This document shows, in pieces, positions 1 to 64,000 of a stretch of 64,000 bases of DNA. The notes under the pieces are model-generated. The model was given only the letters and a program-made list of their open reading frames with translations. It searched no databases and had not been told where the DNA came from. Source of the stretch: an uncultured Prevotellaceae bacterium (GTDB taxonomy: Bacteria; Bacteroidota; Bacteroidia; Bacteroidales; Bacteroidaceae); assembly GCA_900313615.1 (NCBI GenBank), contig OMRP01000016.1, positions 7,505-71,504 on the forward strand. The letters run 5' to 3'. Position numbers and translations under genes: made by a program. Within the stretch, counting starts at the first letter, position 1; each line of letters starts with the position of its first letter.

Positions 1-1164
1 CTGTTTGAGCGTATATCCTCTCTAATAGACCTTGCCCACAAAAGGGTTAAGACTACCATTGATACGACAATGGTTTATACCTATTATGGTGTTGGGCAAT
101 ATATTGTTGAGGATGAGCAACAAGGTGAACGACGGGCTCAATATGGTCAGGCTGTTTTGAAGAATCTATCAGCCAGGTTGACTAATAAGTACGGAGAAGG
201 TTGGTCTGTTGATACTCTGGAAAATTGCCGGAAGTTCTATCGAGTATATTCAGGGTATGAAATCTCGTCCGCAGTGCAGACGAAATCCGAAACACTGTCT
301 CGGAAATCCGATATTCAACCTCTGGAGATTTCCGAAACGCTGTCTCGGAAATATGGGAACAATCTGTCTTTCACACTCTCCTGGTCTCATTATCTGGTAC
401 TCATGCGTATCAAGAATGAAGAGGAACGTCGTTTCTATGAGATTGAATGTCAGAAACAAGACTGGAGTGTGCGACAATTGAAACGAGAATATGGGGCAAG
501 CCTCTATGAGCGTTTGGCTTTGAGTCGTGACCCCAAGGAGGTCCTGCGCTTATCACAAGAGGGACATACAATAGAAAAGCCTAACGATATTATTAAAGAT
601 CCTATTACGTTAGAGTTTCTTGGACTGCAACGTGATAACAGTTTCAGTGAGTCAAACCTCGAATCTGCCATTATCAGCAAACTGCAAAATTTCTTGCTTG
701 AAATGGGAAAGGGCTTCCTGTTTGAGGCAAGGCAGAAAAAATTTACATTCAACGAGAAACACTTCTATGTGGATTTGGTGCTGTATAATCGTCTGCTTCA
801 ATGCTATGTCCTCGTAGATTTAAAGGCAGATGAACTATCACATCAAGACCTCGGTCAGATGCAGATGTATGTCAACTACTACGACCGACATGTTAAAGAG
901 GCTTTTGAAAAGCCCACAATAGGCATCCTCCTATGTAAAGACAAAGACGATGCTCTTGTGGAATTGACTTTGCCAGAAGATGCCAATGTTTACGCTACGT
1001 CATACGAATTATGTATCCCAGATAAAGCCATCCTTCAGTCGAAGGTAAAGCAATGGATTCTGGAATTCGAGGAGCAGCGAGAGCAGAGCCAAGTTGACTC
1101 GGATTCTGCCGAGTCGCGACAAGTTTCGCATGAAATGCAATTTGAGGAAAGCAAGGAGGATTAA
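1..1164 (+). CDS. DUF1016/YhcG PDDEXK nuclease-domain protein (5' end outside window)
   Basis: LSWSHY, WSVRQL, DP..LEFLGL, GQMQMYVNYYD motifs; frame is open from position 1. Confidence 0.9.
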   Translation: MFERISSLIDLAHKRVKTTIDTTMVYTYYGVGQYIVEDEQQGERRAQYGQAVLKNLSARLTNKYGEGWSVDTLENCRKFYRVYSGYEISSAVQTKSETLSRKSDIQPLEISETLSRKYGNNLSFTLSWSHYLVLMRIKNEEERRFYEIECQKQDWSVRQLKREYGASLYERLALSRDPKEVLRLSQEGHTIEKPNDIIKDPITLEFLGLQRDNSFSESNLESAIISKLQNFLLEMGKGFLFEARQKKFTFNEKHFYVDLVLYNRLLQCYVLVDLKADELSHQDLGQMQMYVNYYDRHVKEAFEKPTIGILLCKDKDDALVELTLPEDANVYATSYELCIPDKAILQSKVKQWILEFEEQREQSQVDSDSAESRQVSHEMQFEESKED

Positions 1165-1166
1165 GA

Positions 1167-2525
1167 ATGGACACAAAGAAACTACGCCAAAAGATACTCG
1201 ACCTTGCAATTCGTGGTAAGCTCGTGCCGCAAGATCCAAACGATGAACCAGCATCTGTATTGCTGGAACGCATCCGTGTGGAGAAAGAGAGGCTCATCAA
1301 AGAGGGAAAGATAAAGCGAAGCAAAAAGTCTTCTTCTGATACGCCCCATTATGAGAATGTGCCGTTTGAAGTGCCTGAGAGTTGGGAGTGGACAACAATC
1401 AATGATATATGCTCAAAAATAGGTTCAGGAAGCACTCCTAGAGGTAGTAATTATGCCGAAGAAGGAATTCCATTTTTCCGCTCTCAAAATGTATATAACG
1501 ATGGACTTGTATATGATGATATTAAATACATATCTGAGGAAATTCACGAAAACATGATTGGCACAGAAGTTCGAGCCCAAGATCTACTTCTCAATATAAC
1601 AGGAGGATCTCTTGGTCGATGTGCTATCGTACCTGATGAATTCCGTAAAGGGAATGTCAGTCAGCATGTATGTATTCTGAGAACCATTGTTGTTTTGCCT
1701 GCGTATTTACATCTGTTTATCATTTCTGATTATTTCGCATCTACGATGATTTTATCGGGGAGCGGACGAGAAGGATTACCTAAATATAGTTTGGAAATAA
1801 TGCAGATTCCACTGCCGCCATACGAAGAACAGAAGCGTATTGTGGCAGCCGTTGAGAAATGGTTCACTTTGATTGATACATTGGAAACTGCAAAAGCCGA
1901 TTTACAATCTTCCATAACACAGGCTAAGTCTATGATTCTTGACATCGCCATTCATGGTAAGCTTGTTCCACAAGACCCGAATGATGAGCCAGCCATAGAA
2001 CTGCTGAAGCGCATCAATCCCAAGTTTTCTCCTTGTGATAACGCGCATTATGAGAATATACCTGAAGGATGGACTGTTTGCGTCCTTGAAGAAATCATTG
2101 ATTATGAGCAACCACAAGCATACATAGTACAATCGACAGATTATAAATCACAGAACAAAACCCCAGTATTAACAGCCGGAAAATCTTTTATTATTGGCTA
2201 TACAAATGAAACTGAGGGAGTCTTCACGGATTTACCAGTTATAATATTTGATGATTTTACCACAGATTCTAAATTTGTTGATTTCCCCTTCAAGGTCAAA
2301 TCATCGGCTATGAAGATACTTCATGTTAAGGATGGAATCAACATTCAATATGTCTACCAGTTTATGAGCACAACAAGGCTCATTGGTGACACTCATAAAC
2401 GATACTGGATTTCAGAATACTCCAAGCTCCATATACCTATTCCACCAAGAAAGGAACAGGATAGAATTATAAATAAAGTAAACGAATTATTCCAGAGTCT
2501 TGACAACATCAGTTCCGAACTATAA
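1167..2525 (+). CDS. hsdS: Type I R-M specificity subunit HsdS (expressed locus, two TRDs)
   Basis: LRQKILDLAIRGKLVPQDPNDEPA, PFEVPESWEW, IPLPPYEEQKRIV motifs. Confidence 0.93.
   Translation: MDTKKLRQKILDLAIRGKLVPQDPNDEPASVLLERIRVEKERLIKEGKIKRSKKSSSDTPHYENVPFEVPESWEWTTINDICSKIGSGSTPRGSNYAEEGIPFFRSQNVYNDGLVYDDIKYISEEIHENMIGTEVRAQDLLLNITGGSLGRCAIVPDEFRKGNVSQHVCILRTIVVLPAYLHLFIISDYFASTMILSGSGREGLPKYSLEIMQIPLPPYEEQKRIVAAVEKWFTLIDTLETAKADLQSSITQAKSMILDIAIHGKLVPQDPNDEPAIELLKRINPKFSPCDNAHYENIPEGWTVCVLEEIIDYEQPQAYIVQSTDYKSQNKTPVLTAGKSFIIGYTNETEGVFTDLPVIIFDDFTTDSKFVDFPFKVKSSAMKILHVKDGINIQYVYQFMSTTRLIGDTHKRYWISEYSKLHIPIPPRKEQDRIINKVNELFQSLDNISSEL
1333..1378 (+). repeat. Shufflon inverted repeat, site 1 (partner 7436-7481)
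   Basis: 46-bp inverted pair with 1 mismatch: cttctgatacgccccattatgagaatgtgccgtttgaagtgcctga. Confidence 0.85.
2039..2057 (+). repeat. Shufflon inverted repeat, site 2 (partners 2988-3006 and ~6771-6789)
   Basis: taacgcgcattatgagaat is inverted at 2988-3006; its core taacgcgcat is inverted near 6771-6781. Confidence 0.85.
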
Positions 2526-2987
2526 GTTGGCACTGATGTTGTCTAATATGTGGTAGTATTGATTTATTGCGGCGACTATTCTTTCTTGTTCTTCTTTTGT
2601 TGGAATTGGAATAATCAATTCTCTGAACATCTTTTTATTCAGGTGTGGAATGGCCGAACCGACTTTGTTCTCTCGTAAAGCCTTTTGATAGAGTTTAACG
2701 AAATAGAGAACATATTGAGCATTTATCTCACCGTTAATTTCAAGCACTTTCATTGTACTTCCTTGATAGCCTTCTACTGGTGTGTGGAAAACTTCTCCAG
2801 AGTTTTCACCATCTACGAGGATTAATGTAGTACCTACAGGTACGTACTTTCCCGACTGTTTAGAAGCATAGTTGCCAGTCCTTAGCCCCTTGACATCTAT
2901 GTAGGGATAATCCTTATTGGTAATGGGCTGACCTTCATTCAAACAGCAAATATTGCCAAGCGGAACGACACACCAAGAATCGGGCAC
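2520..2987 (-). CDS. hsdS: Silent hsdS half-gene (single TRD cassette)
   Basis: PDSWCVVPLG...IPIPTKEEQERIV; begins at an inverted repeat with no own N-terminus. Confidence 0.85.
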   Translation of the reverse strand: MPDSWCVVPLGNICCLNEGQPITNKDYPYIDVKGLRTGNYASKQSGKYVPVGTTLILVDGENSGEVFHTPVEGYQGSTMKVLEINGEINAQYVLYFVKLYQKALRENKVGSAIPHLNKKMFRELIIPIPTKEEQERIVAAINQYYHILDNISANL

Positions 2988-3050
2988 ATTCTCATAATGC
3001 GCGTTAGGTTGCGCTTATATTGTTACTGTTTTATTCAAAACAGAAATAAC

Positions 3051-3854
3051 ATGGTAACAAATTTTGAGAATCAACTTAGCAAGTCAGACTTGGCTAAGAA
3101 CACCATCACTTCGTATGTGTGGACGGTGAAGTACTTCAATGCGAAGTACAAAGAGATTAATAGGAAGAACCTATTGGCTTACAAAGGTTATTTAATGGAA
3201 AAATACAAACCACAAACGGTGAATTTAAGGTTACAGGGTATCAACAAGTATCTGGAGTTTATCAAAAAGGATAAACTAAAGATGAAGTTCGTTAAGGTTC
3301 AGCAGAAGAATTTCCTGGAAAATGTCATCAGTAATGAGGACTACAAGTTTCTGAAGACACGCCTAAAGGCTGACGGCTACGACGAATGGTGTTTCGTGGT
3401 GTGGTTTATGGCGGCCACGGGTGCCCGTGTGAGTGAGTTGCTGCAGATTAAGGCTGAACATGTGGTTGTGGGACATCTTGATATCTATAGCAAGGGTGGT
3501 AAGCTTCGTCGTCTCTATATCCCTAAGAACCTACAGAGAGAAGCTAAGCAATGGCTGGCTGATAAAGGCGTTTCGAGTGGCTATATCTTCCTCAACCGCT
3601 ATGGAAAGCGCATAACCACACGAGGTATCGCTATTCAGTTAAAGCATTTTGCAGACAAGTATGGCTTGAATTGTGAAGTAGTCTATCCACACTCTTTCCG
3701 TCATCGCTTCGCCAAAAACTTCCTCGACAAGTTCAATGACATCGCCCTGCTTGCCGACCTCATGGGGCACGAAAGCATTGAAACCACACGTATCTATCTC
3801 CGCCGCACCGCTACCGAGCAGCGTGCCATCGTAGATAAGGTGGTGAACTGGTAA
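3051..3854 (+). CDS. Tyrosine recombinase/invertase of the hsdS shufflon
   Basis: TGARVSE, HSFRH, LMGH, TTRIY catalytic R-H-R-H-Y set. Confidence 0.92.
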   Translation: MVTNFENQLSKSDLAKNTITSYVWTVKYFNAKYKEINRKNLLAYKGYLMEKYKPQTVNLRLQGINKYLEFIKKDKLKMKFVKVQQKNFLENVISNEDYKFLKTRLKADGYDEWCFVVWFMAATGARVSELLQIKAEHVVVGHLDIYSKGGKLRRLYIPKNLQREAKQWLADKGVSSGYIFLNRYGKRITTRGIAIQLKHFADKYGLNCEVVYPHSFRHRFAKNFLDKFNDIALLADLMGHESIETTRIYLRRTATEQRAIVDKVVNW

Positions 3855-3931
3855 ACACAAAAAGACCTATGCATTGGGCGATTCACATTAGTGAAAAGCC
3901 GAAAGCATAGGTCTATTGAGCATTGTACGTA

Positions 3932-4276
3932 TTACATGGGCTCTGCATCCTCTATAACACTTATCAAGTCAAAGAGTCTGTTACCTTCAATCAAGAAGTT
4001 TTCCAGAACATCATTTCCGTCTTTGAATCGTGTTATTTCTTTGGAGAATGTCTCATCGCACAAAGCCGCATGGTCCTCGCAAGAGAGAAAATGATATGCT
4101 TTGCCTTTATAGGAGAAACGCAAATCATATCTCTGAACTGCAAAGTCATAGAGGAACGTTTCCTCCGTGCTATTGCGATAACCATGATAAAGCCCTCCGT
4201 TTTTGTCGTAGTTAGGTGGGTATTTACTATTAAACGGATAGCCCATAAGGTCGTCCTTTACATATTCGTATGCCAT
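3932..4276 (-). CDS. Hypothetical protein, possible immunity protein
   Basis: Small acidic ORF directly downstream of a toxin-like ORF. Confidence 0.5.
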   Translation of the reverse strand: MAYEYVKDDLMGYPFNSKYPPNYDKNGGLYHGYRNSTEETFLYDFAVQRYDLRFSYKGKAYHFLSCEDHAALCDETFSKEITRFKDGNDVLENFLIEGNRLFDLISVIEDAEPM

Positions 4277-4277
4277 A

Positions 4278-4652
4278 TTATAAACTTTCTAAGGTTTCAC
4301 TTAACAACTTCTCCCACTTGGGATTGTCTGAAATTGGATGATTTGATATTGGTTTTCCTCCTTTCCAGTCGTGATAATGTATGCCCAATCCATCATGATC
4401 TGTTGTGTGTATCTCCACCACTTTCAGACAATTCTCATCATAAACAGCTATGGACTTGATGCCTTCTCCATTCTTATTCATCATCGCATAGATCGAATTA
4501 GGTGAATGGCTTTCTTCTGGCATCTTCCCTGGGGTCTTGGGGTCTTTAAATTCAATAATCTTAACCCCATTGCTCAGAGTTTCCACCGTTTTCCAACGAC
4601 GTCCTTCCTCAGTCTCAGTCGTTCCTTTGGCTTTACTTCCGTTTGCACCCAT
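4278..4652 (-). CDS. Hypothetical protein, possible polymorphic-toxin RNase domain (Ntox24-like)
   Basis: MGANG start typical of genes after DUF4417; YD...EIH..DH....HYH motif. Confidence 0.45.
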   Translation of the reverse strand: MGANGSKAKGTTETEEGRRWKTVETLSNGVKIIEFKDPKTPGKMPEESHSPNSIYAMMNKNGEGIKSIAVYDENCLKVVEIHTTDHDGLGIHYHDWKGGKPISNHPISDNPKWEKLLSETLESL

Positions 4653-5373
4653 TTCTCAACATATTTAAGCGTTTGTTAATGTGATAGGTACTAATCATGG
4701 TGTTTTCGCCATCGACAACCTGCCCATACCGAATAATCTGTTGGGGGGATAATCGTATCAACGCCATATTATACCCTTGTCTCCATCGATAAAGTGCCAA
4801 TCCGTTCTTGTGAACTCCGTTGCTGTTTATCGCAATAACGGAATTCTGGAAGTTCTCGGGATAACTATACCAATAACTGTCACTTTTAGACCAAGTAATA
4901 TTGGGATAGAGATTACCACCTTCTTTTTGAATGAGCATGCTCATGTATGCATTGCAATAGGCATGGCGGTATCTCATTTCAGCAGGCATGTCTGTGTATT
5001 GTGACATGTCTGGACCAATAACTCCTTCACATTGGCATAGAAATGGGATGTACTTCTCGGGATTTCGAAAGACTCGCAGAAATAGTTCATCGTCTATATA
5101 GAAATGAACAATGCATTCTGTCGCTTTGTAGCTCCACGCTTCGTTGAATGGAAGTAGTGAGGTTGTTGTTGTCTTAAAATTAGGTTCCAGCACTGGCCAT
5201 TTCATCTCACCCGCTGTAGGTAAGTAGCCGTAAATATCAGTCAAAAAAATATTCATAGCATTTTCAATGTTCTTCATGCGTTTGGCATGTTTTCCACTGA
5301 AAGATGATATATAATCTTCGACTTGCTTGTTGTATTCTTTTATTGATGAAAATAATATGTATTTTGAAGACAT
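4633..5373 (-). CDS. DUF4417 domain protein
   Basis: VHFYIDD, PDMSQYTDMP, PNITWS motifs. Confidence 0.8.
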   Translation of the reverse strand: MSSKYILFSSIKEYNKQVEDYISSFSGKHAKRMKNIENAMNIFLTDIYGYLPTAGEMKWPVLEPNFKTTTTSLLPFNEAWSYKATECIVHFYIDDELFLRVFRNPEKYIPFLCQCEGVIGPDMSQYTDMPAEMRYRHAYCNAYMSMLIQKEGGNLYPNITWSKSDSYWYSYPENFQNSVIAINSNGVHKNGLALYRWRQGYNMALIRLSPQQIIRYGQVVDGENTMISTYHINKRLNMLRNGCKRK

Positions 5374-5412
5374 ATCTAAAATTAATTTAGTTATGTCCCC
5401 ATGGAAATCGCT

Positions 5413-6153
5413 TTACGCAACTTCTTTGGGGGCACGAAAATAATGTTTCATATCTCTCGTGTCGTAAAGAAGTGCGTCATTGTCATCGGAGAAAATATGA
5501 TACCTTGCAGACACCGTTACACGTCGGACTTCATCACGCTGATCTTTGTCTGGAGAGGAGTATACAACTGATTGGATGTACAACCATCTGCTACAAATGA
5601 CTCGCTCAATGATTGCGTCCCTCTGCCTTTCTTGCAAGAATGTATCAAGGTCAAACTGTTTGTGGTTTGGGAGTTCCAATGGAATCTCCTCAAATGAAAT
5701 GCCTCCGAGTATTTCATCAAATACACTAGAGGCAGGTGTGAGTTTTTTTACTTTCTGGATAAACTGCTCTCGGATAGCATTCGTATCGATGTCATCCCAA
5801 GATAATGCAGCGTGGTCATTGGATAGGTGCTTTTTGAATGTTTTACAAAAATCGACAAACGTCGAGAGTTCTGCACCACTGAGCTCTGCAATGTGACGTT
5901 TGGAGTTGTTGAAGTATGACTTCAATCGGCGGACGTGAGCGTCAGCCAATAGAGATAGCAGATTTTCATCTATACATCTGCTCTCAACGTTTTCAATCTC
6001 TATCCCCTGCTCACGGGCAATAGCACGTATGGCTTCGATACGCAAGCCACTGGCTTTTATTACGACATCAGCTGATGTCGCAAAACGAGAAACGCTTTCG
6101 AAGATAGCCTCCAAGTGTTCCTTCAACGTACTATCTGATAGAGAAAAACTCAT
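5413..6153 (-). CDS. Hypothetical protein
   Basis: 246-aa ORF preceded by a TATCTTTG -7 promoter element. Confidence 0.6.
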   Translation of the reverse strand: MSFSLSDSTLKEHLEAIFESVSRFATSADVVIKASGLRIEAIRAIAREQGIEIENVESRCIDENLLSLLADAHVRRLKSYFNNSKRHIAELSGAELSTFVDFCKTFKKHLSNDHAALSWDDIDTNAIREQFIQKVKKLTPASSVFDEILGGISFEEIPLELPNHKQFDLDTFLQERQRDAIIERVICSRWLYIQSVVYSSPDKDQRDEVRRVTVSARYHIFSDDNDALLYDTRDMKHYFRAPKEVA

Positions 6154-6234
6154 TCTTTCTTATTTATATGTGCAAAGATACGGCATTTTTCTGAGATTTG
6201 GTTATTTCTACAACAGATAAGTGCAGAGTTTCCT

Positions 6235-7455
6235 TCATTTTATTGATTTTTGTATTTCATCAAGAACAGCAAAGAGTTCTTCAATCTTGGTTACGATACG
6301 GAGTTGCTCTTTGTATGGTGGTAACGGGACTACAAGTTTATCTAACAATCCAGAAGATAGACCTTGAAGTCCTATTCCTTTTCCATGTATCTTATCTGTC
6401 CATTTGTAGAGCATAAGAACATATAAATAAAGAATCTGGCAAACATCCCCTTTAGCTCTTAACCTATGAATATGATTTTGAATACAAATGTCATAATCGT
6501 AATTCCAAATAGAAGCTCGCCCAATGTCACCTCCTTCACATACTAACAAGTCTCCTTTGATAACGGTACACTTCTCCAACTCAGAATCCTTAAAATACAT
6601 CTCTTTTACTTCGGTAAAATCAAAGCAATTCCAATACACATTGGAAGTTGTAAGATAGGGTTTCAACAGACCTTCCTGAGAATCAGACTTGTTCAATGCC
6701 TTACCAGTATTATGCTGAAATAGGCTTCCTAATGTCGTCCAACACCAGCTATTGGGCAACTGGTTGGTATCATGCGCGTTATCAGAAGGAGTAAATTTGG
6801 GATTGATACGCTTCAAAAGCTCAATAGCAGGCTCTTCATTCGGGTCTTGCGGAACGAGCTTACCGTGAATGGCGAGGTTGAGAATCTTGGACTTGGCCAG
6901 AGTAATGGACATCTGCAAATCCACTTTTGCTGTTTCCAAAGTGTCAATCAAATTGAACCATTGTTCAATAGCATCTACAATTCTCTTTTGCTCATGTAAT
7001 GGTGGTATTGGGATAAAGCTATCTACAATTTTTTCTTTTGATATATTGGGTTGCGCTCCACCGCCACCAAGCATAATAAAATCGTCCTTATGTGAGAGTA
7101 AATAGTAGAAAAGATACTTTTGTTCTATTCCTTGATAGTCCACACATGCACAGCAAGCTTGATTAGTAGTGGCGGGGAAAGTTAGTATTCCAACTTTTCC
7201 TATAGTTGCGCCATACATGGCTATTAGGACACTTCCTGCAGGATTCAATTTGACGGAAGTCTCCTCTAATGCTTTTTGAGTGATTGTCTCTGGGATTTCA
7301 GAAATATAGCCATCATTTAAATCTCCTGTTTTTAACCATGGAATATCTCCTCCGTAGTAATCTTTGTTAAGACGACTTGGCGTTGCTCCAGATTGCCATT
7401 CTCCTATATCACCAAGTTTCTGCCATTTCCATCCTTCAGGCACTTCAAACGGCAC
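6235..7455 (-). CDS. hsdS: Silent hsdS copy (two TRDs, no N-terminus)
   Basis: PFEVPEGWKW...KLVPQDPNEEPA; starts at the inverted repeat. Confidence 0.88.
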   Translation of the reverse strand: MPFEVPEGWKWQKLGDIGEWQSGATPSRLNKDYYGGDIPWLKTGDLNDGYISEIPETITQKALEETSVKLNPAGSVLIAMYGATIGKVGILTFPATTNQACCACVDYQGIEQKYLFYYLLSHKDDFIMLGGGGAQPNISKEKIVDSFIPIPPLHEQKRIVDAIEQWFNLIDTLETAKVDLQMSITLAKSKILNLAIHGKLVPQDPNEEPAIELLKRINPKFTPSDNAHDTNQLPNSWCWTTLGSLFQHNTGKALNKSDSQEGLLKPYLTTSNVYWNCFDFTEVKEMYFKDSELEKCTVIKGDLLVCEGGDIGRASIWNYDYDICIQNHIHRLRAKGDVCQILYLYVLMLYKWTDKIHGKGIGLQGLSSGLLDKLVVPLPPYKEQLRIVTKIEELFAVLDEIQKSIK

Positions 7456-7513
7456 ATTCTCATATTGGGGCGTATCAGAAGTTTACTTTCTGTTTCTTTC
7501 TTGAGAGCTTGAT

Positions 7514-7579
7514 TTTGCCTTTCGCTTTTTTTTCATTACTTTTGCACCAACAATCTTTTGTTTTTGAAATTTCTAACAA
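7514..7579 (+). repeat. ~65-bp direct repeat containing a promoter (second copy 9748-9811)
   Basis: tttgcctttcg..ttttcattacttttgcaccaacaatcttttgtttttgaaat..c.aacaa present twice. Confidence 0.85.
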
Positions 7580-7643
7580 TAAACGAATAAATACCTTGAC
7601 GTTAATGCAGCATTTTTTATCTTACATAGTAGAATTGTATAAT

Positions 7644-9716
7644 ATGAAACGACTATTATATCTAGACTATCTGAAAGTGCTCCTGACGGTGATGGCGCTA
7701 TTCTATCATGCTGGTCAGGCATACGCCGGTGGTAGTTGGGCATATGCTACCAGCAATTCAACCGAGGACATTCACCTGTCGGTCAGCGACATCGTCTTCG
7801 ACTGGGGCGGCTGGGGCGGCCAGGCCAACGCCAGCGAGAACAGCATCACTTTCCCCAACTGGGCCAATAACTATTGGGCCATCGACAACCTCAGCACCGA
7901 CGAGTATACCCGTTTGGACATGGTGTTTGCCCAGCCCGTGAACTACTACCGCATAGTGGTGAAGGCGGTCTATAGCGATGAGAGCGAGACAGAGAGCGTG
8001 GTGCGCTACGGTGCTACGAACCATAGCCTGAAGTTTGAAAAAGGAAAGACGCTTGTCAAGATAGTGATGTTTCAAGGCGACTGGGAGGGACTCAACAACG
8101 ATGAAAACGGCGAGGGCGTGACGGCGAAGATTTATTTCGAGAGCATCACCATCCTCACCAAGGAGTCTGCCGACGCATCCATTATCAAGACAGTGGTGAC
8201 CTCGCCCAAACTTGGCACGGGCATGGCCAACCCGTTGTTGGACTTCCAGTTCTGTGCAGATCCCACGGCTGTGGAGTACAATGGCCGCCTCTATGTCTAC
8301 GGCACCAACGACCACCAACAGTATGACGAGGGAGCGGAAAGCAACACCTACGAGCGCATCAAGTCGCTGGTGATGATGTCGACCGACGACATGGTGAACT
8401 GGACCTACCACGGACAGATTCCGGTGGGCACGGTGGCTCCGTGGATCATGGCCTCGTGGGCACCCAGCATCATCAGTCAGCAGCAAGCCGACGGCAGCAC
8501 CCTCTTCTCTCTCTACTTCTCCAACAGCGGATGGGGCACAGGTGTCATTCAGGCCAAGTCGCCCGTTGGCCCATGGACATCGCCTCTCAACACCAGCCTC
8601 ATCGATGGCAACAACGAGACGGTGAAAGGCAGCGGTGCCATATTCGACCCGGGAGCCGTCATAGACGACAATGGCGACGCATGGCTCTCCTTCGGCAACT
8701 CGCAGGGCTGGATAGCTAAACTCAACCCCGACCTGCACTCCTTCGCCGAAGGACCAGTGAAACTGTTGTCTCCTTATCATTTCGAGGCGAATGAACTGAA
8801 TTATATCAACGGCACATACGTCTATACCTACAACAACGATTGGAGCGAACACTCTCCTTGGACATGGGGTGGCGAAAAGCCGACACAGTGCAGCATGAAC
8901 TATTTCACGAGCAAGACACCACTCGATACCGACTCGTGGGTCTATGGGGGCAACTACTTCAAGAACCCCGGCGATAACGGCATGGGCTACACCAACAACC
9001 ATAGCCACCTGCACAAGTACCAGGGACACTGGTATCTGTTCTACCAGACCAACCTGCTTGAGCCTTCATTAGGCTCCAATGGCGGTTTCCGCAGCATCTA
9101 CGTAGATGAGATGGAAGTGGACGAAGAGAACGTTGTCCTCCACGAGTGCATCCCCACGAAAAAAGGTGTTGGCTCCATCAAGGATCTCGACCCATATACC
9201 GTACAGTACGCCGCCACTAGTGCTGCCACGCTCGGTATTCTCTACCAACCGACGGATGACGTGGGCCACATGGTAGCCACAGTGGGTACCACTTGCATTA
9301 CCGCCGATACACCCACCGAGGGCGTCATAGAGGTGCGCAATGCCGATTTTCAGACAGATGCCAGCACGATGAAGTGTTTGGTGAAGGGCAGTGGCACCAT
9401 CACCCTGCGCCTCGACGACAAGAATGGGGACGACATCGCCACCATCAGTAGTACGGGCGACAGTTGGAATACGCTCACCGCTCAGCTCTCTCCTCTCATC
9501 TCAGGCACTCACACCATATACTTGATTCTCAAGGGCAACGTGCAGTTCGATAAATGGCAGTTTGTCAGTGGCTCGACAGATGCTATTGGAATCAAATTAG
9601 ATGACGGTGCACAACATAAGGGTGCCTATGACTTGCTGGGCCGTATGCTCATCTCTATTCCTCAAGGTACACCCGGTCTTTACATAGTGGATGGTAAGAA
9701 ATACCTTTCCAAGTAA
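7644..9716 (+). CDS. GH43 glycoside hydrolase with CBM6-like and T9SS-like C-terminus; N-terminus resembles an acyltransferase_3 remnant
   Basis: ADPTAVEYNGRLYVYGTND, WAPS, FDPG, NNH motifs; YDLLGR...GLYIVDGKK tail. Confidence 0.82.
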   Translation: MKRLLYLDYLKVLLTVMALFYHAGQAYAGGSWAYATSNSTEDIHLSVSDIVFDWGGWGGQANASENSITFPNWANNYWAIDNLSTDEYTRLDMVFAQPVNYYRIVVKAVYSDESETESVVRYGATNHSLKFEKGKTLVKIVMFQGDWEGLNNDENGEGVTAKIYFESITILTKESADASIIKTVVTSPKLGTGMANPLLDFQFCADPTAVEYNGRLYVYGTNDHQQYDEGAESNTYERIKSLVMMSTDDMVNWTYHGQIPVGTVAPWIMASWAPSIISQQQADGSTLFSLYFSNSGWGTGVIQAKSPVGPWTSPLNTSLIDGNNETVKGSGAIFDPGAVIDDNGDAWLSFGNSQGWIAKLNPDLHSFAEGPVKLLSPYHFEANELNYINGTYVYTYNNDWSEHSPWTWGGEKPTQCSMNYFTSKTPLDTDSWVYGGNYFKNPGDNGMGYTNNHSHLHKYQGHWYLFYQTNLLEPSLGSNGGFRSIYVDEMEVDEENVVLHECIPTKKGVGSIKDLDPYTVQYAATSAATLGILYQPTDDVGHMVATVGTTCITADTPTEGVIEVRNADFQTDASTMKCLVKGSGTITLRLDDKNGDDIATISSTGDSWNTLTAQLSPLISGTHTIYLILKGNVQFDKWQFVSGSTDAIGIKLDDGAQHKGAYDLLGRMLISIPQGTPGLYIVDGKKYLSK

Positions 9717-9818
9717 AAAAAGAAGTGGCTTAACTTATTGAGGCGCCTTTGCCTTTCGTTTTTTTCATTACTTTTGCACCAACAATCTTTTGTTTTTGAA
9801 ATATCCAACAAGAAAAGT

Positions 9819-10739
9819 ATGAAAGTCATCGACAACCAACTGATAGACAGCGTGGTGGAACAGGCGAGAAAATCACCGCGCCTGAGGATGAACCACAACT
9901 TCCACCAAAGCCTGGACGATAAATGTCACCGTTTCCTCAACGCCTTGGAAGTGGGTACGGCGATTCCCATACACCACCATCCCACGAAAGATGAGACCAT
10001 CGTCATCCTGAAAGGAAAAGTGCGTGTAAGCACATACCATGATGATGGCCAGGTGAAGGAGAGCGTGGTGCTCTCGACGGCGTCGGGTGTCTACGGTGTT
10101 GACATCCCCAAAAACACATGGCACGATGTGGAGTGCCTGGAGACGGGAAGCGTGTTGTTCGAAACGAAGGAAGGTCCCTTCGTGGAGCATGAGAAAGATG
10201 GGATATTGGTACGCACGAAAGACATCTACTTGGCTGGGGGCTGTTTCTGGGGAACGGAGCATTACTTCAAGCAGATAGAGGGTGTGGTGGAGACGGAAGT
10301 GGGCTTTGCCAACGGACACACGGAAAACCCGACGTATAAGGAGGTGTATACCGACCAGACGGGGTTTGCGGAGACGGTGCACGTGAAGTACAACCCACAG
10401 GTGGTGAGCTTGGCATTTCTCTTAAGGATGTTCTTCAAGGCCATCGACCCGACGAGCCTGAACAAACAGGGCCATGATGAGGGAACACGCTATCGCACAG
10501 GTGTTTACTATACGGAACTGGAGGACCTGCCCATCATCAAACAGGTGTTTGCTGATGAACAACGGAACTACGACCAGCCTCTGGTGGTGGAGAAACAACC
10601 TTTGGCGAACTTCTACACCGCCGAAGAGTATCACCAGGACTACCTCGACAAGAACCCCACGGGCTACTGCCATCTGCCTCAGTCGTTGTTCGAATTTGCC
10701 AGACAAGCAAAGGAGAAAAAAGGGGGTAACTTTGAATAA
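9819..10739 (+). CDS. msrA: WbuC-like cupin fused to peptide-methionine (S)-S-oxide reductase MsrA
   Basis: SPRLRMNHNFH/IHHH cupin N-terminus; GGCFWG and AEEYHQDYL in the MsrA domain. Confidence 0.88.
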   Translation: MKVIDNQLIDSVVEQARKSPRLRMNHNFHQSLDDKCHRFLNALEVGTAIPIHHHPTKDETIVILKGKVRVSTYHDDGQVKESVVLSTASGVYGVDIPKNTWHDVECLETGSVLFETKEGPFVEHEKDGILVRTKDIYLAGGCFWGTEHYFKQIEGVVETEVGFANGHTENPTYKEVYTDQTGFAETVHVKYNPQVVSLAFLLRMFFKAIDPTSLNKQGHDEGTRYRTGVYYTELEDLPIIKQVFADEQRNYDQPLVVEKQPLANFYTAEEYHQDYLDKNPTGYCHLPQSLFEFARQAKEKKGGNFE

Positions 10740-10901
10740 GTTACTCCATCTCGGGATAAAAAAAGAAAAGTTCTTTTTGTTCTCCCCTCGATTTTTCGAA
10801 ATTTTGCACCCGATTTTTGAATGGTATACCCTTGGGTAACAATTCTCCCCCCTCAGGGGAGTTATAGGGGTTACCAGTGGAAGACAGCCTAACTACCAAT
10901 A

Positions 10902-11909
10902 TTGGAGAACAACTTGTATTATGGAAACAGTGTGGAAGGCACCCAGGCGGGAGCCATCGTTGGACTTGTCTTCAAAGCAACCTATTGCTCGGTGACGCTC
11001 ACGAACAACTATTATTGCACAACGGCCGACATTACTGGCACCTCTGAAGGCGACATCGTCGCCAACCACGGTGTCGTGATGGCTTACGACGATATCGCCG
11101 ACTACGATATGGGCGAATTGAAGGCTGAATATGAATACGATGGTCCCAAGGCGTATGCCAACGGTATCAGCTTCGGGGAGAAGGACTACACCTGCTCGTT
11201 GCTGCTCTCCGACGAGGGCAACGTCAGTGACATCCTCAGCGCCAATGCCGGCCGTACGCTCGATGTGACGCTCAAGGGACGCACGTTATACAGGGATGGC
11301 TCGTGGAACACCCTCTGTCTGCCGTTTAGCCTGACAACTATCGGTAAGACTCCTCTGGTAGGCTCAACCGTCAAGACTCTATCCCAGACTTCGTTCAGCG
11401 AGGGAACGCTGTCGCTTGATTTCGGTACCCGCAGTTATGAGGTAGAGGCGGGTAAGCCGTATGTGGTGAAATGGGATGACGAGGATACGGACATCGTTGA
11501 GCCGGTGTTTGCCAATGTCACCATCAGTGGCGATGCTCCGGGAAACGTCTCCTCCAATGCGGTGACCTTCCAGTCCATCTACGACCCCGTGACGTTCGAG
11601 GGTGAGGACAGAAGCGTACTCTATATGGGTGCAGACAACACGCTCTACTATCCCAGCGCTTCCATGACCATCAAGGGCTTCCGCGCCTACTTCGTGCTCG
11701 ACGGCCTGGTATGCGGTGACCCCGCATCAACGGGCAACATCAACAACTTCGTGCTCAACTTCGATGACGAAACTACGGGTATATCCCTCACCTCTCACCC
11801 CTCATCCCTCACCTCCGACTACTTCACAATCGATGGTCAAAAACTCAACGGCAACCCCGTCAAGAAAGGCGTTTATATCCACAATGGCAAGAAAATCGTG
11901 GTGAAATGA
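10902..11909 (+). pseudogene. C-terminal fragment of a T9SS-type surface protein
   Basis: WNTLCLPF, AGKPY, FRAYF, KKGVYIHNGKK; no ATG start or signal peptide. Confidence 0.6.
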
Positions 11910-11962
11910 TGTTCCGCATGGTCGGGTTCAATCCAACCTACTGCTAAATAGAATATTGGGGG

Positions 11963-12001
11963 CGTGTCAATTCGACATGCCCCCAAATTGTTGGCTTATC
12001 C
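11963..12001 (+). repeat. 39-bp direct repeat flanking the ATPase gene (second copy 13295-13333)
   Basis: cgtgtcaattcgacatgcccccaaattgttggcttatcc, exact in both places. Confidence 0.9.
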
Positions 12002-12135
12002 TGAAAGAGTTAGTGTTAATGGATTTTATAATTTGCAAGAATTTTCGGATAATTTGATAGTCGACTATATAATTTGCAAGAAAAATTTGCAAATTATAAA
12101 AAAGATTGTTATTTTTGCATCAAAATTATGAAATT

Positions 12136-13287
12136 ATGATTGAAAGAACCCTGAAAGGTAAACTCATAGAGTTGACGACAAAATATCCTATTGTCACATT
12201 AACCGGTCCGCGTCAGTCGGGTAAATCAACGTTGATGAAAGCTACGTTCCCTACCTACAAATATGTCTCGCTTGAAGACATGGACATGAGGCAGTTTGCC
12301 CAAAACGATCCACGCGGATTTTTGTCCACTTATTCACGAAATGTCATCATTGATGAAGCCCAGCGTGTACCGTCATTGTTTTCATATATCCAAACGCATG
12401 TGGACCGATTGAACGAGACAGGAATGTTCCTGTTGGCGGGTTCCCATAATTTCCTCTTGATGGAGCATGTCAACCAGTCCTTGTCAGGGAGGACGGCAAT
12501 ATTGAAATTGCTTCCGTTTTCTCATGAAGAAATGGTCAACGGTCAGATATTACCAGCAACCATTGACGAGGAGATTTTCCAAGGAGGCTACCCCAGACTT
12601 TATGACAAGCATATTGCTGCAGAGGATTTTTACCCACACTATATAGAAACATACGTAGAGCGTGACGTACGCCAACTCAAGAATATCGGTAACCTGGGCA
12701 AGTTTACCCGATTCATCAAGCTCTGTGCAGGACGCATAGGGCAGTTGCTGAATATCTCTTCCCTGGCTAATGAATGTGGTATCACCTTACCTACAGCTAA
12801 TGCCTGGCTCTCAGTTTTGGAAGCGAGCTACATTTGCTATCAGCTGAAGCCGGATTGGAACAACTACGCCAAACGTCTTGTGAAAACACCTAAGTTGTAT
12901 TTTTATGATACGGGAATTGCATGTTCTCTCCTTGACATCAAATCTGCCAGTCAGGTTGCCAACCATTTTCTCCGTGGCGGACTGTTTGAAAACATGGTGA
13001 TTAACGCCTTCATCAAGCGAGGATGGAATGCGGGTAAAACTCCAGATCTACGCTTTTGGCGAGATAGCCAAGGCAACGAGATAGACCTCTTGGAATATGG
13101 TGGGAACGCACCTATGGCTTATGAGATAAAGTCGGGTGCCACTTTCTCGTCGGACTTTTTCAAGGGGCTTTCCAAATGGTCACAACTATCCGATATTCCT
13201 TCCGACAACCTTCACGTTATCTACGCAGGTGACCAAAACCTCAGTACTACAAAAGGTAAACTGGTGGCATGGGGAAATACATTGTGA
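12136..13287 (+). CDS. AAA_14 + DUF4143 ATPase
   Basis: GPRQSGKST, IDEAQ, GGYP, KTPKLYFYDTG, EID..YEIK. Confidence 0.9.
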   Translation: MIERTLKGKLIELTTKYPIVTLTGPRQSGKSTLMKATFPTYKYVSLEDMDMRQFAQNDPRGFLSTYSRNVIIDEAQRVPSLFSYIQTHVDRLNETGMFLLAGSHNFLLMEHVNQSLSGRTAILKLLPFSHEEMVNGQILPATIDEEIFQGGYPRLYDKHIAAEDFYPHYIETYVERDVRQLKNIGNLGKFTRFIKLCAGRIGQLLNISSLANECGITLPTANAWLSVLEASYICYQLKPDWNNYAKRLVKTPKLYFYDTGIACSLLDIKSASQVANHFLRGGLFENMVINAFIKRGWNAGKTPDLRFWRDSQGNEIDLLEYGGNAPMAYEIKSGATFSSDFFKGLSKWSQLSDIPSDNLHVIYAGDQNLSTTKGKLVAWGNTL

Positions 13288-13340
13288 CTTAAAACGTGTC
13301 AATTCGACATGCCCCCAAATTGTTGGCTTATCCGGAAGAC

Positions 13341-13850
13341 TTAGTGATTAGGACAAATATGTATTGTCCTTGTTAATAATACGTTGACAGGCTTTCCGTT
13401 TTGTCTTCCGGCTTGCCAGTCATTCGTAAAACTTAATGCTTTCAATACAGCCTTTTCAAAATCAGATAATGCATCAGATTTCTTGCCATATATTCTTGCA
13501 CCAATTAAATGTCCTTTTTTGTCAATGACGTACTGCACCTGCACTGTTGATTGAAGACGCTCATTTTCCGGATAATCATAATGGAAATGATTAACAAAAT
13601 CATTTAAGAAACCACCGTCGCCACCTTTGTGTTTGGGCATCTCTTCAACAACTATATAGACATTTCTTCGAGTCATAGCATCATATTGGGTATAATCCTG
13701 CTTATGTTCAACAGATTTGCAGGAATACACACCTGTTATTATTACAAACAACAGACAGAATCTACTGATTTTTGATAGGTATTCCGATATCATGGGGACA
13801 GTGATGTTCGGCCCCGCCATGATGTTCGTATGTATCTTATTCATAGTCAT
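13341..13850 (-). CDS. TonB C-terminal domain lipoprotein
   Basis: VEEMP, YVIDKKG, WQAGRQNGKPVNV. Confidence 0.7.
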   Translation of the reverse strand: MTMNKIHTNIMAGPNITVPMISEYLSKISRFCLLFVIITGVYSCKSVEHKQDYTQYDAMTRRNVYIVVEEMPKHKGGDGGFLNDFVNHFHYDYPENERLQSTVQVQYVIDKKGHLIGARIYGKKSDALSDFEKAVLKALSFTNDWQAGRQNGKPVNVLLTRTIHICPNH

Positions 13851-14108
13851 TTCTTTTAGTACTTATAATTGTTGTTGATAGCGAGAATGAATAGCAGGAA
13901 ATGGTTATTATGGCAAATCAGTCTCATTCAAAATGATTGTTGGTAAGCGTAACAGGGCATTCAACTTACATATTGCAAAGATACGTTTTTTCTATGACAA
14001 TCAATGTGGAAAAACAAAAACTTTGGCATTTTGGCTTGGGTTTCACGGATTTTGTCTATATTTGCAATGTCTTTGCAAAACAGCTTTACGCTGATTTAGT
14101 TTGCGTCT

Positions 14109-17100
14109 ATGAAAAAAGTGCTCAAATGGATTGTTGGCATCATCTTGACGCCCATCCTGCTCTTTTTGCTGCTGCTCATATTGCTTTATATACCACCCAT
14201 ACAAAACTGGGTGGCGCAAAAGGTGGCATCCTATGCCTCGGAGAAAACGGGCATGGACATCAGCGTAGGACACGTATCCTTGAAGTTCCCACTCGACTTG
14301 AGCGTGGAGGATTTCAAGATGATAAAACCCAATGACTCTATCCCCAACCAACGTGACACCATCGCCGACGTGGGCGAGCTGGTGGCTAGCGTGCAGCTGC
14401 TGCCCCTGTTCAAGGGAAAGGTGGAGGTGGATGAGCTGACACTGCGCCGCACGAACATGAATACCAATGGCTTCATCCCCTCGGCGCGTGTGAAAGGACG
14501 CTTCGATGAACTGAGTGTGGTGAGCCACGGCATAGACCTGAAAGAAGAGGGACTGCGGGTGGACAAGGCATCGCTCGACGGTGCCATCCTCGATATCGCA
14601 TTGGCCGACACAGTGCCACCAGACACCACGGAGAGCGACGCCAAATGGCGCATCCTCGTAGATAAACTAAACATCAAGAAGAGTGACGTGACCCTCCACA
14701 TGCCGGGCGACACGATGGTCATCGGCGTGGGCATGGGCACGCTCGAGGCGGAAAATGGACGCTTCGACCTGGGTAAGGGGGAATACGCGTTGGGACGCAT
14801 GGACTGGAACGATGGCTCGCTGCGCTACGACAACCGTTTCGCTCCGAGGGTGAAGGGACTGGACACCAACCACCTGTCGCTCACAGACGTAAACATTGGC
14901 ATCGACTCGCTCCATTACTTAGCACCTGACATCAGCGTGAACCTGCGCGACTGTAACTTCCGAGAACAGAGCGGACTGGCGGTGAACCACCTGAGTGGAC
15001 CGTTGCGCATGGATGGGAAGACGCTCAGCGTGCCGGCACTGGAGATGCAGACGGAACACTCGCGGCTGTCGGCACATTTCGAGATGGATCTCAATGCCTT
15101 CGACGACCAACAGCCGGGAGAGATGTTCGCACAGGTGGACGGATATGTGGGCAAGGAGGACATCATGCGTTTCGCTGGCGGGGCCATGCCACCGGCGATG
15201 GTGAGCCGATGGCCCAACAGGGCGTTGAACGTCAACGGGCAGGTGCGAGGCAACCTGCAACGGCTGACCTTGCGGAACATGAACGTGACGCTGCCCACGG
15301 CGTTTAACATGACGGCTTCGGGCACCATCGACAACGTGACGAACTTCGACAGGATGAATGCCGACGTGACACTCAAAGGTACGACCAATGACCTGGGCTT
15401 CGTGACGGCGGCCCTCGACCCTGCCACGCAGAAAATGATTCGCGTGCCGCAGGGCATAGGCATCGACGGACGGTTCAAGAAAACGGGCAGTCGGCTGGGT
15501 GCAGATTTCACCGCCACACAGGGTGGGGGAAAAATGGTGGCAAAAGCCAATATCGACACGCGACAGATGGCCTACGACGCCGACGTGAAGGCGCAGGCGT
15601 TCCCGCTGCAGAACTTCCTGCCGGGATACCAACTGTCGCCGCTCACGGGTACCATCACGGCACAGGGACAGGGCACTGATATCTTCAATCCCTCGACGAG
15701 ACTGAAGGCAAAGGCCAACCTGACGAAATTCTCGGCTATGGGCTATGACCTCAGTACGGTGAAACTGGATGCCAGTCTCGACAAGGGAAGGATGCTGGCG
15801 GAGGTGGAGGGACACAACTCGCTCTTCGACGGTATGCTCTATGCCGACGGACGCATCAGCCGCAAGGCCATAGATGCCAATATCTCCGCCGACTTCGTCA
15901 AGGCTGACCTCTACAAATTGGGTGTCACCGATGGACCGACAACGCTGGGCATGTGCGCGCACATGAAGGTGAAGACTGACCTGAATAGTTACTACGACGT
16001 GCAGGGTGAGGTGGACGACTTGGTGTTCAGCCAACCGGGAAGCGACCTGGCGGCTGAACTTATCGACATCGACGTGTTGCTCAACAACGACACGACGCAC
16101 GTGAGGGTGAACAGCGGTGATTTCGAACTGTCGTTGGAGGGCAAGGGCGGATACCAGAAGATTCTCAACAAGGGACAGCGGCTGGGCAAGGAAATCAGTA
16201 AGATGATTGCCGATAGAAAGATTGACGATAACGTCATCCGTGAGCACCTGCCAGATGTGGATGTCTATATGAGCGGGGGCAGTGACAACCTGCTCTCGAG
16301 GATGTTCGAGGAACAGGGGATAACCTACAAACAGGTGTATGTAAACATGTATTCGTCGCATGTCAATGGACTGAACGGCGACGTGAAGGTCGACTCGCTG
16401 ACGGTGAACGATATGCTCTTCGACCGCGTGCGTTTCGCCATCAACACCAACTCGACGGGATTCAAATACAATGCCGAGGTGCAGAACTTCGAGGGTAATC
16501 CTACCTATGTGTTCAGGGCCAATGTGGATGGCTCACTCTTCGAAAACGGGTCGGACCTGTCGACGCGGATATACGACGCCAACGACTCGCTGGGCGTGAA
16601 ACTGGGACTGAGGGCGATGGTGCGCAACGACTCGCTGTGCCTGAACTTCTCTGACTTGGAGCCAGTGATAGGATACAAAAAATTCAAGGTCAACGAATAC
16701 AACTACTTGCGGCTGGGCAAGAAACAGCGACTGGCGGCAAACGTATACATGGCGGCCGACGACGGCACGAGCATACACCTATATACCGATGACGAGAATG
16801 TGGCGGCCGACCAAGACCTCACGCTGAGTATGCAGAACCTCAACCTCGGCGACATCACTTCGGCGGTGCCTTTCCTGCCCGACATCACGGGTATTCTCGA
16901 TGGCGACTTCCACGTGGTGAAGACGGATAAACAACTGACGGTGTCGAGCTCGGTGAGTGTCGACGACATGACGTTCGAGAAGAATGTGCTCGGCGACTTG
17001 AGCACGGAATTCGTGTATATGCCGAACGAAGACGGGTCGCATTATATCGACGCTGTCATCTACAGCGACCAACGTGAGGTGGGTACCGTCGTGGGCACAT

Positions 17101-18761
17101 ACTATCCCGAAGGAAAGGGTAGGGTGGATGCTGACTTCAACCTGGCGAGGATGCCTTTGGCATTGCTCAACAGTTTCATGCCCGACCAGATATTGGGATT
17201 CAAGGGCTATGGCGAGGGAACGCTGAAAATCAACGGACCGCTGTCGACGCCCAACATCGACGGGTCGATATTGCTCGACTCGGCATACATCCTGAGCGTG
17301 CCGTATGGCGTGCAACTGCGTGTGGACAACCATCCCGTAAGAATCAATAACAGCCACTTGCTGTTCGAGGATTTCAAACTCTATGCCTATAACGACAAAC
17401 CGCTGACACTCAACGGACAACTCGATTTCTCCAACCTCGACCGCATGATGATTGACCTGCGTATGTCGGCACGCGACTTCGAAATCATCAACGCCAAGGA
17501 GACTCCACGTGCCGAGGCTTACGGCAGGGCTTTCATCAATATGTTCGGTAGAATACAGGGACCGCTCGACGCCTTCCAGATGAAGGGACGCGTGGACGTA
17601 CTGGGAAACACGGACCTCACCTATGTGCTCAAAGACTCGCCACTGGCAGAAGACACTCGTCTCGATGAACTGGTGCAGTTCGTCGACTTCAGCGACTCGA
17701 CGACACAGGTGGTGAACCGACCGCCTATCTCTGGTCTTGACATGGACCTGACACTGAACGTGGACGAGAGTGCTCGCATACGCTGTGACCTCAACGCCGA
17801 CCACAGCAACTATGTGGACATCATGGGCGAAGGTAACCTGCGACTGTTGTACAACGTGACCAACAATTTCAGGATAACGGGACGATACACGGTGAACAGC
17901 GGAGAGATGAAATATTCGCTGCCCATCATACCGCTCAAGACGTTCACCATCAAGGAGGGCGGATACTTGGAGTTCCAGGGCGTGCCCGACAACCCGAAAA
18001 TCAATATCACCGCCACGGAGAAGGTGAAGGCCATGGTGAACGATGATGGTGGGACTGGCAGAAGTGTCGACTTCGAATGTGGCGTGGTCATCACCAAGAC
18101 ACTGCAAGACATGGGACTGCAGTTCATCATCGATGCGCCCGATGACATGTCGGTGAGTGGACAGCTGGGCATGATGTCTGAAGAAGACCGGGGACGTCTG
18201 GCTGTGGCCATGATTTCAACAGGTATGTATATGGCCGATGGCAACGAGTCGGCACTGTCGATGAACAGCGCCCTCAGCTCGTTCCTGCAGGCGGAAATCA
18301 ATAATATCACTGGCAATGCGCTGCGCACGCTCGACGTGAGCATCGGCGTCGACAATGCTACGGATGCCTCGGGTGCCATGCACACCGACTATTCATTCAA
18401 ATTCGCCAAACGGTTCTGGAACAACCGTCTGCGCGTGGTCATCGGCGGAAAGGTGTCGACGGGAAGCGATGCGTACAACAGAAACCAGACATTCTTCGAC
18501 AACGTGACTTTCGAATACCGCCTCAGTCCGACCAGCAACAAATATTTGAAACTGTTCTACGACCGCAGCACCTACGACTGGTTCGAAGGGGAGATAGGCG
18601 AGTTCGGCGCCGGTTTCATGTGGAAACGCAAGCTCGACCGACTGAAGGACATCTTTAACTTCAAGTCTGAAGAGCGGACAACACGCTCGAGAAGTGACTC
18701 ATTGCGACATACGAGAAGAGACACCACACAGATTCATCAACAGTACACACCACGGCCATGA
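14109..18761 (+). CDS. tamB: Translocation/assembly module TamB
   Basis: 1550 aa, N-terminal TM anchor, DUF490-like C-terminus, adjacent to an Omp85 gene. Confidence 0.85.
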   Translation: MKKVLKWIVGIILTPILLFLLLLILLYIPPIQNWVAQKVASYASEKTGMDISVGHVSLKFPLDLSVEDFKMIKPNDSIPNQRDTIADVGELVASVQLLPLFKGKVEVDELTLRRTNMNTNGFIPSARVKGRFDELSVVSHGIDLKEEGLRVDKASLDGAILDIALADTVPPDTTESDAKWRILVDKLNIKKSDVTLHMPGDTMVIGVGMGTLEAENGRFDLGKGEYALGRMDWNDGSLRYDNRFAPRVKGLDTNHLSLTDVNIGIDSLHYLAPDISVNLRDCNFREQSGLAVNHLSGPLRMDGKTLSVPALEMQTEHSRLSAHFEMDLNAFDDQQPGEMFAQVDGYVGKEDIMRFAGGAMPPAMVSRWPNRALNVNGQVRGNLQRLTLRNMNVTLPTAFNMTASGTIDNVTNFDRMNADVTLKGTTNDLGFVTAALDPATQKMIRVPQGIGIDGRFKKTGSRLGADFTATQGGGKMVAKANIDTRQMAYDADVKAQAFPLQNFLPGYQLSPLTGTITAQGQGTDIFNPSTRLKAKANLTKFSAMGYDLSTVKLDASLDKGRMLAEVEGHNSLFDGMLYADGRISRKAIDANISADFVKADLYKLGVTDGPTTLGMCAHMKVKTDLNSYYDVQGEVDDLVFSQPGSDLAAELIDIDVLLNNDTTHVRVNSGDFELSLEGKGGYQKILNKGQRLGKEISKMIADRKIDDNVIREHLPDVDVYMSGGSDNLLSRMFEEQGITYKQVYVNMYSSHVNGLNGDVKVDSLTVNDMLFDRVRFAINTNSTGFKYNAEVQNFEGNPTYVFRANVDGSLFENGSDLSTRIYDANDSLGVKLGLRAMVRNDSLCLNFSDLEPVIGYKKFKVNEYNYLRLGKKQRLAANVYMAADDGTSIHLYTDDENVAADQDLTLSMQNLNLGDITSAVPFLPDITGILDGDFHVVKTDKQLTVSSSVSVDDMTFEKNVLGDLSTEFVYMPNEDGSHYIDAVIYSDQREVGTVVGTYYPEGKGRVDADFNLARMPLALLNSFMPDQILGFKGYGEGTLKINGPLSTPNIDGSILLDSAYILSVPYGVQLRVDNHPVRINNSHLLFEDFKLYAYNDKPLTLNGQLDFSNLDRMMIDLRMSARDFEIINAKETPRAEAYGRAFINMFGRIQGPLDAFQMKGRVDVLGNTDLTYVLKDSPLAEDTRLDELVQFVDFSDSTTQVVNRPPISGLDMDLTLNVDESARIRCDLNADHSNYVDIMGEGNLRLLYNVTNNFRITGRYTVNSGEMKYSLPIIPLKTFTIKEGGYLEFQGVPDNPKINITATEKVKAMVNDDGGTGRSVDFECGVVITKTLQDMGLQFIIDAPDDMSVSGQLGMMSEEDRGRLAVAMISTGMYMADGNESALSMNSALSSFLQAEINNITGNALRTLDVSIGVDNATDASGAMHTDYSFKFAKRFWNNRLRVVIGGKVSTGSDAYNRNQTFFDNVTFEYRLSPTSNKYLKLFYDRSTYDWFEGEIGEFGAGFMWKRKLDRLKDIFNFKSEERTTRSRSDSLRHTRRDTTQIHQQYTPRP

Positions 18762-21103
18762 ACAAGTTGCACAAACATATCGTTTCATATATCACGCTCG
18801 CACTGACCACGGTCGTAGCGTCGTGTTACCCCACAAGTGCTCTGGAGGAGGGGGAGGTGCTTTATACGGGCATCGATGATGTGGTGTATGAGAACTATGA
18901 GAAGAACGACCATGCCGTGTATGTGCAGGAAGAGGTGGCGGCGGCACTCGACTGCCCGCCCAATGGGGCATTCATGGGCAGTTCAACAGTGAGGACGCCT
19001 TTCCCCATTGGTCTATGGGTGTGGAACGCATTCTCGAAGTCGGAAACGGGATTCGGAAAATGGATGACCAAGACATTTGGCAAGGCACCGGTGACCGTGA
19101 CTTCGGTGAACCCGGAGATGCGCAGCGTGGTGGCCACGTCGGTGCTCAAGTCGCACGGCTATTTCCACGGCAACGTGACATCGTACACCAAGCAGGGTAG
19201 CAACCCCAAGAAACAGAAGATAGGTTACCGCGCCGACATGGGACACCTGTTCCTGCTCGACAGCATCGAATATGTGAACTTCCCGCCCGAGGCGCAGGAA
19301 ATCATCGACAGCACATGGGAGGAAAGGGAGATATACAAAGGCGCTCCCTTCGACATCGTGTCGCTCGACGCGGAACGCTCGCGCCTCTCCGACCTGTTCC
19401 GCGACAATGGATATTTCTACTACCAACCGGGATACGCCTCCTACTTGGCCGACACCGTGGCACGACCGGGTTATGTGCAACTGAAACTGCAATGCTCGGA
19501 CAGTTTGCCACCACAGGCCTTGAAAAAATGGTACATCGGAAAGATTGACCTCACGCTTAGAAAATCGTTCATGGAGAAGACAGACAGCGTGCACAAGGGC
19601 AGGAGGTTGACGGTGCATTTCAGTGGAAAGAAAATGCCGGTGAGGAGAAGCGCACTCTACAGACAAATCAAGATAAGACCTGGTAGACTATATAGTTATG
19701 GCGATTATCTGGAGTCGGCCAACAACCTGTCGAACATGGGCATCTTCAGCATGGTCGATTTCAAGTTCACACCACGCGACTCCACTTTCATCAGCGACTC
19801 GCTCGATGTGGCCATCAACTGTATGTTCGAGAAACCTTATGACTTCTACGTGGAAACGAACGTCACGGGAAAAACAACGGGATTCCTCGGACCACAGGTG
19901 GTGGTGGGTCTGACAAAACGCAACACTTTCGGGGGTGGTGAGAAATTGGACATACGACTGCATGGGTCGTATGAGTGGCAACTAGGAAAGAACTACGGCG
20001 ACAACGACGTGAGCATCAACTCGTATGAATATGGTGGCGAGGTGTCGCTGGAATTCCCCAGACTGTTGTTGCCCTTTGAAAGTCTATGGGGACAGAAAAA
20101 TCGGCGTAGGTTGAGACGGTTCTTCATGAACCCGTCGACAACCATCAAGGCCAGTTCGAGCATCATCAACAGAGCGGGCTATTTCACCCGCCATATCGTA
20201 TCGGGTGAGTTGACGTATAACTTCCAGACTTCTCACAACTTCAAACATAGGTTGAGTCCGCTGGTGCTGGAGTACAACTACATGCGACGGATGAGCGACG
20301 AGTTTGCTTATGTAATCTTGGTAAACCCATACCTCTTGATGTCCATGATGGACCAGTTCATTCCTAAACTGCGCTATACGCTGTCGTACACGAACAAAGA
20401 CAAGTCGAGATGTCCCATATCGTGGGAGACAACCATCAGCGAGGCGGGTAACCTGCTGTCGTTGGGGTATATGGCTTTCGGCAAGAAATGGGATGAGAAG
20501 CAGAAAAGCATGTTCAACAACCCCTATGCGCAGTTCTTCAAGTTTGAAACGGATTTCACCAAGACGTGGAAGGTGGGAGACTATTCCCAGCTAGTGGGAC
20601 ACGCTAACCTAGGCATGGTGTATGCCTATGGCAATTCGGAATGGGCTCCGTATACCGAACAATTCTACGTGGGTGGCGCCAACAGCATCAGGGCTTTCAC
20701 GGCGAGGACAATCGGACCGGGTGACTATTACGTGCCGAAAGAAGATCGCGGATATTCATATATGGACCAGATGGGCGATATGAAACTGCTCTTCAATCTG
20801 GAATACCGTGATCGACTGGTGAGCAACCTCTATTGGGCAGTTTTCCTCGACGCTGGCAACGTGTGGACATTGAAATACGATGAAGACAGGCCAAAGTCAC
20901 ACTTCAAATTCAAGAATTTCTTGTCGCAGATGGCTGTGGGAACGGGTGTGGGACTGCGTTATGACCTCGACTTCTTCGTCATACGCCTTGACTGGGGTAT
21001 CGGACTGCATGTGCCGTACGATACGGGACGCTCGGGATTCTATAACATCGACAAGTTCTGGCATGGACAACGCCTGAACCTCGCCATCGGATATCCGTTC
21101 TAA
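18758..21103 (+). CDS. Omp85/BamA-TamA family outer-membrane lipoprotein (TamL-like)
   Basis: Lipobox VASC, GGANSIRAF, C-terminal LAIGYPF. Confidence 0.88.
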   Translation: MNKLHKHIVSYITLALTTVVASCYPTSALEEGEVLYTGIDDVVYENYEKNDHAVYVQEEVAAALDCPPNGAFMGSSTVRTPFPIGLWVWNAFSKSETGFGKWMTKTFGKAPVTVTSVNPEMRSVVATSVLKSHGYFHGNVTSYTKQGSNPKKQKIGYRADMGHLFLLDSIEYVNFPPEAQEIIDSTWEEREIYKGAPFDIVSLDAERSRLSDLFRDNGYFYYQPGYASYLADTVARPGYVQLKLQCSDSLPPQALKKWYIGKIDLTLRKSFMEKTDSVHKGRRLTVHFSGKKMPVRRSALYRQIKIRPGRLYSYGDYLESANNLSNMGIFSMVDFKFTPRDSTFISDSLDVAINCMFEKPYDFYVETNVTGKTTGFLGPQVVVGLTKRNTFGGGEKLDIRLHGSYEWQLGKNYGDNDVSINSYEYGGEVSLEFPRLLLPFESLWGQKNRRRLRRFFMNPSTTIKASSSIINRAGYFTRHIVSGELTYNFQTSHNFKHRLSPLVLEYNYMRRMSDEFAYVILVNPYLLMSMMDQFIPKLRYTLSYTNKDKSRCPISWETTISEAGNLLSLGYMAFGKKWDEKQKSMFNNPYAQFFKFETDFTKTWKVGDYSQLVGHANLGMVYAYGNSEWAPYTEQFYVGGANSIRAFTARTIGPGDYYVPKEDRGYSYMDQMGDMKLLFNLEYRDRLVSNLYWAVFLDAGNVWTLKYDEDRPKSHFKFKNFLSQMAVGTGVGLRYDLDFFVIRLDWGIGLHVPYDTGRSGFYNIDKFWHGQRLNLAIGYPF

Positions 21104-21324
21104 GGGAAACCTCCCCCTCGCCCCCTCCCAAGGAGGGGGAATGCAGAACGCAATGATTTTATTTATTCTGACTGCGAAGATGATGAGCTTGCGAATAATT
21201 TTGAATTGTTAATTGTTAATTGTCAATTGTTAATTGTTAATTCGAAATAGTGTTTTTTCCCCTTTTTTACGTAACTTTGCACATCCATTTGAACACTAAG
21301 ACATTAACATAAAATATCGAAGAT

Positions 21325-22236
21325 ATGAAACCAACATTATTGCTGCTGGCGGCCGGCATGGGTAGCCGCTACGGAGGATTGAAACAACTCGACGGTCTGG
21401 GACCCAATGGCGAGACCATCATGGACTATTCCATCTATGATGCCATCAAGGCTGGGTTCGGAAAAATTGTGTTCGTCATCAGGAAAGACTTTGAACAGGA
21501 TTTCCGCGACAAAATACTCTCGAAATATGAGGGACACATACCCGCTGAGCTGTGCTTCCAAGGCCTCGACGCGCTGCCCGAGGGGTTCAGCGTGCCCGAG
21601 GGAAGGCAAAAACCATGGGGTACCAACCATGCGGTGATGATGGCGGCAAAGGCTATCAAAGAGCCGTTCTGTGTCATCAACTGCGACGACTTCTACAACC
21701 GCGACGCTTTCATGGTCATCGGCAAGTTCCTCAGCGAACTGCCCGAAGGCAGCAAAAATAAATATGCCATGGTGGGATTCCGTGTGGGCAACACGCTGTC
21801 GGAGAACGGCACCGTGGCTCGTGGCATCTGCTCGACCAACGACGAGGGCAACCTCACCACGGTGGTGGAACGTACCGAAATCATGAGGGTTGACGGGCCA
21901 GTGTGCTATAAAGATGAGCAAGGCCAATGGGTGGCTGTCGACGACAATACGCCTGTGTCGATGAACATGTGGGGCTTCACTCCCGACTATTTCGACCATT
22001 CCGATGCCTATTTCCGTGAGTTCCTCAGCGACCCGAAGAACATGGAGAACCTGAAGGCGGAATTCTTCATCCCACTCATGGTGAACAAACTCATCACCGA
22101 TGGCACATCGACGGTGAAAGTGCTCGACACCACATCGAAATGGTTCGGCGTGACCTACGCTGCCGACAGACAGGCTACCGTGGACCGCATACAGCAACTC
22201 ATCAACGAGGGTGTCTATCCGCAGAAACTGTTCTGA
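21325..22236 (+). CDS. Sugar-phosphate nucleotidyltransferase
   Basis: LAAGMGSRYGGLKQ, KPWGT, WFGVTY. Confidence 0.88.
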   Translation: MKPTLLLLAAGMGSRYGGLKQLDGLGPNGETIMDYSIYDAIKAGFGKIVFVIRKDFEQDFRDKILSKYEGHIPAELCFQGLDALPEGFSVPEGRQKPWGTNHAVMMAAKAIKEPFCVINCDDFYNRDAFMVIGKFLSELPEGSKNKYAMVGFRVGNTLSENGTVARGICSTNDEGNLTTVVERTEIMRVDGPVCYKDEQGQWVAVDDNTPVSMNMWGFTPDYFDHSDAYFREFLSDPKNMENLKAEFFIPLMVNKLITDGTSTVKVLDTTSKWFGVTYAADRQATVDRIQQLINEGVYPQKLF

Positions 22237-22239
22237 GAA

Positions 22240-23283
22240 ATGGAGCCTATCCATCTTGATTTACTCAACGAGCAAGATCTCGGAGCACTCTCGGAGATTG
22301 TCAACGAAGCGGGGAAAATTATCATCACCTGCCACAAGAGTCCCGATGGCGATGCCCTCGGGGCATCGTTGGCGTGCGCTGAATGGCTTAGGACAAAAGG
22401 CAAGGAGCCGCTCATCGTGGTGCCTGATATGTTTCCCGATTTCCTCAGGTGGTTGCCGGGCGTGGAGAAGATTCGCCGTTACGACAAGCATAAGGAGGAG
22501 TTGGACAAGGCCTTTGAGGAGGCCGACACCGTCTTCTGTCTCGATTTCAACGCCACCGAAAGGGTGGGACTGATGCAGAAGACGCTGGAGGAGTGCAAGG
22601 CGAAGAAGGTGCTCATCGACCATCACCTCGAACCGACGGTAGAGGCGGAAGTGAGTATCTCGCATCCCGAGATGTCGGCAACGTGCGAACTGCTCTTCCG
22701 CATCATCTGGCAGATGGGTGACTACGACGCCATGAGCAAGCATTGCGCTGTGGCTATCTACTGCGGAATGATGACCGACACAGGTGGCTTCACTTATAAC
22801 TCCACACGGAGCGAGATATTCTATATCATTGGGCAGCTGCTGGCAAAAGGTATCAACAAAGACAAGATATTCAGGAATGTGTACAATGTGTACAGTGACT
22901 GGTGTATCAGACTGAGGGGATATGTGATGTACCAGAAACTCAACGTGCTGCACGATGAACACGCCACCTATTTCGCCATCACCAAAGAAGACATGGCACG
23001 TTTCCATTTCAAGAAAGGTGATGCCGAGGGACTAGTGAACGAGCCGCTGCGCATCAAAGGCATAAGGTTGTCGATATCGCTGCGCGAAGACACCGAGACT
23101 CCTGGATTGGTGTGGGTGAGCATCAGGTCGGTAGACCACTACTATTGCGACGAACTGGCACGAACATTCTTCAACGGCGGTGGACATGCCAATGCTGCCG
23201 GTGGCAAACTCTTCGGAGGTGTTCAGGAGGCGGAACGTATCACCCGTGAGGCCATCAAAGCATTCGCAGAGAAATATAATTAA
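22240..23283 (+). CDS. DHH/DHHA1 phosphoesterase (NrnA-like)
   Basis: HKSPDGDA, IDHH, TDTG, GGGHANAAG. Confidence 0.9.
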   Translation: MEPIHLDLLNEQDLGALSEIVNEAGKIIITCHKSPDGDALGASLACAEWLRTKGKEPLIVVPDMFPDFLRWLPGVEKIRRYDKHKEELDKAFEEADTVFCLDFNATERVGLMQKTLEECKAKKVLIDHHLEPTVEAEVSISHPEMSATCELLFRIIWQMGDYDAMSKHCAVAIYCGMMTDTGGFTYNSTRSEIFYIIGQLLAKGINKDKIFRNVYNVYSDWCIRLRGYVMYQKLNVLHDEHATYFAITKEDMARFHFKKGDAEGLVNEPLRIKGIRLSISLREDTETPGLVWVSIRSVDHYYCDELARTFFNGGGHANAAGGKLFGGVQEAERITREAIKAFAEKYN

Positions 23284-23304
23284 GGAAAAAGTGAATAATC
23301 TATG

Positions 23305-23340
23305 GAGTGAAGGAGTGAAAGGAGTGAAGGAGTGAAGACA
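23305..23340 (+). repeat. GGAGTGAA-type short tandem repeat (related copy inverted at ~31853-31898)
   Basis: ggagtgaa units visible in intergenic DNA. Confidence 0.6.
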
Positions 23341-23486
23341 ATAGAAGTGAAGCGTGAAAAATCAGCGTCGGAGTAATGTCCACTTTAACTCCCACTTTAT
23401 CTTCCATGAGCGAAGCGAATTTACTTCCACTTTAACTCCCAATTAATAAACTCCCCCTTTAACTCCCTATTAATTAACAAAATACA

Positions 23487-24116
23487 ATGTCAAAAACGAA
23501 AATCATCATGTTGGCCCTCGGCGTCTGTTTCTTGTTGTCTGCTTGCAACAAGACGGAGACTTATGCTGAGTTGAAAGACAAGGAGCGGTCAGCCATCAAC
23601 CAATTCATCATCGACAAAGGTATCAAGGTCATCAGCGAGACCGATTTCAAGGCCAATGGCGAAGTGACCAATGTGGCAAACAACGAATTTGTTCTCTTTG
23701 GTTCGAATGGTGTGTATATGCAGATTGTCAGGAAGGGCTGTGGCGAGAAAATCAAGTCTGGTGAGTCGGTAAATGTCATCTGCCGATTCCTCGAACGAAA
23801 CGTCATGGCCGATACATTGCAACTGACGAACAACTCGTTATATTTCGCGTCGATGCCTGACGTGATGCAGGTGAGCAACACCTCCGGCACGTACTCGGCT
23901 TCTTTCGCCAAGGGAGCGATGTACAGCGTGTATGGACCCTCGGTACCCACTGGATGGCTGGTGCCGTTCCCGTATATCAACGTGGGACGTCCGGTGAACG
24001 AGAACGATGAGATAGCGAAGGTGAAACTCATCGTGCCGGCAGAGGCTGGACAGCAAAAGGCCTCGCAATATGTGTATCCGTGTTATTATGAAATTACTTT
24101 TGAAAGAGGAATATAA
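23487..24116 (+). CDS. DUF4827-like lipoprotein (FKBP-like fold)
   Basis: LSAC lipobox, ETYAE.K.KER..I, VPTGWLVP. Confidence 0.75.
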   Translation: MSKTKIIMLALGVCFLLSACNKTETYAELKDKERSAINQFIIDKGIKVISETDFKANGEVTNVANNEFVLFGSNGVYMQIVRKGCGEKIKSGESVNVICRFLERNVMADTLQLTNNSLYFASMPDVMQVSNTSGTYSASFAKGAMYSVYGPSVPTGWLVPFPYINVGRPVNENDEIAKVKLIVPAEAGQQKASQYVYPCYYEITFERGI

Positions 24117-24118
24117 CC

Positions 24119-25522
24119 ATGACACTTATCAAATCCATCTCCGGCATCCGGGGAACCATTGGCGGCAAAAAGGGCGACACGCTCAACCCGCTGGATATCG
24201 TGAAGTTTACTTCGGCCTATGCCACATTCATTCGTGAAAACGGTGGAACAGGACAACATGCTGAGTTCAATGACCACCGTCCCACCATCGTTGTGGGGCG
24301 CGACGCTCGTATCTCGGGTGTCATGGTCGACAGCGTGGTGTCGGGCGCACTCATGGGCATGGGCTATGATGTGGTGAACATCGGACTGGCATCGACGCCG
24401 ACCACTGAGATGGCGGTGAGGCTGCTGGGTGCCGATGGAGGCATCATCATCACGGCCAGCCATAACCCACGGCAATGGAACGCACTCAAACTGCTCAATG
24501 CCGAGGGCGAATTCCTGAATGCCAAGGAGGGCGCCAGGGTGCTCGCCATCGCAGAGGCTGAGGATTTTGAATATGCTGAACTGGAGCAGTTAGGCCATTA
24601 CATCAACTGCGACGAGGCCGACGACTGGCATGTCGACGAGGTGCTAGGACTTGACCTGGTGGATGTGGAGGCTGTCAAAAATGCTCATTTCAAGGTGTGC
24701 GTAGACACCATCAACAGCGTGGGTGGCATCATCCTGCCTAAACTGCTCGAACAGTTGGGCGTGGAGTACAAGGTGCTCAACGGTGAACCGAATGGTGACT
24801 TCGCCCACAACCCCGAACCGCTGGAAAAGAACCTTACGGGTATCATGGACGAGATGAAGAGTGGACAGTATGACCTGGGTATCGTTGTCGATCCCGATGT
24901 CGACCGTTTGGCGTTCATCTGCGAAAATGGAAAAATGTTTGGCGAGGAATATACACTGGTGTCGGTAGCCGATTATGTGCTGAGCCACACGCCGGGCAAT
25001 ACGGTGTCGAACCTGTCGTCGACGCGTGCACTGCGTGATGTCACTGAACGTCATGGTGGCACCTACGCGGCGGCTGCCGTGGGTGAGGTGAATGTCACTA
25101 CCAAGATGAAAGAGGTGGGTGCGGTCATCGGCGGCGAAGGCAACGGTGGTGTCATCTATCCCGAATGTCATTACGGACGTGACGCATTGGTGGGCATAGC
25201 GCTCTTCCTCACAGCCATGGCGAAGAGAGGTGGCAAGGTGAGTGAGTTCAGGGCCACATTGCCTGACTATTTCATCGCGAAGAACCGCATTGACCTGACG
25301 CCGGAAACGGATGTCGACGCCCTGTTGGTCAAGGTGAAGGAAATGTATAAGGACGAACGGGTGAACGATATCGACGGTGTGAAGATTGACTTCGCTGACC
25401 GCTGGGTCCATCTGCGCAAGTCGAACACCGAGCCGATTATCCGCATCTATAGCGAGGCTCCCACCATGGCTGAGGCTGATGAGCTGGGACAGAAAATCAT
25501 GCAGGTAATCGCCGAGATGTAA
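24119..25522 (+). CDS. glmM: Phosphoglucosamine mutase
   Basis: SGIRG, TASHNP, DPDVDR, RKSNTEP. Confidence 0.88.
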   Translation: MTLIKSISGIRGTIGGKKGDTLNPLDIVKFTSAYATFIRENGGTGQHAEFNDHRPTIVVGRDARISGVMVDSVVSGALMGMGYDVVNIGLASTPTTEMAVRLLGADGGIIITASHNPRQWNALKLLNAEGEFLNAKEGARVLAIAEAEDFEYAELEQLGHYINCDEADDWHVDEVLGLDLVDVEAVKNAHFKVCVDTINSVGGIILPKLLEQLGVEYKVLNGEPNGDFAHNPEPLEKNLTGIMDEMKSGQYDLGIVVDPDVDRLAFICENGKMFGEEYTLVSVADYVLSHTPGNTVSNLSSTRALRDVTERHGGTYAAAAVGEVNVTTKMKEVGAVIGGEGNGGVIYPECHYGRDALVGIALFLTAMAKRGGKVSEFRATLPDYFIAKNRIDLTPETDVDALLVKVKEMYKDERVNDIDGVKIDFADRWVHLRKSNTEPIIRIYSEAPTMAEADELGQKIMQVIAEM

Positions 25523-25623
25523 CAACGAATCCCGCGAAAAGCATACTGATACCCACATTCCGAGGAGTGTGGGTATTTTTCATGGACTCTCCCTTCCTTT
25601 GGGAGGGTTGGGGTGGGTTAACC

Positions 25624-25659
25624 AAAAAATCGGGATGTGCTCAATCAGCACATCCCGAT
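25624..25659. terminator. Intrinsic terminator hairpin for rng (between convergent glmM and rng)
   Basis: aatcgggatgtgct-caatc-agcacatcccgatt. Confidence 0.75.
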
Positions 25660-25663
25660 TAAT

Positions 25664-27238
25664 TCATTTCGTTTCTATCTCCTCTTTCATATCAATAAAC
25701 TGCTTTTTCGCATCGTAAAATTCGTACTGCAAGAAAGCCATCTTCTGTGAGGGGATGATATGCACGCCCAAACCGTATTTGAACTGCCAACGCCGCTTCA
25801 GCGACATGATGCCCTTGTTGATATAGGCAGCCACATAAGGATGCACATGCAAGTAGAAACTCTTGACGCCAATCTTGTTGACCAGGTGATCAATCTTACT
25901 CTCCAATTGGTCGGTGAACAATATGCTCGACCGGATAGTTCCTTTACCGAAACAGGTGGGACAAGTCTCTTCTACCATCACGTCCATGGCAGGACGCACG
26001 CGCTGGCGCGTAATCTGCATCAATCCGAATTTGCTCAGTGGCAAGATGTTGTGACGGGCACGGTCTTTCTGCATGTTCTTGCACATACGCTCGTACAACA
26101 TCTGTCGGTCCTCGGCCAGGTTCATGTCAATGAAGTCGATGACGATAATGCCACCCATGTCGCGAAGTCGCAACTGACGGGCTATCTCGTCGGCGGCACC
26201 CAGGTTCACCTGTAGCGCATTGGCCTCCTGACCATTCTCCGAGCGTGTGCGGTTGCCACTGTTCACGTCGACGACGTGCAAGGCTTCGGTATGCTCGATG
26301 ATGAGGTAGGCTCCATGCTTGTAGTTCACCGTCTTGCCGAAACTCGACTTCAACTGTTTTGTGACGTTGTAATTGTCGAAGATGGGCACGTTACCTGTGT
26401 AGCGCTTCACGATGTTTGCCTTGTCGGGCGCTATCAGCGTCACATAGTGCTTCACCTCCTGGCACACGTCATCGTCGTTGATGAAGATGTTCTCGTATGA
26501 GGGATTGAACAGGTCGCGCAGCATGGCTACGGCACGGCCCGTCTCCTCGAACACCAACTGAGGACGGGTCTGCGTCTTCTGAACTTTCGTGATGGCTTCC
26601 TCCCATCGCTTCAACAGCACTTTCAATTCGCTGTCGAGCTCGGCCACACGCTTGCCCTCGGCAACGGTGCGCACAATCACACCGAAGTTCTTCGGACGGA
26701 TGCTCTGGATCAATTGCTTCAGGCGAGCACGCTCCTCGCCGCTCTTGATCTTCGAAGATACGGAAACTTTATCATAGAACGGCATGAGCACCAGGTAACG
26801 CCCTGCAAAACTCAGCTCGCCCGTAAGTCGCGGACCCTTCGTTGAGATGGGTTCCTTCACAATCTGAACCAACACTTCCTGGCCTACTGTCAGCGTAGTG
26901 GCTATGCTGCCGTCTTTCTTCAGATCGGGCAGGTGGCTCGCTTTAGAGATGGGATAAAGTTTCTTCCTGTCGCTCTGTACTTGTTTCAGGTACTTTGCGT
27001 AAGAGTCAAATTGGTTTCCTAAGTCAAGATAATGGAGAAAAGCGTCGCGCTCAAAGCCCACATCCACAAAACAGGCGTTCAAACCGGGCATCAGTTTTCG
27101 GACCTTCGCAATGTAGATGTTGCCGACAGAGAAGGAAGCCGAACGTGTCTCGTTCTGATACTCTACCAGATTCTTGTCTTCCAGCAGGGCAATCGATATT
27201 TCTTTCGGCTTGACATCAATTACTACTTCGCTGGTCAT
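25664..27238 (-). CDS. rng: Ribonuclease E/G family
   Basis: S1 domain, DVNSG, IARQLRLRDMGGIIVIDFIDM. Confidence 0.92.
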   Translation of the reverse strand: MTSEVVIDVKPKEISIALLEDKNLVEYQNETRSASFSVGNIYIAKVRKLMPGLNACFVDVGFERDAFLHYLDLGNQFDSYAKYLKQVQSDRKKLYPISKASHLPDLKKDGSIATTLTVGQEVLVQIVKEPISTKGPRLTGELSFAGRYLVLMPFYDKVSVSSKIKSGEERARLKQLIQSIRPKNFGVIVRTVAEGKRVAELDSELKVLLKRWEEAITKVQKTQTRPQLVFEETGRAVAMLRDLFNPSYENIFINDDDVCQEVKHYVTLIAPDKANIVKRYTGNVPIFDNYNVTKQLKSSFGKTVNYKHGAYLIIEHTEALHVVDVNSGNRTRSENGQEANALQVNLGAADEIARQLRLRDMGGIIVIDFIDMNLAEDRQMLYERMCKNMQKDRARHNILPLSKFGLMQITRQRVRPAMDVMVEETCPTCFGKGTIRSSILFTDQLESKIDHLVNKIGVKSFYLHVHPYVAAYINKGIMSLKRRWQFKYGLGVHIIPSQKMAFLQYEFYDAKKQFIDMKEEIETK

Positions 27239-27337
27239 TGCTCCATAATACTTAGTGTTCCAAAAAAATTGGCATGTCGGACAATTCCACGCTAGGGAGA
27301 GGTCGGACATGCCGTGGCCGGACAGGCTGGCAAGACT

Positions 27338-27427
27338 TTACTTGCTCTTATGCCTGTTCTTTCTCAGTCTCTTCTTTCTTTTGTGAGTAGCCATCTTGTG
27401 GCCCTTCTTCTTCTTTCCGTTTGGCAT
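27338..27427 (-). CDS. Small basic ribosomal protein bS22-like (AURKAIP1/COX24 domain), 29 aa, absent from the ORF track
   Basis: Translates to MPNGKKKKGHKMATHKRKKRLRKNRHKSK. Confidence 0.85.
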   Translation of the reverse strand: MPNGKKKKGHKMATHKRKKRLRKNRHKSK

Positions 27428-27479
27428 AATGATTGAATTGAATGTTTATTTTGATGTTTTTCGATTCAATAAGGTCGGA

Positions 27480-27779
27480 TTAATCCTCGTCGGTCACTTC
27501 TTCGCCTTTCATCTGGGCAACGAAGCTCTTGGCGGGCTTGAAGCTGGGGAAATCGTGGGCGGGGATGACGATGGTAGTGTTCTTGGAGATGTTACGGGCG
27601 GTCTTCTCTGCACGGTGCTTCACGATGAAACTACCGAAACCACGAAGATACACGTTTTCCTTCTGCTCGAGAAGGCTCTGTTTGATCACTTCCATGAAAG
27701 CCTCAACGGTCATGGACACATCTTTCTTGGCAACCCCTGTTTCCGTTGCAATCTTATTGATAATTTCTGCCTTAGTCAT
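27480..27779 (-). CDS. hup: HU/IHF family DNA-binding protein
   Basis: MTKAEII, LRGFGSF, ARNISK, PSFKPAK. Confidence 0.92.
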   Translation of the reverse strand: MTKAEIINKIATETGVAKKDVSMTVEAFMEVIKQSLLEQKENVYLRGFGSFIVKHRAEKTARNISKNTTIVIPAHDFPSFKPAKSFVAQMKGEEVTDED

Positions 27780-27995
27780 TGGATAATAATATATTACGAT
27801 TAAACTTTTTGTTGATTAAACTCATTTTGGGTTGCAAAGATAATGCTTTTTCATGGGATACCGAAATCTTTTTTGTTTTTTTTGCTAAAACATATGGAAA
27901 ATAAAAAAATCCGCGCCAAGTAACTATGCTTGGCGCGGAGATGATGGGTTATTTACGAAGGTGTTAACCCTTCATGTTTCGGTATCCGGCCCTGA

Positions 27996-28403
27996 TTAGT
28001 ATTCCATTACAGTCTCGAGTTCCTTGGCCTGGTCGATCATCTTTTGCACTTCCTTCACGCTGGGAACGCGGTTGCAGAGATTCTTCTGGGCGTTCACTTC
28101 CTCGAGTTTCGGCTGCAGGTTCTCAGCCACGCGATGACGGAACTCCTTCACGGTGTCGACGCCAGCGGCTTCAAGTAATTCGGAGAACTGCGGTCCTACG
28201 CCGTCGATGCGCATCAGGTCGCAATGGTTGGTCCAGGTGAGGATGAGCTTGGGTGAGATGCCCGTCTCCTCTGCCAAAGCCTTGCGGCCGGCGGGCTTGG
28301 CGCATTTTTCCAACAACTTGGCGTCGGTGTCGATGCCGGCGGCCAACAACTTCTCGGCGTAAACGGGGCCGATACCTTCAATGTCGATAATCTTGTAAAT
28401 CAT
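27996..28403 (-). CDS. DUF4332 domain protein
   Basis: IEGIGPVYAEKL, DLMRIDGVGPQFSELLEAAGVDTV. Confidence 0.88.
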   Translation of the reverse strand: MIYKIIDIEGIGPVYAEKLLAAGIDTDAKLLEKCAKPAGRKALAEETGISPKLILTWTNHCDLMRIDGVGPQFSELLEAAGVDTVKEFRHRVAENLQPKLEEVNAQKNLCNRVPSVKEVQKMIDQAKELETVMEY

Positions 28404-28647
28404 GGCAAGTATTATTTAAAAATTAAAAAATTAAAGTATTAGACTTCTTGCTAATTGTCCCTCTTTTCTGCAAATTTACGCATTTCATTACAAAAAAAGT
28501 TATGAATCAGTCTTTTTATAATAAATTTTAACGTATGCGAGATTTTCAAACTCTTTGATAGCTGAATTCTCAAAAAATATCACTAATTTCGTGCCCGAAA
28601 ACTCATAAATTCACAAACTCATCAACTTATAAACTCACAAACTCACT

Positions 28648-29466
28648 ATGGGTATCGTCATTGGCATCGACGTGGGCATCAGCACCACAAAAATTGTTGG
28701 ATTCAACAAAGGCAAGATTATTTCTCCGCTTCGTATCACGGCGGCCGACCCCGTGACATCACTTTATGGGGCGTTTGGTAAATATCTCTATGACAATAAG
28801 GTGGATCTCGCCGACGTGAAGAAGGTGATGCTCACGGGTGTGGGCAGTGCTTATATCGACAAGCCTATCTACGACTTGTCCACGGAGAAGGTGGATGAGT
28901 TCCGCTGCGATGGTCTGGGTGCCCGCTTCGAGTCGGGCCTCGACAAGTTCATTGCAGTGAGCATGGGCACGGGCACCTCGTTGGTGCGCTGCGACGGCGA
29001 CGACATACGTCATATCGGTGGCATCGGCATCGGCGGCGGCACGCTCTCGGGACTCTCGCGCATCTTCTTGCAGACGAGCGACATCCGTCAGGTGCAGGCC
29101 TTGGCCATGCAGGGCAACCTGTCGAAAATCAATCTTCAGATAGGTGACATCAGCGCCCATCCCTTACCGGGACTGCCCATGGACGCCACGGCTTCGCTCT
29201 TCGCCAATGCGCAGGCCGACGCAGCGAAGGAGGATGTGGCCCTCGGACTGATACACATGGTGTTGGAGTCGGTGGGCAGCGCGGCGGTGCTCTCGGCGTT
29301 GAACAGTGGCATCCGCGACTTTGTGATGATAGGACAGCTCACCCTGTTGCCCCAGTGCCGCGAGGTGTTCCCACATCTCGAACGTCTCTACGGCGTGCAT
29401 TTCCGCATACCCAAATATTCGGAATTCTGCACTGCCATCGGCGCGGCACTCTGTTATAAACCATAA
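28648..29466 (+). CDS. coaW: Type II pantothenate kinase
   Basis: GIDVGISTTK, SMGTGTS, GIGGGT, AIGAA. Confidence 0.8.
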   Translation: MGIVIGIDVGISTTKIVGFNKGKIISPLRITAADPVTSLYGAFGKYLYDNKVDLADVKKVMLTGVGSAYIDKPIYDLSTEKVDEFRCDGLGARFESGLDKFIAVSMGTGTSLVRCDGDDIRHIGGIGIGGGTLSGLSRIFLQTSDIRQVQALAMQGNLSKINLQIGDISAHPLPGLPMDATASLFANAQADAAKEDVALGLIHMVLESVGSAAVLSALNSGIRDFVMIGQLTLLPQCREVFPHLERLYGVHFRIPKYSEFCTAIGAALCYKP

Positions 29467-29634
29467 TGTTTTTTGGACGCTAAGGGGGCATCATTCGTTC
29501 TGTTCGATGGAATGTAGTGAGTGATGAGTGATGAGTGACGAGTGCCAAGTGCCGAGTACCGAGTGAAGAATGGTAACCTCTTGCTCCTTGCTTCGCCCCT
29601 TACTCCTTACCTCTTACCACAAATGATAGAAACA

Positions 29635-30912
29635 ATGAAAGAAACACCCGTATTGCTGCTCACGGGTTATCTGGGCAGCGGAAAGACAACATTGCTCAAC
29701 CGTATCCTCGCTAACCAGAAGGGGATACGTTTCGCCGTTATCGTGAACGATATTGGCGAGGTAAATATCGATGCCGACCTCATCCAGAAAGGTGGTATCG
29801 TCAACCAGAAAGACGACAGCTTGGTGGCCCTTCAGAACGGCTGCATCTGCTGCACACTGAAGATGGACCTGGTGCAACAGTTGATAGACATCGAACGCAT
29901 GGACCGCTTCGACTATATCGTCATCGAGGCCAGTGGCATCTGTGAACCCATGCCCATCGCGCAGACCATCTGCTCGATGCCGATGATGGCTCCCGAGGTG
30001 ACCAAGGATGGTGTGCCGCGGCTGAACTGCATCGCCACAGTGGTCGACGCACTGCGTATGCGCGATGAGTTTGGCAACGGTGCCGACTTGCTTCGTCAGA
30101 ACATCGACGAGGAGGATATTGAAAACTTGGTTATCCAACAGATAGAGTTCTGCAACGTCATCCTGCTCAACAAGGCGGCAGAGGTGCTGCCCTCGGAACT
30201 GGAGCGCATACGTCAGATTGTCAAGGCCATTCAGCCAAAGGCAGAGATATTGGAGTGCAACTATGGCGATGTGGATCTCGACAAACTGATAGCTCCGCGT
30301 TATTTCGACTTCAATGCTGTGGCAGGTTCGGCCACTTGGGTGCAGGAAGTGGAGAAACACCATGAAGAGGACGAGGATGAAGATGATGATGACCATGACG
30401 AACATGAACATGACCATCATCACCACCATGAACATGAAGAAGGCCATCATCACCATGAGCATCACCATGAGCATGATGACCACGAGGAACATGGTCACCA
30501 CCATCACCACCACCATCATGACCATGAAGGGGGTGAGGTGGAGGAATATGGCATCGGCACTTACGTCTATTACCGCCGTGCGGCATTCAACCTAGGACTG
30601 TTTGATGAGTTTGTGGCTCGCAAATGGCCGAAGGGCATCATCCGCGCCAAGGGTATATGCTGGTTCCGCGATGAGCCGCAGACCTGTTATGTGTTCGAGC
30701 AGGCGGGGCGACAGGTTTCTATCCGCAATGCTGGACAGTGGTATGCCACGATGCCGAAAGACGAACTGATGCAACTCTTCGAGCGTGAGCCTGGGGTGGT
30801 GCAGGACTGGGATGAACGCTATGGCGATCGCATGCAGAAACTGGTGTTCATCGGTCAGCATCTGGACAAAGACTTCATCAAGCGCGAACTGGACAAGTGC
30901 ATTGACGAATGA
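29635..30912 (+). CDS. COG0523/CobW-family metallochaperone GTPase with long His/Glu tract
   Basis: GYLGSGKTT, GCICC, IEASG, His-rich linker, CobW_C domain. Confidence 0.9.
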   Translation: MKETPVLLLTGYLGSGKTTLLNRILANQKGIRFAVIVNDIGEVNIDADLIQKGGIVNQKDDSLVALQNGCICCTLKMDLVQQLIDIERMDRFDYIVIEASGICEPMPIAQTICSMPMMAPEVTKDGVPRLNCIATVVDALRMRDEFGNGADLLRQNIDEEDIENLVIQQIEFCNVILLNKAAEVLPSELERIRQIVKAIQPKAEILECNYGDVDLDKLIAPRYFDFNAVAGSATWVQEVEKHHEEDEDEDDDDHDEHEHDHHHHHEHEEGHHHHEHHHEHDDHEEHGHHHHHHHHDHEGGEVEEYGIGTYVYYRRAAFNLGLFDEFVARKWPKGIIRAKGICWFRDEPQTCYVFEQAGRQVSIRNAGQWYATMPKDELMQLFEREPGVVQDWDERYGDRMQKLVFIGQHLDKDFIKRELDKCIDE

Positions 30913-31229
30913 GTTGGACGGAACCGAAATTCATTATCACCTTGAAAGGGGATTTTCGCATGGGGATGGTCAGGCTGCACCGTGACCTACTCAAGCCGGG
31001 TGACGTGTGTCTGGGCGGCGGATTCTATGAATTCGACCGCTTAGCCAACCGTCTGCTGCTCGACGAAGAGTCGACGGACTTCGGCGAGCCGCGATGGAAT
31101 ATCCTTGAGGGGAATGGCACGCCATTGCGCCTTCCCGAGGCATTGCGCGGTCTGACCATCGTCTATCAATACGATGACTATTCCCAGGATTACGTCGTCA
31201 CTGACCGCTTGACGGTGGAATATGTGTGA
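30909..31229 (+). CDS. Hypothetical protein
   Basis: Overlaps the upstream stop; codon style like the core genes. Confidence 0.65.
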   Translation: MSWTEPKFIITLKGDFRMGMVRLHRDLLKPGDVCLGGGFYEFDRLANRLLLDEESTDFGEPRWNILEGNGTPLRLPEALRGLTIVYQYDDYSQDYVVTDRLTVEYV

Positions 31230-31251
31230 GTGACTCCGTTTGAATGATGGG

Positions 31252-31680
31252 TCAGGAAGTGCTTGGTGTCGTGCGGATCGTGCGGAAAATGATGGGTATG
31301 TTATATTTCATCCTGCAGCATTCCCCTTTGCGCCTTCCTGGACTCCACTTCGGCATGGCTTTCACTACTCGGAGGGCCTCTTTGTCGAACGAGGGGTGCA
31401 GACTCTTCACCACCTTGATGTCGAAAAGGCTGCCGTCCTTTTCCACAATAAAACCGATGATGACACGTCCCTGAATGCATGACTCCTCTTCCCCTTCCGG
31501 CCAGCGCAGGTTTTCCGCTATGAAGTTATATAGTCCTCTCGTCCCTCCACGGAAAGAAGGCATATATTCGGCATCATCAATGAAGATAAGTACGCTATCC
31601 TTGCGTTCACCCGTTTCCTGTGCCAACGCTGGCAGCATGCTCCATACCGACAGTATGGTAAATAATACGATTCTTTTCAT
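31252..31680 (-). CDS. TonB C-terminal domain protein
   Basis: MPSFRGG, IQGRVIIGFIVEKDG, ALRVVKAMPKWSPG. Confidence 0.85.
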   Translation of the reverse strand: MKRIVLFTILSVWSMLPALAQETGERKDSVLIFIDDAEYMPSFRGGTRGLYNFIAENLRWPEGEEESCIQGRVIIGFIVEKDGSLFDIKVVKSLHPSFDKEALRVVKAMPKWSPGRRKGECCRMKYNIPIIFRTIRTTPSTS

Positions 31681-31988
31681 TTCTTTTTTTGCAAAGATAA
31701 TCATAAAACTCTCTTTTTACAAGACCTCCATGTGTTTTGACACAGTCGAGAATAGTAACTGTTTGAAAAACAACTAATTGAATATTTTATCTTGAGATGT
31801 TTGACACAACACTTCAATCTATTTCCGATGCATTATAATTACCAGGTATTGTCTTCACTCCTTTCACTCCTTTCACTCCTCCCACTCCTCCCACTCCTTA
31901 AAACATCTTCATCTTCTTCGCAAATTATTTGCAGAGATGTGAAGAATGTTGTATTTTTGCAATACGTAAAGACCAAAACAATCGAGTT

Positions 31989-32447
31989 ATGACATTAGCA
32001 GAAGCATTGAGCCAGCGCAAGGACTTGCAGGCGCGTATTGAGCAACTGAAAGAGAGGTTGCTCAATAATATCAAGGTGCAGGAGGGTGAAGAGCCGACCG
32101 AGGACCCAAAAGAACTGATGGCGGAACTAAATGGGTGTCTTGACCAGTTGGAGACGCTTATTTTCCGTATCAATGTCACCAATATGCAAACCCTATCGGA
32201 GGGTAAAACCATCACTCAGATGAATGCCGAGCGTGATGTGCTGAAAATGAAGGTGGAGTTCTTGAGAAACCTCACAAATAGTGCATCACAACTCAATAAT
32301 CGCTACTCACGTTCTGAGATAAAGATGGTGACAACTATTGAGGTGAAGCCCTTGCGCAAGCAGATAGACAAGTTGTCGGAGGCGTTGCGCCTGTTAGACA
32401 TGAAGATTCAGACGCTCAACTTCACCACGGACTTGGTGGAAAAGTAA
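31989..32447 (+). CDS. DIP1984 family protein
   Basis: MTLAEAL..RKDL, VQEGEEPTEDP, RYSRSEIK. Confidence 0.85.
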   Translation: MTLAEALSQRKDLQARIEQLKERLLNNIKVQEGEEPTEDPKELMAELNGCLDQLETLIFRINVTNMQTLSEGKTITQMNAERDVLKMKVEFLRNLTNSASQLNNRYSRSEIKMVTTIEVKPLRKQIDKLSEALRLLDMKIQTLNFTTDLVEK

Positions 32448-32511
32448 CTCACAATTGACGATTACCCTCAATACATGTGCTCCCTCCAGAGGGTGGGGGA
32501 GATCCTCATTG

Positions 32512-32700
32512 CCGGCAGACAGACGTAGGGCGAGTTGGAACCTGCTTGGATAAGCATCTATGGAGCCCCGGGGCGGGCGTTTCGCATGGAGCAAGCCCAT
32601 CATGACTGCATGTAGCAAACGGCTGAAACCTATTTTTGTCTGGGTTTTGCCTGCATGTAGCACTTCGCACTACCGCCCAACTGACTACGACTTCTGCCGG
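32512..32700 (+). ncRNA. Candidate structured ncRNA downstream of the DIP1984 gene
   Basis: Nested pairings ccggcaga/tctgccgg, cgtag/ctacg, agttgg/ccaact and tgctt-ggat-aagca, followed by a U-tract. Confidence 0.5.
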
Positions 32701-32739
32701 TACCTTTTTTGTCGCCGGGCTATTGACCGGCGCTTTTGT

Positions 32740-33819
32740 TTATTCCTTAAATGGTAACCATTGCTCAACCCATTCCAGGATGGGTGCCTCGTGGATGTCG
32801 ATAGGGTTGGACAGGGATAGTCCTATGAGGCGGATGGGTTGTTCGCCCCCGATGTCTTGTGACAGGGCTTTGGCCATGGGAAGAATCTGTTCCTTCGTGG
32901 TCAAAGCATGGTCGGCAGACATGCTCCGTGTGATTTGTGTGAAATCGGCGTATTTCACTTTCAGGGTGAGCGTGCGCCCTTCAAAGGCTACTTTCTCACG
33001 CCTTTCGAGCAGTTGCAAAACCGTGTGATACACCTCTATGGCAATGGCTGATGATGATTTGATATCGGTCTCGAAGGTATGTTCGCAACCCAATGACTTA
33101 CGTTCCCACTCGGTGACTACGGGGCGGTGGTCGATGCCCCGTGCAAAGCCATACAGCACAGGACCCAATTTCCCAAAATGCTCGCACAGGTGTTTCTCGC
33201 TCAATTGGCGGAGGTCGGCACCCGTGAACACTCCAATGTGGTGGAGCCTCTCTGCAGTTTTCGGACCGACACCCCAGAACTGTTCGATGCGCAGTTTGGA
33301 AATGAAATCGAAGGCTCGGTCGGGATGAATCACACAGAGTCCATCGGGTTTGCGGTAGTCTGATGCTATCTTGGCGAGAAACTTGTTGTAACTGACACCT
33401 GCTGAAGCCGTCAGGTGTAGTTCTGAGCGGATACGTTGACGTATCTCAGTGGCGATGTCGACGGCCAGATCCATGCCTTTTTTGTTTTCCGTCACGTCAA
33501 GATAGGCTTCATCCAAGGAGAGGGGCTCTATGAGGTCGGTATAGTCGGAAAAGATGTCCCTCACCTGACGTGAAACTTCTTTGTATCGTTCAAAGTGGCT
33601 GTTCACCACGATGAGGTGGGGACAGAGCCGCTTGGCCTTGCTCATGGCCATGGCGGAGTGAACCCCATAGCGACGGGCTTCGTAGGATGCAGTCGACACC
33701 ACACCGCGTGGCCCGTCATAACCTACGGCAATGGCTTTGCCGCGCAGTTCAGGATTGTCGCGCTGCTCCACAGAAGCGAAGAAGGCATCCATGTCAATAT
33801 GTATGATTTTGCGAACCAT
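32740..33819 (-). CDS. dinB: DNA polymerase IV
   Basis: HIDMDAFFASVEQ, SYEAR, SLDEAYLD, KPDG. Confidence 0.95.
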   Translation of the reverse strand: MVRKIIHIDMDAFFASVEQRDNPELRGKAIAVGYDGPRGVVSTASYEARRYGVHSAMAMSKAKRLCPHLIVVNSHFERYKEVSRQVRDIFSDYTDLIEPLSLDEAYLDVTENKKGMDLAVDIATEIRQRIRSELHLTASAGVSYNKFLAKIASDYRKPDGLCVIHPDRAFDFISKLRIEQFWGVGPKTAERLHHIGVFTGADLRQLSEKHLCEHFGKLGPVLYGFARGIDHRPVVTEWERKSLGCEHTFETDIKSSSAIAIEVYHTVLQLLERREKVAFEGRTLTLKVKYADFTQITRSMSADHALTTKEQILPMAKALSQDIGGEQPIRLIGLSLSNPIDIHEAPILEWVEQWLPFKE

Positions 33820-34097
33820 GGAAAAATGTCTGGGCAAAATTACTGCTTTTTTCCTATATGGTCAATAATATTTGCCTATCATTGTAGAAGGATGAGTGGA
33901 AACAGTCTTTGAGGAAATAAATGCATCATATTATCTTACAGATTTAAAATATTTGTATTATCTTTGTCGGTAGAAGAGTAAACTATTAGGAGTAGATAGT
34001 CGGTTGTTTCCGAGCGCAGTTTTTATTGTATCAATAATCATACAAAAAAGCAACCATGAGTCAACAGGTATATATAATTTCTTCAAAAAATCGAAAA

Positions 34098-34135
34098 CCT
34101 CTGCCACGATATGGCGCCCCATTGCTGTATCTTTG
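34098..34135 (+). promoter_or_regulatory. Putative WYL operator/promoter motif (copies at 42010-42047 and 43264-43301)
   Basis: CCTCTGCC begins exactly 30 bp before the -7 octamer in all three promoters. Confidence 0.65.
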
Positions 34136-34175
34136 CGGAAAATTATATTCTAACGCGTAAACTAATAAGTTGAAG

Positions 34176-35108
34176 ATGGCAAACAACGATAGAGGGCAAA
34201 GCCTGATTACCAAATATGTTTGGGTGATAGAGACCATTTATCGCGCCAAGAAAATCTCGTTCAAGAAATTGAATGAGAAATGGCTTCGTGATGACATTAG
34301 CAGAGGTGTGGATATTCCAAAACGTACTTTTGACAACTGGCGTTATGTCATTTGGGATATGTTCGGTATCAGCATCGTCAACGAGAACCGTGGTGAATAC
34401 CGTTATTATATCGAGAACGAAAAAGACTTCATCAATAATGGGTTTAGCTCATGGTTAATCAACACCATCAGTGTGAGCAATGCCTTAGCAAACAGCCAGA
34501 GCATCAAAGACCGCATCATTCTGGAATACGTGCCGTCTGGCCAGAACTACCTTCAGCCCATCATTGAGGCAATGAAGGAGAACCGTGTACTCAACATGAC
34601 CTATCACAGTTATTGGAAGGACGAGGAAAACAACTTCGATGTGCAGCCGTACTGTGCAAAACTGTTCCGGCAGCGTTGGTACATGGTGGCACGAAGCACT
34701 GATCCATATTATTATAAAAATGGACCGTTCATCTATTCTCTTGACCGAATTAAATATCTTCACGCAACAGATGAGAGATTTGAAATACCAAAGGGTTGGA
34801 CAGCCAAGGATTTCTTTGATGGTTGTTTTGGCATCATAGCCGAACAGTCTGTCAAGATTCAACCTATTAAGTTAAAAGTATCAGCAGGGCAAGCCAACTA
34901 TATCCGCGACCTGAAGATGCACGAGTCGCAGGAAGAGATAGAGCGCAATGAAGAGTATAGCATCTTTACCTTCAATCTCCGTCCAGAGTTCGACTTCCAG
35001 CAGGAATTGCTTTGGAACGGAGAGGATATGGAAGTGCTGGAACCCTACTGGCTTCGCAAAGAGATTGCCGGTAAGATAAATAGAATGTGGAACAAATATA
35101 ATAAGTAA
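34176..35108 (+). CDS. WYL-domain transcriptional regulator
   Basis: N-terminal wHTH, VQPY..KLFRQRWYMV, YSLDRI, EVLEP.WLR. Confidence 0.9.
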   Translation: MANNDRGQSLITKYVWVIETIYRAKKISFKKLNEKWLRDDISRGVDIPKRTFDNWRYVIWDMFGISIVNENRGEYRYYIENEKDFINNGFSSWLINTISVSNALANSQSIKDRIILEYVPSGQNYLQPIIEAMKENRVLNMTYHSYWKDEENNFDVQPYCAKLFRQRWYMVARSTDPYYYKNGPFIYSLDRIKYLHATDERFEIPKGWTAKDFFDGCFGIIAEQSVKIQPIKLKVSAGQANYIRDLKMHESQEEIERNEEYSIFTFNLRPEFDFQQELLWNGEDMEVLEPYWLRKEIAGKINRMWNKYNK

Positions 35109-35119
35109 AAATTTCATTT

Positions 35120-35815
35120 ATGTACATGACAATCAGCGACGTAACCCTAAAATATCTTTGTCAAAAGTATCGCCATGACATTGGATTGGGTACAAACAAA
35201 TTCCTTCCTGGTATAAAAATCCGCTATGTAGCAGCAAACAAACATTTCGGCTATGCCTATTTCGGAGATTTTTTCTTCTTTGGCGATGACTTTTATGTTT
35301 GGGAGAAAGACGACAAATATGCAGCAGACCATAATCAGGACATCGTTGAGGAAGTATTTGGCGATGAATGCAAAGGGCGTGGCTATGCCCGCAGAGTCAT
35401 ATTTGCCGGTGTTTTGACGGATTTTACCGACGACAATGGAGAAGGAATATACACTGGTGATGTTATAAAGGTAGAAATGAAGGACGAATACACAAGATAT
35501 TTTGCTGTTGGAGCCTGGAGTTATGAAGATGGCAAAGGAGAGTATTGCTTCATCCTCGACAACCACAATTGGTCGATGGAAGATTGTCAGAGGCAGCATT
35601 ATCAGATGACACGTGTGGGCACAGTGTTTTATCAGTTGGACGCGAGTGATTCAATTAGGGTCAACCATCGTGTCATGAACTTTAATGGATGGAGAGATAC
35701 AGAAGAAGACAGGCTGCAAAAAGTCTTAATGGCAAAATACACACCCAACTTCGATCAGGAATTCTGGAAATATGGAGGACTTGAAATAATGGGAGTAGAA
35801 TATGATTGGAGATAA
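35120..35815 (+). CDS. Hypothetical protein (YopX-like segment)
   Basis: TDDNGEGIYTGDVI motif; in operon with the WYL gene. Confidence 0.55.
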   Translation: MYMTISDVTLKYLCQKYRHDIGLGTNKFLPGIKIRYVAANKHFGYAYFGDFFFFGDDFYVWEKDDKYAADHNQDIVEEVFGDECKGRGYARRVIFAGVLTDFTDDNGEGIYTGDVIKVEMKDEYTRYFAVGAWSYEDGKGEYCFILDNHNWSMEDCQRQHYQMTRVGTVFYQLDASDSIRVNHRVMNFNGWRDTEEDRLQKVLMAKYTPNFDQEFWKYGGLEIMGVEYDWR

Positions 35816-35830
35816 ATAATAGAAACTAAT

Positions 35831-36415
35831 ATGAAAACGAAACAAAAAATCGATCAAACGCGCAAAGCTCGCGTTGGTGCTATTGGTGAGAATTTGGTTG
35901 TAGCAAAACTAATGCAGCAAGGATGGGACGCTTTTAATGCGAATTGTACCATCAAGAACTATAAGTCTGTTGATATTGTTTGCCTCAACGCAGACTTGAA
36001 GGAAAGTGACGAGTTATGGTGGAAGCCTAGAATATCTCTCGTGCAGGTCAAAACATGTGTACAGAATATTATTCCTGCGGGCTTTAGCATACAAGAAGCA
36101 CTCAACAAAGACTATTTGCAGCAGATGGTGAAAGGCCCGTATGTATTTGTATCTGCAAAGCCGAATGAAGACGGATATGCGTTCCGCTATTTCATCATTT
36201 CTCGCACCCAATTCATAGATTTACTATACGTGGCACACCATTATTATGTGAACGTTCTTCATCAAAACGACAAAATTAAACTTTCTGCACCATCCTGTCT
36301 CGCCATTAGTTGGTTGGAAGGTAAGCCTGAGTTCTCTCCGAGAAATCAGGCAGACTTTGGCAATCCATTATCGGAATCGTGCGAGGATAAGTGGGAGAAT
36401 ATTTGGAAAGACTGA
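35831..36415 (+). CDS. PD-(D/E)XK family nuclease
   Basis: GE.LV..L...G, VDIV...VQVKT. Confidence 0.65.
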   Translation: MKTKQKIDQTRKARVGAIGENLVVAKLMQQGWDAFNANCTIKNYKSVDIVCLNADLKESDELWWKPRISLVQVKTCVQNIIPAGFSIQEALNKDYLQQMVKGPYVFVSAKPNEDGYAFRYFIISRTQFIDLLYVAHHYYVNVLHQNDKIKLSAPSCLAISWLEGKPEFSPRNQADFGNPLSESCEDKWENIWKD

Positions 36416-36416
36416 A

Positions 36417-36908
36417 ATGAAAGATTTTGCAGCAATTGATTTTGAAACCGCCAACAACGAGCGCAGCAGCGTTTGCTCTGTTGGTATCGTTATCGTTAGG
36501 AACGGCGAGATAGTCGATTCGTTCTACTCCCTCATTCAGCCCGAACCGAACTACTACAACTACTGGTGTTCGCAGGTTCATGGCCTTTGCCGGAGAGACA
36601 CAGAAGATGCCCCCATCTTCCCTGAAGTCTGGGCACAGATAGAGCCGCTGATAGAGGGTCTGCCCCTTGTGGCCCACAACAGACCCTTCGATGAAAGCTG
36701 TCTGAAAGCCGTCTTCCGCGTCTATCGGATGGACTATCCCGACTATGAGTTCTACGACACCCTTTGTGTTTCGCGGCGAGTTATGCCAGAATTGGAAAAC
36801 CACCAGCTCCACACCGTCGCTGCAGCTTGTGGCTACGAGTTAGAGAATCATCACCACGCACTTGCTGATGCAGAGGCATGTGCATGGATTGCAAGAAAAA
36901 TTTTATAA
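36417..36908 (+). CDS. DEDDh 3'-5' exonuclease
   Basis: AIDFETAN, AHN..FD, HHALADA. Confidence 0.9.
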   Translation: MKDFAAIDFETANNERSSVCSVGIVIVRNGEIVDSFYSLIQPEPNYYNYWCSQVHGLCRRDTEDAPIFPEVWAQIEPLIEGLPLVAHNRPFDESCLKAVFRVYRMDYPDYEFYDTLCVSRRVMPELENHQLHTVAAACGYELENHHHALADAEACAWIARKIL

Positions 36909-36920
36909 ATATAAACAATT

Positions 36921-37397
36921 ATGAAAATAGAAACAAAAGGTATATTTGAAGCTCTTCCCAATTGTATGTCTCTCCAAGATATAATAGATTATTTAGATTC
37001 GAGGAATTATGACGAAAGGAAAGCGAAAGAAGAATATCACGAAATGTACGAAGAAGGTTCCATCATTCTAAATAATAGAATCAAAGTTTCATGTGAGAGT
37101 AAGAATAGAGTACAAATCGAATATACCGAATTTGAACGTCGTTCTATTGTAAAGGATGACTATATAGTACATCAACCTTCTTGGCTTATTGTGCCTACAA
37201 CATACTCTAATGATGTGTGGGTGCGAGGTTCTGTAGTATGTTATTTTACCAAACGGGAAGAACAGAGTTCCGATCCATTTGTGGGACAATTCAAATGCAA
37301 CCATTCAGTTAAAAGAACATATTCAGGAGTTGTACATTGTCCATACACAGAATTAACTGCACAAAAACTTGAACTGATGTTAAAAGATAGCATATGA
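36921..37397 (+). CDS. Hypothetical protein
   Basis: 158-aa AT-rich ORF in the operon. Confidence 0.55.
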   Translation: MKIETKGIFEALPNCMSLQDIIDYLDSRNYDERKAKEEYHEMYEEGSIILNNRIKVSCESKNRVQIEYTEFERRSIVKDDYIVHQPSWLIVPTTYSNDVWVRGSVVCYFTKREEQSSDPFVGQFKCNHSVKRTYSGVVHCPYTELTAQKLELMLKDSI

Positions 37398-37500
37398 AAT
37401 CTTAAATATAACATAGATGAGGTTCGGTACGATGATGTTGAAGCGGATAAGTTAAGTATTCAAATTCCTATCATTTTAAATGATTAAACTATAATAATAT

Positions 37501-39186
37501 ATGAGTGCCATTATTTCTTTGGGTGATTTAATTGCTCAGAATCCTATAATAACAATTCCTCCTTATCAAAGAGGATATATCTGGGGGAAAAACAGAAAAG
37601 ATACATCAGAGAATTCTGTAGAACATATTTTACGAAGTATCAGAGACAGCATATTAACTCCTTCGATACCCAAACAATTATTTCTTCAAGGTCTTACTGT
37701 GTCTGAAACCTCAGATGGGATTAGTGTCATTGATGGTCAACAGAGAATGACCTTTTTCTTCTTGTTGCTTACATGTTTGCAATATAAGAATAATATGCAG
37801 ATACGTTATAATGTAAGACGTGATAATTGTGTGGGTGGCGCAGGTGAGTTTTTACGCAGTATTATTGGTAAAAGCACAGATGAATTACATGAGATGGCCA
37901 AAGAAGACACGAACGAAAAATTTCAGGATTTGTATTTCTTCAAAAAAACTATCAGAACCATACTGGCAGAGAACATACCTCATGAAAGGATTAACGATAT
38001 ACTTACCAATATCCGGTTCCTATATATTGTAATTCCTGACAGGAAAGCATCGACAGTGTTTACTATGATGAATGGCAACAAAGCAGACATGTCCGAAGAA
38101 GAAATTATAAAAGCAGAATTGCTACGCCTTGTTTCTCTTTCGGATGATAATAGTGAAGACATACGCTGGGAGCAGAATGCCTTAAGAAGCCGTTATGCCA
38201 GAGAGTGGGACAAGTGGTTGTACTGGTGGAATCAAAATAAAGTTAGAGAATTCTACCGCACAGAAGGACATACCATGGGATGGCTATTGAGAACTTACTT
38301 TGTTCGTCGCGCGCAGGGGAAAAAGCAGTTTTCTTTTGAAAATTTCAAAGAAACATGCCTCTTGGGGGAGAATCCTGAACTCTCTGCAAAACAGACTTTC
38401 TATGATTTGAGGCATCTTCAAAAGTCATTTGAAGACATATATAATAGTGCGTATGAAACAGAAAGAAAAAAGAGACTACACAATATCATAGGCGCAATTT
38501 TATTATTGCTTCCCAAAGGGGATAGGAGCAAGTTTATTATAGACTATTTTGCTCATGCAAATTCTTTCGATGTGCGTGACTATTATAAGATTATTTTCCT
38601 TGAAAGCGGTCTTTCACATTCACAAATTATTAAATATCTTTCAAATATAGATGCTGATGAAGAACTGAAAACAAAGAAAATTGAAATGCTACGTTCATTG
38701 TCAAGTGATAATCTCTATAATGAAGATAATAGCTATGCTTTTTTGCAATTACTACGTCGAAATATTGAAGAAGACACAAAACTTGGAAGACCTTTTGATT
38801 TCAAAATCTGGAAAGAACGGTCATTGGAACATATTTTCCCAAAATCAAAAGTCTTTGATTCCGTTAGCAATCAGATTGAAGCAGGAGAAGGCAATAACGA
38901 AGATATGCTTGACCGTTCAAAATTTAATGGGAATGGTAGTGAGCATTGTATTGGTAATTTGGTACTTCTCTACAAAAATGAAAATTCAAAATTCGGCGCA
39001 AAAACTGTTGAAGAAAAAAAGAGTATATATTTCCAAGTTGACGAAGAAGATAAACCCTTCCGTAGTCGACATTTATTGCATTCCATGTCTGTTTTTGCCA
39101 AAAGTTCATGGGGTATAAGAGAGATACAAGAAAATAAGGAGTCAATTCTCAATGAAATAAAAAACTACTATGGCATTGAAATATAA
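37501..39186 (+). CDS. GmrSD-like protein (DUF262 + DUF1524 HNH)
   Basis: IPPYQRGYIW, IDGQQR, SLEHIFPK, IGNLVLL. Confidence 0.88.
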   Translation: MSAIISLGDLIAQNPIITIPPYQRGYIWGKNRKDTSENSVEHILRSIRDSILTPSIPKQLFLQGLTVSETSDGISVIDGQQRMTFFFLLLTCLQYKNNMQIRYNVRRDNCVGGAGEFLRSIIGKSTDELHEMAKEDTNEKFQDLYFFKKTIRTILAENIPHERINDILTNIRFLYIVIPDRKASTVFTMMNGNKADMSEEEIIKAELLRLVSLSDDNSEDIRWEQNALRSRYAREWDKWLYWWNQNKVREFYRTEGHTMGWLLRTYFVRRAQGKKQFSFENFKETCLLGENPELSAKQTFYDLRHLQKSFEDIYNSAYETERKKRLHNIIGAILLLLPKGDRSKFIIDYFAHANSFDVRDYYKIIFLESGLSHSQIIKYLSNIDADEELKTKKIEMLRSLSSDNLYNEDNSYAFLQLLRRNIEEDTKLGRPFDFKIWKERSLEHIFPKSKVFDSVSNQIEAGEGNNEDMLDRSKFNGNGSEHCIGNLVLLYKNENSKFGAKTVEEKKSIYFQVDEEDKPFRSRHLLHSMSVFAKSSWGIREIQENKESILNEIKNYYGIEI

Positions 39187-41509
39187 TAAACTCGTATCGG
39201 GTGAAACATACAAGCTTTCGTATATATTGTCTGACGACAATAGGGTTATTATTCCCGACCTTCAAAGAGACTATTGTTGGGGCGACAAAGTAACGTCTTC
39301 GGATATATCCAAAACTTATGCTTATGCTTTTGTGGAGGGTCTGATTAATAATCTTGCCAATGATTCTCTTAATTTGGGGCTTATTTATGGATACGAGGCA
39401 CCTGCTGGTCATATTCAACTTTGTGATGGACAACAACGCTTCACCACATTGTTTTTACTTATTGGTATGATCAACCGAAAAACGGAGAATAATGGATTTC
39501 AGAGTTACTTGATTTCAGACTTTGAATTGTCTGATGATCACGAACCACGACTTCAATATGCAATAAGGGAATCATCTCTATATTTCCTAAGTGACCTCAC
39601 CATGCATTTTTTCCTTGGTGGACATAACCTGCATGTATCTGACATAGAAAAGCAATCGTGGTTCTTTAATGATTATAAGCTAGATCCCAGCATTCAAAGT
39701 ATGCTAAAATCGTTGGAAGATATAGAAACGATTCTTGATACATCTGGATTAAATCCTGTGGATATAGGAAATAGGATTGTTGATAATCTGACATTCATGT
39801 ACTATGATATGGAAAATCGCCGTACAGGGGAAGAAACTTTCGTCATAATTAACACAACAGGAGAACCTCTATCAACAACGGAGAACTTGAAAGCGATGTT
39901 ATTTAGCCATCAAAGTAATGAACAAAGGAATGAATGTGTTGACAGATGGGAAACTTGGGAACAGTTCTTTTGGAAACAAAGAGATAAAAAGAAAAATGAC
40001 ACCGCAGACAATGGAATGGCGGAATTCTTCAGGTGGATAATGTTATTGAGACATCATGAACTTCAAGAAGAAACGGAATTTGAAAAAATTCAAGAGTCAG
40101 GAAGCTACACATTGGATCTTTCAATTCCTGTATCATTGTTAAACGAATATTTTGAAATCGTAAAATGGTTATTTGATGACCAAAATGGTGTTTTTTTAAA
40201 TAATTTAGCTTGGCTTTCACCTGAAGAAGGAAATCATGAACAGATTGTTTGGTTTAGGTTATTACCAGTTATTGCTTATGTCAAACGTTTTCCTATTAAT
40301 GACTATCTGAGACAACATAATGATGCATCGATTGAAGATTATAAACGTTCCGTAATAAGAATCAAAAACCTTTTTAAGAGCCTTAGTAAAAACAGAAATG
40401 TCCAAAGAGCAATTAAGACTTTGTTACCTAATGCTCTTTCACTAATTCAGCGGATGCCATCAGATGATATCGTTTCCTCAATTTTGATTGAAGATGGTAT
40501 TTCTACTATGATTCTGTCTGAGGAAGTAAAGAAAAAACTATCTATATATCAAGATTCTGATTCCAATCGCAATAAAATTGAAGATGTATTCTGGAAAGCA
40601 GAGGAACATAATGTCTGGAATGGAGAGATTATGCCAATGATAAGATGGTCTATTGATGACGAAAATATTTTTGACTTTAATGCCTTCAAAGAATATTGGC
40701 GAATATTCAACGCACTTTTTTATGGTGAGATGGATTATGCAGAGTTAGATATAACTCGAAGGGCTCTTATCGCTCATGGTCTGGATAATTATCCTAGATA
40801 TTTTAGAGGAAACACTAATTGCAGCTTTGCATATGAGTATAGCGATTGGCATGAATTGATATTCTCAAACGTTTCTTTGTTCAAAACTTTCATGGATCAA
40901 ATAATAGGATTTGCATCAAAAGAAGAATTGATTGAACGTCAAAATGTCATTATAAATCGATTCCCATACCATAAAGAGTACGCAGAATTTGTACATATAC
41001 CTCAATTATTACAGTATTGTGACGAAAAGAATATTCAATTCTGGTGGGGAACATGGTTCTTAATGAAGAAACAAAAATGGTCAGCAGAACATGCAAATAT
41101 AAAAGCATATAAGTACTATCTAAAGCTAAAATTAGAAGCGGAAAGACCTGGATGGAAACTTCAATTCTGGCCTCGTAACGAAACGTGTGTATTTTATGAC
41201 CAAATTGCAGATAGAAAACCATATATCGCAGTTGATATGATATGGAATACAGGTGAAAACCATGACTTAATGGAGATAGATCTATTCCTAAAGCCAACTG
41301 ATATTCCGGAAATCCGCGAATATGCCAAGGCTTTACTGAAATCTGTAGCAGATAGTTTGTCATATGAATGGATAAACGGCCGGTATCGATTGTTTTTAGA
41401 TTTACCAAAAGATGAAAATGAATCGTTTTTAATGATGGACAAGTGCAGACATGCCCTGTTTAATAAACTGTCAGAAAATGAGTCATTGTTGAATTTTGAA
41501 AACAAGTGA
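39170..41509 (+). CDS. DUF262 domain protein
   Basis: IPDLQRDYCW, CDGQQRFTT, INTTGEPL. Confidence 0.85.
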   Translation: MALKYNKLVSGETYKLSYILSDDNRVIIPDLQRDYCWGDKVTSSDISKTYAYAFVEGLINNLANDSLNLGLIYGYEAPAGHIQLCDGQQRFTTLFLLIGMINRKTENNGFQSYLISDFELSDDHEPRLQYAIRESSLYFLSDLTMHFFLGGHNLHVSDIEKQSWFFNDYKLDPSIQSMLKSLEDIETILDTSGLNPVDIGNRIVDNLTFMYYDMENRRTGEETFVIINTTGEPLSTTENLKAMLFSHQSNEQRNECVDRWETWEQFFWKQRDKKKNDTADNGMAEFFRWIMLLRHHELQEETEFEKIQESGSYTLDLSIPVSLLNEYFEIVKWLFDDQNGVFLNNLAWLSPEEGNHEQIVWFRLLPVIAYVKRFPINDYLRQHNDASIEDYKRSVIRIKNLFKSLSKNRNVQRAIKTLLPNALSLIQRMPSDDIVSSILIEDGISTMILSEEVKKKLSIYQDSDSNRNKIEDVFWKAEEHNVWNGEIMPMIRWSIDDENIFDFNAFKEYWRIFNALFYGEMDYAELDITRRALIAHGLDNYPRYFRGNTNCSFAYEYSDWHELIFSNVSLFKTFMDQIIGFASKEELIERQNVIINRFPYHKEYAEFVHIPQLLQYCDEKNIQFWWGTWFLMKKQKWSAEHANIKAYKYYLKLKLEAERPGWKLQFWPRNETCVFYDQIADRKPYIAVDMIWNTGENHDLMEIDLFLKPTDIPEIREYAKALLKSVADSLSYEWINGRYRLFLDLPKDENESFLMMDKCRHALFNKLSENESLLNFENK

Positions 41510-41513
41510 CGAT

Positions 41514-41983
41514 ATGCTAAAGTATATCTCCAATGCCGACCATTTTAAAGAGGTGCTATCACGGGTTCAATCCGTGAAGCACATGCTTTGGATTGGTACT
41601 GCCGACATAAAAGACTTGTATGTAGAGGTGGTCAAAGAGAAGAAGCCTTTTCTTGCTCTTATCGCATGCAAAAGAACCTGGTCTGAACTTTCGTGAAGAT
41701 TTTGACAAGTACCCAGTGCTGTATGACCGCTTGGAACGTGTGCTTTGTCCGCGTGTTCATTTCAAGATGCTTGTGTTCGATGGGAAGGAGGTGTATGTAG
41801 GAAGTGCGAACCGGTGCTGGAATTGGCATGAAGGCTGAAACTACTCGCAACTTAGAGGCAGGCATATTAACTGATAATCAAGAAATCGTAGAAAAGGCCA
41901 TGAACCAGTTCGATGATGTCTGGACAGGAAAGCATTGCAAATCATGTAAGCGTAGAGACTATTGCTCAGGCCCAATCATTTAA
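41514..41983 (+). pseudogene. Frameshifted phospholipase D-like (HKD) nuclease
   Basis: HFKMLVFD...GSAN, RNLEAG and C-terminal CxxC are split across three frames. Confidence 0.75.
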
Positions 41984-42073
41984 TCAAGACAAAATGTACT
42001 TTTCTATAACCTCTGCCGCATGTTTGCGTAAGTTCGAATTTTCTTTGCACAAAAATTTGAATATTGATATAAT

Positions 42074-42448
42074 ATGAAAAGTTATCGATTCGTACATTTG
42101 AATGTTCACTCCCATTATTCAATAAATGATGGGTGTGCCAGCATAAAGGAACTTGTTGATGCTGCCATCAAAGACAAGATGCCTGGCATTGCTATTACTG
42201 ACAATGGTAATATGTTTGGGGTGATGGAGTTTTTCGATTATGTTTCTCGTATCAACAATGAAAGACGGCAGAAGGGGAAGAAACCTTTTAAGCCTATCAT
42301 TGGTTGTGAACTGTATGTTGCGCCAGGAGCAATGGAGGACAAGAAACTTGGCAAGCACTGCAAAGGATATCGCTTAACAGTCTTGGCAAAGAACTATCAA
42401 GGCTACAGAAACCTCATCAAGATTGTCAGTAACTCATGGACTAATTGA
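42074..42448 (+). pseudogene. Truncated DnaE PHP domain
   Basis: FVHLNVHSHYS, AITDNGNMFG, KPIIGCELY; stops after 124 aa. Confidence 0.75.
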
Positions 42449-42474
42449 AAAGTTGGACTTAAATATTTATTATC

Positions 42475-43167
42475 ATGACAAAAGAAGAGTTAATTGCAGC
42501 ACAAGCTAATATCGAGAAAGATATTATGCTATGTGCAGAGATAAATCACTTATCAACACCTGAATTAAAGGCGATTCCAGATGGTATTTATGATGCAGAA
42601 AAATATCTTTCTTCTTCTCCACGTATCTTGTGGATATTGAAAGAACCATATGACGATTTTACTCCTGTAGGAAAGCCATGCGGCGGTGGATGGTCATTGT
42701 ATGAAGCTTATGATAATGAAGATGCATGGAAGAATCGTACATGGCAACCCATGATTTATATATCGTATGGTATCCTTAATCACTTAAAGTGGGAAGACAT
42801 GAGTTATATTAGAGGCGACATATCTATGGTAGATGTCCTTAAGCAAATTGCATATATTAATGTAAGCAAAATGCCGGCATTAAAACAAACTATAGACAGT
42901 GATTTGTACGAATATTACACTATATGGAGATCAATTTTATTAAAACAAATAGAAGTATATGACCCACAAATAATTATTTTTGGCAACACTTTTAAATTCT
43001 TTAAGGATGATTTAATTGGTAATTTTGTGGAGCCTACCAAAAAGATCGATGGGGTTGTTCATATCTATAAAAAGGAAAGAACTATGTTTTTTGATGCATA
43101 TCATCCCAATCAAAAAGCAGTAGGTCGTGGCATTTATGTAAATTCAATTATAGAAAACTGCATATAA
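42475..43167 (+). CDS. Hypothetical protein, possible UDG-superfamily fold
   Basis: ILWILKEP, IAYINVSK, QIEVYDPQIIIFG, AYHP. Confidence 0.5.
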   Translation: MTKEELIAAQANIEKDIMLCAEINHLSTPELKAIPDGIYDAEKYLSSSPRILWILKEPYDDFTPVGKPCGGGWSLYEAYDNEDAWKNRTWQPMIYISYGILNHLKWEDMSYIRGDISMVDVLKQIAYINVSKMPALKQTIDSDLYEYYTIWRSILLKQIEVYDPQIIIFGNTFKFFKDDLIGNFVEPTKKIDGVVHIYKKERTMFFDAYHPNQKAVGRGIYVNSIIENCI

Positions 43168-43340
43168 AAGAACTTTATCTGCATTTCCAATTCTTCCTTG
43201 GATTGGTTCCTGCAAAATTATAAATACTTCAGAAGCAATCATATAATAATAACATTTCCTCGACCTCTGCCACCAACTGGCAGAGGTCTTTGTTTTCTTT
43301 GCACCATAAAACTTCACATGAACTAAAAAAATATAAGAAA

Positions 43341-44987
43341 ATGGCAGCAAGGAAGAAACTTGATTTGCTCACAGCAGTTGAGCAGATTGTGGAAAAAGCA
43401 AAGGGTACGGGGCTTAGTAGTGACTTTTATCGTAAGGCTGACAAATATATTAAATATGTGGCTGAAAAGATGGAACTCACCAAGGAGCAGAGTGTGATGA
43501 TGGCACTGTTTGTAGACAACAGTGATGATACCAGTATAACTATAAGTGACTTCGGCAAGTTCTTGGATTGTCGAACAACAAGAATAATTTGGTATATGCA
43601 GGAGATTGATGTTCTGGAAAAAAGAGAACTAATCAGATGCAGTCGTGATGGTAACCGTATCACTTATAGGGTTCCCTTGGAGGTTATAGAGGCTTTTAAG
43701 AACAATGAGAAGTACATTTCTAAAGACTGCTCTGGCCTTTCATGTCAGGAGCTGTTCGGAGAGATAGAGGATGTTTTTGATTTGCGGAAAGATGGCGAAT
43801 TGACTTATGAAGCTACTGTTGAGAAGATAAGGCATCTGTTCAATTGTAACAGCCAGCTACTTTATGTTCAGAAGGTACGGAGCTACAACATGTCTGAGGT
43901 TGATACAATGATGCTGATTCTCTTCTCTCATCTTTTTGTGAACAACAATGATGACAATATCAGGTACCACGATCTCGATTTCCTTTTTGAGAAACGCTGC
44001 TGGAACAGGATGAGGTCATATCTTAATGATGGAGAACATATACTTCTTACAGAAAAGATGATAGAGTACAACAACGACGACGGATTTGTTGACAGGGAAT
44101 CTTTCCATATGACAATAGAAGCCAAACGTCAATTGTTTGCAGAACTCAACCTTTCCTCCTTGAATCAAAGCAAGGCACGTGGCGATATGATTAAGTCTGA
44201 GGAAATAGTGCCAAAGAGTTTGTTCTATGGCGACAAATTAAGCTCCCAGATTGAAGAATTGGGCGGACTACTGGATGACGTGCAATACAAACAAATCCGT
44301 GCACGCATGAAAGATTCGGGGTTCCGTTGTGGCTTTACTTGCCTCTTCTATGGTTCTGCCGGAACTGGCAAGACCGAAACAGTGTTACAACTGGCAAGAC
44401 AAACGGGTCGTGACATTATGCAAGTCAATATATCCCAAATTAAGAGCATGTGGGTAGGCGAAAGCGAGAAGAATATAAAGCAAGTATTCGACAATTATCG
44501 GGCCAAAGCAAAAGAGTGTCGTATTACCCCCATTCTCTTATTCAACGAGGCTGATGCAATCATTGGTAAACGTCAGGAGGGAGCCGAGAGAGCTGTTGAC
44601 AAGATGGAGAACTCTATCCAAAATATCATCCTTCAGGAAATGGAAACACTTGACGGAATCCTCATTGCCACAACCAATCTGGCACAAAACATGGACAAGG
44701 CTTTTGAACGGCGATTCCTCTATAAAATCAAGTTTGAAAAACCTACCACAGAGGCTCGTATGAGTATGTGGCGTGAAATGATACCAGTTCTGAAGGAAGA
44801 GGAAGTACGAATTTTAGCCACAAAGTATGATTTCAGTGGCGGTCAGATAGAAAATATTGCCAGACATTATACGATTGGAAACATCCTTCATGGTGAGTCC
44901 AAGAACATTGTGGAAGAGTTGAGCGTTTATTGTGACAGCGAAAGACTTGAAACCAAAGGGACAAAGAAAATAGGTTTTTGCATGTAA
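43341..44987 (+). CDS. AAA+ ATPase
   Basis: GSAGTGKT, LLFNEADA, ATTN, AFERRF. Confidence 0.88.
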   Translation: MAARKKLDLLTAVEQIVEKAKGTGLSSDFYRKADKYIKYVAEKMELTKEQSVMMALFVDNSDDTSITISDFGKFLDCRTTRIIWYMQEIDVLEKRELIRCSRDGNRITYRVPLEVIEAFKNNEKYISKDCSGLSCQELFGEIEDVFDLRKDGELTYEATVEKIRHLFNCNSQLLYVQKVRSYNMSEVDTMMLILFSHLFVNNNDDNIRYHDLDFLFEKRCWNRMRSYLNDGEHILLTEKMIEYNNDDGFVDRESFHMTIEAKRQLFAELNLSSLNQSKARGDMIKSEEIVPKSLFYGDKLSSQIEELGGLLDDVQYKQIRARMKDSGFRCGFTCLFYGSAGTGKTETVLQLARQTGRDIMQVNISQIKSMWVGESEKNIKQVFDNYRAKAKECRITPILLFNEADAIIGKRQEGAERAVDKMENSIQNIILQEMETLDGILIATTNLAQNMDKAFERRFLYKIKFEKPTTEARMSMWREMIPVLKEEEVRILATKYDFSGGQIENIARHYTIGNILHGESKNIVEELSVYCDSERLETKGTKKIGFCM

Positions 44988-45127
44988 AAAAGATATTTCA
45001 CATATACTAAATAAAATCGTTAAAATGACATTAAACAGCCTCCGTTATGATTTTTATTGACTAAATATGACAATATTAAGTTTTTTATATATTTTTGCAG
45101 TCGGATAGACTAAAAACCGACACGACT

Positions 45128-45628
45128 ATGAAGAAGTTCTTTCTTTACTTATTGCCACTGGTGATGTTGTGCGTGACATGCGCCACATCCGAGGAGGCGC
45201 GGCAGCGGAAGATGGAGCAGAAAATGCTCGTGGCCCAACGCGTCAAACAACAAATCAATGACATGCGCTTCCGTATTTATGTCGATGTGATGCATCCCAC
45301 GAGATACCCAGCCCGACACCTCACTTCGGCCTACTATCTCGAAGTGAAAGGTGATACCGTCGTCTCATATCTGCCCTATATGGGACGTGCTTTTAATGTT
45401 CCCTACGGTGGAGGAAAAGCGCTTAATTTTGAGGGGAAACTTCTTAATAGTAAAGTGCAACAGGAAAGGTTCGATCGCTATATGATAACTCTCGAGGTGA
45501 GCAACGACGAAGACATCTACCGTTATATCATCGACACTTTCGACAACGGCTCTTCCACTATCTTTGTCTATGCCCGCGAGCGCGAAAGCATCAGTTTCTC
45601 GGGAAGGATGGAAGTGAATGAGAAATGA
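45128..45628 (+). CDS. DUF4251 family protein
   Basis: Signal peptide; SYLPYMGRAF..PYGGG. Confidence 0.8.
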   Translation: MKKFFLYLLPLVMLCVTCATSEEARQRKMEQKMLVAQRVKQQINDMRFRIYVDVMHPTRYPARHLTSAYYLEVKGDTVVSYLPYMGRAFNVPYGGGKALNFEGKLLNSKVQQERFDRYMITLEVSNDEDIYRYIIDTFDNGSSTIFVYARERESISFSGRMEVNEK

Positions 45629-45651
45629 GAATTACGAAATCCACGCAAAAC

Positions 45652-46941
45652 TTATAGCCCGTTGATCCATTGTGCGATGTCGCTGAGTACTTCGGGCGAG
45701 ATGGTTTCTTCTATCTCACTGTATTCGGTGAGTAATCCGGTGGTGCAGTGCTGGAAGAGGTGATTGAGTGTGGGATATTCCTTGACAAGGTTCTTTTTAG
45801 ACTTTGGTAATAGTTGTCTAATAGCTGTTAAGTTCTGCGATGAAATCACCTGACAGTCGCGGTCACCATTGAGTGCAAAGACAGGACAACGTGACTTGCG
45901 TATATCGGCAGACGGGTCGTAGTCGATGAACCATTGCAGCCACCTCATCTGTTGCACCTCTGGCTGTTGTCGAAATTGCTCTACTGTCATAGTCGCGGGC
46001 ATTCCTGATAATTGCTGTATGCAGTTTTCCTGTTTTACTAACAGTGTGTCGCCTTTCACACCAGGACCAGCCAAGGAAACGATGAAGTCGGTTTTCTTGC
46101 GCGAAGCAAGCATGAAAGCGATGGCACCGCCCTCGCTATGGCCGAGGAGACCGACTTTGCCGAATGCTTTTTGATGGCGCAGGAAATCAAGGCCAGCCAA
46201 GGCATCACGCATAAAGTCCTCGGTGGTGGCATTTTTCACCTCGCCTCCCACGGAGGCACCTGTGGCACGGTCGTCATAGCGCAATGTGGCGATGCCATGG
46301 CGAGCTAGGTAGTCGGCGATGACCAGGAATGGGGAGTGGCCCATCAATTCCTCATCACGGTTCTGCTGTCCGCTGCCTGAGACGAGCAATACGACGACAG
46401 GCTTTTCCTTCGATTGTTTGCTATAGCCGACAGGGTATGTCAGTGTGCCTGCTAACGTGGCGCTGTCTTTCTCGTTTCGGAAGGTCACTTCTTCCGTCTC
46501 GTAGGGGTAGGGTGGTTGTGGGCGTTGCGGCCTTTTCATCTCAGGGACACCCCTTGTCAGCACGAGTGGTAGCGATATGCCGTTTTGTGAGAATGTGCCA
46601 TCAAGTTTGTCGTCTTTCAGTCGCGCCCTGTAGGTTACGCCCAACGTCTCTATTTTTATGGCAATCGAATCATCCGACAAGAATTCTTTATAAGCACCAA
46701 TACCCTTGGCTCCTTGGTCGGGGCTATCGAGCGTAACGGTAACATAGCCGTCGGCTTGTTCAAGATGAAGCACCAGCGTTAATGATACAGGCCCTACTTT
46801 GAGTTTACCCGACCACGAGCCAATCAGCGCCGTAGTAGGTTGTACCTGTGCCTGGCTCGCCAAGGACGTGAGGATTATGGTAAGCAAAAGGATGGCTTTC
46901 TTCATTGTCTTATTCATGATGGAATGGTATAGTTGTTGCAA
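45652..46941 (-). CDS. Secreted alpha/beta hydrolase
   Basis: SGSGQQNRDE, GHSEG, LNHLFQ. Confidence 0.88.
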   Translation of the reverse strand: MQQLYHSIMNKTMKKAILLLTIILTSLASQAQVQPTTALIGSWSGKLKVGPVSLTLVLHLEQADGYVTVTLDSPDQGAKGIGAYKEFLSDDSIAIKIETLGVTYRARLKDDKLDGTFSQNGISLPLVLTRGVPEMKRPQRPQPPYPYETEEVTFRNEKDSATLAGTLTYPVGYSKQSKEKPVVVLLVSGSGQQNRDEELMGHSPFLVIADYLARHGIATLRYDDRATGASVGGEVKNATTEDFMRDALAGLDFLRHQKAFGKVGLLGHSEGGAIAFMLASRKKTDFIVSLAGPGVKGDTLLVKQENCIQQLSGMPATMTVEQFRQQPEVQQMRWLQWFIDYDPSADIRKSRCPVFALNGDRDCQVISSQNLTAIRQLLPKSKKNLVKEYPTLNHLFQHCTTGLLTEYSEIEETISPEVLSDIAQWINGL

Positions 46942-47151
46942 ATATAAACATAAACCTCCATTTTATTCATCTGCAAATGGTTTTTTTGGAACATTTAACA
47001 GCCATATTGGGCATTATACCCTTGAAACCCTATCTTTCATCAAAAAAACGTTAGGTTATTTGGCAAGAATCAAAATTAGCCTTAAATTTGCACCGATTTT
47101 TTACTCAACTAATTTAACACTATAATTAAAAACAAAATTTTTAAGAAAACT

Positions 47152-47742
47152 ATGAAAAAATCATTCATGCTGATGATGGTGGCTGTGGCCGCCATGGCAA
47201 CAGTGTCTTGTGGAGACAAGAAAGTACAAACTGAAGGAACTGAGAATGGTGGAGAACAAACCGAACAGAAGGTTGACACTGCCGCCAAGGCTGCGAAGAC
47301 CGAAAAGGTTGAGAAAGCCGACACTGTGAAAGGTCCCACCACATTGGATTTAGGCCGTGCTACAGTGGATGTTCCCGAAGGATGGTTCGTGAAGAACCCG
47401 AGCAAATCATCTTGTCGTATTGAACCATTGGAGAAGCCTGCCATTGAAAAGAAAGGCAATTTCGGTTGGAATGTTTACATCAGTGTATGGGACGGCGATG
47501 TGTTCAAAGCAGAGAAATTCATTGAAGACGACAAAAAGGTATTCAAGGATACGAAGAAGATGCCCGAAGTTACTTTCAATGGCGTGAAATATATGTATAA
47601 TTTCTACGACTATGAATTCGGTAAGCACAGTGTGCTGGCCGCACCCCTGCCTGAAAAGGGAGCCATCAAGGTGGAAGTGGGTGGTTATGCCGTTGAAGAC
47701 GCTGATGTCGACAAAATCCTGAAGACCTTGAAGATTAAATAA
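47152..47742 (+). CDS. Lipoprotein of unknown function
   Basis: TVSC lipobox. Confidence 0.7.
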   Translation: MKKSFMLMMVAVAAMATVSCGDKKVQTEGTENGGEQTEQKVDTAAKAAKTEKVEKADTVKGPTTLDLGRATVDVPEGWFVKNPSKSSCRIEPLEKPAIEKKGNFGWNVYISVWDGDVFKAEKFIEDDKKVFKDTKKMPEVTFNGVKYMYNFYDYEFGKHSVLAAPLPEKGAIKVEVGGYAVEDADVDKILKTLKIK

Positions 47743-47933
47743 ACTTCGAAGGAAGCGTTTGATAAGCGCTATCCATTTGAACAGATATCGTAAATAACTG
47801 CATCTTTCCATAATTGGAAGGGTGCAGTTTGTTGTTATATTCTGCCATCGTTCGAAACTATAATCAAAATCATGCTATTTGGGTATTGCCAGACTAGGAA
47901 AAGATGTGTATCTTTGTCAGCAAAAATGAAGAG

Positions 47934-48713
47934 ATGATAACTGTTGCAATAGGTTTGCTGATACCCCTTTTGGGCACGGTGCTCGGTTCGGCTTTCGTGT
48001 TCTTTATGAAGAAAGATATGCCCGTTCCCTTGCAAAAATCATTGCTCGGCTTTGCCTCGGGAGTGATGGTGGCAGCTTCGGTGTGGTCGTTGCTCATTCC
48101 TGCCATGGAGATGGAGGAGGGAAAGGGGGCGATGGCCGTCGTGCCGGCTGCCGTGGGCTTTTTATTGGGTATGGCTTTTCTGCTGCTTATTGATGAACTG
48201 ACACCCCACTTGCACCTGAGTGCAAAATCTCCAGAAGGCCCTCGGTCACATCTCTCACGCACCGCGATGTTGGCTTTGGCGGTCACCATCCATAACCTAC
48301 CAGAGGGTATGGCCGTGGGTGTCGTCTTCGCTGGAGCAGAAGAGGGTGCGATGGGTGTTTCGGTGGCCAGTGCCGTGGCGGTATCGTTGGGCATCGCCAT
48401 TCAGAATATTCCAGAGGGAGCCATTATCTCCATGCCCATGCGTGCGGCGGGCAATTCACGATGGCGTTCGTTTGCCATAGGCAGTCTAAGTGGCGTGGTG
48501 GAACCTATCGGTGGACTGGCTGTGGTGCTTTTGTCCACATTGCTCATGTCCGTGCTCCCTTATATGTTGGCTTTTGCTGCTGGTGCCATGTTCTACGTGG
48601 TCATTGAAGAATTGATTCCCGAGGCGTCGGAAGGCAAGCACACCAACCTAAGCACCATCGGTTTTGCCATCGGTTTTGTATTGATGATGGTGCTCGATGT
48701 CGTGATGGGATGA
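47934..48713 (+). CDS. ZIP family metal transporter
   Basis: HNLPEGMAVG, QNIPEG, VEP, ELIPE. Confidence 0.92.
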   Translation: MITVAIGLLIPLLGTVLGSAFVFFMKKDMPVPLQKSLLGFASGVMVAASVWSLLIPAMEMEEGKGAMAVVPAAVGFLLGMAFLLLIDELTPHLHLSAKSPEGPRSHLSRTAMLALAVTIHNLPEGMAVGVVFAGAEEGAMGVSVASAVAVSLGIAIQNIPEGAIISMPMRAAGNSRWRSFAIGSLSGVVEPIGGLAVVLLSTLLMSVLPYMLAFAAGAMFYVVIEELIPEASEGKHTNLSTIGFAIGFVLMMVLDVVMG

Positions 48714-48775
48714 TACAACCATCAGTCAATTCAACAAACGATTTGGGTTCAGGTGGTATTCGAATCACAAGACGA

Positions 48776-49078
48776 TTACAGCCATCTGTCAAGGGCATGC
48801 CAGCCGCCACCTTTAGACGGAATCATTAGAAAAATAATAACCGCAACAATAAAGGCAGGGAAAAAAACTTTGACGCTGGCTTCTACGTGGCCTGCTTTGA
48901 ACAGTCGCACTACAGAAATCCATAGAGCAATGTCAAGGCACAGCACAACGAAATCCTGTTCGGACTGAATGGGGAGGCACGCGGCATCATATACCGTTGT
49001 TCGAACTATACGGGGATATACAAGACATAGAGCCACCTGGCGAATTCGCGGATAGGTAACTCCGGCCCGCGATAGCAA
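48776..49078 (-). CDS. Possible small membrane protein (cassette 1)
   Basis: Two hydrophobic segments; start uncertain. Confidence 0.3.
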   Translation of the reverse strand: MLSRAGVTYPRIRQVALCLVYPRIVRTTVYDAACLPIQSEQDFVVLCLDIALWISVVRLFKAGHVEASVKVFFPAFIVAVIIFLMIPSKGGGWHALDRWL

Positions 49079-49253
49079 AAAAGACCCAGAGCCGTGTCGT
49101 GTGGCTTTTACACATCACACCTTGTCAAGAAGAGCCTTATTTTGCCCATAACCTTTAAAAGGTATTAAAAACATTACTTTTGTTTGCGGTTTATTTGGTA
49201 GGTGGTATTATTTTTATTACCTTTGTATCGTCAAGTAATAAAACATCGCAGCT

Positions 49254-49448
49254 ATGAAAAGATACAAAGTTAAAGAGATTATCAAACTTCTTGAAAGCGA
49301 TGGATGGTATCTCTCTGCGACAAAAGGAGACCACAGACAGTTCAAGCACCCGAAGAAGCCAGGGAAAGTGACGGTGAGGGGAAAAGACAGTGAGGTCTTG
49401 AATCAGTTCTTACTGAACAGCATCTGGAAACAAGCGGGGTGGAAATGA
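49254..49448 (+). CDS. hicA: HicA toxin (cassette 1)
   Basis: LESDGWY...KGDHRQFKHP.KPGKVTV. Confidence 0.9.
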   Translation: MKRYKVKEIIKLLESDGWYLSATKGDHRQFKHPKKPGKVTVRGKDSEVLNQFLLNSIWKQAGWK

Positions 49449-49501
49449 CCAGCCTTGCTTATCGACAACAACAAACCAAAACAAAAGACAAAAATACAAC
49501 A

Positions 49502-49915
49502 ATGGAAAAAATCAGAGTAGACGTACAATGGTGCGACAAGAATTTCGGAGCCTCTCTTGGCGAGAATGTGCCCGGTGCCGTAGTGGTAACCGCAAAGACA
49601 TACGAACAATTGCTCAACGATGTGCCTGAATCTCTTCGTTTCCATGTGGAGGGCATGCTTGCCGATGGCGACGACGTGCCCCAGTGGTTGCGCAACGGGG
49701 ACTATGAGCTGGAATACAACCTTGTTGACACAGCCACCATGCTCCATGCCTTTGAGCCTCTTTTGTCGCTTGCCGCCATTAGCAGGGTCACCGGTATCAA
49801 CCAGCATCAGCTATCCCACTACGCCAACGGATTGAAGCAGCCCCGCCCGCAGCAACGGCAGCGCATCGTGGACGGCATCCACAAGATTGGTCGTGAACTA
49901 TTGGCTGTTGTATAA
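49502..49915 (+). CDS. hicB: HicB-like antitoxin with C-terminal HTH (cassette 1)
   Basis: Follows hicA; HVEGMLADGDDVP, TGINQHQLSHYANG. Confidence 0.82.
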   Translation: MEKIRVDVQWCDKNFGASLGENVPGAVVVTAKTYEQLLNDVPESLRFHVEGMLADGDDVPQWLRNGDYELEYNLVDTATMLHAFEPLLSLAAISRVTGINQHQLSHYANGLKQPRPQQRQRIVDGIHKIGRELLAVV

Positions 49916-50161
49916 GTTTTATTGTTTGACGACATTGCTTAGCGTCAGCTTGGCGGGGCATCACTGTCCCGGTCTTTTTCTTACTATCGTTTTCCTTTAT
50001 TGTCCAGCCACCGCAGGAACCAAATGAAGAGACCGACGACAACAATGGTGACAGCCACGTCGACGGCGCGTTTTCACTGCTCCTAAAACGAAGGCTACTT
50101 GACCGCTTCTTTTGTTCAATTTGTCGTTTAAAACGGTTTGGGTTCAGGTGGTAATCGAACC

Positions 50162-50407
50162 TCAATCGCCGCCGTCAGAACTTTCATAGGGGTTATAGTA
50201 AAAACCACCACCCTCAATTACTCCATTATGGCAATATTTCCATACCCACCACTGGATGGGAAATGTAATGATAGGAAGTAAAGCAAAGCTCAGGAGTGTA
50301 AACAGGAAACCACGGAACCAGGTCCTCGGCCACCAACCTCCACAGTAAAAGAGGAAAAGCGCAACCGACACACCTACTATCCATAATATAGTCCAAAGAG
50401 TTTCCAT
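50162..50407 (-). CDS. Small two-TM protein, METLW family copy A (cassette 2)
   Basis: 81 aa; stop codon abuts the repeat. Confidence 0.8.
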   Translation of the reverse strand: METLWTILWIVGVSVALFLFYCGGWWPRTWFRGFLFTLLSFALLPIITFPIQWWVWKYCHNGVIEGGGFYYNPYESSDGGD

Positions 50408-50441
50408 GATTATTAGTTTAATAGAATCTGTCCTAATAGCA

Positions 50442-50678
50442 TCATGGGGCATCACAATAAGCCGAACTTTCACCGAGTCCTTCATCTAACCATCCACCAT
50501 TGCAAAACTTCCATATAACGTATTGGATGGGAAAGGTAACTATAGGAAGGAAAGCGAAACTCAATAGCGTAAAAAGAAATCCACGGAACCACGTCCTCGG
50601 CCACCAACCTCCGCAGTAGAAAAGAATCAGTGCAATAGTTACACCTACAATCCATAATATAGTCCAAAGAGTTTCCAT
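50442..50678 (-). CDS. Small two-TM protein, METLW family copy B (cassette 2)
   Basis: 78 aa; upstream TTTG-N20-TATTTTTG promoter. Confidence 0.8.
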   Translation of the reverse strand: METLWTILWIVGVTIALILFYCGGWWPRTWFRGFLFTLLSFAFLPIVTFPIQYVIWKFCNGGWLDEGLGESSAYCDAP

Positions 50679-50809
50679 AATCTCTATTTTAGGGATTTCT
50701 GCAACAAAAATAACATTATTATTATTATTTTCCAAATTAATTCACCTTTATTTTGGTCTTACGGTTTAAAACATTTTGGGTTCAGGTGGTATTCGAACCT
50801 CAATCTTCC

Positions 50810-51196
50810 ATGTCTCTCGAACTCTGCCAGCAGCACATACAGCGCGGCATACGCGACATCTTCAATGCACAGCTACAGATAGCCGAGCGGCGCATCTACG
50901 GATTCACGCGCCGGCCCGAACTCATCTCGCGCCGAACGAGGCACCTCCGGCGCGAACTCGCAGCTGCACGTCACTCCGTCAGTCATAGCGGGCAGGGGCT
51001 CACCGCCACCGCACAGGTGCCGCTCTACATCCGCTTCCTCGACATGAAGAAACACGGCAACCTCCAAATCTACAACCGGCAGATCTACGGCATACTCTAC
51101 CACCGGGTGCTCAACCGAATACGCTACGGCTACACCGACGAGATAGCACAACAAATAAGAAAAAGATTAATCGAAGCAGGAGCGGTACTAAGGTGA
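50810..51196 (+). CDS. Bacteroidetes prophage tail-region hypothetical protein (cassette 3)
   Basis: IRFLDMK...IYNR.IYGILY...IRYG motif; GC-rich. Confidence 0.6.
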   Translation: MSLELCQQHIQRGIRDIFNAQLQIAERRIYGFTRRPELISRRTRHLRRELAAARHSVSHSGQGLTATAQVPLYIRFLDMKKHGNLQIYNRQIYGILYHRVLNRIRYGYTDEIAQQIRKRLIEAGAVLR

Positions 51197-51200
51197 AAAG

Positions 51201-51437
51201 TCAGTCGTCACTACTGTAATCTGATCCTGGAAAAAGTTCGCCGTCTCCCCATCCGCCGCGATAAATCATCCAAATAACATATTGGATGGGCAATGTGATG
51301 ATGGGAGTGAATATGAGTGTCAACATAACAAAACAAAAACCACGCCACCATGTGCTGGGCCACCATCCTTTGCAATAGAAAAGGAAGAGAGCGACTGCTG
51401 TCACCAAACCGACTAATATAACCCAGAGAGTTTCCAT
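51201..51437 (-). CDS. METLW family copy C (cassette 3)
   Basis: 78 aa, FYCKGWWP.TW motif. Confidence 0.8.
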   Translation of the reverse strand: METLWVILVGLVTAVALFLFYCKGWWPSTWWRGFCFVMLTLIFTPIITLPIQYVIWMIYRGGWGDGELFPGSDYSSDD

Positions 51438-51448
51438 GGAAATAATTG

Positions 51449-51694
51449 CTAATTATAGGCGGCAGTACTTTCATAAGGGTCATAATGCCCACCGCTACCC
51501 TCTATTATACCGTTATGGCAATATTTCCAAACCCACCACTGGATGGGCAATGTGATGATGGGAGTGAATATGAGTGTCAACATAACAAAACAAAAACCAC
51601 GCCACCATGTTCTTGGCCACCATCCTTTGCAATAGAAAAGGAAGAGAGCGACTGCTGTCACCAAACCGACTAATATAACCCAGAGCGTTTCCAT
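51449..51694 (-). CDS. METLW family copy D (cassette 3)
   Basis: 81 aa; 5' ~155 bp nearly identical to copy C. Confidence 0.8.
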   Translation of the reverse strand: METLWVILVGLVTAVALFLFYCKGWWPRTWWRGFCFVMLTLIFTPIITLPIQWWVWKYCHNGIIEGSGGHYDPYESTAAYN

Positions 51695-51828
51695 AACGAC
51701 TTTTGTTTCTTGATGCAAAAATAAACGACGCATAATGCTTTTACAAGGGTTTTTCCCTATTGTTAAGGGGGAAAACCCCAAATTTATGTTAAGTTTAAAA
51801 CGGTTTGGGTTCAGGTGGTATTCGAACC

Positions 51829-52075
51829 AGAGGTTGGAAAGGGATTCGCTGAGCCCGGCAATATATTTTTTCTGCTCCCCGATATGTCTCTTCATGTCGT
51901 CGATGTTCTTCTGCATACTCCTGCCGGCTTCCGCATCACCTTTTTTCTTCGAGTTTAGGAGACGTTTCTGGGAGTCTTCGAGAGTTTTCAGCTCACTCTC
52001 GAGTTTTTTTAGTTCGTTCTGTGCGTTTTTGCTGTTTACGTCGATGACGGCTCTGAATACTTCTTCGTGTCCCAT
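51829..52075 (-). pseudogene. 5' fragment of a probable tape-measure protein, cut by a repeat (cassette 4)
   Basis: IDVNSKNAQNELKKLE coiled coil runs into repeat 4. Confidence 0.55.
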
Positions 52076-52141
52076 AATAATAGGTGGTATGTTTGCTTCT
52101 CTTGCAAATATACCACCTATATCTTTGGAGCGAAAATACCA

Positions 52142-52423
52142 CTAAGCCGGATTCCTCGACTCCTCGTATGTTTGTTGCACGATATCCTCCAGTTCTCTCT
52201 TCGACTTAGCCCTTAATGTGGTAATTTTATTTATAGAAGACAGCCAAAGGACGGCACAATATTCATTATTCTTGAAATCAACATACGCACTAACTACCTT
52301 ATTCTCGCTACCGAGATCATACATGTTCCTTAGCCTGATTTTGGCCTCAGGTCTATCCTTTTTTTGTCTTCCCATCAGCCAGACAATTATCCAGGATGTT
52401 ATTAAAAGTGCGAGAAATTCCAT
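52142..52423 (-). CDS. Small membrane-anchored protein (cassette 4)
   Basis: 93 aa with an N-terminal TM segment. Confidence 0.65.
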   Translation of the reverse strand: MEFLALLITSWIIVWLMGRQKKDRPEAKIRLRNMYDLGSENKVVSAYVDFKNNEYCAVLWLSSINKITTLRAKSKRELEDIVQQTYEESRNPA

Positions 52424-52491
52424 ATATAGTATGTTTAGTGTTCGTTGTAAAAACCCCCTATACTCCCGCACCGGGGGCTGAAGAGTTCTAT

Positions 52492-52935
52492 CTAAAATGA
52501 TTTATTAAGACGCTGCACGGTAGGTTGCTCTAAAGGCAGACCGTGAGCCAAATCACTTGCAAACTTATTGATACCTTCGCGTATCTTCTTGACCTGGGCC
52601 TCGTGAGGTACTCGCAATGACGCGATATATTGTCGAAGCACAGAAGCGTTCATGCCGATGTATTTTGCGAATGCTGTCACATCGATTGGGTAATAGTCAA
52701 AAAACGAACCTATGTCAAGCCTGAAGTCAAATTGTACTTCAGGGAATCTACGTCCCTCTTCTTCCTCCATTTCTTTGTATTCTTTTACAGTGACAATGAT
52801 GTCATCCATCGCTTCGCGGGCGGTCTTGCCATAGCCGGCCAGGCCACACTTACCGACAGGATCGGGAGAAAAGCATGAGAAATTACCTTTTCCTTTTCCG
52901 CGTTCAACGTAAACAATTCTCTTAACGGTTCCCAT
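52492..52935 (-). CDS. hicB: Orphan HicB-like antitoxin (cassette 4)
   Basis: GYGKTAREAMDD, FAKYIGMNASVLRQY HTH. Confidence 0.78.
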   Translation of the reverse strand: MGTVKRIVYVERGKGKGNFSCFSPDPVGKCGLAGYGKTAREAMDDIIVTVKEYKEMEEEEGRRFPEVQFDFRLDIGSFFDYYPIDVTAFAKYIGMNASVLRQYIASLRVPHEAQVKKIREGINKFASDLAHGLPLEQPTVQRLNKSF

Positions 52936-53019
52936 ATATAATGAGTTATAAATATTATCAAAGTAAAGAGTCCTATTATTAATTAGCAAAGTAATTCGGC
53001 ATGGAAAAAGTTGTGGGGG

Positions 53020-53061
53020 TTATTCCCCCAACAACTTTTTTAAGATTTCTCGGAGAGTACC
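53020..53061 (-). pseudogene. Last 13 codons of a hicA-like gene, cut by repeat 5
   Basis: Translates to GTLREILKKLLGE*, upstream of hicB. Confidence 0.6.
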
Positions 53062-53157
53062 GTTTAAAACGGTTTGGGTTCAGGTGGTATTCGAACCGGA
53101 ATTGCTCCAATTCTTTGGACACCTTCAGTTTACTTTGTCTCTCCATCGCCACACCAT

Positions 53158-53343
53158 TTAAAAGCCCATAGCATCCATCATCGCATCGTATTCCATAGGA
53201 TTACTTGGCATGTCACCATACATGCCGTCAGTCAGCGCATCCCAGGAATCCTCTTCTGTCCATTCGTAGCCACCTTCATTGTAGCTTTCGCACTCGTAAT
53301 CATCGTACTCTTCATAAGAGTCATCATAATAATCTCTTGCCAT
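53158..53343 (-). CDS. Very acidic 61-aa protein (cassette 5)
   Basis: D/E/Y-rich with a single basic residue; only gene in a 301-bp cassette. Confidence 0.75.
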   Translation of the reverse strand: MARDYYDDSYEEYDDYECESYNEGGYEWTEEDSWDALTDGMYGDMPSNPMEYDAMMDAMGF

Positions 53344-53562
53344 AATCTTTTGTTTTTAATCGTTATTACTCTTATTTCTTTACCAAAACACTCTGGGCGT
53401 TTAAAACGGTTTGGGTTCAGGTGGTATTCGAACCCAAAAGTACTTTTTTTCTGAATTATTGATTAAAATGGTTATGTTAATATAGTATTTTAACCTCAAT
53501 GCCTGTCGGTGTCTTAGTTGTGGTTTTATTGAATACGCGATGTTGCATATCTTATATCTTTG

Positions 53563-54168
53563 CTATGTGATATAAAGCATTCGGTATTTCAATCGCGCAC
53601 TATGACACTTTGGGCAGTACAGCGGGTCATCATTTCCTTTTAGTATGTCTTCCTCCTTATTTCTGATTATTGAGCCACATTTTGGACAGACGAAATCTTT
53701 ATCAGACTCTCCAAACGTATGATATTGTTTACTCTCGTTGTGTTCTATAACGAATGCATGGCAGTTAGGGCATTGCCTGCCAATATCACATGACACCGCA
53801 CCATGAACGAAACTTATAATATCCTCATGGTAACCACAGTCGCAACATTCAATCTTTCCCGCGCCACCCATTTGGGAAAAACAGAGATAATGTTCATCCG
53901 GTTTCAAACCCAATTTCTTTTTCAACATAATTTCCTCTTTATCTTTTTTCTTTTCTTCTCTTGTTTTCTTGTATTTGCTAACTGCTACATTAATTAAAAT
54001 TACAGGTAGGAACACGGTTGCGAAGGGTGCCGTAATCAGAAGAGTCAACCACTGCTTAAACGTTGTTTTCTCTGAATCCTTGTTCTTCTTGTTATTATAG
54101 ACCCGAATGCTGATGGTTAAAACAAGACTTATAAACCAATAGATGAGTACATAATGAATCCAATTCAT
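53563..54168 (-). CDS. Two-TM protein with four CxxC zinc-ribbon motifs (cassette 6)
   Basis: CCDC, CPNC, CPKC, CPKC; own TATATTTG promoter. Confidence 0.75.
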   Translation of the reverse strand: MNWIHYVLIYWFISLVLTISIRVYNNKKNKDSEKTTFKQWLTLLITAPFATVFLPVILINVAVSKYKKTREEKKKDKEEIMLKKKLGLKPDEHYLCFSQMGGAGKIECCDCGYHEDIISFVHGAVSCDIGRQCPNCHAFVIEHNESKQYHTFGESDKDFVCPKCGSIIRNKEEDILKGNDDPLYCPKCHSARLKYRMLYIT

Positions 54169-54292
54169 AGTTTTCCCTTCTGTATTGTTTAAGATTAAAA
54201 TGGTTCTGTTACTTATAGAAACTTTGCAAATATAAACATAATAATCGACACAAACAAAATAAATGGGCAAAAGCCTAAAATATGGCACGGAT

Positions 54293-54583
54293 TTATAAAA
54301 ACACTTCCATACCATTGAGGTTATCATAGACCAGCCCGGAGCCGTAGCAGACCTCCGCATTGAAGAGCTGGCACGTCGAAAGTGTCTCGTCGCTTTCTAT
54401 GAGGTCGAGGACACGGAAAGGCAGATTGTTGTCGCCTCCCCACGGCATATAGGCGAGGTTTTTGTCAACGATGAAGGGAGCGGTGTCCTCCGATTCACGG
54501 AAGACTTCGGAGGAGTTGACCGTAAAAGCAGCACTTGCTTTGAGGTCGGGGATGAGTTCTACGCTGTTAAAAGAAAAATCCAT
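54293..54583 (-). pseudogene. N-terminal fragment of a phage portal protein (cassette 6)
   Basis: PWGGDNNLP...DETLSTCQLFNAEVCYGSGL; ends after ~90 aa. Confidence 0.65.
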
Positions 54584-54649
54584 AACTTTGTTTTTGATGC
54601 AAAGTTATGGATTGGTATGTGATGGGGAAAAGACAATAACTATAGACTA

Positions 54650-55099
54650 TTAGTCATTGTCGATGTTCTTTAACATGAAAAGGCACCTTCCTTTTCTATA
54701 GTCTTTAGGTGACAATCTCTTTTTACAATCAAACGCATTTTTATAATCGACAACGTCCCATTCCCATGCTTCCTGCATGATATATTTTTTATCGTATAAA
54801 ATCCATATAAGTTTATCCCACTCATAGTTGGTTGCTTTAGGAGCCATTGTCACGAAGCTACCAGGCTTTCCACTGGGACGATTGGCTTTTACTTGGTATC
54901 TTATGCCATTGAAGACAAAATCAGCCCCCTTGCTAACAGCGGTTTTGTCTTGCATATATTCAGAATATTGGTCTTCAGACATTCCTATGAGCATTGCAGC
55001 ATCATACTCTGAAAGAGAACTGGTAATCGATGGTGATACTCCAAATTTACTTTGCCATGCTAAAGCAATTTCAACAAGATTATCTCTAAGCATATACAT
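54650..55099 (-). CDS. PD-(D/E)XK-like nuclease-fold protein (cassette 6)
   Basis: SEYDAA...GADF...YQVK. Confidence 0.55.
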   Translation of the reverse strand: MYMLRDNLVEIALAWQSKFGVSPSITSSLSEYDAAMLIGMSEDQYSEYMQDKTAVSKGADFVFNGIRYQVKANRPSGKPGSFVTMAPKATNYEWDKLIWILYDKKYIMQEAWEWDVVDYKNAFDCKKRLSPKDYRKGRCLFMLKNIDND

Positions 55100-55225
55100 T
55101 ATTTTTAAGTTTAAAACGGTTTGGGTTCAGGTGGTATTCGAACCGACGAGTATTTTTATCTTAAAAGTTACGGGATTTGGCATGTCGTGTCCTTTTTTTT
55201 TATTATATTTGCAAAAAAAACAAGA

Positions 55226-55501
55226 ATGAAGTTAAAGAAACGAGGTAAGAAACTCTTCGCCTACCTTTTAGTGGCACTGCTCTCTTTTCCGGTGGCATTG
55301 ATTTCATGGTGCTCATCTTGGTATGATGTATGTACCGTAAGTCTCATTATTTTCGTTTTTTCTGTAGTCAAAAGTATCTGTATATATTTGGCCAACTTTT
55401 ACGACAAATACGGGCTTTTGAGCAGGCAAGGGCCAGACACACTGTTCGAATACGAGCCGGGCGACAAAGAGTATGAAGAAGAGAAGAAATGGCAGCGATA
55501 G
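55226..55501 (+). CDS. Small two-TM protein (cassette 7)
   Basis: 91 aa, own promoter; TAG stop is completed by the first G of repeat 8. Confidence 0.75.
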   Translation: MKLKKRGKKLFAYLLVALLSFPVALISWCSSWYDVCTVSLIIFVFSVVKSICIYLANFYDKYGLLSRQGPDTLFEYEPGDKEYEEEKKWQR

Positions 55502-55579
55502 TTTAAAACGGTTTGGGTTCAGGTGGTATTCGAACCCTGAATTTTTTTGGAGATTAAAAAAATTTGTTTATCGTTTGCA

Positions 55580-55653
55580 ACGAGGATTCCGTAGCTAATG
55601 ACTACCGATTCTTCGCCAGAATGAGGAATGAGCAATCATTCCTCAAACTTTTT
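55580..55653 (+). ncRNA. Candidate sRNA, two hairpins (cassette 8)
   Basis: Stem with 7-nt CUAAUGA loop; perfect 10-bp tgaggaatga-gcaa-tcattcctca hairpin plus U-tract. Confidence 0.5.
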
Positions 55654-55725
55654 ATAGAACACAAATGATATGGTGGAGTTGAATTTCGTTCATTTTGTTG
55701 TATTTTTGCAGTAAAAAAATCAGTT

Positions 55726-56160
55726 ATGACTATTATATCCAACTCCGAAGACAGCAAAACAACATTTCTCGAGCTAATAAATCAGAGAAGAGCTTTGAAC
55801 AACGAACTGTCAGTTGTGCTTCGCCATTACACAGGCATATCGTCCACTCTACTTGCTCTATTGGCTGTGTTTGGTGATATAGCTTCGTTTTCCCTTCCAG
55901 TAAGGATTCTGATTTCAGCGAGTATGACGTGTTTACTTTCATCTGTTCTGTCGGGAGTGTGGTGCTGTATGGCAGTTTATCTAACACGCGAAAGAGCCAT
56001 GGGAAGAGTTCTCGAACAGCTGAGGACGAAAGCCGGAAATGCTCAAGGGTCAGTATCTCCCCCTTTCGGATTCTCCTTTTTTGTGCGATTCTGCCCCACC
56101 ATGTTGTGCTTGGGCGTTCTATTCTTATGGCTGAGCGCCATGTTTTTGTTGTTTTTTTAA
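55726..56160 (+). CDS. Three-TM membrane protein (cassette 8)
   Basis: 144 aa, hydrophobic segments, TATTTTTG -7 element. Confidence 0.7.
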   Translation: MTIISNSEDSKTTFLELINQRRALNNELSVVLRHYTGISSTLLALLAVFGDIASFSLPVRILISASMTCLLSSVLSGVWCCMAVYLTRERAMGRVLEQLRTKAGNAQGSVSPPFGFSFFVRFCPTMLCLGVLFLWLSAMFLLFF

Positions 56161-56223
56161 TGCTTTCTTCCATTTTTTTTGTGTTTTTTATTTGGAAGTT
56201 AAAATATTTTGTTTATCTTTGCA

Positions 56224-56290
56224 GTTGGAATAGCATCAGGGTTGAGCCTTGGATTGTAACTCCAGGTAGTTCTTCCTTTTTGCTATTTCT
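56224..56290 (+). ncRNA. Candidate sRNA with a tRNA-anticodon-like hairpin, convergent on the MuF gene end (cassette 8)
   Basis: TTTG-N19-TATCTTTG promoter; CTTGGA-TTGTAAC-TCCAGG; closing gaatagca/tgctattt stem. Confidence 0.5.
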
Positions 56291-56954
56291 TTTTTATGTA
56301 TTTCTTTATTTCTTCTGGATTGTCAGAAATGGAATGGAGGACGTATTCTCCCCAGTCCCACTCCCAAACAATTATACATTGTTCATCCCCTTTTACCTTA
56401 GTGGAGAAAATATGACTTTGCTTTAATTTTGGCTTTTGGTTATGAGGCGGAAGTGTCGATGGTCCCAGGTATTCACACTCTTTTTCTTCAAACACTTCAT
56501 TTATACGTAGTAGCATCTTGTTTTTTTCTTGATAGTGTTTGTTGGGTTGGTTGGTCCATTCTGTTATTGATGCTCTTGATATATTTATAGGATGGGGAAA
56601 TTTCGATGTGTTGATAGAAGTCCCCTGTAGTGGTTTGGCTTGTTTCCTTGTCTGCTTGGCATCAGCATTTGCTAATGATCTGACAATCCGGCATGCTGCA
56701 CACAGTTCATTCTCGGGCACGAAAGCGAGGTTGACTTTTCCCTGTGCGATGTCGCAGTCTCGGCAACGTCGTATGGTGTATGGGTTGTAGTCCGGAATAG
56801 TCTTCTGCTCTATGCCTGGATTGAAGTGGAAGATGCCCTTGTTGTCCTTTCCGGTTGCCGCCTCTCCGAGTGCCATTGCCTCGTCGTGCGGGGTCACGGG
56901 ATACTTTGACTTGCGGACCTGGACAACAGTGCATCGGCAGTTCCAGCCGTTTGG
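56283..56954 (-). pseudogene. 3' fragment of phage head morphogenesis protein (MuF) with C-terminal extension, cut by repeat 9
   Basis: Begins PNGWNCRCTVVQVRK directly at the repeat. Confidence 0.8.
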
Positions 56955-56990
56955 GTTTAAAACGGTTTGGGTTCAGGTGGTATTCGAACC

Positions 56991-57151
56991 GTGAGTATGG
57001 CCCTTCCCTGGTTCCTGACAGGCGACTTTCGTCGCTGCCAAGCCTGGGAGAAGAAGGCCTGACGTTCGAAGTTCCGGTCGAACTCGTCGGTGAGTTCTAC
57101 CTGAATGTCGCGGAGGATGTTTTTTATTATTTTCTGAATATTTTCGGGCAT
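56991..57151 (-). pseudogene. 5' fragment of phage virion morphogenesis protein (Mu gpG-like), cut by repeat 9 (cassette 9)
   Basis: DIQVELTDEFDRNFERQAFFSQAWQRRKS. Confidence 0.72.
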
Positions 57152-57188
57152 TTTGTTTGGAGGTTAGGGATTTCTTTGTATCTTTGCA

Positions 57189-57275
57189 GTGTCCTTAGTG
57201 ACTACCCGCTGAGTATGCGTGGGGATTGGGCTTTATCGTACCGTCCCATTTGGCTGTCTTCGGATAGCCTTTTTT
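57189..57275 (+). ncRNA. Candidate sRNA with promoter and terminator (cassette 9)
   Basis: TTTG(57156)-N19-TATCTTTG(57179); ggctgtc-ttcg-gatagcc-T6 terminator; no ORF inside. Confidence 0.55.
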
Positions 57276-57425
57276 ATTGTTCGATACGTTTTCTGAACTC
57301 CTTGTAGAACGTTCTCTTCATAACAAAGTTCCTTTCCACAGACACCATCTTTTTCCCAACTGCTACCAGCACTTCCAGTGCCTCGTTGTTAGCCTCGAAG
57401 TATTGTTTGATTTCTGTGGCCATTC
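57274..57425 (-). pseudogene. 3' end of an upstream phage gene (probably a MuF extension), cut by repeat 10
   Basis: 49-aa tail MATEIKQYF...FRKRIEQ*; upstream of the virion morphogenesis gene. Confidence 0.45.
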
Positions 57426-57483
57426 GTTTAAAACGGTTTGGGTTCAGGTGGTATTCGAACCATTAAAAATGAAATAAGTCATT

Positions 57484-57729
57484 TTAATCGCTACTACTAT
57501 AAAACGCAGCACTCTTTTGTGTGTTGCCATCTCCATCTCCCCATCCACCATGGTAAATCATCCATATAACATACTGAATAGGGAAAGTGATAATCGGAGT
57601 AAACAGACAAGTCAATATGATAAACAAAAAACCACGAAACCATGTACTGGGCCACCATCCTTTACAATAAAAAAGGAAGAGAGCCACCGTCAGCACAACC
57701 CCAACCAATATTGTCCAAAGCGTTTCCAT
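57484..57729 (-). CDS. METLW family copy E (cassette 10)
   Basis: 81 aa; upstream promoter region homologous to cassette 2. Confidence 0.8.
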   Translation of the reverse strand: METLWTILVGVVLTVALFLFYCKGWWPSTWFRGFLFIILTCLFTPIITFPIQYVIWMIYHGGWGDGDGNTQKSAAFYSSSD

Positions 57730-57860
57730 GATTTCTGATTGAAATAACTTCACCACAAAAATAATATTAATAATAATATTTTCCAAATTAATTCACCTTT
57801 ATTGTTTAAAACGGTTTGGGTTCAGGTGGTATTCGAACCTATCGGCATTGCGAACAATTC

Positions 57861-57940
57861 AGGTTGCCTGATTCATAGTTTGGGAACACGCTTTTTATAG
57901 TTGTTTCGGTGGCAGTAGGTTAACCGATTCATAGTTTAGG
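57861..57940 (+). repeat. Iteron-like direct repeats upstream of rep
   Basis: aggttgcctgattcatagtttggg / aggttaaccgattcatagtttagg (20/24 identical, 56-bp period). Confidence 0.5.
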
Positions 57941-57970
57941 CAATTATTATATGTATATACATACGTGCGT

Positions 57971-59239
57971 ATGGAGAAGAAACAAGGAATATCGAAAGAG
58001 GAAATGCGCCAGTTGGTGGAGTCGCATTCGTGGATCAAGTCGCCGTTCGCCTACACCAAACTGGGTGCCAACCTCTCGCTGGTGCAGCAGCAGTCGCTCC
58101 TCATGGTCAGCGACCATCTGCAGACGTATATCAAGGACTTCTACAACCTAAAACTGGATAAGTCGAAGAAGCGCCCCAAGTCGCTGTTCACGGAGCACCT
58201 TTTGAAGAACGGAATACCTCCGTTCCGCATCTATCTGGCCGACCTCGGTGTGCAGGCGGGCAACTACCGCGACGTGCGCAAGGCCATCAACGAAATGGCG
58301 GTGATGGTGGAGCACCCAGTGCTCGACGATGACGGCATCCCCACGGGTGAGACGGCCTTTAACCCGGTCTTCGAGGAGTTCAGGGTGAAAGAGACTGGCG
58401 ACTACTACCACTACGAGCGCGAGAATGAGGAGGGGCTGATGGAAATGGCGGAGTCGGTGCGGCACTATGGCTACATCGACGTGCAGATCAACCCGAAGGT
58501 GGCCGAGTGGGCTTTTGATATGTCGGCGGGATATGTGAACCATTTGAAACTGATAGCGCGTTATAGTACAAAGCGCCCCACGCCGCGCCTCTATCTCATG
58601 CTGATGCGGGCGATAGGGCAGGGGAAGAAACGGGTGCGCTACACGCTTCAGGAATTAAAGGAATACCTCGGTATCGTGCCCTACGTCAACGAGAAGGGCG
58701 AGACAGTGACACCTTACCCCAAGTTCGCCCACTTCCGCATCAAGGTGCTCGACGCGGTGCGCGACGACCTCGACCGCATGGCGAAACTCAACCAGACGGA
58801 CATCCGATTTGAGTATGATCTGATTTATCCCGGCAGCCGTAAGCGTGGCGAACCTGAATATATTGAGTTCAAGATTGAGCGCACTCAGTTGGGCGATGCG
58901 TATAATGTTATCGTCAATCACCAGCCGTCTGAGATAAAGCAGCAACCCCGTCAACAAGAACTTTTTATGGAAGAGTATAAAGAGAAGTTTAAACAGTGCT
59001 TGGCAGAAATGGCTGAAAAGGTTGAAGATGACAGTGTAAAAGCGAAATTGAAAATGATGCAGTTTGAGCATTTCGACACAACCAAGAAGGTGCTTTACAT
59101 TCAACTGCCCGACTCCGACTATTACCAATGGATAGAGAGCGACAACGTAATCCGATTCGTATGGGGACATCTTTCCAAGCATTTCGGGAAAAGCATCCAG
59201 CTCCAATATAGGCTGTTGAAAAATTCACCGAAACCGTGA
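57971..59239 (+). CDS. Rep_3/RepB-like replication initiator (cassette 11)
   Basis: RLYLML, TLQELKEYLGI, YPKFAHFRIKVLD winged-helix pattern. Confidence 0.8.
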   Translation: MEKKQGISKEEMRQLVESHSWIKSPFAYTKLGANLSLVQQQSLLMVSDHLQTYIKDFYNLKLDKSKKRPKSLFTEHLLKNGIPPFRIYLADLGVQAGNYRDVRKAINEMAVMVEHPVLDDDGIPTGETAFNPVFEEFRVKETGDYYHYERENEEGLMEMAESVRHYGYIDVQINPKVAEWAFDMSAGYVNHLKLIARYSTKRPTPRLYLMLMRAIGQGKKRVRYTLQELKEYLGIVPYVNEKGETVTPYPKFAHFRIKVLDAVRDDLDRMAKLNQTDIRFEYDLIYPGSRKRGEPEYIEFKIERTQLGDAYNVIVNHQPSEIKQQPRQQELFMEEYKEKFKQCLAEMAEKVEDDSVKAKLKMMQFEHFDTTKKVLYIQLPDSDYYQWIESDNVIRFVWGHLSKHFGKSIQLQYRLLKNSPKP

Positions 59240-59312
59240 CAACCTGTACCAAATGTTAAAATCGAAAAGGGTATATTTGCATCGTAAACGAATATATCCT
59301 TTTTGATTTTTT

Positions 59313-59594
59313 ATGAGCGAGGAAAACGAAAAGAAATCTCCGACCCTTGATGATTTCATCATCACCGAGAAGGTGGATGCCTTCTGCAAGCAGTATCGCC
59401 CGGTCAAGGAACACACCTTCGCTACCGAGGCTTTCAACGAAGAGCGGCTGCGTGAGTTCTTCAAGGCTTACGAACTGTTCTCGCAGGGCGACCCTTTGAA
59501 GGTGTATATCGACGAGCTGGCCGCACGCGACTATCACATGTCCGTATCGGTATATGGCGAGCCAGCTATTATAGTGGAGGAAAAATTCGACTGA
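59313..59594 (+). CDS. Phage hypothetical protein (cassette 11)
   Basis: 93-aa ORF with TATATTTG promoter. Confidence 0.65.
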   Translation: MSEENEKKSPTLDDFIITEKVDAFCKQYRPVKEHTFATEAFNEERLREFFKAYELFSQGDPLKVYIDELAARDYHMSVSVYGEPAIIVEEKFD

Positions 59595-59628
59595 CATCTA
59601 TCAAACCAATCAAAATAATTGTATCAGC

Positions 59629-60456
59629 ATGGCAAAATATTATTATGAGTTTCCTTTCGACAGCAAGGAGGGCAGGGCACTGGCAAAGTTCCACCACGCC
59701 TGCGTCAACGCCGAGCGCATGGCGGAGAAGTATGCGAAAGGTATGGGGGCGGTGTCTTATTATACAAGCCCGCATTACTTCACCGGCGGCGTGGAATACT
59801 TGGTCTTCGCAGATCCCAAGAAGGTGAACACCGACATCTGGAGGCTGGCCAACAAGACTAAAGACGGCGAACAATGGTGGGAACCTAATGTGGAGAAAGT
59901 GGCGGGGTGCGTGAAGGCGCGTGAGAATTTCACGCCATCAGACGTGGCCGGGCGCACTTATTCCAAACGTCCCAGCACATGGGACGAGGTGCGCAGGACG
60001 TACACTCTGGACGAATGGCTGGCTTTCATAGGATTCAAGACATCCGGCGACAAGGAGATAGACAGCAAGGCCATAGTGGGCTTGTTGGGCGACAAGCAAT
60101 TCTACAAGTACATCGACATCATCCCGAATGCCGCTCCCGTGGCGGGCAGGAAACGAAGTCGTGACGGGTCTAAAGCCGTGACCGCCGAGCAGGAGCGGAT
60201 GAAACTGCCGGTCGTCAGGACAGAAGACTTTTACCAGATAGTTCATGCCCACAACGTAGCCGCCGAAAACGAAAAAGAAGGAAAGCCCCTGAAGGTGGAT
60301 GAGAGCACGCCTGTGTTTTTCGCCCATGCTGGGAAGTGGAACATCGGGCTTGACCGTCTAATAGACTGCGGGGATTATGACGGCTTCGCGGAAATCACCG
60401 CAGGGATGTTCACGGCAAGGAAAAACTTCATGCTGCGAGAATTGAATAGGAAATAG
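59629..60456 (+). CDS. Phage hypothetical protein (cassette 11)
   Basis: 275-aa ORF. Confidence 0.65.
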   Translation: MAKYYYEFPFDSKEGRALAKFHHACVNAERMAEKYAKGMGAVSYYTSPHYFTGGVEYLVFADPKKVNTDIWRLANKTKDGEQWWEPNVEKVAGCVKARENFTPSDVAGRTYSKRPSTWDEVRRTYTLDEWLAFIGFKTSGDKEIDSKAIVGLLGDKQFYKYIDIIPNAAPVAGRKRSRDGSKAVTAEQERMKLPVVRTEDFYQIVHAHNVAAENEKEGKPLKVDESTPVFFAHAGKWNIGLDRLIDCGDYDGFAEITAGMFTARKNFMLRELNRK

Positions 60457-60475
60457 AAAACGGCAATTCTCCCAA

Positions 60476-61126
60476 TTACCGTTTGTTGGGGTTTACGTGT
60501 GGGCGCGGAGCGTCTCCGTAATCTGCCACACCTTCGGGGCTGTAACCGCTATAGGAAGACTGGCGCCCGCCTTGCGTGAGTGCCAGTCTTATTGTTTGCA
60601 TCCCGTCGCTCACCATGTCCTTGTATTCGTCTATCCGAGCTTCATATTGGCTGATGCGCTCTTCGTATTGCCGGCGCATATCATCTTCACGCTCCTGATA
60701 TTCTCTTCTAAGCTGTGCCTCTTTCTTCAGCTGCTCGTCTTTTATCCGTTGAATCTCCTGCATGTGGTCAATTTTCATTTGCAGGATTTCCATCTGCGAT
60801 GTATTATCTTTCTCGTTCTTTTCATTTTTCGTCGCTTCGCTTTGCAGCCGTTCATCCCCTCGCACTGAGGCGCGATGTGCCGTTTTTGGAATGACTGTCG
60901 CCGGACTGTCGCCGTCAAGAAAGAACTCCGAAAGGTCTATGTCATAAAGATTGCAGAGCAGCACCATTTTTTCTACTGGCAGAGGATTGGTCTTGTCCTT
61001 CATCCATCGTTTCAGGCTCACATTATTCACCTCCAGGTCTTTCATAAGTTGGGTGAGTTTTAGCCCCGACTTCTCGAACCACTGTCCAAAGAAATCGGCG
61101 TTGTACGAATACTTTTTCATAATCAT
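60476..61126 (-). CDS. XRE/CI-like HTH repressor with coiled-coil C-terminus (cassette 11)
   Basis: LTQLMKDLEVNNVSLKRWM...LLCNLYDIDLSEFF; divergent overlapping promoters upstream. Confidence 0.72.
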   Translation of the reverse strand: MIMKKYSYNADFFGQWFEKSGLKLTQLMKDLEVNNVSLKRWMKDKTNPLPVEKMVLLCNLYDIDLSEFFLDGDSPATVIPKTAHRASVRGDERLQSEATKNEKNEKDNTSQMEILQMKIDHMQEIQRIKDEQLKKEAQLRREYQEREDDMRRQYEERISQYEARIDEYKDMVSDGMQTIRLALTQGGRQSSYSGYSPEGVADYGDAPRPHVNPNKR

Positions 61127-61251
61127 TCTGGTTTATGTTTGACAAATGCTTTTCTTAAAAAATGTTTATCTAATCAAAATAAATAATCATTATAGATTGA
61201 TATTTATTTTAGTTTCGTACTTTTGCAACAAAGTTACAAAATATCAATGAA

Positions 61252-61322
61252 ATGACAAAAGAAGTATTTTTGAAATTGCACGCCCCTGGCGGTCATCTTG
61301 AAGCAAAAGACCTGACCGCCGA
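61252..61322 (+). pseudogene. Start of the divergent early gene, cut by repeat 12
   Basis: MTKEVFLKLHAPGGHLEAKDLTA runs into the repeat. Confidence 0.5.
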
Positions 61323-61358
61323 GTTTAAAACGGTTTGGGTTCAGGTGGTATTCGAACC

Positions 61359-61476
61359 CTTTAATTGGTAATTTTTTGAGGCAAAGATAGTTGTAATTTT
61401 TATAATTACAAAAAAATGAAAGAAATAATGAGCAATTTATATTATTCCTTCATTTTTTTAGTAATTTAGCCGAAAA
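61359..61476 (-). promoter_or_regulatory. Array leader with a promoter facing into the array
   Basis: AT-rich; minus-strand TTTG(61412-61409)-N19-TATCTTTG(61389-61382); palindrome TTGTAATT-N5-AATTACAA. Confidence 0.78.
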
Positions 61477-62334
61477 ATGGCAAAGCAAACTTTAGTATTC
61501 GAATCATCAAAAGAACTATCCTTAAGAGATGGTATGTTGGTCATTACCAACAGGGAGACTGAAGAGACGACATTGCGCTCGTTGGAGGACATCCAGATGA
61601 TCATGGTGGATAATCATTCCGTCAAGATAACGATTCCTCTCATCGCTAAATTATCGAAATTAAATATCGGTGTTGTGTTCTGCGACGAGAAACATATGCC
61701 TGTGTCGATGTTGTTGGATTTGGAATCTAATACCTTGCAGTCGAAAAGGATAAGATGTCAGTTGGCTGCATCAAAACCAGTCAATAAACAAATATGGAAA
61801 CAAATTGTAGAGGCTAAAATCCGTAACCAGTCTTTATTGCTTGAGAAATTGGGCATTGGCAAATCATTGCTTGCCACCTACTACAACAATGTCAAAAGTG
61901 GCGATTCCACCAATCGGGAAGGGATGGCTGCAAGAGTGTATTGGTTGAAACTCATTGGAAAGAACTTTATTCGTGATAGGTTTGGAGGACCTCCGAATGC
62001 TCTCCTTAATTACGGCTATACCGTGCTCCGTTCTATGGTGGCCAGAAGTCTCATGAATGCAGGACTGCTTCCTCTCGTGGGAATCTTCCATCATAATTGT
62101 CACAATGCTTTTCCTTTGGCCGATGATGTTATGGAACCATATAGACCTTATGTTGACTATCGGGTAATAATAATGCTGAAAGAAGGACTGACGGAAGTGT
62201 GCAGAGAATCGAAGAGACGGCTATTGGAATTATTTTATCAAGATATTTCTGCTGACGCAATGTCATTGACGGCTTCTTCACTGGCTGGTATTTATGAAGA
62301 AGATGGTAGAGTTATTGTTTATCCAACGATTTGA
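61477..62334 (+). CDS. cas1: CRISPR-associated integrase Cas1 (type II-like)
   Basis: FCDEKHMP, KIRNQ, SGDSTNREG, NALLNYGY, GIFHH, LADDVMEPYRP. Confidence 0.95.
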   Translation: MAKQTLVFESSKELSLRDGMLVITNRETEETTLRSLEDIQMIMVDNHSVKITIPLIAKLSKLNIGVVFCDEKHMPVSMLLDLESNTLQSKRIRCQLAASKPVNKQIWKQIVEAKIRNQSLLLEKLGIGKSLLATYYNNVKSGDSTNREGMAARVYWLKLIGKNFIRDRFGGPPNALLNYGYTVLRSMVARSLMNAGLLPLVGIFHHNCHNAFPLADDVMEPYRPYVDYRVIIMLKEGLTEVCRESKRRLLELFYQDISADAMSLTASSLAGIYEEDGRVIVYPTI

Positions 62335-62338
62335 AAAT

Positions 62339-62653
62339 ATGTGGATCTATGTTGTTACAAGTTTCACCCGCTATAACAAGGTGGGACGAAAAGCAAAGGA
62401 TGTTTTTCAAAAGTCAATAGTTAAAGATGGATTCTTCCAACTACATGAGAATCTGTATGTCAGGTATTGCAGCACGGTAGGTAATGCTAATATGCATAAA
62501 GAACGAGTAAAGAACGTCATACCGATAAAGTGTTGCGATGTGAGCATTATTATGACCGCTGATAGTCAGGAAAGCAATATCTATCACAGCCTTAATAGGA
62601 AAAGGTCAAAATGTATTGTTTATGGAAAACATGGCAATGTGGAATTCTTCTAG
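62339..62653 (+). CDS. cas2: Divergent Cas2 (type II-like)
   Basis: Follows cas1; KDGF.QL...YVRYC...A..H.ERVK..IP; usual FD(L)P motif replaced by TSFT. Confidence 0.82.
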   Translation: MWIYVVTSFTRYNKVGRKAKDVFQKSIVKDGFFQLHENLYVRYCSTVGNANMHKERVKNVIPIKCCDVSIIMTADSQESNIYHSLNRKRSKCIVYGKHGNVEFF

Positions 62654-62666
62654 AATTGTTTTACTA

Positions 62667-62712
62667 AACAAAGAGCCATTTCCCTCTTTAAGACAGGAAA
62701 CGGCTCTTTGTT
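62667..62712. terminator. Bidirectional terminator between cas2 and rpiB
   Basis: aacaaagagcc...ggctctttgtt. Confidence 0.7.
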
Positions 62713-62732
62713 ATATTGCTACAAACTGAGCG

Positions 62733-63173
62733 TTACACCGGAATCTTGTCGATGCGACGCTGGTGGCGACCACCTTCGAAGTCGGTGGCGAAATATTCGT
62801 CCATAATCTTGCGAGCCATGTCTTCATCGATGAAACGACCAGGCATGACGAGCACATTGGCATCGTTGTGCTGACGGATGAGATGGGCAATCTCGGGAAT
62901 CCAGCACAGGCCGGCGCGAATGGATTGGTGTTTGTTGAGGGTCATGTTGATGCCTTCGCCGCTACCACAGACAGCGATGCCGGGATAGACCTCGCCAGCT
63001 TCGATGCCGCGTGCCAAGGCATGGCCGAAGTCGCTGTAGTCGCACGAGTCCTCCGTGTAGGTGCCATAGTCCTTGTAAGCGTAACCTTTTTCTTCCAGGT
63101 ATTGCTTGACGAATTGTTTCAAAGCATAGCCAGCATGGTCGCTGGCTATGCCTATGGTTTTGAATTCCATCAT
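62733..63173 (-). CDS. rpiB: Ribose-5-phosphate isomerase B
   Basis: ASDHAG, CGSGEG, HNDANVL, FEGGRHQRRI. Confidence 0.95.
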   Translation of the reverse strand: MMEFKTIGIASDHAGYALKQFVKQYLEEKGYAYKDYGTYTEDSCDYSDFGHALARGIEAGEVYPGIAVCGSGEGINMTLNKHQSIRAGLCWIPEIAHLIRQHNDANVLVMPGRFIDEDMARKIMDEYFATDFEGGRHQRRIDKIPV

Positions 63174-63223
63174 AATTGCTAATCCTAAATTTTGAATTGT
63201 TAATTATGAATTGTGAATTGTAA

Positions 63224-64000
63224 TTATCCTAACAGTTTCTTCACCTGCTCGTAGACGTTCTGGCCGTTGTAGCCCAGTTTCTCATCGAGCACTTTGTAAG
63301 GAGCGGAGAAGCCGAAACTCTGCAGACCCCATACGGTACCGTCGGCACCTACAAGACCTTCGAGAGTGACAGGCAGACCTGCAGTCATACCAAACTTCTT
63401 CTTGCCAGCGGGGAGCACGCTCTGTTGGTATTCCTTCGATTGGTTGCGGAACAAGCCCTCGGAAGGAACGCTCACGATGCGCACTTTCACACCGTCTTCG
63501 CGGAGCAGTTTGGCACCGGCCTCGAGGGTCGACACTTCTGAACCGGAGGCGAGCAGTATCACATCATAGTCTTCATCACTACCAGCCACTACATAAGCAC
63601 CCTTCATGGCCTGCATGTAGTCGTTGCCTTCGGGCAACATGTCGATGTTCTGGCGCGAGAAGATGAGCGCCGTCGGCGTATCGGTGTTCTCCATAGCCAT
63701 GCGCCAGCAGACGGTTGTTTCCTCTGCGTCGGCAGGACGAACAACCAACATGGAGTTCTTGCCGTGGTGGTTCTTCAGTTTCTCCATCAGACGAATCTGT
63801 GCTTCCTGCTCAACAGGTTCATGGGTAGGACCATCCTCACCCACACGGAAGGCATCGTGTGTCCAGATGAACTTCACGGGCAACTCCATCAGGGCAGCCA
63901 TGCGCACTGCTGGTTTCATGTAGTCGGAGAATACGAAGAAGGTACCGCAGGCGGGGATGACACCTCCGTGGAGTGCCATACCGATGCAGCAGCAAGCCAT
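63224..64000 (-). CDS. tkt: Transketolase (C-terminal part)
   Basis: TFFVFSDY, VGEDGPTHEP, ASGSEV, FGFSAP. Confidence 0.95.
   Translation of the reverse strand: MACCCIGMALHGGVIPACGTFFVFSDYMKPAVRMAALMELPVKFIWTHDAFRVGEDGPTHEPVEQEAQIRLMEKLKNHHGKNSMLVVRPADAEETTVCWRMAMENTDTPTALIFSRQNIDMLPEGNDYMQAMKGAYVVAGSDEDYDVILLASGSEVSTLEAGAKLLREDGVKVRIVSVPSEGLFRNQSKEYQQSVLPAGKKKFGMTAGLPVTLEGLVGADGTVWGLQSFGFSAPYKVLDEKLGYNGQNVYEQVKKLLG

Follow-up and report, generated by a model that had tools for sequence, protein, structure and literature searches.

Candidate superinfection-exclusion proteins from a phage moron, captured repeatedly in CRISPR-type repeat arrays

Introduction

Among phage-exclusion factors, small membrane proteins encoded by morons form a class that is known but little explored, and we know of no such factor characterised for Prevotella, a dominant genus of the rumen and the gut. 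Among the described exclusion proteins, T4 Imm has a size of about 83 amino acids and contains two hydrophobic segments. [quoted passage not shown]

The proteins described here, which we name the METLW family, share with gp15 a small size and an inner-membrane location, and in both cases the coding unit is low in GC, has a promoter of its own and lies beside a tape-measure gene on its promoter-proximal side; both also have homologues in bacterial chromosomes outside prophages. However, the two share no sequence similarity, METLW proteins are composed of two helices and an acidic tail, their genes occur as one to four tandem paralogues on the opposite strand, and their hosts are Bacteroidota instead of enterobacteria. 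With T4 Imm, P22 SieA and lactococcal Sie2009 they have in common the size class, the membrane location and the proposed step of action, namely DNA transfer across the inner membrane, but differ in genomic position and match no exclusion family in Pfam (E up to 1).

As far as their present location is concerned, the copies resemble CRISPR spacers, since they lie between CRISPR-type repeats by cas1-cas2, with a leader promoter and with more decayed repeats at the far end, whereas the inserts of 0.3-3.5 kb carry whole promoter-bearing genes and any protection would be exerted by the encoded protein and not by a guide RNA. Short, often single-gene units bounded by repeats are also reminiscent of integron cassettes and Bacteroidales orphan-immunity arrays, and in cassettes 2 and 7 the repeat directly follows the stop codon, as an attC site would. 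In contrast to these, no integrase or tyrosine recombinase is present here, the repeats are CRISPR-type and identical, the orientation of units is variable, other cassettes contain randomly cut genes and the units bring along their own promoters.

Five METLW genes and their products

The first-pass annotation of the window, i.e. the whole 64,000-nucleotide stretch of DNA analysed, listed five two-helix paralogues of 78-81 amino acids in three cassettes, and these are confirmed as real minus-strand genes of cassettes 2, 3 and 10 that encode the motif described (Table 1). All five are intact and keep the METLW start regardless of the upstream sequence, their alignment contains 33 invariant columns, and the other copies are 52-69% identical to copy A. 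A profile built from them returned exactly five sites in the 2.77-Mb genome, which are the five copies themselves (E 2e-44 to 3e-42). Longer ORFs of 97-107 amino acids, also listed, were rejected as artefacts, because their upstream start codons fall within the promoter. In cassette 2, copy B is the first gene, 34 nt upstream of copy A, and the stop codon of copy A touches the repeat ending at 50161 without any gap. Copy D is a recombinant with a gamma-type N-terminal hairpin and an alpha-type tail, while copy E is the sole gene of its 342-bp cassette. Over codons 1-56, dN/dS amounts to 0.03-0.17 in most comparisons, including every pair of orthologous copies, with dS reaching values above 1; as the copies have recombined, these values do not give a clean post-capture figure, and the purifying selection may be largely older than capture.

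Table 1. Positions of METLW genes, promoters, repeats and associated features in the window
Feature	Position	Strand	Description
Repeat	50126..50161	+	bounds cassette 2; 1 mismatch
Cassette 2	50162-50763		copies A and B
Copy A	50162..50407	-	81 aa, alpha-type tail (WWVWKYCHNG...PYESSDGGD); cassette 2
Copy B	50442..50678	-	78 aa, beta-type tail (YVIWKFCNGGWLDEGLGES...); cassette 2
Promoter of copy B	50705..50736	-	full Bacteroidetes consensus TTTG-N20-TATTTTTG; 28 nt inside cassette edge
Repeat	50764..50799	+	cassette 2/cassette 3 boundary; 2 mismatches
Cassette 3	50800-51792		copies C and D, 128-aa gene
128-aa phage gene	50810..51196	+	intact; converges on copies C and D
Copy C	51201..51437	-	78 aa, gamma-type tail (YVIWMIYRGGWGDG...); cassette 3
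Copy D	51449..51694	-	81 aa; cassette 3; 11 nt upstream of copy C
Promoter of copy D	51716..51747	-	near-consensus CTTG-N20-TATTTTTG; one mismatch in -33 box
Repeat	51793..51828	+	cassette 3/cassette 4 boundary; exact
Repeat	57426..57461	+	cassette 9/cassette 10 boundary; exact
Cassette 10	57462-57803		copy E
Copy E	57484..57729	-	81 aa, gamma-type tail; cassette 10
Promoter of copy E	57756..57787	-	full consensus TTTG-N20-TATTTTTG; 16 nt inside cassette edge
Repeat	57804..57839	+	cassette 10/cassette 11 boundary; exact
Leader promoter	61382..61412	-	between last repeat and cas1
cas1 and cas2	61477..62653	+	cas1 PF01867, E 1.6e-27; cas2 PADLOC Cas2_II, E 2e-12; array context, outside METLW family

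Each copy contains two hydrophobic segments (residues 3-25 and 30-55), and AlphaFold places helices at residues 2-22 and 30-60, followed by a disordered tail. The loop between the helices carries a net charge of +2 or +3 and the tail one of -2 to -4. The hairpin is conserved and the acidic tail is variable (column entropy of 0.71 bits in the hairpin as compared to 1.75 bits in the tail), with three recurring tail classes designated alpha, beta and gamma. A bacterial lipoprotein or secreted peptide was considered and rejected, given an M-E-T N-terminus without a basic residue, the residues F-Y preceding the conserved Cys22, which leave no lipobox, and a second hydrophobic helix downstream of this cysteine.

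METLW is a new and very narrow family of inner-membrane proteins of about 80 residues, with only 11 matches to its profile among 1.84 billion representative proteins, all belonging to the family itself. None of the five copies reached the threshold of any Pfam family (E up to 1), PHROGs gave no match below E 0.01, copies A, C and E matched none of the PADLOC defence-system models, and searches of PDB and BFVD gave no match. No link to known exclusion proteins was found in sequence or in fold: similarity to YebO/gp15 was seen neither in Pfam (E up to 1) nor in the profile search of 1.84 billion proteins, and the profile of T4 Imm, the Pfam superinfection immunity family, was not matched (Pfam E up to 1, PHROGs below 0.01).

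Native position in phages

The prophage context near tape-measure genes predicted by the first-pass annotation was indeed observed in two phage sequences. A prophage within a 280-kb contig (L010) contains three METLW genes in tandem, bordered on one side by a 133-aa gene and on the other by a tape-measure gene encoding 1375 aa (PF10145; PHROG tape-measure families, E down to 4e-38), while in a close relative of it, an IMG/VR contig (L011), a single, internally deleted METLW remnant is present, although the adjoining genes are 95-99% identical. In both, METLW sequences immediately precede the tape-measure gene and are encoded on the opposite strand, in agreement with the moron position suggested from the window alone, and the GC content of the moron (0.416) is well apart from that of the flanking genes (0.55-0.58). 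An own promoter, an odd GC content, a presence that varies among close relatives and a location within a late operon are the features of a moron in the sense of Juhala and Hendrix, and all of them are seen here. The native home of the family is a moron with one to three low-GC genes in tandem and a separate promoter, carried by siphovirus-type phages of rumen Prevotella. The slot in L010 and L011 is that of HK97 gene 15, with the 133-aa neighbour being a putative tail assembly chaperone, judging by its position.

The 128-aa gene of cassette 3 is a homologue (79% amino acid identity) of this 133-aa gene, which borders the moron at its end distal to the tape-measure gene; it has no family match and its position suggests a tail gene. 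The earlier description of the cassette 3 pair as antisense to a tail-region gene is corrected accordingly, as the pair converges on this intact gene and does not overlap it.

METLW genes are found away from phages as well, since in L012 they occupy a plain chromosomal context between RarA and a CN-hydrolase gene, and a distant member lies beside SusC/SusD genes (L030). Such contexts could point to lysogenic conversion or an immunity function unrelated to phage entry, for instance against a membrane-targeting bacteriocin or a type VI effector, or a role in modulating a membrane transporter or sensor of the host. Small size, membrane location, multiple copies and a variable exposed tail are a combination typical of toxin immunity proteins, and the tandem METLW paralogues presumably resemble the orphan-immunity clusters of Bacteroidales. 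However, at the loci read no toxin gene adjoins any copy, the native position abuts the tape-measure gene and no immunity family is matched (Pfam, PADLOC), and we regard this function as distinctly unlikely.

Independent capture into repeat arrays

The 36-nt repeat GTTTAAAACGGTTTGGGTTCAGGTGGTATTCGAACC has 11 exact or near-exact matches against 0 expected, and no CRISPR effector gene is present within the window. The leader promoter is directed towards the array, in the same orientation as the five METLW genes. Cassettes 2 and 3 belong to the old end of the array, with its mutated repeats, and cassette 10 is the second-newest. Identical arrays are found in at least 10 samples bearing identical Cas1, and thus no ongoing turnover is visible. 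Among the other cassettes, cassette 1 carries HicA/HicB-like toxin-antitoxin genes and cassette 4 a probable tape-measure N-terminus (E 0.001).

Cassettes 2 and 10 had been noted to share an upstream promoter block and to differ by 11 nt at their repeat junctions. Both observations hold, with 79% identity over 97 nt between 50656-50752 and 57707-57803 and with junctions reading AAAC/CGTAAGACCAAAATAAAGG in cassette 2 and AAAC/AATAAAGG in cassette 10, and the shared block represents a perfect Bacteroidetes promoter. A scan of the window for the full consensus gave 13 matches, as compared to 0.76 expected, from which the copy D promoter is absent because of its single mismatch in the -33 box; this element is also present in prophage L010 and in L012. 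RNA evidence is weak and is counted against the explanation by exclusion.

Cassettes 2, 3 and 10 differ in their ends, gene content and closest relatives and therefore represent separate captures, in agreement with the initial proposal, and not one duplicated cassette. Cassette 3 matches prophage L010 at 98% identity, with the initial 200 nt of copy C being 98.5% identical to the first METLW gene there, whereas cassette 2 is 87% identical to L012, whose third gene shares 98% amino acid identity with copy A. An origin of the five copies from a single capture, by cassette duplication within the array, could be argued from the near identity of copies C and D in their 5' halves (dS 0.105) and from hybrid genes such as P0001, which reveal recombination among copies. 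Nevertheless, it is highly improbable, as the evidence from junctions and divergence already contradicts it: all six junctions are distinct among the three cassettes, as are the flanking phage DNA and the tail classes, the 128-aa gene is present in cassette 3 only, the closest outside relative is different for each, between-cassette dS is at least 1, and the cassettes lie at the two different ages of the array given above.

Counting distinct junctions, there are at least six separate captures, three of them in this array. The remaining three correspond to one cassette in L006, L007 and L008, with the repeat of the window and in the opposite orientation; one in L013, L014, L015 and L033, with a second repeat variant and beside a cas1 remnant and leader; and one in L016, with a third repeat variant. 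The six captures thus involve three repeat variants and both orientations, and at least one whole gene is kept in each. Damaged copies are also observed, since stops interrupt one of the four METLW copies in L014 and P0016 corresponds to copy B with a frameshift.

Proposed function

Our leading, though tentative, reading is that METLW proteins may act as superinfection-exclusion proteins and might block the entry of phage DNA. For the block at DNA entry, the basis named is the analogy to HK97 gp15 together with the build of the protein. Pieces of the phage region were written into Cas1-Cas2-type repeat arrays, and the units that persist comprise a promoter together with one or more complete genes. 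No donor phage was detected in the host: the 82%-complete genome contains no match to the 451-aa structural protein of this phage, and the only relative of its tape-measure protein is 25% identical. The pairs B-A and D-C and copy E would be transcribed from the captured promoters and by read-through from the array leader. From the positive-inside rule alone, the two-helix hairpin is predicted to insert with both ends periplasmic and the basic aromatic GWWP.TW.RGF loop cytoplasmic, such that the variable acidic C-terminal tail of 20-25 residues could meet the tail tip or the tape-measure protein of an incoming phage and keep it from opening a DNA channel across the inner membrane. Each tail class may exclude different phages, which would explain the keeping of several alleles.

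An abortive-infection or holin-like toxin, harmless until infection triggers depolarisation and cell death, would have a comparable build, since class II holins and small membrane toxins overlap in size and are likewise composed of two helices, and the array does carry toxin-antitoxin genes in cassette 1. This is very unlikely, as no holin family is matched (Pfam, PHROGs), the location within the tail module, on the opposite strand, is remote from any lysis gene, the promoters are of a constitutive type and a toxin in as many as four tandem copies would be a burden. Membership in class II holins was rejected on the lack of a family match, of a lysis-cassette position and of the basic C-terminus of such holins, the METLW tail being acidic.

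With exclusion as the preferred function, METLW offers a defined slot in its native phage, three tail alleles occurring in nature and a host keeping the genes though the phage was not found in it, which together make a clean system for allele-specific exclusion tests, and it provides a first concrete clue to what selection retains in CRISPR-like arrays with gene-sized inserts. Arrays of this kind, built by Cas1-Cas2, could conceivably serve as a protein-level immune memory, in which the host expresses a captured exclusion moron with its promoter in the absence of the phage, an extension that we consider rather doubtful. If true, the host would acquire the exclusion spectrum of that phage, the three tail classes would be specificity alleles and METLW would be the first recurrent cargo revealing the purpose of such arrays; if their cargo is protective phage genes, the arrays would amount to a second, protein-based form of acquired immunity. 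Repeated retention, from which the first-pass annotation inferred a strong protective role, does not prove strong selection. METLW shows a modest enrichment in the array of the window, calculated post hoc (p about 0.004), and the estimate is biased, since the arrays outside were all found via the METLW protein; repeat scans in other collections gave no matches.

Alternatively, DNA just upstream of the tape-measure gene could be preferentially cut or captured, possibly through DNA ends generated by divergent transcription or by a structure at this site, with METLW genes as passengers of no benefit to the host. This is unlikely, yet a serious rival with several observations in its favour: four independent cassette ends (cassettes 2, 10 and 3, and L006) are located 63-74 nt upstream of the tape-measure ATG, tape-measure 5' pieces are present in L016 and L013 and probably in cassette 4, the array is identical among samples, and the second gene in L006 is cut after 24 codons by the next repeat, so capture is not gene-aware. 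However, a capture hot spot accounts for one end and not for both. Cassette 2 ends at a stop codon, and the 342 bp of cassette 10 leave 38 bp of slack around a single promoter-plus-gene unit of 304 bp. Copies are still intact in orphan arrays with decayed cas1, the unit is present in arrays of three repeat variants, and the other small two-helix membrane proteins, encoded in cassette 7 and in a mini-array on contig C18, are equally tightly trimmed.

METLW genes and their products

The first-pass annotation had placed five small two-helix membrane-protein paralogs in cassettes 2, 3 and 10, i.e. in inserts between the 36-nt repeats beside cas1-cas2, and this was confirmed by open reading frames as well as by a profile of the five copies, which found only the same five places in the 2.77-Mb genome. 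These genes, all starting with METLW, encode products of 78-81 aa with 33 columns invariant across them. Every copy has hydrophobic stretches at residues 3-25 and 30-55, a loop of net charge +2 or +3 bearing the near-invariant GWWP.TW.RGF, and a tail of net charge -2 to -4. AlphaFold modelling with a 30-sequence alignment predicts helices at 2-22 and 30-60 with a disordered tail (mean pLDDT 69), and by the positive-inside rule the loop would be cytoplasmic and both ends periplasmic. A signal peptide or lipoprotein reading was rejected, because the N-terminus has no basic residue and a lipobox is absent.

Among 30 family members, mean column entropy amounts to 0.71 bits in the hairpin formed by the two conserved helices versus 1.75 bits in the variable tail, which sorts into three recurring classes designated alpha, beta and gamma. 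Recombination has joined hairpins to tails of other classes, as in copy D with its gamma hairpin and alpha tail. Hairpin dN/dS is 0.03-0.17 in most comparisons, including all those of orthologous copies, at dS values reaching more than 1, and hence METLW genes are genuine coding genes.

For the full Bacteroidetes-type promoter consensus TTTG-N19-21-TAnnTTTG, the window has 13 matches versus 0.76 expected, including sites before copies B and E and in the leader, while the copy D promoter is the consensus with one mismatch. Copy A follows B after 34 nt and copy C follows D after 11 nt, so that A and C are probably co-transcribed with B and D. The stretch with cassettes 2-3 is present in 15 runs belonging to at least eight cattle or sheep gut studies, and 14 of these runs are DNA. 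Contigs of two RNA runs (X15 and X16) span cassettes 1-3 at low depth like the adjoining genes, cover that could be DNA carry-over and is thus no proof of transcription; stretches lacking cover carry no weight either way. Metatranscriptome contigs of two further runs (X19 and X20) carry the 40-nt spacer of a tandem METLW locus in a Prevotella MAG (L012), and stem from a locus of that type and not from the window array.

Positions of METLW genes and associated features (window coordinates unless a locus is named) and tail classes
Feature	Position	Strand	Remark
Copy A	50162-50407	minus	cassette 2
Copy B	50442-50678	minus	cassette 2
Copy C	51201-51437	minus	cassette 3
Copy D	51449-51694	minus	cassette 3
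Copy E	57484-57729	minus	cassette 10
Promoter	50705-50736	gene strand	before copy B; -7 box ends at 50705
Promoter	57756-57787	gene strand	before copy E; -7 box ends at 57756
Promoter	61382-61412	gene strand	leader
128-aa gene	50810-51196		converges on C and D; intact, 79% identical to L010 gene
Clustered cassette ends	50752-50763, 57803, 51792; L006:9982
Decayed repeat	48731
Cassette 4	51829-53061
Cassette 7	55145-55501
Cassette 7 protein homologue	L006:8824-9099
S20 cassette	L006:9421-9945
C18 mini-array	C18:127410-127925 (L029:3011-3526)
Second-variant cassettes	L013:9240-10465; L033:100-2366; L014:2412-3933
Three-gene unit	L012:9290-10290
METLW mosaic	L017:1000-4800; L018:250-7907
Alpha tail			WWVWKYCHNG..EG.GG..PYES
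Beta tail			YVIWKFCNGGWLDEGLGES
Gamma tail			YVIWMIYRGGWGDG

Native phage context and possible function

A prophage within a 280-kb rumen contig (L010) contains three tandem METLW copies in the order gamma, beta, alpha. Flanked on one side by a 133-aa gene and on the other by a tape-measure gene of 1375 aa (PF10145; E as low as 4e-38 with PHROG tape-measure families), these copies are read from the opposite strand. In a 35-kb IMG/VR contig (L011), which shares 95-99% identity with L010 in the adjoining structural genes, the same slot holds a single, internally deleted METLW remnant. This slot bears out the nearness to tape-measure genes predicted in the first-pass annotation. The METLW unit has a GC content of 0.416 versus 0.55-0.58 in genes on both sides and carries its own Bacteroidetes-type promoter, and it fits the textbook description of a moron, an extra phage gene unit with its own promoter. 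A phage moron origin of METLW is therefore supported. The cassette 3 pair had also been described as antisense to a phage tail-region gene, of which the opposite strand holds true, but the genes converge without overlapping.

HK97 gene 15 occupies the same slot as the METLW unit, and its product is a small inner-membrane protein that exerts a tail-dependent block of genome injection (PMC3594210). By this analogy METLW proteins might act in phage superinfection exclusion, a reading put forward tentatively. Some other role in membrane immunity is a rather doubtful alternative for these two-helix proteins, and that of an abortive-infection toxin is improbable. A holin role was considered and rejected.

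The family is new, while its kind, the moron-encoded small membrane protein, is already known; the unusual part is its repeated storage between CRISPR-type repeats. METLW had no match in Pfam or PADLOC, no useful match in PHROGs (best E 0.015), one chance match among PDB sequences (E 0.047), a best score of 0.84 with ESM Atlas features, which is under the useful range, and a best E of 1.1 with Foldseek against viral models. Nothing matched in a tblastn search of 50,697 GenBank phage records, and the gene is absent from 400 other genomes of the host's family. Searching 5.8 billion proteins by word index returned 16 clusters, an exhaustive profile search across 1.84 billion representative proteins found 11 matches with just 6 under 1e-10, and 185,579 species genomes yielded two more loci, both in ruminant Prevotella or Prevotellaceae.

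The array and its separate captures

The 36-nt repeat GTTTAAAACGGTTTGGGTTCAGGTGGTATTCGAACC, of the GTTTAAAA...TTCGAACC type, is present in 11 copies in the window versus none predicted by chance, with one further decayed copy. Repeat spacing is 337-3519 nt, and cas1 (PF01867, E 1.6e-27) and a type II-like cas2 (E 2e-12) lie downstream of the array. Repeats with one or two mutations lie at the old end, around cassettes 2 and 3, and cassette 10 is the second-newest. Cassette ends showed no conserved bases pointing to a PAM or a site of recombination. Among 400 other genomes of the host's family no array of the window repeat type was found, the loose pattern GTTTAAAM-N18-22-TWYGAACC giving single matches only, in 15 of them, and the exact repeat core had no match in JGI metagenome contigs or IMG/VR. 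A Cas1 protein identical to that of the window is encoded by 22 or more contigs of several ruminant studies (L035-L044, equivalents of window 51-62 kb). Wherever an array was assembled with it, the leader-proximal cassettes are the same as in the window, giving no sign of recent acquisition, and the array looks static across at least 10 samples.

The three METLW cassettes of the window differ at every junction. Cassette 2 begins 11 nt ahead of the promoter block and ends with the copy A stop codon, immediately followed by the repeat; the 342-bp cassette 10 begins 16 nt ahead of the -33 box and continues for 22 nt beyond the copy E stop; and cassette 3 begins 10 nt ahead of the 128-aa gene and ends about 71 nt short of the would-be tape-measure start. 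The upstream block noted as common to cassettes 2 and 10 is 79% identical over 97 nt, and the 11-nt difference reported between their junctions was confirmed. Nearest relatives also differ, cassette 3 being 98% identical to L010 and cassette 2 87% to L012, and the cassettes diverge from one another at a dS of about 1 or above. In-array duplication of a single cassette was rejected on the differing junctions, relatives, dS and cassette ages, and the independent capture proposed earlier is supported.

Outside the window, where every array was reached via the METLW protein itself, syntenic arrays with the window's repeat in opposite orientation (L006, L007 and L008) have a second METLW copy severed by the next repeat after 24 codons. 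At a two-repeat locus, the only cassette contains METLW genes and is bounded by repeats of a second variant (GGTTCAAATAYTACCAATACCC...); METLW copy number there is 2, 3 or 4 depending on the genome (L013, L033, L014/L015). Ahead of this cassette lie a leader and some 140 nt from the 5' end of a decayed cas1, so that the locus is an orphaned remnant of a system like that of the window; in L033 the unit of cas1 remnant, leader and repeat is present twice. A further two-repeat locus (L016), adjoining GmrSD-type genes, has a METLW gene between repeats of a third variant. A total of six capture events is thus supported, counting cassettes 2, 3 and 10 and the L006-type, L013-type and L016 loci, with L009 left out, since it has window-type and L013-type repeats in opposite orientation and is possibly a chimeric assembly.

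In L007, the array adjoins RpiB, and a Gln-amidase gene occupies the place of cas1-cas2. One L006 cassette contains a complete ribosomal protein S20 gene (PF01649), and hence host genes are captured besides phage DNA.

Retention versus a capture hot spot

In our own post hoc calculation, with cassette lengths as observed and a donor phage taken to be 40 kb long, a random fragment would contain a complete promoter-plus-gene unit with a probability of about 0.015-0.03, and at least three such cassettes out of 11 would arise in the window array with a probability of about 0.004. That cassettes 10 and 2 fit their contents so closely speaks for more-than-chance retention, and intact copies surviving at loci with decayed cas1 argue in the same direction. 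Against strong selection, every outside array was reached via METLW while unbiased scans for the repeat gave none, one of the four L014 copies is interrupted by stops, copy B also occurs in a frameshifted version, and the window array looks static. Post-capture dN/dS in the L013-type cassette is not clean, because recombination has reshuffled its copies. The 451-aa structural protein of the donor phage was not found in the 82%-complete genome, and the sole relative of the donor tape-measure protein there is 25% identical.

Four independent cassette ends fall within a span of about 12 nt, 63-74 nt upstream of the tape-measure start codon, and tape-measure 5' pieces recur among cassettes, which keeps a capture hot spot beside the tape-measure gene, with METLW as a passenger, a live if unlikely alternative. 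The end cluster itself could reflect either a preferred cut site or selection keeping the promoter but nothing more. Cassette 4 carries what is probably the N-terminal part of a tape-measure gene (28% identical to residues 12-77 of the L011 tape-measure protein, E 0.001), preceded by 109-aa and 165-aa genes, and hence different phage may carry different genes in the same slot.

Small two-helix membrane proteins other than METLW are also stored, in cassettes of equally close fit. Cassette 7 encodes one 91-aa two-helix membrane protein, for which the first G of the next repeat supplies the last base of the TAG stop. A homologue with 79% identity is encoded in L006, in a cassette that also contains a 60-aa membrane protein and an oppositely oriented, repeat-cut N-terminal gene fragment. 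On C18, another contig of the window's genome, a two-repeat mini-array with the third repeat variant (GTTTAAAAAGGTTCAGGTACTATATGAATTCGAACC), the same type as flanks the METLW gene in L016, adjoins a GmrSD/DUF262-type gene; its 444-bp cassette encodes a 63-aa two-helix membrane protein with an acidic tail, unrelated to METLW.

METLW genes outside recognisable repeats

In L012, a three-gene unit is located between RarA/MgsA and a CN-hydrolase gene with no CRISPR-type repeat, and the identical 40-nt spacer after each gene indicates tandem amplification. A METLW mosaic in L017 and L018 adjoins an ordinary 47-nt-repeat type II-C array with cas2-cas1-cas9 as well as a WG-repeat gene, with no bounding repeat of the window type found. 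Its four members, one very divergent, lie among recurring segments from the 5' end of the tape-measure gene and the 3' end of the 133-aa gene, and a 33-nt element (GTACCCAYACTAAATCTTGTAGAACCAATTAAT) is present at two of the junctions.

Follow-up and report, generated by a model that had tools for sequence, protein, structure and literature searches.

The window, by which we mean the whole 64,000-nucleotide stretch of DNA analysed, carries 12 copies of a 36-bp CRISPR-type repeat across positions 48731–61323, separated by inserts of 0.3–3.5 kb and followed downstream by a 118-bp leader (61359–61476) and then by cas1 and a divergent cas2 (61477–62653, plus strand). The encoded Cas1 is of type II (cas1_NMENI, 276 bits against a cut-off of 120) and its relatives are annotated as rumen Prevotella. 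The leader contains back-to-back promoters (−7/−33 consensus from PMC7366714). One of these, with a −7 box at 61389 on the minus strand that is conserved in three related arrays and an accompanying −33 box, reads into the array, and a weaker match points towards cas1. No Cas9 or other effector gene is present in the window, and none was found in genome G000 (81.6% complete). A repeat-like 36-mer at C20:191755, a single copy with 9 mismatches, was taken as a chance match.

The unusual spacing is a property of the close Cas1 clade. Relatives with 57–91% identity to the window Cas1 have kilobase-spaced arrays wherever the array was recovered (L003, L004, L009, L010 and L077), whereas ordinary 65–66 bp arrays accompany Cas1 proteins of ∼43–53% identity at 29 loci.

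The insert closest to the leader spans 3483 bp (57840–61322), between the repeat at 57804–57839 and the leader-proximal repeat at 61323–61358. From left to right, it contains a group of iteron-like repeats (57861–57937, plus strand), a rep gene encoding a Rep_3-fold initiator of 422 aa (57971–59239, plus strand), a long terminator-like inverted repeat with a −7-like box in one arm (59258–59310, z = −4.9), and genes for a 93-aa protein conserved in the phage family described below (59313–59594, plus strand) and a 275-aa protein that adjoins the next gene in nearly all relatives examined (59629–60456, plus strand). These are followed by a candidate XRE repressor of 216 aa on the minus strand (60476–61126), a control region (61127–61260) and the first 23 codons of an early gene (61252–61322, plus strand), identified by comparison with the donor, in which the gene encodes 152 aa. 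The truncated early reading frame runs on through the repeat to give a 39-aa fusion. No useful family match was obtained for the 93-, 275- and 152-aa proteins, each of which was compared with some of Pfam, PHROGs, NCBIfam, PADLOC and Atlas. An earlier note on this DNA had described the same insert borders, the intact repressor gene, the face-to-face −7 boxes, the early gene cut after 23 codons and a complete Rep_3-like gene with iteron-like repeats starting 21 bp from the insert edge, and all of these are borne out here.

An exact donor for the insert

A search with the exact Rep sequence recovered a contig that matches the insert base by base, the remaining matches being mostly copies of the window array. 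This donor (L025, a Logan contig of 9685 bp from run SRR11585784) comes from another study and carries no array; its positions 96–3578 correspond to the insert as a single contiguous slice, with 3482 of 3483 bases identical and zero gaps. The sole difference, at 61246, arose on the array side, since the donor base is common to all close relatives. The match breaks off exactly where each repeat begins, and comparison of the donor ends with the insert junctions revealed neither microhomology, nor duplication, nor repeat-like sequence at either end. In the sequencing run of the donor, depth is 36 over the insert and essentially zero over the other inserts or cas1, which excludes a chimera between donor and array. 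The junction sample, consisting of one donor and one half-junction, is too small for detection of a PAM-like motif.

Within the host's own assembly (81.6% completeness), rep and the XRE gene each match the insert only, giving no second copy of the donor. The insert had no match among cultured phages, and searches of IMG/VR for the XRE, the control region and the 36-bp repeat found none of them. It occurs unaltered in ∼20 array contigs, which derive from two studies, possibly of one campaign.

The donor sequence, together with relatives that combine parA, rep and XRE with phage morphogenesis genes, supports the proposal of the earlier note, which had called for a donor search, of capture from a phage-plasmid-like element. 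We infer Cas1–Cas2 to be the inserting agent, the donor, the exact ends and the full flanking repeats being observed directly. Integration of a phage into the repeat, or another recombination event that left a remnant, would account for the insert without Cas1–Cas2, and some relatives do encode a tyrosine recombinase. However, the donor ends show no repeat-like sequence, microhomology or duplication, the repeat was not found in viral contigs, and the same geometry is seen in eleven unrelated inserts, making this explanation very improbable.

The insert might instead serve mainly as a homology target that lets related phage-plasmids enter the array by recombination. In one contig (L125), a phage-type, intact origin is joined to the right junction of the array, and both this contig and L126 carry phage-type patches. 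The main patches are bordered by identical stretches of 74–111 bp and can thus be explained as assembly chimeras; moreover, the ∼20 other contigs have the plain insert. We therefore consider such a landing-pad role extremely unlikely, and treat the insert as a piece written into the array in the manner of a CRISPR acquisition event.

A family of phages with plasmid replicons

The donor contig is itself only 9.7 kb long and the traits of its family are taken from relatives, which are phage contigs of 86–98 kb carrying parA and rep; the longest contigs of the family cluster at 80–108 kb. Gene order in the relatives is parA, a small gene, the origin, rep, the 93-aa gene, the 275-aa gene, XRE and a divergent early operon, which in the donor begins with the gene for the 152-aa protein and continues with an exonuclease, a DnaC-like loader and a methylase. 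One relative (G351:C4; 98,182 bp with a 99-bp terminal repeat) is circular and encodes ParA, a gene at the rep position, an XRE protein (46% identical), an endolysin, a tape-measure-like gene and a weak terminase match. Head protease and tape measure genes are present in other relatives; Terminase_6N was not found in two IMG/VR fragments. No tyrosine integrase was found in the complete circular relative, and a tyrosine recombinase lies inside the early operon of the closest relatives, so that optional integration is conceivable.

The presence of replication and partition genes together with virion genes on one replicon makes a phage-plasmid the best reading of the donor family from its gene content. 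The family of 86–98 kb Prevotella phages with plasmid replicons, which has no name as yet, is defined here. The other inserts of the array are not derived from it.

Rep and half an origin

The Rep protein has the tandem winged-helix architecture of initiators of Rep_3 iteron replicons, with an added C-terminal DnaA_N-like domain; its top structural matches are R6K π (E = 3e-6) and F RepE, and its homologues include plasmid RepB matches in Segatella. Rep3_C is matched by 59 of 67 Rep homologues, the window Rep on its own scoring below the Pfam cut-off. The iteron group upstream consists of two 21-bp repeats (57861 and 57917), where none is expected by chance, with a degenerate one between them. 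That these are sites for Rep is supported by the observation that iteron sequence changes with Rep type.

In the relatives, the origin occupies ∼350 bp, in which an AT-rich core (up to 83% AT) separates a left group of three inverted iterons from the direct iterons to its right. The insert retains only the last 131 bp and hence the right-hand iterons, having lost both the core and the inverted group, a truncation that the earlier note had not remarked on. The pairing of iterons in cis with an unwinding region is present in the relatives and not in the insert. Read coverage, proposed earlier as a check for over-replication at this site, gave no sign of it or of autonomous replication: in one array-bearing run, per-contig depth is 14.3 over the insert, 14.2, 14.0 and 17.4 over older inserts and 19.3 over cas1. 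With the left iterons and AT-rich core lost and no over-replication, the captured replicon is not functional.

Even so, rep is complete, and it is conceivable that Rep, expressed from a promoter within the retained iterons, together with the chromosomal iterons, destabilizes a plasmid prophage of the same type. The π/RepE fold and the covariation of iterons with Rep type are consistent with such interference, as are conserved one-mismatch −7 boxes overlapping these iterons. Near-consensus boxes occur upstream of the cut as well, so that the promoter of rep may have been either captured or left behind. However, no consensus −7 box lies upstream of rep on its strand within the insert, and transcription from the leader would run antisense to rep. 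Furthermore, only two good iterons are present, at chromosomal copy number, and since the early operon of the donor carries a DnaC-like loader module, interference with the replicon could not stop lytic growth. We regard this mechanism as quite improbable; the most likely role of Rep and the three iterons left in the insert is that of passengers.

The repressor and its control region

The predicted structure of the XRE protein comprises a five-helix HTH of the Cro/C1 fold, a disordered linker and a long coiled coil formed by a helix of ∼80 residues (residues 103–185). The nearest folds to the HTH are those of SinR, P22 c2 and SaPI Stl (Foldseek probability ∼1, with E values of only 0.03–0.1); sequence searches of the PDB were empty or insignificant. 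No match to an S24 peptidase domain was found in the protein. The earlier description of the repressor as ‘CI-type’ does not hold in the lambda sense, since the N-terminal HTH is followed by a coiled coil and not by the C-terminal S24 autopeptidase.

The control region contains overlapping promoters that face each other, with −7 boxes at 61218–61225 (plus strand) for the early gene and at 61236–61229 (minus strand) for the repressor. The window has two instances of this exact facing geometry, and 100 shuffles produced none. In the host genome, 36 such pairs are found where ∼6 are expected; the arrangement is thus common in Bacteroidales and no mark of a switch. Repeated operators were not detected in the control region, where only weak palindromes occur, one of them formed by the two −7 boxes themselves. 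The −7 box of the repressor promoter and its −33 box (61259) both lie inside the insert, and the leader promoter is therefore not needed for expression, with read-through being possible. The leader promoter does point into the array, but the position of the repressor behind it, remarked on in the earlier note, is probably incidental.

In nearly all close relatives, the XRE gene is divergent from the early lytic operon, as in a lysis–lysogeny switch. A distant relative (G062) possesses a homologue of the early gene without a divergent XRE gene, and the assignment as a repressor thus rests on fold and synteny. The control region is identical at 114 of 115 positions in many relatives and the HTH at 63–65 of 68 residues, in some cases alongside a different Rep and different iterons, and immunity could hence be broad. 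The targeted immunity group is common in rumen samples, one cluster having 54 members. In temperate phages, the repressor by itself usually gives immunity; if the XRE protein acts like phage repressors generally, the insert would cover the whole immunity group.

Recurrence and selection among array inserts

The 34 other inserts surveyed, taken from six arrays and totalling 28.7 kb with 92 ORFs, contain no phage repressor or rep gene, the best match of the sole XRE protein among them being a plasmid antitoxin. A random 3.5-kb slice would contain the whole repressor unit ∼3% of the time, so that its capture by chance is unremarkable after the fact, and these inserts show no sign of recurrence or selection of repressor or rep capture. 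Two array-joined copies carry the substitutions G21A and M28I in the XRE HTH, which are absent from the phage relatives and affect sites invariant in all 17 close homologues; this fits relaxed selection, in numbers as tiny as two copies.

These observations would be expected if the array were an inert archive, in which capture is real, the content is a matter of chance without useful protection, and the insert is simply the latest piece with non-toxic ends. Also in keeping with such an archive are mid-gene fragments of housekeeping genes in the same arrays (e.g. an aminotransferase fragment in L003) and the different leader-proximal insert of a sister strain (L050/L051), which is a host chromosomal fragment. 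On the other hand, the repressor gene and its promoter are intact, the general ability of phage repressors to immunize on their own would apply here too, and the targeted group is a frequent one in the rumen. An inert archive is possible, although we consider it somewhat unlikely.

Proposed mechanism

We propose that a parA–rep phage-plasmid piece, from an element either invading or resident, was inserted at the leader end of the array with the geometry of a spacer. Truncation at either end left behind the lytic operon and half of the origin, so that, as the anatomy and read depth show, the piece is harmless and non-replicating. The repressor, having retained its own promoter, is probably made and could silence the early promoter when a phage of the donor's immunity group enters the cell, and the outcome would be immunity without lysogeny. 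Judged from sequence features, repressor-based immunity of this kind, with rep as a passenger, has in our estimate about an even chance of being correct. A broader suggestion, which we put forward tentatively and consider unlikely, is that a Cas1–Cas2 system without an effector provides heritable, adaptive and phage-specific immunity by storing an invader's repressor unit as a gene-sized spacer, acting through proteins and not through guide RNA. Under this suggestion, the captured early promoter, which now faces cas1–cas2, could also raise acquisition upon inactivation of the repressor.

Our results provide an exact donor for a kilobase insert bounded by CRISPR repeats. The base-by-base match and clean ends constitute strong sequence evidence that this Cas1–Cas2 clade writes gene-sized DNA, which, if true, matters for the repurposing of CRISPR adaptation and for genome-writing tools. 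If the repressor protects, it would represent a route to phage immunity that requires neither an effector nuclease nor a resident prophage. The case is open to direct testing, as each of its elements is named: the group of donor phages, the gene that may protect and the promoter it would target.

Comparison with known systems

In its workings the insert resembles a CRISPR acquisition event and, possibly, the immunity region of a prophage, but it falls outside standard type II-C arrays, lambda CI and functional iteron replicons. With the type II-C adaptation module of Bacteroidales it shares a cas1_NMENI-type Cas1, cas2, identical 36-bp repeats, an adjoining leader with variation at the leader end, and foreign DNA placed exactly between two full repeats with no extra bases. 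It differs in that the inserts are 0.3–3.5 kb in place of ∼30 bp, Cas9 was not found, and protection, if any, would come from the captured genes and not from crRNA.

Similar to the immunity regions of temperate phages (lambda cI/cro, P2 and 186), the insert has an XRE-fold HTH protein divergent from an early operon. Its promoters face each other as in P2 and 186, for which a face-to-face promoter switch is cited in the reference list of PMC3675496, and overlap by a few bases only. In contrast to these regions, a long coiled coil takes the place of the S24 autocleavage domain and the early gene lacks a Cro or Cox match. The winged-helix Rep fold and 21-bp iterons beside an AT-rich core are shared with Rep_3 replicons (R6K π and F RepE), and the upstream parA, morphogenesis genes and circular genome with phage-plasmids such as P1 (10.1101/2020.11.09.375378). 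Unlike these, the Bacteroidales family has iterons in two inverted groups and a Rep with the added DnaA_N-like domain, and only half of the origin is found in the array.

Integron cassettes are likewise gene-sized pieces of foreign DNA arrayed behind a promoter, with an integrase gene alongside; here, however, IntI and attC are lacking, the insert breaks off inside a gene at one end and inside an origin at the other, and the adjacent genes are cas1–cas2. In the literature, for which our coverage is incomplete, such arrays are not described apart from the SiL-E1 pseudo-spacer of Sulfolobus islandicus LAL14/1, in which ∼2 kb of mobile-element DNA lies between two perfect repeats (PMC3718332). 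As in the window insert, no bases are unaccounted for at its repeats. SiL-E1 stands alone in an otherwise normal array, with its closest plasmids 82% identical (PMC3718332), whereas every insert of the window array is long and the donor identified here is 99.97% identical.

A single small membrane protein has paralogues in three different inserts (window 50162-57803), and this is a stronger sign of selection than that offered by the captured repressor. Other cargo also recurs, with HicAB- and HigBA-like toxin-antitoxin genes and MuF/LPD3 or morphogenesis fragments repeated across independent arrays, both in the window (49254-49915 and 52492-53061) and in three further kilobase-spaced arrays (L003:6420-7092, L004:5748-6173 and L009:14960-15686). 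The last of these arrays lies downstream of cas1-cas2. Within its otherwise kilobase-spaced series it holds a single spacer of normal length (65-bp unit, L009:11034-11099).

Phage-type patches, together with the changes G21A and M28I in the candidate repressor XRE (60476-61126, minus strand), were observed in L125 and L126, two copies of the leader-proximal insert (57840-61322) that are joined to the leader-side repeat. L125 continues 200 bp beyond the left insert edge, where the phage origin had been truncated, and reaches an intact phage origin, with the repeat absent at that place. The structure of these copies reflects either recombination with a related phage or an assembly chimera.

The 93-aa gene of the insert (59313-59594, plus strand) is reversed in orientation in some relatives (L001:11258-11539 and L063:11271-11549), and a homologue in the distant relative G062 is located in the morphogenesis region. 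Elsewhere in the host genome, G000, prophage-like genes at C20:186000-206000 and C26:32875-34434 show no relation to the donor slice.

Once captured, the phage early promoter (-7 box at 61218, plus strand) was directed through the repeat and the leader toward cas1-cas2, and no significant terminator fold was found between the promoter and these genes (window 61218-61477). In sequencing runs X5 and X2, a related strain skips a section of the leader and the greater part of cas1-cas2 (window 61390-61459 and 61569-62668), and in X2 other sequence is additionally attached to the terminal degenerate repeat. This arrangement may represent a collapsed allele of the locus. A sister strain, whose cas1 differs by one base, carries another leader-proximal insert (L050:1-140 and L051:1-98) with 100% identity to a mid-gene stretch of the host chromosome (G000 C20:184407-184546). 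This finding points to the capture of self DNA and to variation that continues at the leader end.

Follow-up and report, generated by a model that had tools for sequence, protein, structure and literature searches.

Long inserts between CRISPR repeats beside a type II-C-derived Cas1-Cas2 pair without an adjacent Cas9

INTRODUCTION

Spacer length in CRISPR arrays is held to be fixed by a Cas1-Cas2 ruler. The link between casposases, which integrate long DNA with defined ends, and CRISPR integrases, which integrate short DNA with any ends, is an open evolutionary question. Among described systems, the closest to the one analyzed here are the type II-C loci of Bacteroidota, which combine cas9, cas1, and cas2 with 36-nt repeats and 29- to 30-bp spacers (e.g., Riemerella anatipestifer, PMC6008519). 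The type II-A integrases of E. faecalis (5XVN), S. thermophilus, and S. pyogenes provide the closest Cas1 structure and follow a ruler of a 22-bp duplex plus a 4-nt overhang. In S. pyogenes, the Cas2 linker is organized by Y261 and R5 of Cas1 and by Y5 and R102 of Cas2 (PMC12216489), and in E. faecalis, movement of the linker shifts the His11 wedges from 83 to 100-104 Å (bioRxiv 2025.06.12.659315). Our literature search found no description of a system such as the one below. The nearest published case is the SiL-E1 pseudo-spacer of Sulfolobus islandicus LAL14/1, a mobile-element piece of ~2 kb between two perfect repeats with no extra bases (PMC3718332). SiL-E1 is a single accident in an ordinary array, whereas long inserts are the norm throughout the clade described here, which has protein changes of its own.

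We describe a locus in a 64,000-nucleotide stretch of DNA from an uncultured Prevotellaceae bacterium (the window), together with its homologs. A branch of rumen and gut bacteria appears to have retained only the memory-writing half of CRISPR, storing between its repeats pieces of phage and other DNA of 0.15 to 3.5 kb each, many of them with complete small genes, instead of snippets of ~30 bases. The mark of this branch is a small deletion in Cas1. The window's Cas1 nests among those of type II-C, with the catalytic triad kept. As in type II-C, Cas1 and Cas2 are of type II, there is no Csn2 or Cas4, the leader ends in AG before a repeat that starts with GT, and addition is leader polarized with copying of the repeat. 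Unlike type II-C, there is no adjacent Cas9, the spacers of 153 to 3483 bp lie in either orientation with the same bias at both ends, Cas1 has an 8-residue deletion, Cas2 is reshaped, regular spacers of ~30 bp are absent (2 of 124 are 30 to 31 bp), and the array is upstream of cas1 in the window's subclade. The clade keeps the Cas2 C-terminal strand that docks on Cas1 in type II-A, but its spacers disobey the type II-A ruler, the Y261 hairpin and Y5 arm are missing, and there is no Csn2.

Casposons offer a second likeness, in that a Cas1-family enzyme would join two distant DNA ends and the target is duplicated. However, the inserts here lack terminal inverted repeats and, as a rule, an integrase or PolB, cas1 lies outside the inserts (with one exception, L018), and a Cas2 partner is present. 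As in integrons, ordered gene-bearing units are added next to an integrase gene, and a promoter-like box is directed toward the array. Unlike integrons, the system has no tyrosine recombinase or attC, and its units cut through genes, lie in either orientation, and are bounded by identical copied repeats; unlike those of integron cassettes, the sources lack the repeat and are cut mid-gene. The system is thus CRISPR-adaptation-like in its site and repeat copying, casposase-like in its distant ends, and integron-like in its outcome. It departs from the defining features of type II-C CRISPR-Cas, casposons, and integrons alike and is not a member of a described family. What is new here is the Cas1 deletion at the Cas2 linker, the counterexamples that keep the Cas2 Asp, the two-ended base bias, the gap in spacer length between 33 and 150 bp, and a clean single acquisition.

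RESULTS AND DISCUSSION

An array of long spacers beside cas1 and cas2

The genes flanking the array are cas1, cas2, rpiB, and a ZIP-type transporter gene. The features of the locus are as follows, with the strand where one is assigned.

48731..61358, + strand: array of 12 co-oriented 36-nt repeats with spacers of 301 to 3483 bp
Repeat starts, + strand: 48731 (7 mismatches, trailer), 50126 (1 mismatch), 50764 (2 mismatches), 51793, 53062, 53399, 55109, 55501, 56955, 57426, 57804, and 61323
48767..50125: S11, oldest spacer, 1359 bp, a pair of 64-aa and 158-aa ORFs
50162..50763, - strand: S10, 602 bp, two METLW-family genes; G244 has the same source with other ends
50800..51792: S9, 993 bp, two METLW-family genes beside a cut prophage gene, laid out as in prophage L183
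51829..53061, - strand: S8, 1233 bp, ORFs of 165 and 109 aa plus a cut coiled-coil gene
53098..53398: S7, 301 bp, a 61-aa acidic ORF; homologous sources extend past both sides
53435..55108: S6, 1674 bp, a 149-aa ORF, a cut phage-like gene, and a zinc-ribbon membrane ORF
55145..55500: S5, 356 bp, a small hydrophobic ORF; full-length match, at 82%, to G035 prophage-like DNA
55537..56954: S4, 1418 bp, a cut phage gene (phrog_23416) and a whole 144-aa accessory ORF; 99% to G035 prophage-like DNA
56991..57425: S3, 435 bp, cut ends of two prophage genes; the sources continue without a repeat
57462..57803, - strand: S2, 342 bp, a promoter box and one whole small membrane-protein gene (METLW family)
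57840..61322: S1, newest spacer, 3483 bp, a weak Rep3-like initiator ORF, two unknown ORFs, and a phage-type HTH regulator
61359..61476: leader, 118 bp, 80% AT, between the newest repeat and cas1
61382..61389, - strand: TAnnTTTG box directed toward the array, at a distance of 23 nt from the repeat
61477..62334, + strand: cas1, type II-C derived, 285 aa (ORF, TIGR03639), catalytic E148/H205/D217/E220/R223 intact
62242..62259, + strand: site of the 8-residue Cas1 deletion (residues ~256 to 261), with the β9-β10 hairpin tip and a conserved RPL gone
62339..62653, + strand: cas2, 104 aa, with no Asp, no N-terminal arm, altered FRK and QFSVY, and the C-terminal EFF strand kept
62667..62712, + strand: terminator-like inverted-repeat hairpin after cas2, read from the sequence, facing the convergent rpiB

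We take the TAnnTTTG box to be the Bacteroidota -7 promoter consensus, and the S8 coiled-coil gene is presumably tape-measure-like. Relatives of the S8 genes also occur in spacers of L002 and L141, and S1 additionally includes the beginning of a prophage gene that is cut off (96% to G132). None of the window's spacers matched its own genome (G000) outside the array. That genome (81.6% complete; of the Prevotella group, judging from its homologs) has one cas1, and we found no Cas9 and no ordinary CRISPR array in it. No recombinase gene adjoins the locus, and no IntI tyrosine recombinase lies by the array. Looking for an anti-repeat, we found no exact repeat match of at least 10 nt in 61359 to 64000 and no Rfam match, searches that a diverged or distant tracrRNA could escape. 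The repeat RNA folded no better than its shuffles (z, -1.3).

A single Cas1 branch carries long-spacer arrays

We searched GTDB, assemblies, metagenomes, and viral contigs for homologs; the viral contigs contained no clade Cas1, and all of the data come from metagenome assemblies. The initial annotation of this locus had asked whether a Cas1 clade tracks with long-spacer arrays, and one does. Cas1 homologs of at least 52% identity formed one branch (22 rows; support, 100/100) nested in Bacteroidota type II-C. Next to it were L025 and L026, which have Cas9 and 29- to 30-bp spacers. Two or more repeats were present in 19 of the 22 rows, all 19 of them long-spacer, and in the remaining 3 a single repeat was followed by more than 100 nt in which no other occurred. 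The outgroup arrays, with 29- to 30-bp spacers, were all labeled short. Our claim covers only the branch defined by the Cas1 deletion.

No cas9 was found beside any clade cas1. Cas9 was also not found in G000 or in 8 of 11 other clade or remnant genomes; where it did occur, in 3 of the 12 carrier genomes, it belonged to separate II-C loci with their own Cas1 of 310 to 313 aa, two of them with 47-nt repeats. Close homologs beside ordinary arrays with an effector gene, the case that the annotation had named as refuting its proposal, were sought and not found: the close homologs adjoin long-spacer arrays and have no adjacent Cas9. The cas1-cas2 pair with long arrays occurs in many chromosomal settings and has been lost repeatedly (L167, L169, the G000 C18 remnant, and the L007 stop codon).

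Several remnants were seen. In G000, an orphan on C18 (127410 to 127925, - strand, L214) consists of a repeat, a 444-bp spacer, a repeat, a leader, and the first four cas1 codons; 348 bp of its spacer are 99.7% identical to the oldest L001 spacer, with other ends and in the opposite orientation. On C20 (191755; L215:5756), a lone degenerate repeat precedes DNA that is 83% like the same spacer, in prophage-like surroundings. L167:8779-11631 (G035) is the window's chromosomal site with an array remnant and cas1-cas2 deleted (window 61572 joined to 62668), and its older spacer begins with decayed cas1 and rpiB sequence. L169:8247-9442 (G244) is a related two-repeat array in which cas1 breaks off after ~140 bp and a prophage-like region follows. 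More long-spacer arrays lie on contigs without cas genes (L202, on G470 C82, and L203 to L205, in G468), some of which may be pieces of the main array.

Inserts are added one at a time at the leader

L198 has the same Cas1 as L196, L199, and L200 but carries one more spacer, of 557 bp, and one more repeat at its leader; the leader and the next spacer are identical. Degenerate repeats lie at the far end of arrays, and repeat variants occupy leader-side copies (L129, L141, and L008). The L198 comparison and the trailer degeneracy thus reveal leader-polarized addition with repeat duplication, a trait of CRISPR adaptation modules. L102 and L103 have the window's exact Cas1 and a different newest spacer, and strains of the window's species share an unchanged array. 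In the G035 array at the same chromosomal site, 1.1 kb of S11 is shared at 99% and the newest spacer is not shared.

Homologous prophage DNA matches to the last base of a spacer and then continues through the same gene with no repeat, mostly with 0 to 1 shared bases; in homologs, one junction (an S7 end) shares as many as 4. The newest spacer of L001 is a 414-bp piece of hisC that is 98% identical to the same genome's chromosome, and 7 of the 8 differences are at third codon positions, a pattern that points to an origin in sister-strain DNA. Self-like spacers such as this one persist. As far as assembled loci can show it, inserts are added singly at the leader-repeat junction with the 35- to 36-nt repeat copied, and they are arbitrary pieces of 153 to 3483 bp, in either orientation, that come from prophages, mobile DNA, or the chromosomes of sister strains.

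G035 also has, at L168:5691-12378, a patchwork of duplicated prophage head, tail, and accessory fragments by a tRNA cluster, with no CRISPR repeats and with matches to S3, S4, and S5. At L018:9846-13753, leader-cas1-cas2 lies between two repeats, and the second repeat is followed by a further 100 bp of leader, as if self-captured; L129:318-431 is a cas1 scrap at the far end of an array. Such apparent self-capture of the module (L018 and L129) is a possible route of spread.

Spacer lengths leave a gap, and both ends carry the same base bias

The 124 spacers comprised two of 30 to 31 bp, none of 33 to 150 bp, and 122 of 153 to 3483 bp (median, 479). Had the length tail continued, ~29 spacers would be expected in the gap. 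DNA stiffness would impose a floor near 150 bp on a loop, and we infer that the floor of ~150 bp in spacer length fits such a limit, although selection for useful length could account for part of the gap. A tight loop might show helical phasing, and we saw none in the 124 spacer lengths, which might count against looping. There was also no reading-frame (mod 3) bias in the spacers.

The bases 3 to 6 inward from the spacer ends favored A, with the peak at base 4 (137 of 244 ends; 56% versus 29%, p 5e-19). The bias was about equal at the two ends (57/96 and 50/96), so the distal end is as strong as the leader end. It was repeated in two held-out sets (15/22 and 17/34), and its level was never reached by 2000 internal controls (maximum, 0.43). 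Among 1305 ordinary II-C spacers, there was no bias toward A at base 4 and only a one-sided bias at base 1. Since A is favored at base 4 inward, T tends to lie four bases from the 3' end of the attacking strand. This position coincides with the 4-nt overhang that type II Cas1 splays (bioRxiv 2025.06.12.659315). In 122 spacers, we found no terminal direct or inverted repeats beyond chance, and this speaks against both a casposon and recombination through old spacers.

The two short spacers, of 30 and 31 bp (L007:10001-11134 and L229:896-996), are the newest in their own arrays, and both systems keep the Cas2 Asp discussed below; cas1 of L007 has a premature TGA at about codon 255.

Cas1 is catalytically conserved and has lost a hairpin

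The initial annotation had read the active-site motifs REG, GIFHH, and ADDVMEP in Cas1. We confirmed them in the ORF at 61477 to 62334, whose predicted catalytic residues are intact. The protein scored 276 bits on the TIGR03639 type II Cas1 model (cutoff, 120). Across 95 Cas1 homologs, E148, H205, D217, and E220 were invariant and R223 was present in at least 90%. The set corresponds to E149/H205/D217/E220/R223 of S. pyogenes Cas1 (PMC12216489), and its first four members also correspond to catalytic residues of Riemerella Cas1. The best structural matches of the Cas1 model were type II-A Cas1 (Z, 24.6; rmsd, 6.5; 278 aligned), and the E value was 1e-46 to type II versus 2e-15 to the casposase 6OPM.

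Cas1 had also been described as short with a compact C terminus. Its 285 aa are indeed fewer than those of its nearest II-C kin (293 to 298 aa), but they are normal against type II-A (288 to 289 aa), and the shortfall of 8 to 10 aa is due to an internal 8-residue deletion and not to a clipped end. The deletion was present in 22/22 clade proteins and 0/12 aligned outgroup proteins. After D217, 69 to 73 residues remain in almost all full-length homologs (P0001 to P0120), versus 77 to 81 in II-C. The deleted stretch contains RPL, which is at least 90% conserved in outgroup Cas1 and aligns with MYL of the S. pyogenes β9-β10 hairpin (Y261). In the Cas1 model, a predicted helix at 243 to 255 joins a helix at 259 to 273 directly at the deletion site. 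The losses shared by the clade coincide with the contacts that organize the S. pyogenes linker and so affect what braces the ruler. However, S. pyogenes Cas1 tolerates substitutions at residues 234 to 260 (PMC12216489), so the deletion may be a marker and not a cause. Both cas1 and cas2 are under purifying selection (dN/dS, 0.06 to 0.16 for both).

Cas2 is divergent, and its Asp is kept in part of the clade

We place the start of Cas2 at the ATG at 62339, which gives 104 aa, the length of its homologs; an ORF from 62294 would overlap cas1. It fell below the Pfam cutoff (15.9 versus 23.8 bits), and its model matched Cas2 best (8ia4; Z, 11.7; rmsd, 2.6; 76 aligned). The annotated divergence was therefore borne out: VVTSFT replaces FFDLP and the Asp is absent, in a protein that is still predicted to fold as Cas2. 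The basic tail that the annotation had pointed out, LNRKRSK, is present but not special, as a basic linker occupies the corresponding position in ordinary II-C Cas2.

All clade Cas2 proteins begin with MW, without the arm that aligns with Y3/Y5 of S. pyogenes. Common to the 22 members are the loss of this N-terminal arm, of the FRK Arg, and of the QFSVY Gln and the retention of the C-terminal EFF strand. However, the T. denticola-type Cas2 (8ia4) likewise begins without the arm, which counts against arm loss as the switch. The Asp is absent in the window's subclade (13 rows) and in L223 and is kept in eight members (L006, L022, L023, L196, L224, L226, L228, and L229). In the six Asp-keeping systems with visible arrays (L022, L023, L196/198, L006/7, L226, and L229), the spacers are mostly long. 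Grouping the Asp-less systems as one clade gave a p-AU of 0.475, a value compatible with such a clade but not establishing it.

How long fragments may be integrated, and what else could explain them

We consider it fairly probable, from the sequence evidence, that Cas1-Cas2 integrates both ends of a looped long fragment. A type II-C adaptation module would have lost Cas9 and become a long-fragment integrase. Two Cas1 dimers would each grip one end of the same long molecule, preferring T about four bases from the 3' end, and the intervening DNA would loop out rather than run along Cas2. Loss of the Cas1 β9-β10 hairpin and the Cas2 N-terminal arm would unbrace the Cas2 linker, and loss of the DNA-face residues of Cas2 (the FRK Arg, the QFSVY Gln, and later the Asp) would weaken the 30-bp path, so that the complex would accept a loop of at least 150 bp or, rarely, a 30-bp duplex. 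With no effector, nothing would be cut and self-like DNA would be tolerated. We infer an altered Cas1-Cas2 geometry. A predicted complex of two Cas1 and two Cas2 scored 0.30 (mark, 0.32), which speaks neither for nor against this geometry. That such a geometry lets the complex hold the two ends of a looped DNA as casposases do had been proposed in the initial annotation. The empty range of 33 to 150 bp, the same bias at both ends, and the exact repeat duplication are three independent points in favor of two-ended holding, and the casposase likeness is limited to the handling of two distant ends, with no terminal inverted repeats.

The annotation had assigned the cause to Cas2, whose loss of Asp would remove the spacer-length ruler. 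Neither 30-bp-class spacer belongs to an Asp-less system, and Asp loss may tighten the shift to long spacers. The eight Asp-keeping members and the long spacers in the six of them with visible arrays nevertheless refute it as a necessary step, so that we give this version hardly any credence; nor is the ruler wholly gone, given the leader-proximal spacers of 30 and 31 bp in L007 and L229. The loss of Cas9, the trimmer and PAM reader, might instead suffice, if any Cas9-less II-C Cas1-Cas2 inserts untrimmed long DNA and the protein changes drifted later. S. pyogenes Cas1-Cas2 alone does integrate untrimmed oligos in either orientation, whereas the Cas9 supercomplex gives ~30 bp (PMC8034620), and Cas9 loss and the Cas1 deletion fall on the same tree branch and are inseparable here. 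We nonetheless regard this as quite improbable: in cells, spacer size is independent of Cas9 nuclease activity, although the substrates there were short (PMC8034620), and neutral decay would be an unlikely source of a precise, clade-wide deletion at a Cas2-linker contact in genes under purifying selection.

Alternatively, Cas1 could join only one end (a half-site product), with host repair or a second Cas1 event finishing the other and with the protein changes incidental. Type II Cas1-Cas2 commonly yields half-site products when its substrates are long (PMC8390005), the S7-end junction shares up to 4 bases in homologs, and the leader-cas1-cas2 between repeats in L018 looks as if a cut at the junction had made one end. 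This explanation is unlikely in view of the A bias at base 4, equally strong at the distal and leader ends, and of the exact repeat copies on both sides, with 0 to 1 shared bases at most junctions. Lastly, cas1-cas2 could be a bystander of homologous recombination through old 30-bp spacers or of a different recombinase for which the repeat serves as the attachment site. Recombination was suggested for the single 2-kb archaeal pseudo-spacer (PMC3718332). We find it very improbable here: the ends of the 122 spacers have no direct or inverted repeats beyond chance, the sources lack the repeat, addition is leader polarized with no recombinase gene by the locus, and cas1-cas2 is kept under selection beside long arrays in many chromosomal settings.

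Cargo and possible function

The spacers contain prophage pieces, toxin-antitoxin-type and regulator genes, host fragments, and genes for many unknown small proteins. A TAnnTTTG box was present in 80 of 105 spacers (38 expected; maximum, 51), and 39 of the 105 had both a box and a whole ORF (11 expected; maximum, 20). Dinucleotide shuffles gave 73 boxes versus 152 seen. The promoter enrichment may thus stem in part, but only in part, from AT-rich breakage or capture bias. Cargo orientation was not biased (78 versus 74 boxes), and open frames run off 140 of the 244 spacer ends. In 11 of 12 leaders of the window's subclade, a box faces the array at 23 nt. The box is often at 83 to 84 nt in ordinary relatives and absent in the basal clade, where the array follows cas2 directly.

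The same gene families were captured repeatedly with different ends. The METLW family has five copies in the window array (50162 to 51700 and 57484 to 57786) and also occurs in two other arrays, again with different ends. Its products are two-helix membrane proteins of 80 to 100 aa that begin with METLW (ESM Atlas best, 0.84, to unnamed clusters), and in prophage L183 a METLW-family gene lies opposite the same neighbor gene as in S9. The proteins are candidate superinfection-exclusion factors. Known defense genes were not enriched in the spacers (PADLOC gave only HTH-type matches).

We see an even chance that selection retains those inserts that bring a promoter together with a complete small gene, in most cases a prophage accessory gene, giving an integron-style gene store. 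Capture could instead be real but neutral, with the array a DNA-exposure record of an orphaned module and the genes passengers. Many spacers are gene fragments, as their running-off frames indicate, cas1-cas2 has been lost repeatedly (L167, L169, the G000 C18 remnant, and the L007 stop codon), and strains of the window's species share an unchanged array. The purifying selection on cas1-cas2 without an effector, the enrichment of promoter plus gene, the repeated capture of the same small membrane genes, and the array-facing box fixed at 23 nt in 11/12 leaders speak against neutral capture, which we rate as a real but lesser possibility.

In its fullest form, our reading is of a two-protein CRISPR-derived integrase that inserts 0.15 to 3.5 kb of DNA with free, nearly sequence-independent ends at one fixed site, was switched to this by loss of the Cas1 hairpin and Cas2 arm, and serves Bacteroidales as an integron-like store of phage accessory genes, such as those for small membrane proteins that may block superinfection. 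We advance this whole only tentatively and would not call it probable. The clade looks like a natural third state of long DNA, any ends, and a fixed site. Its ordinary relatives are close (Cas1, ~50% identical) and the candidate change is precise, which puts the ruler within reach of an 8-residue swap. Should the reading hold in vitro, the pair would be a site-specific kilobase integrase and long-DNA recorder made of two proteins; if it is true, the arrays would represent a new route of gene capture.

Other features of the window

Elsewhere in the window, large ORFs of 561 and 779 aa lie side by side at 37501 to 41509; they have DGQQR motifs, and we take them to be a DUF262/GmrSD-type defense pair. 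The segments at 1191 to 2051 and 6769 to 7496 form long inverted repeats of ~78% identity, up to 246 nt, and are probably opposed paralogous genes.
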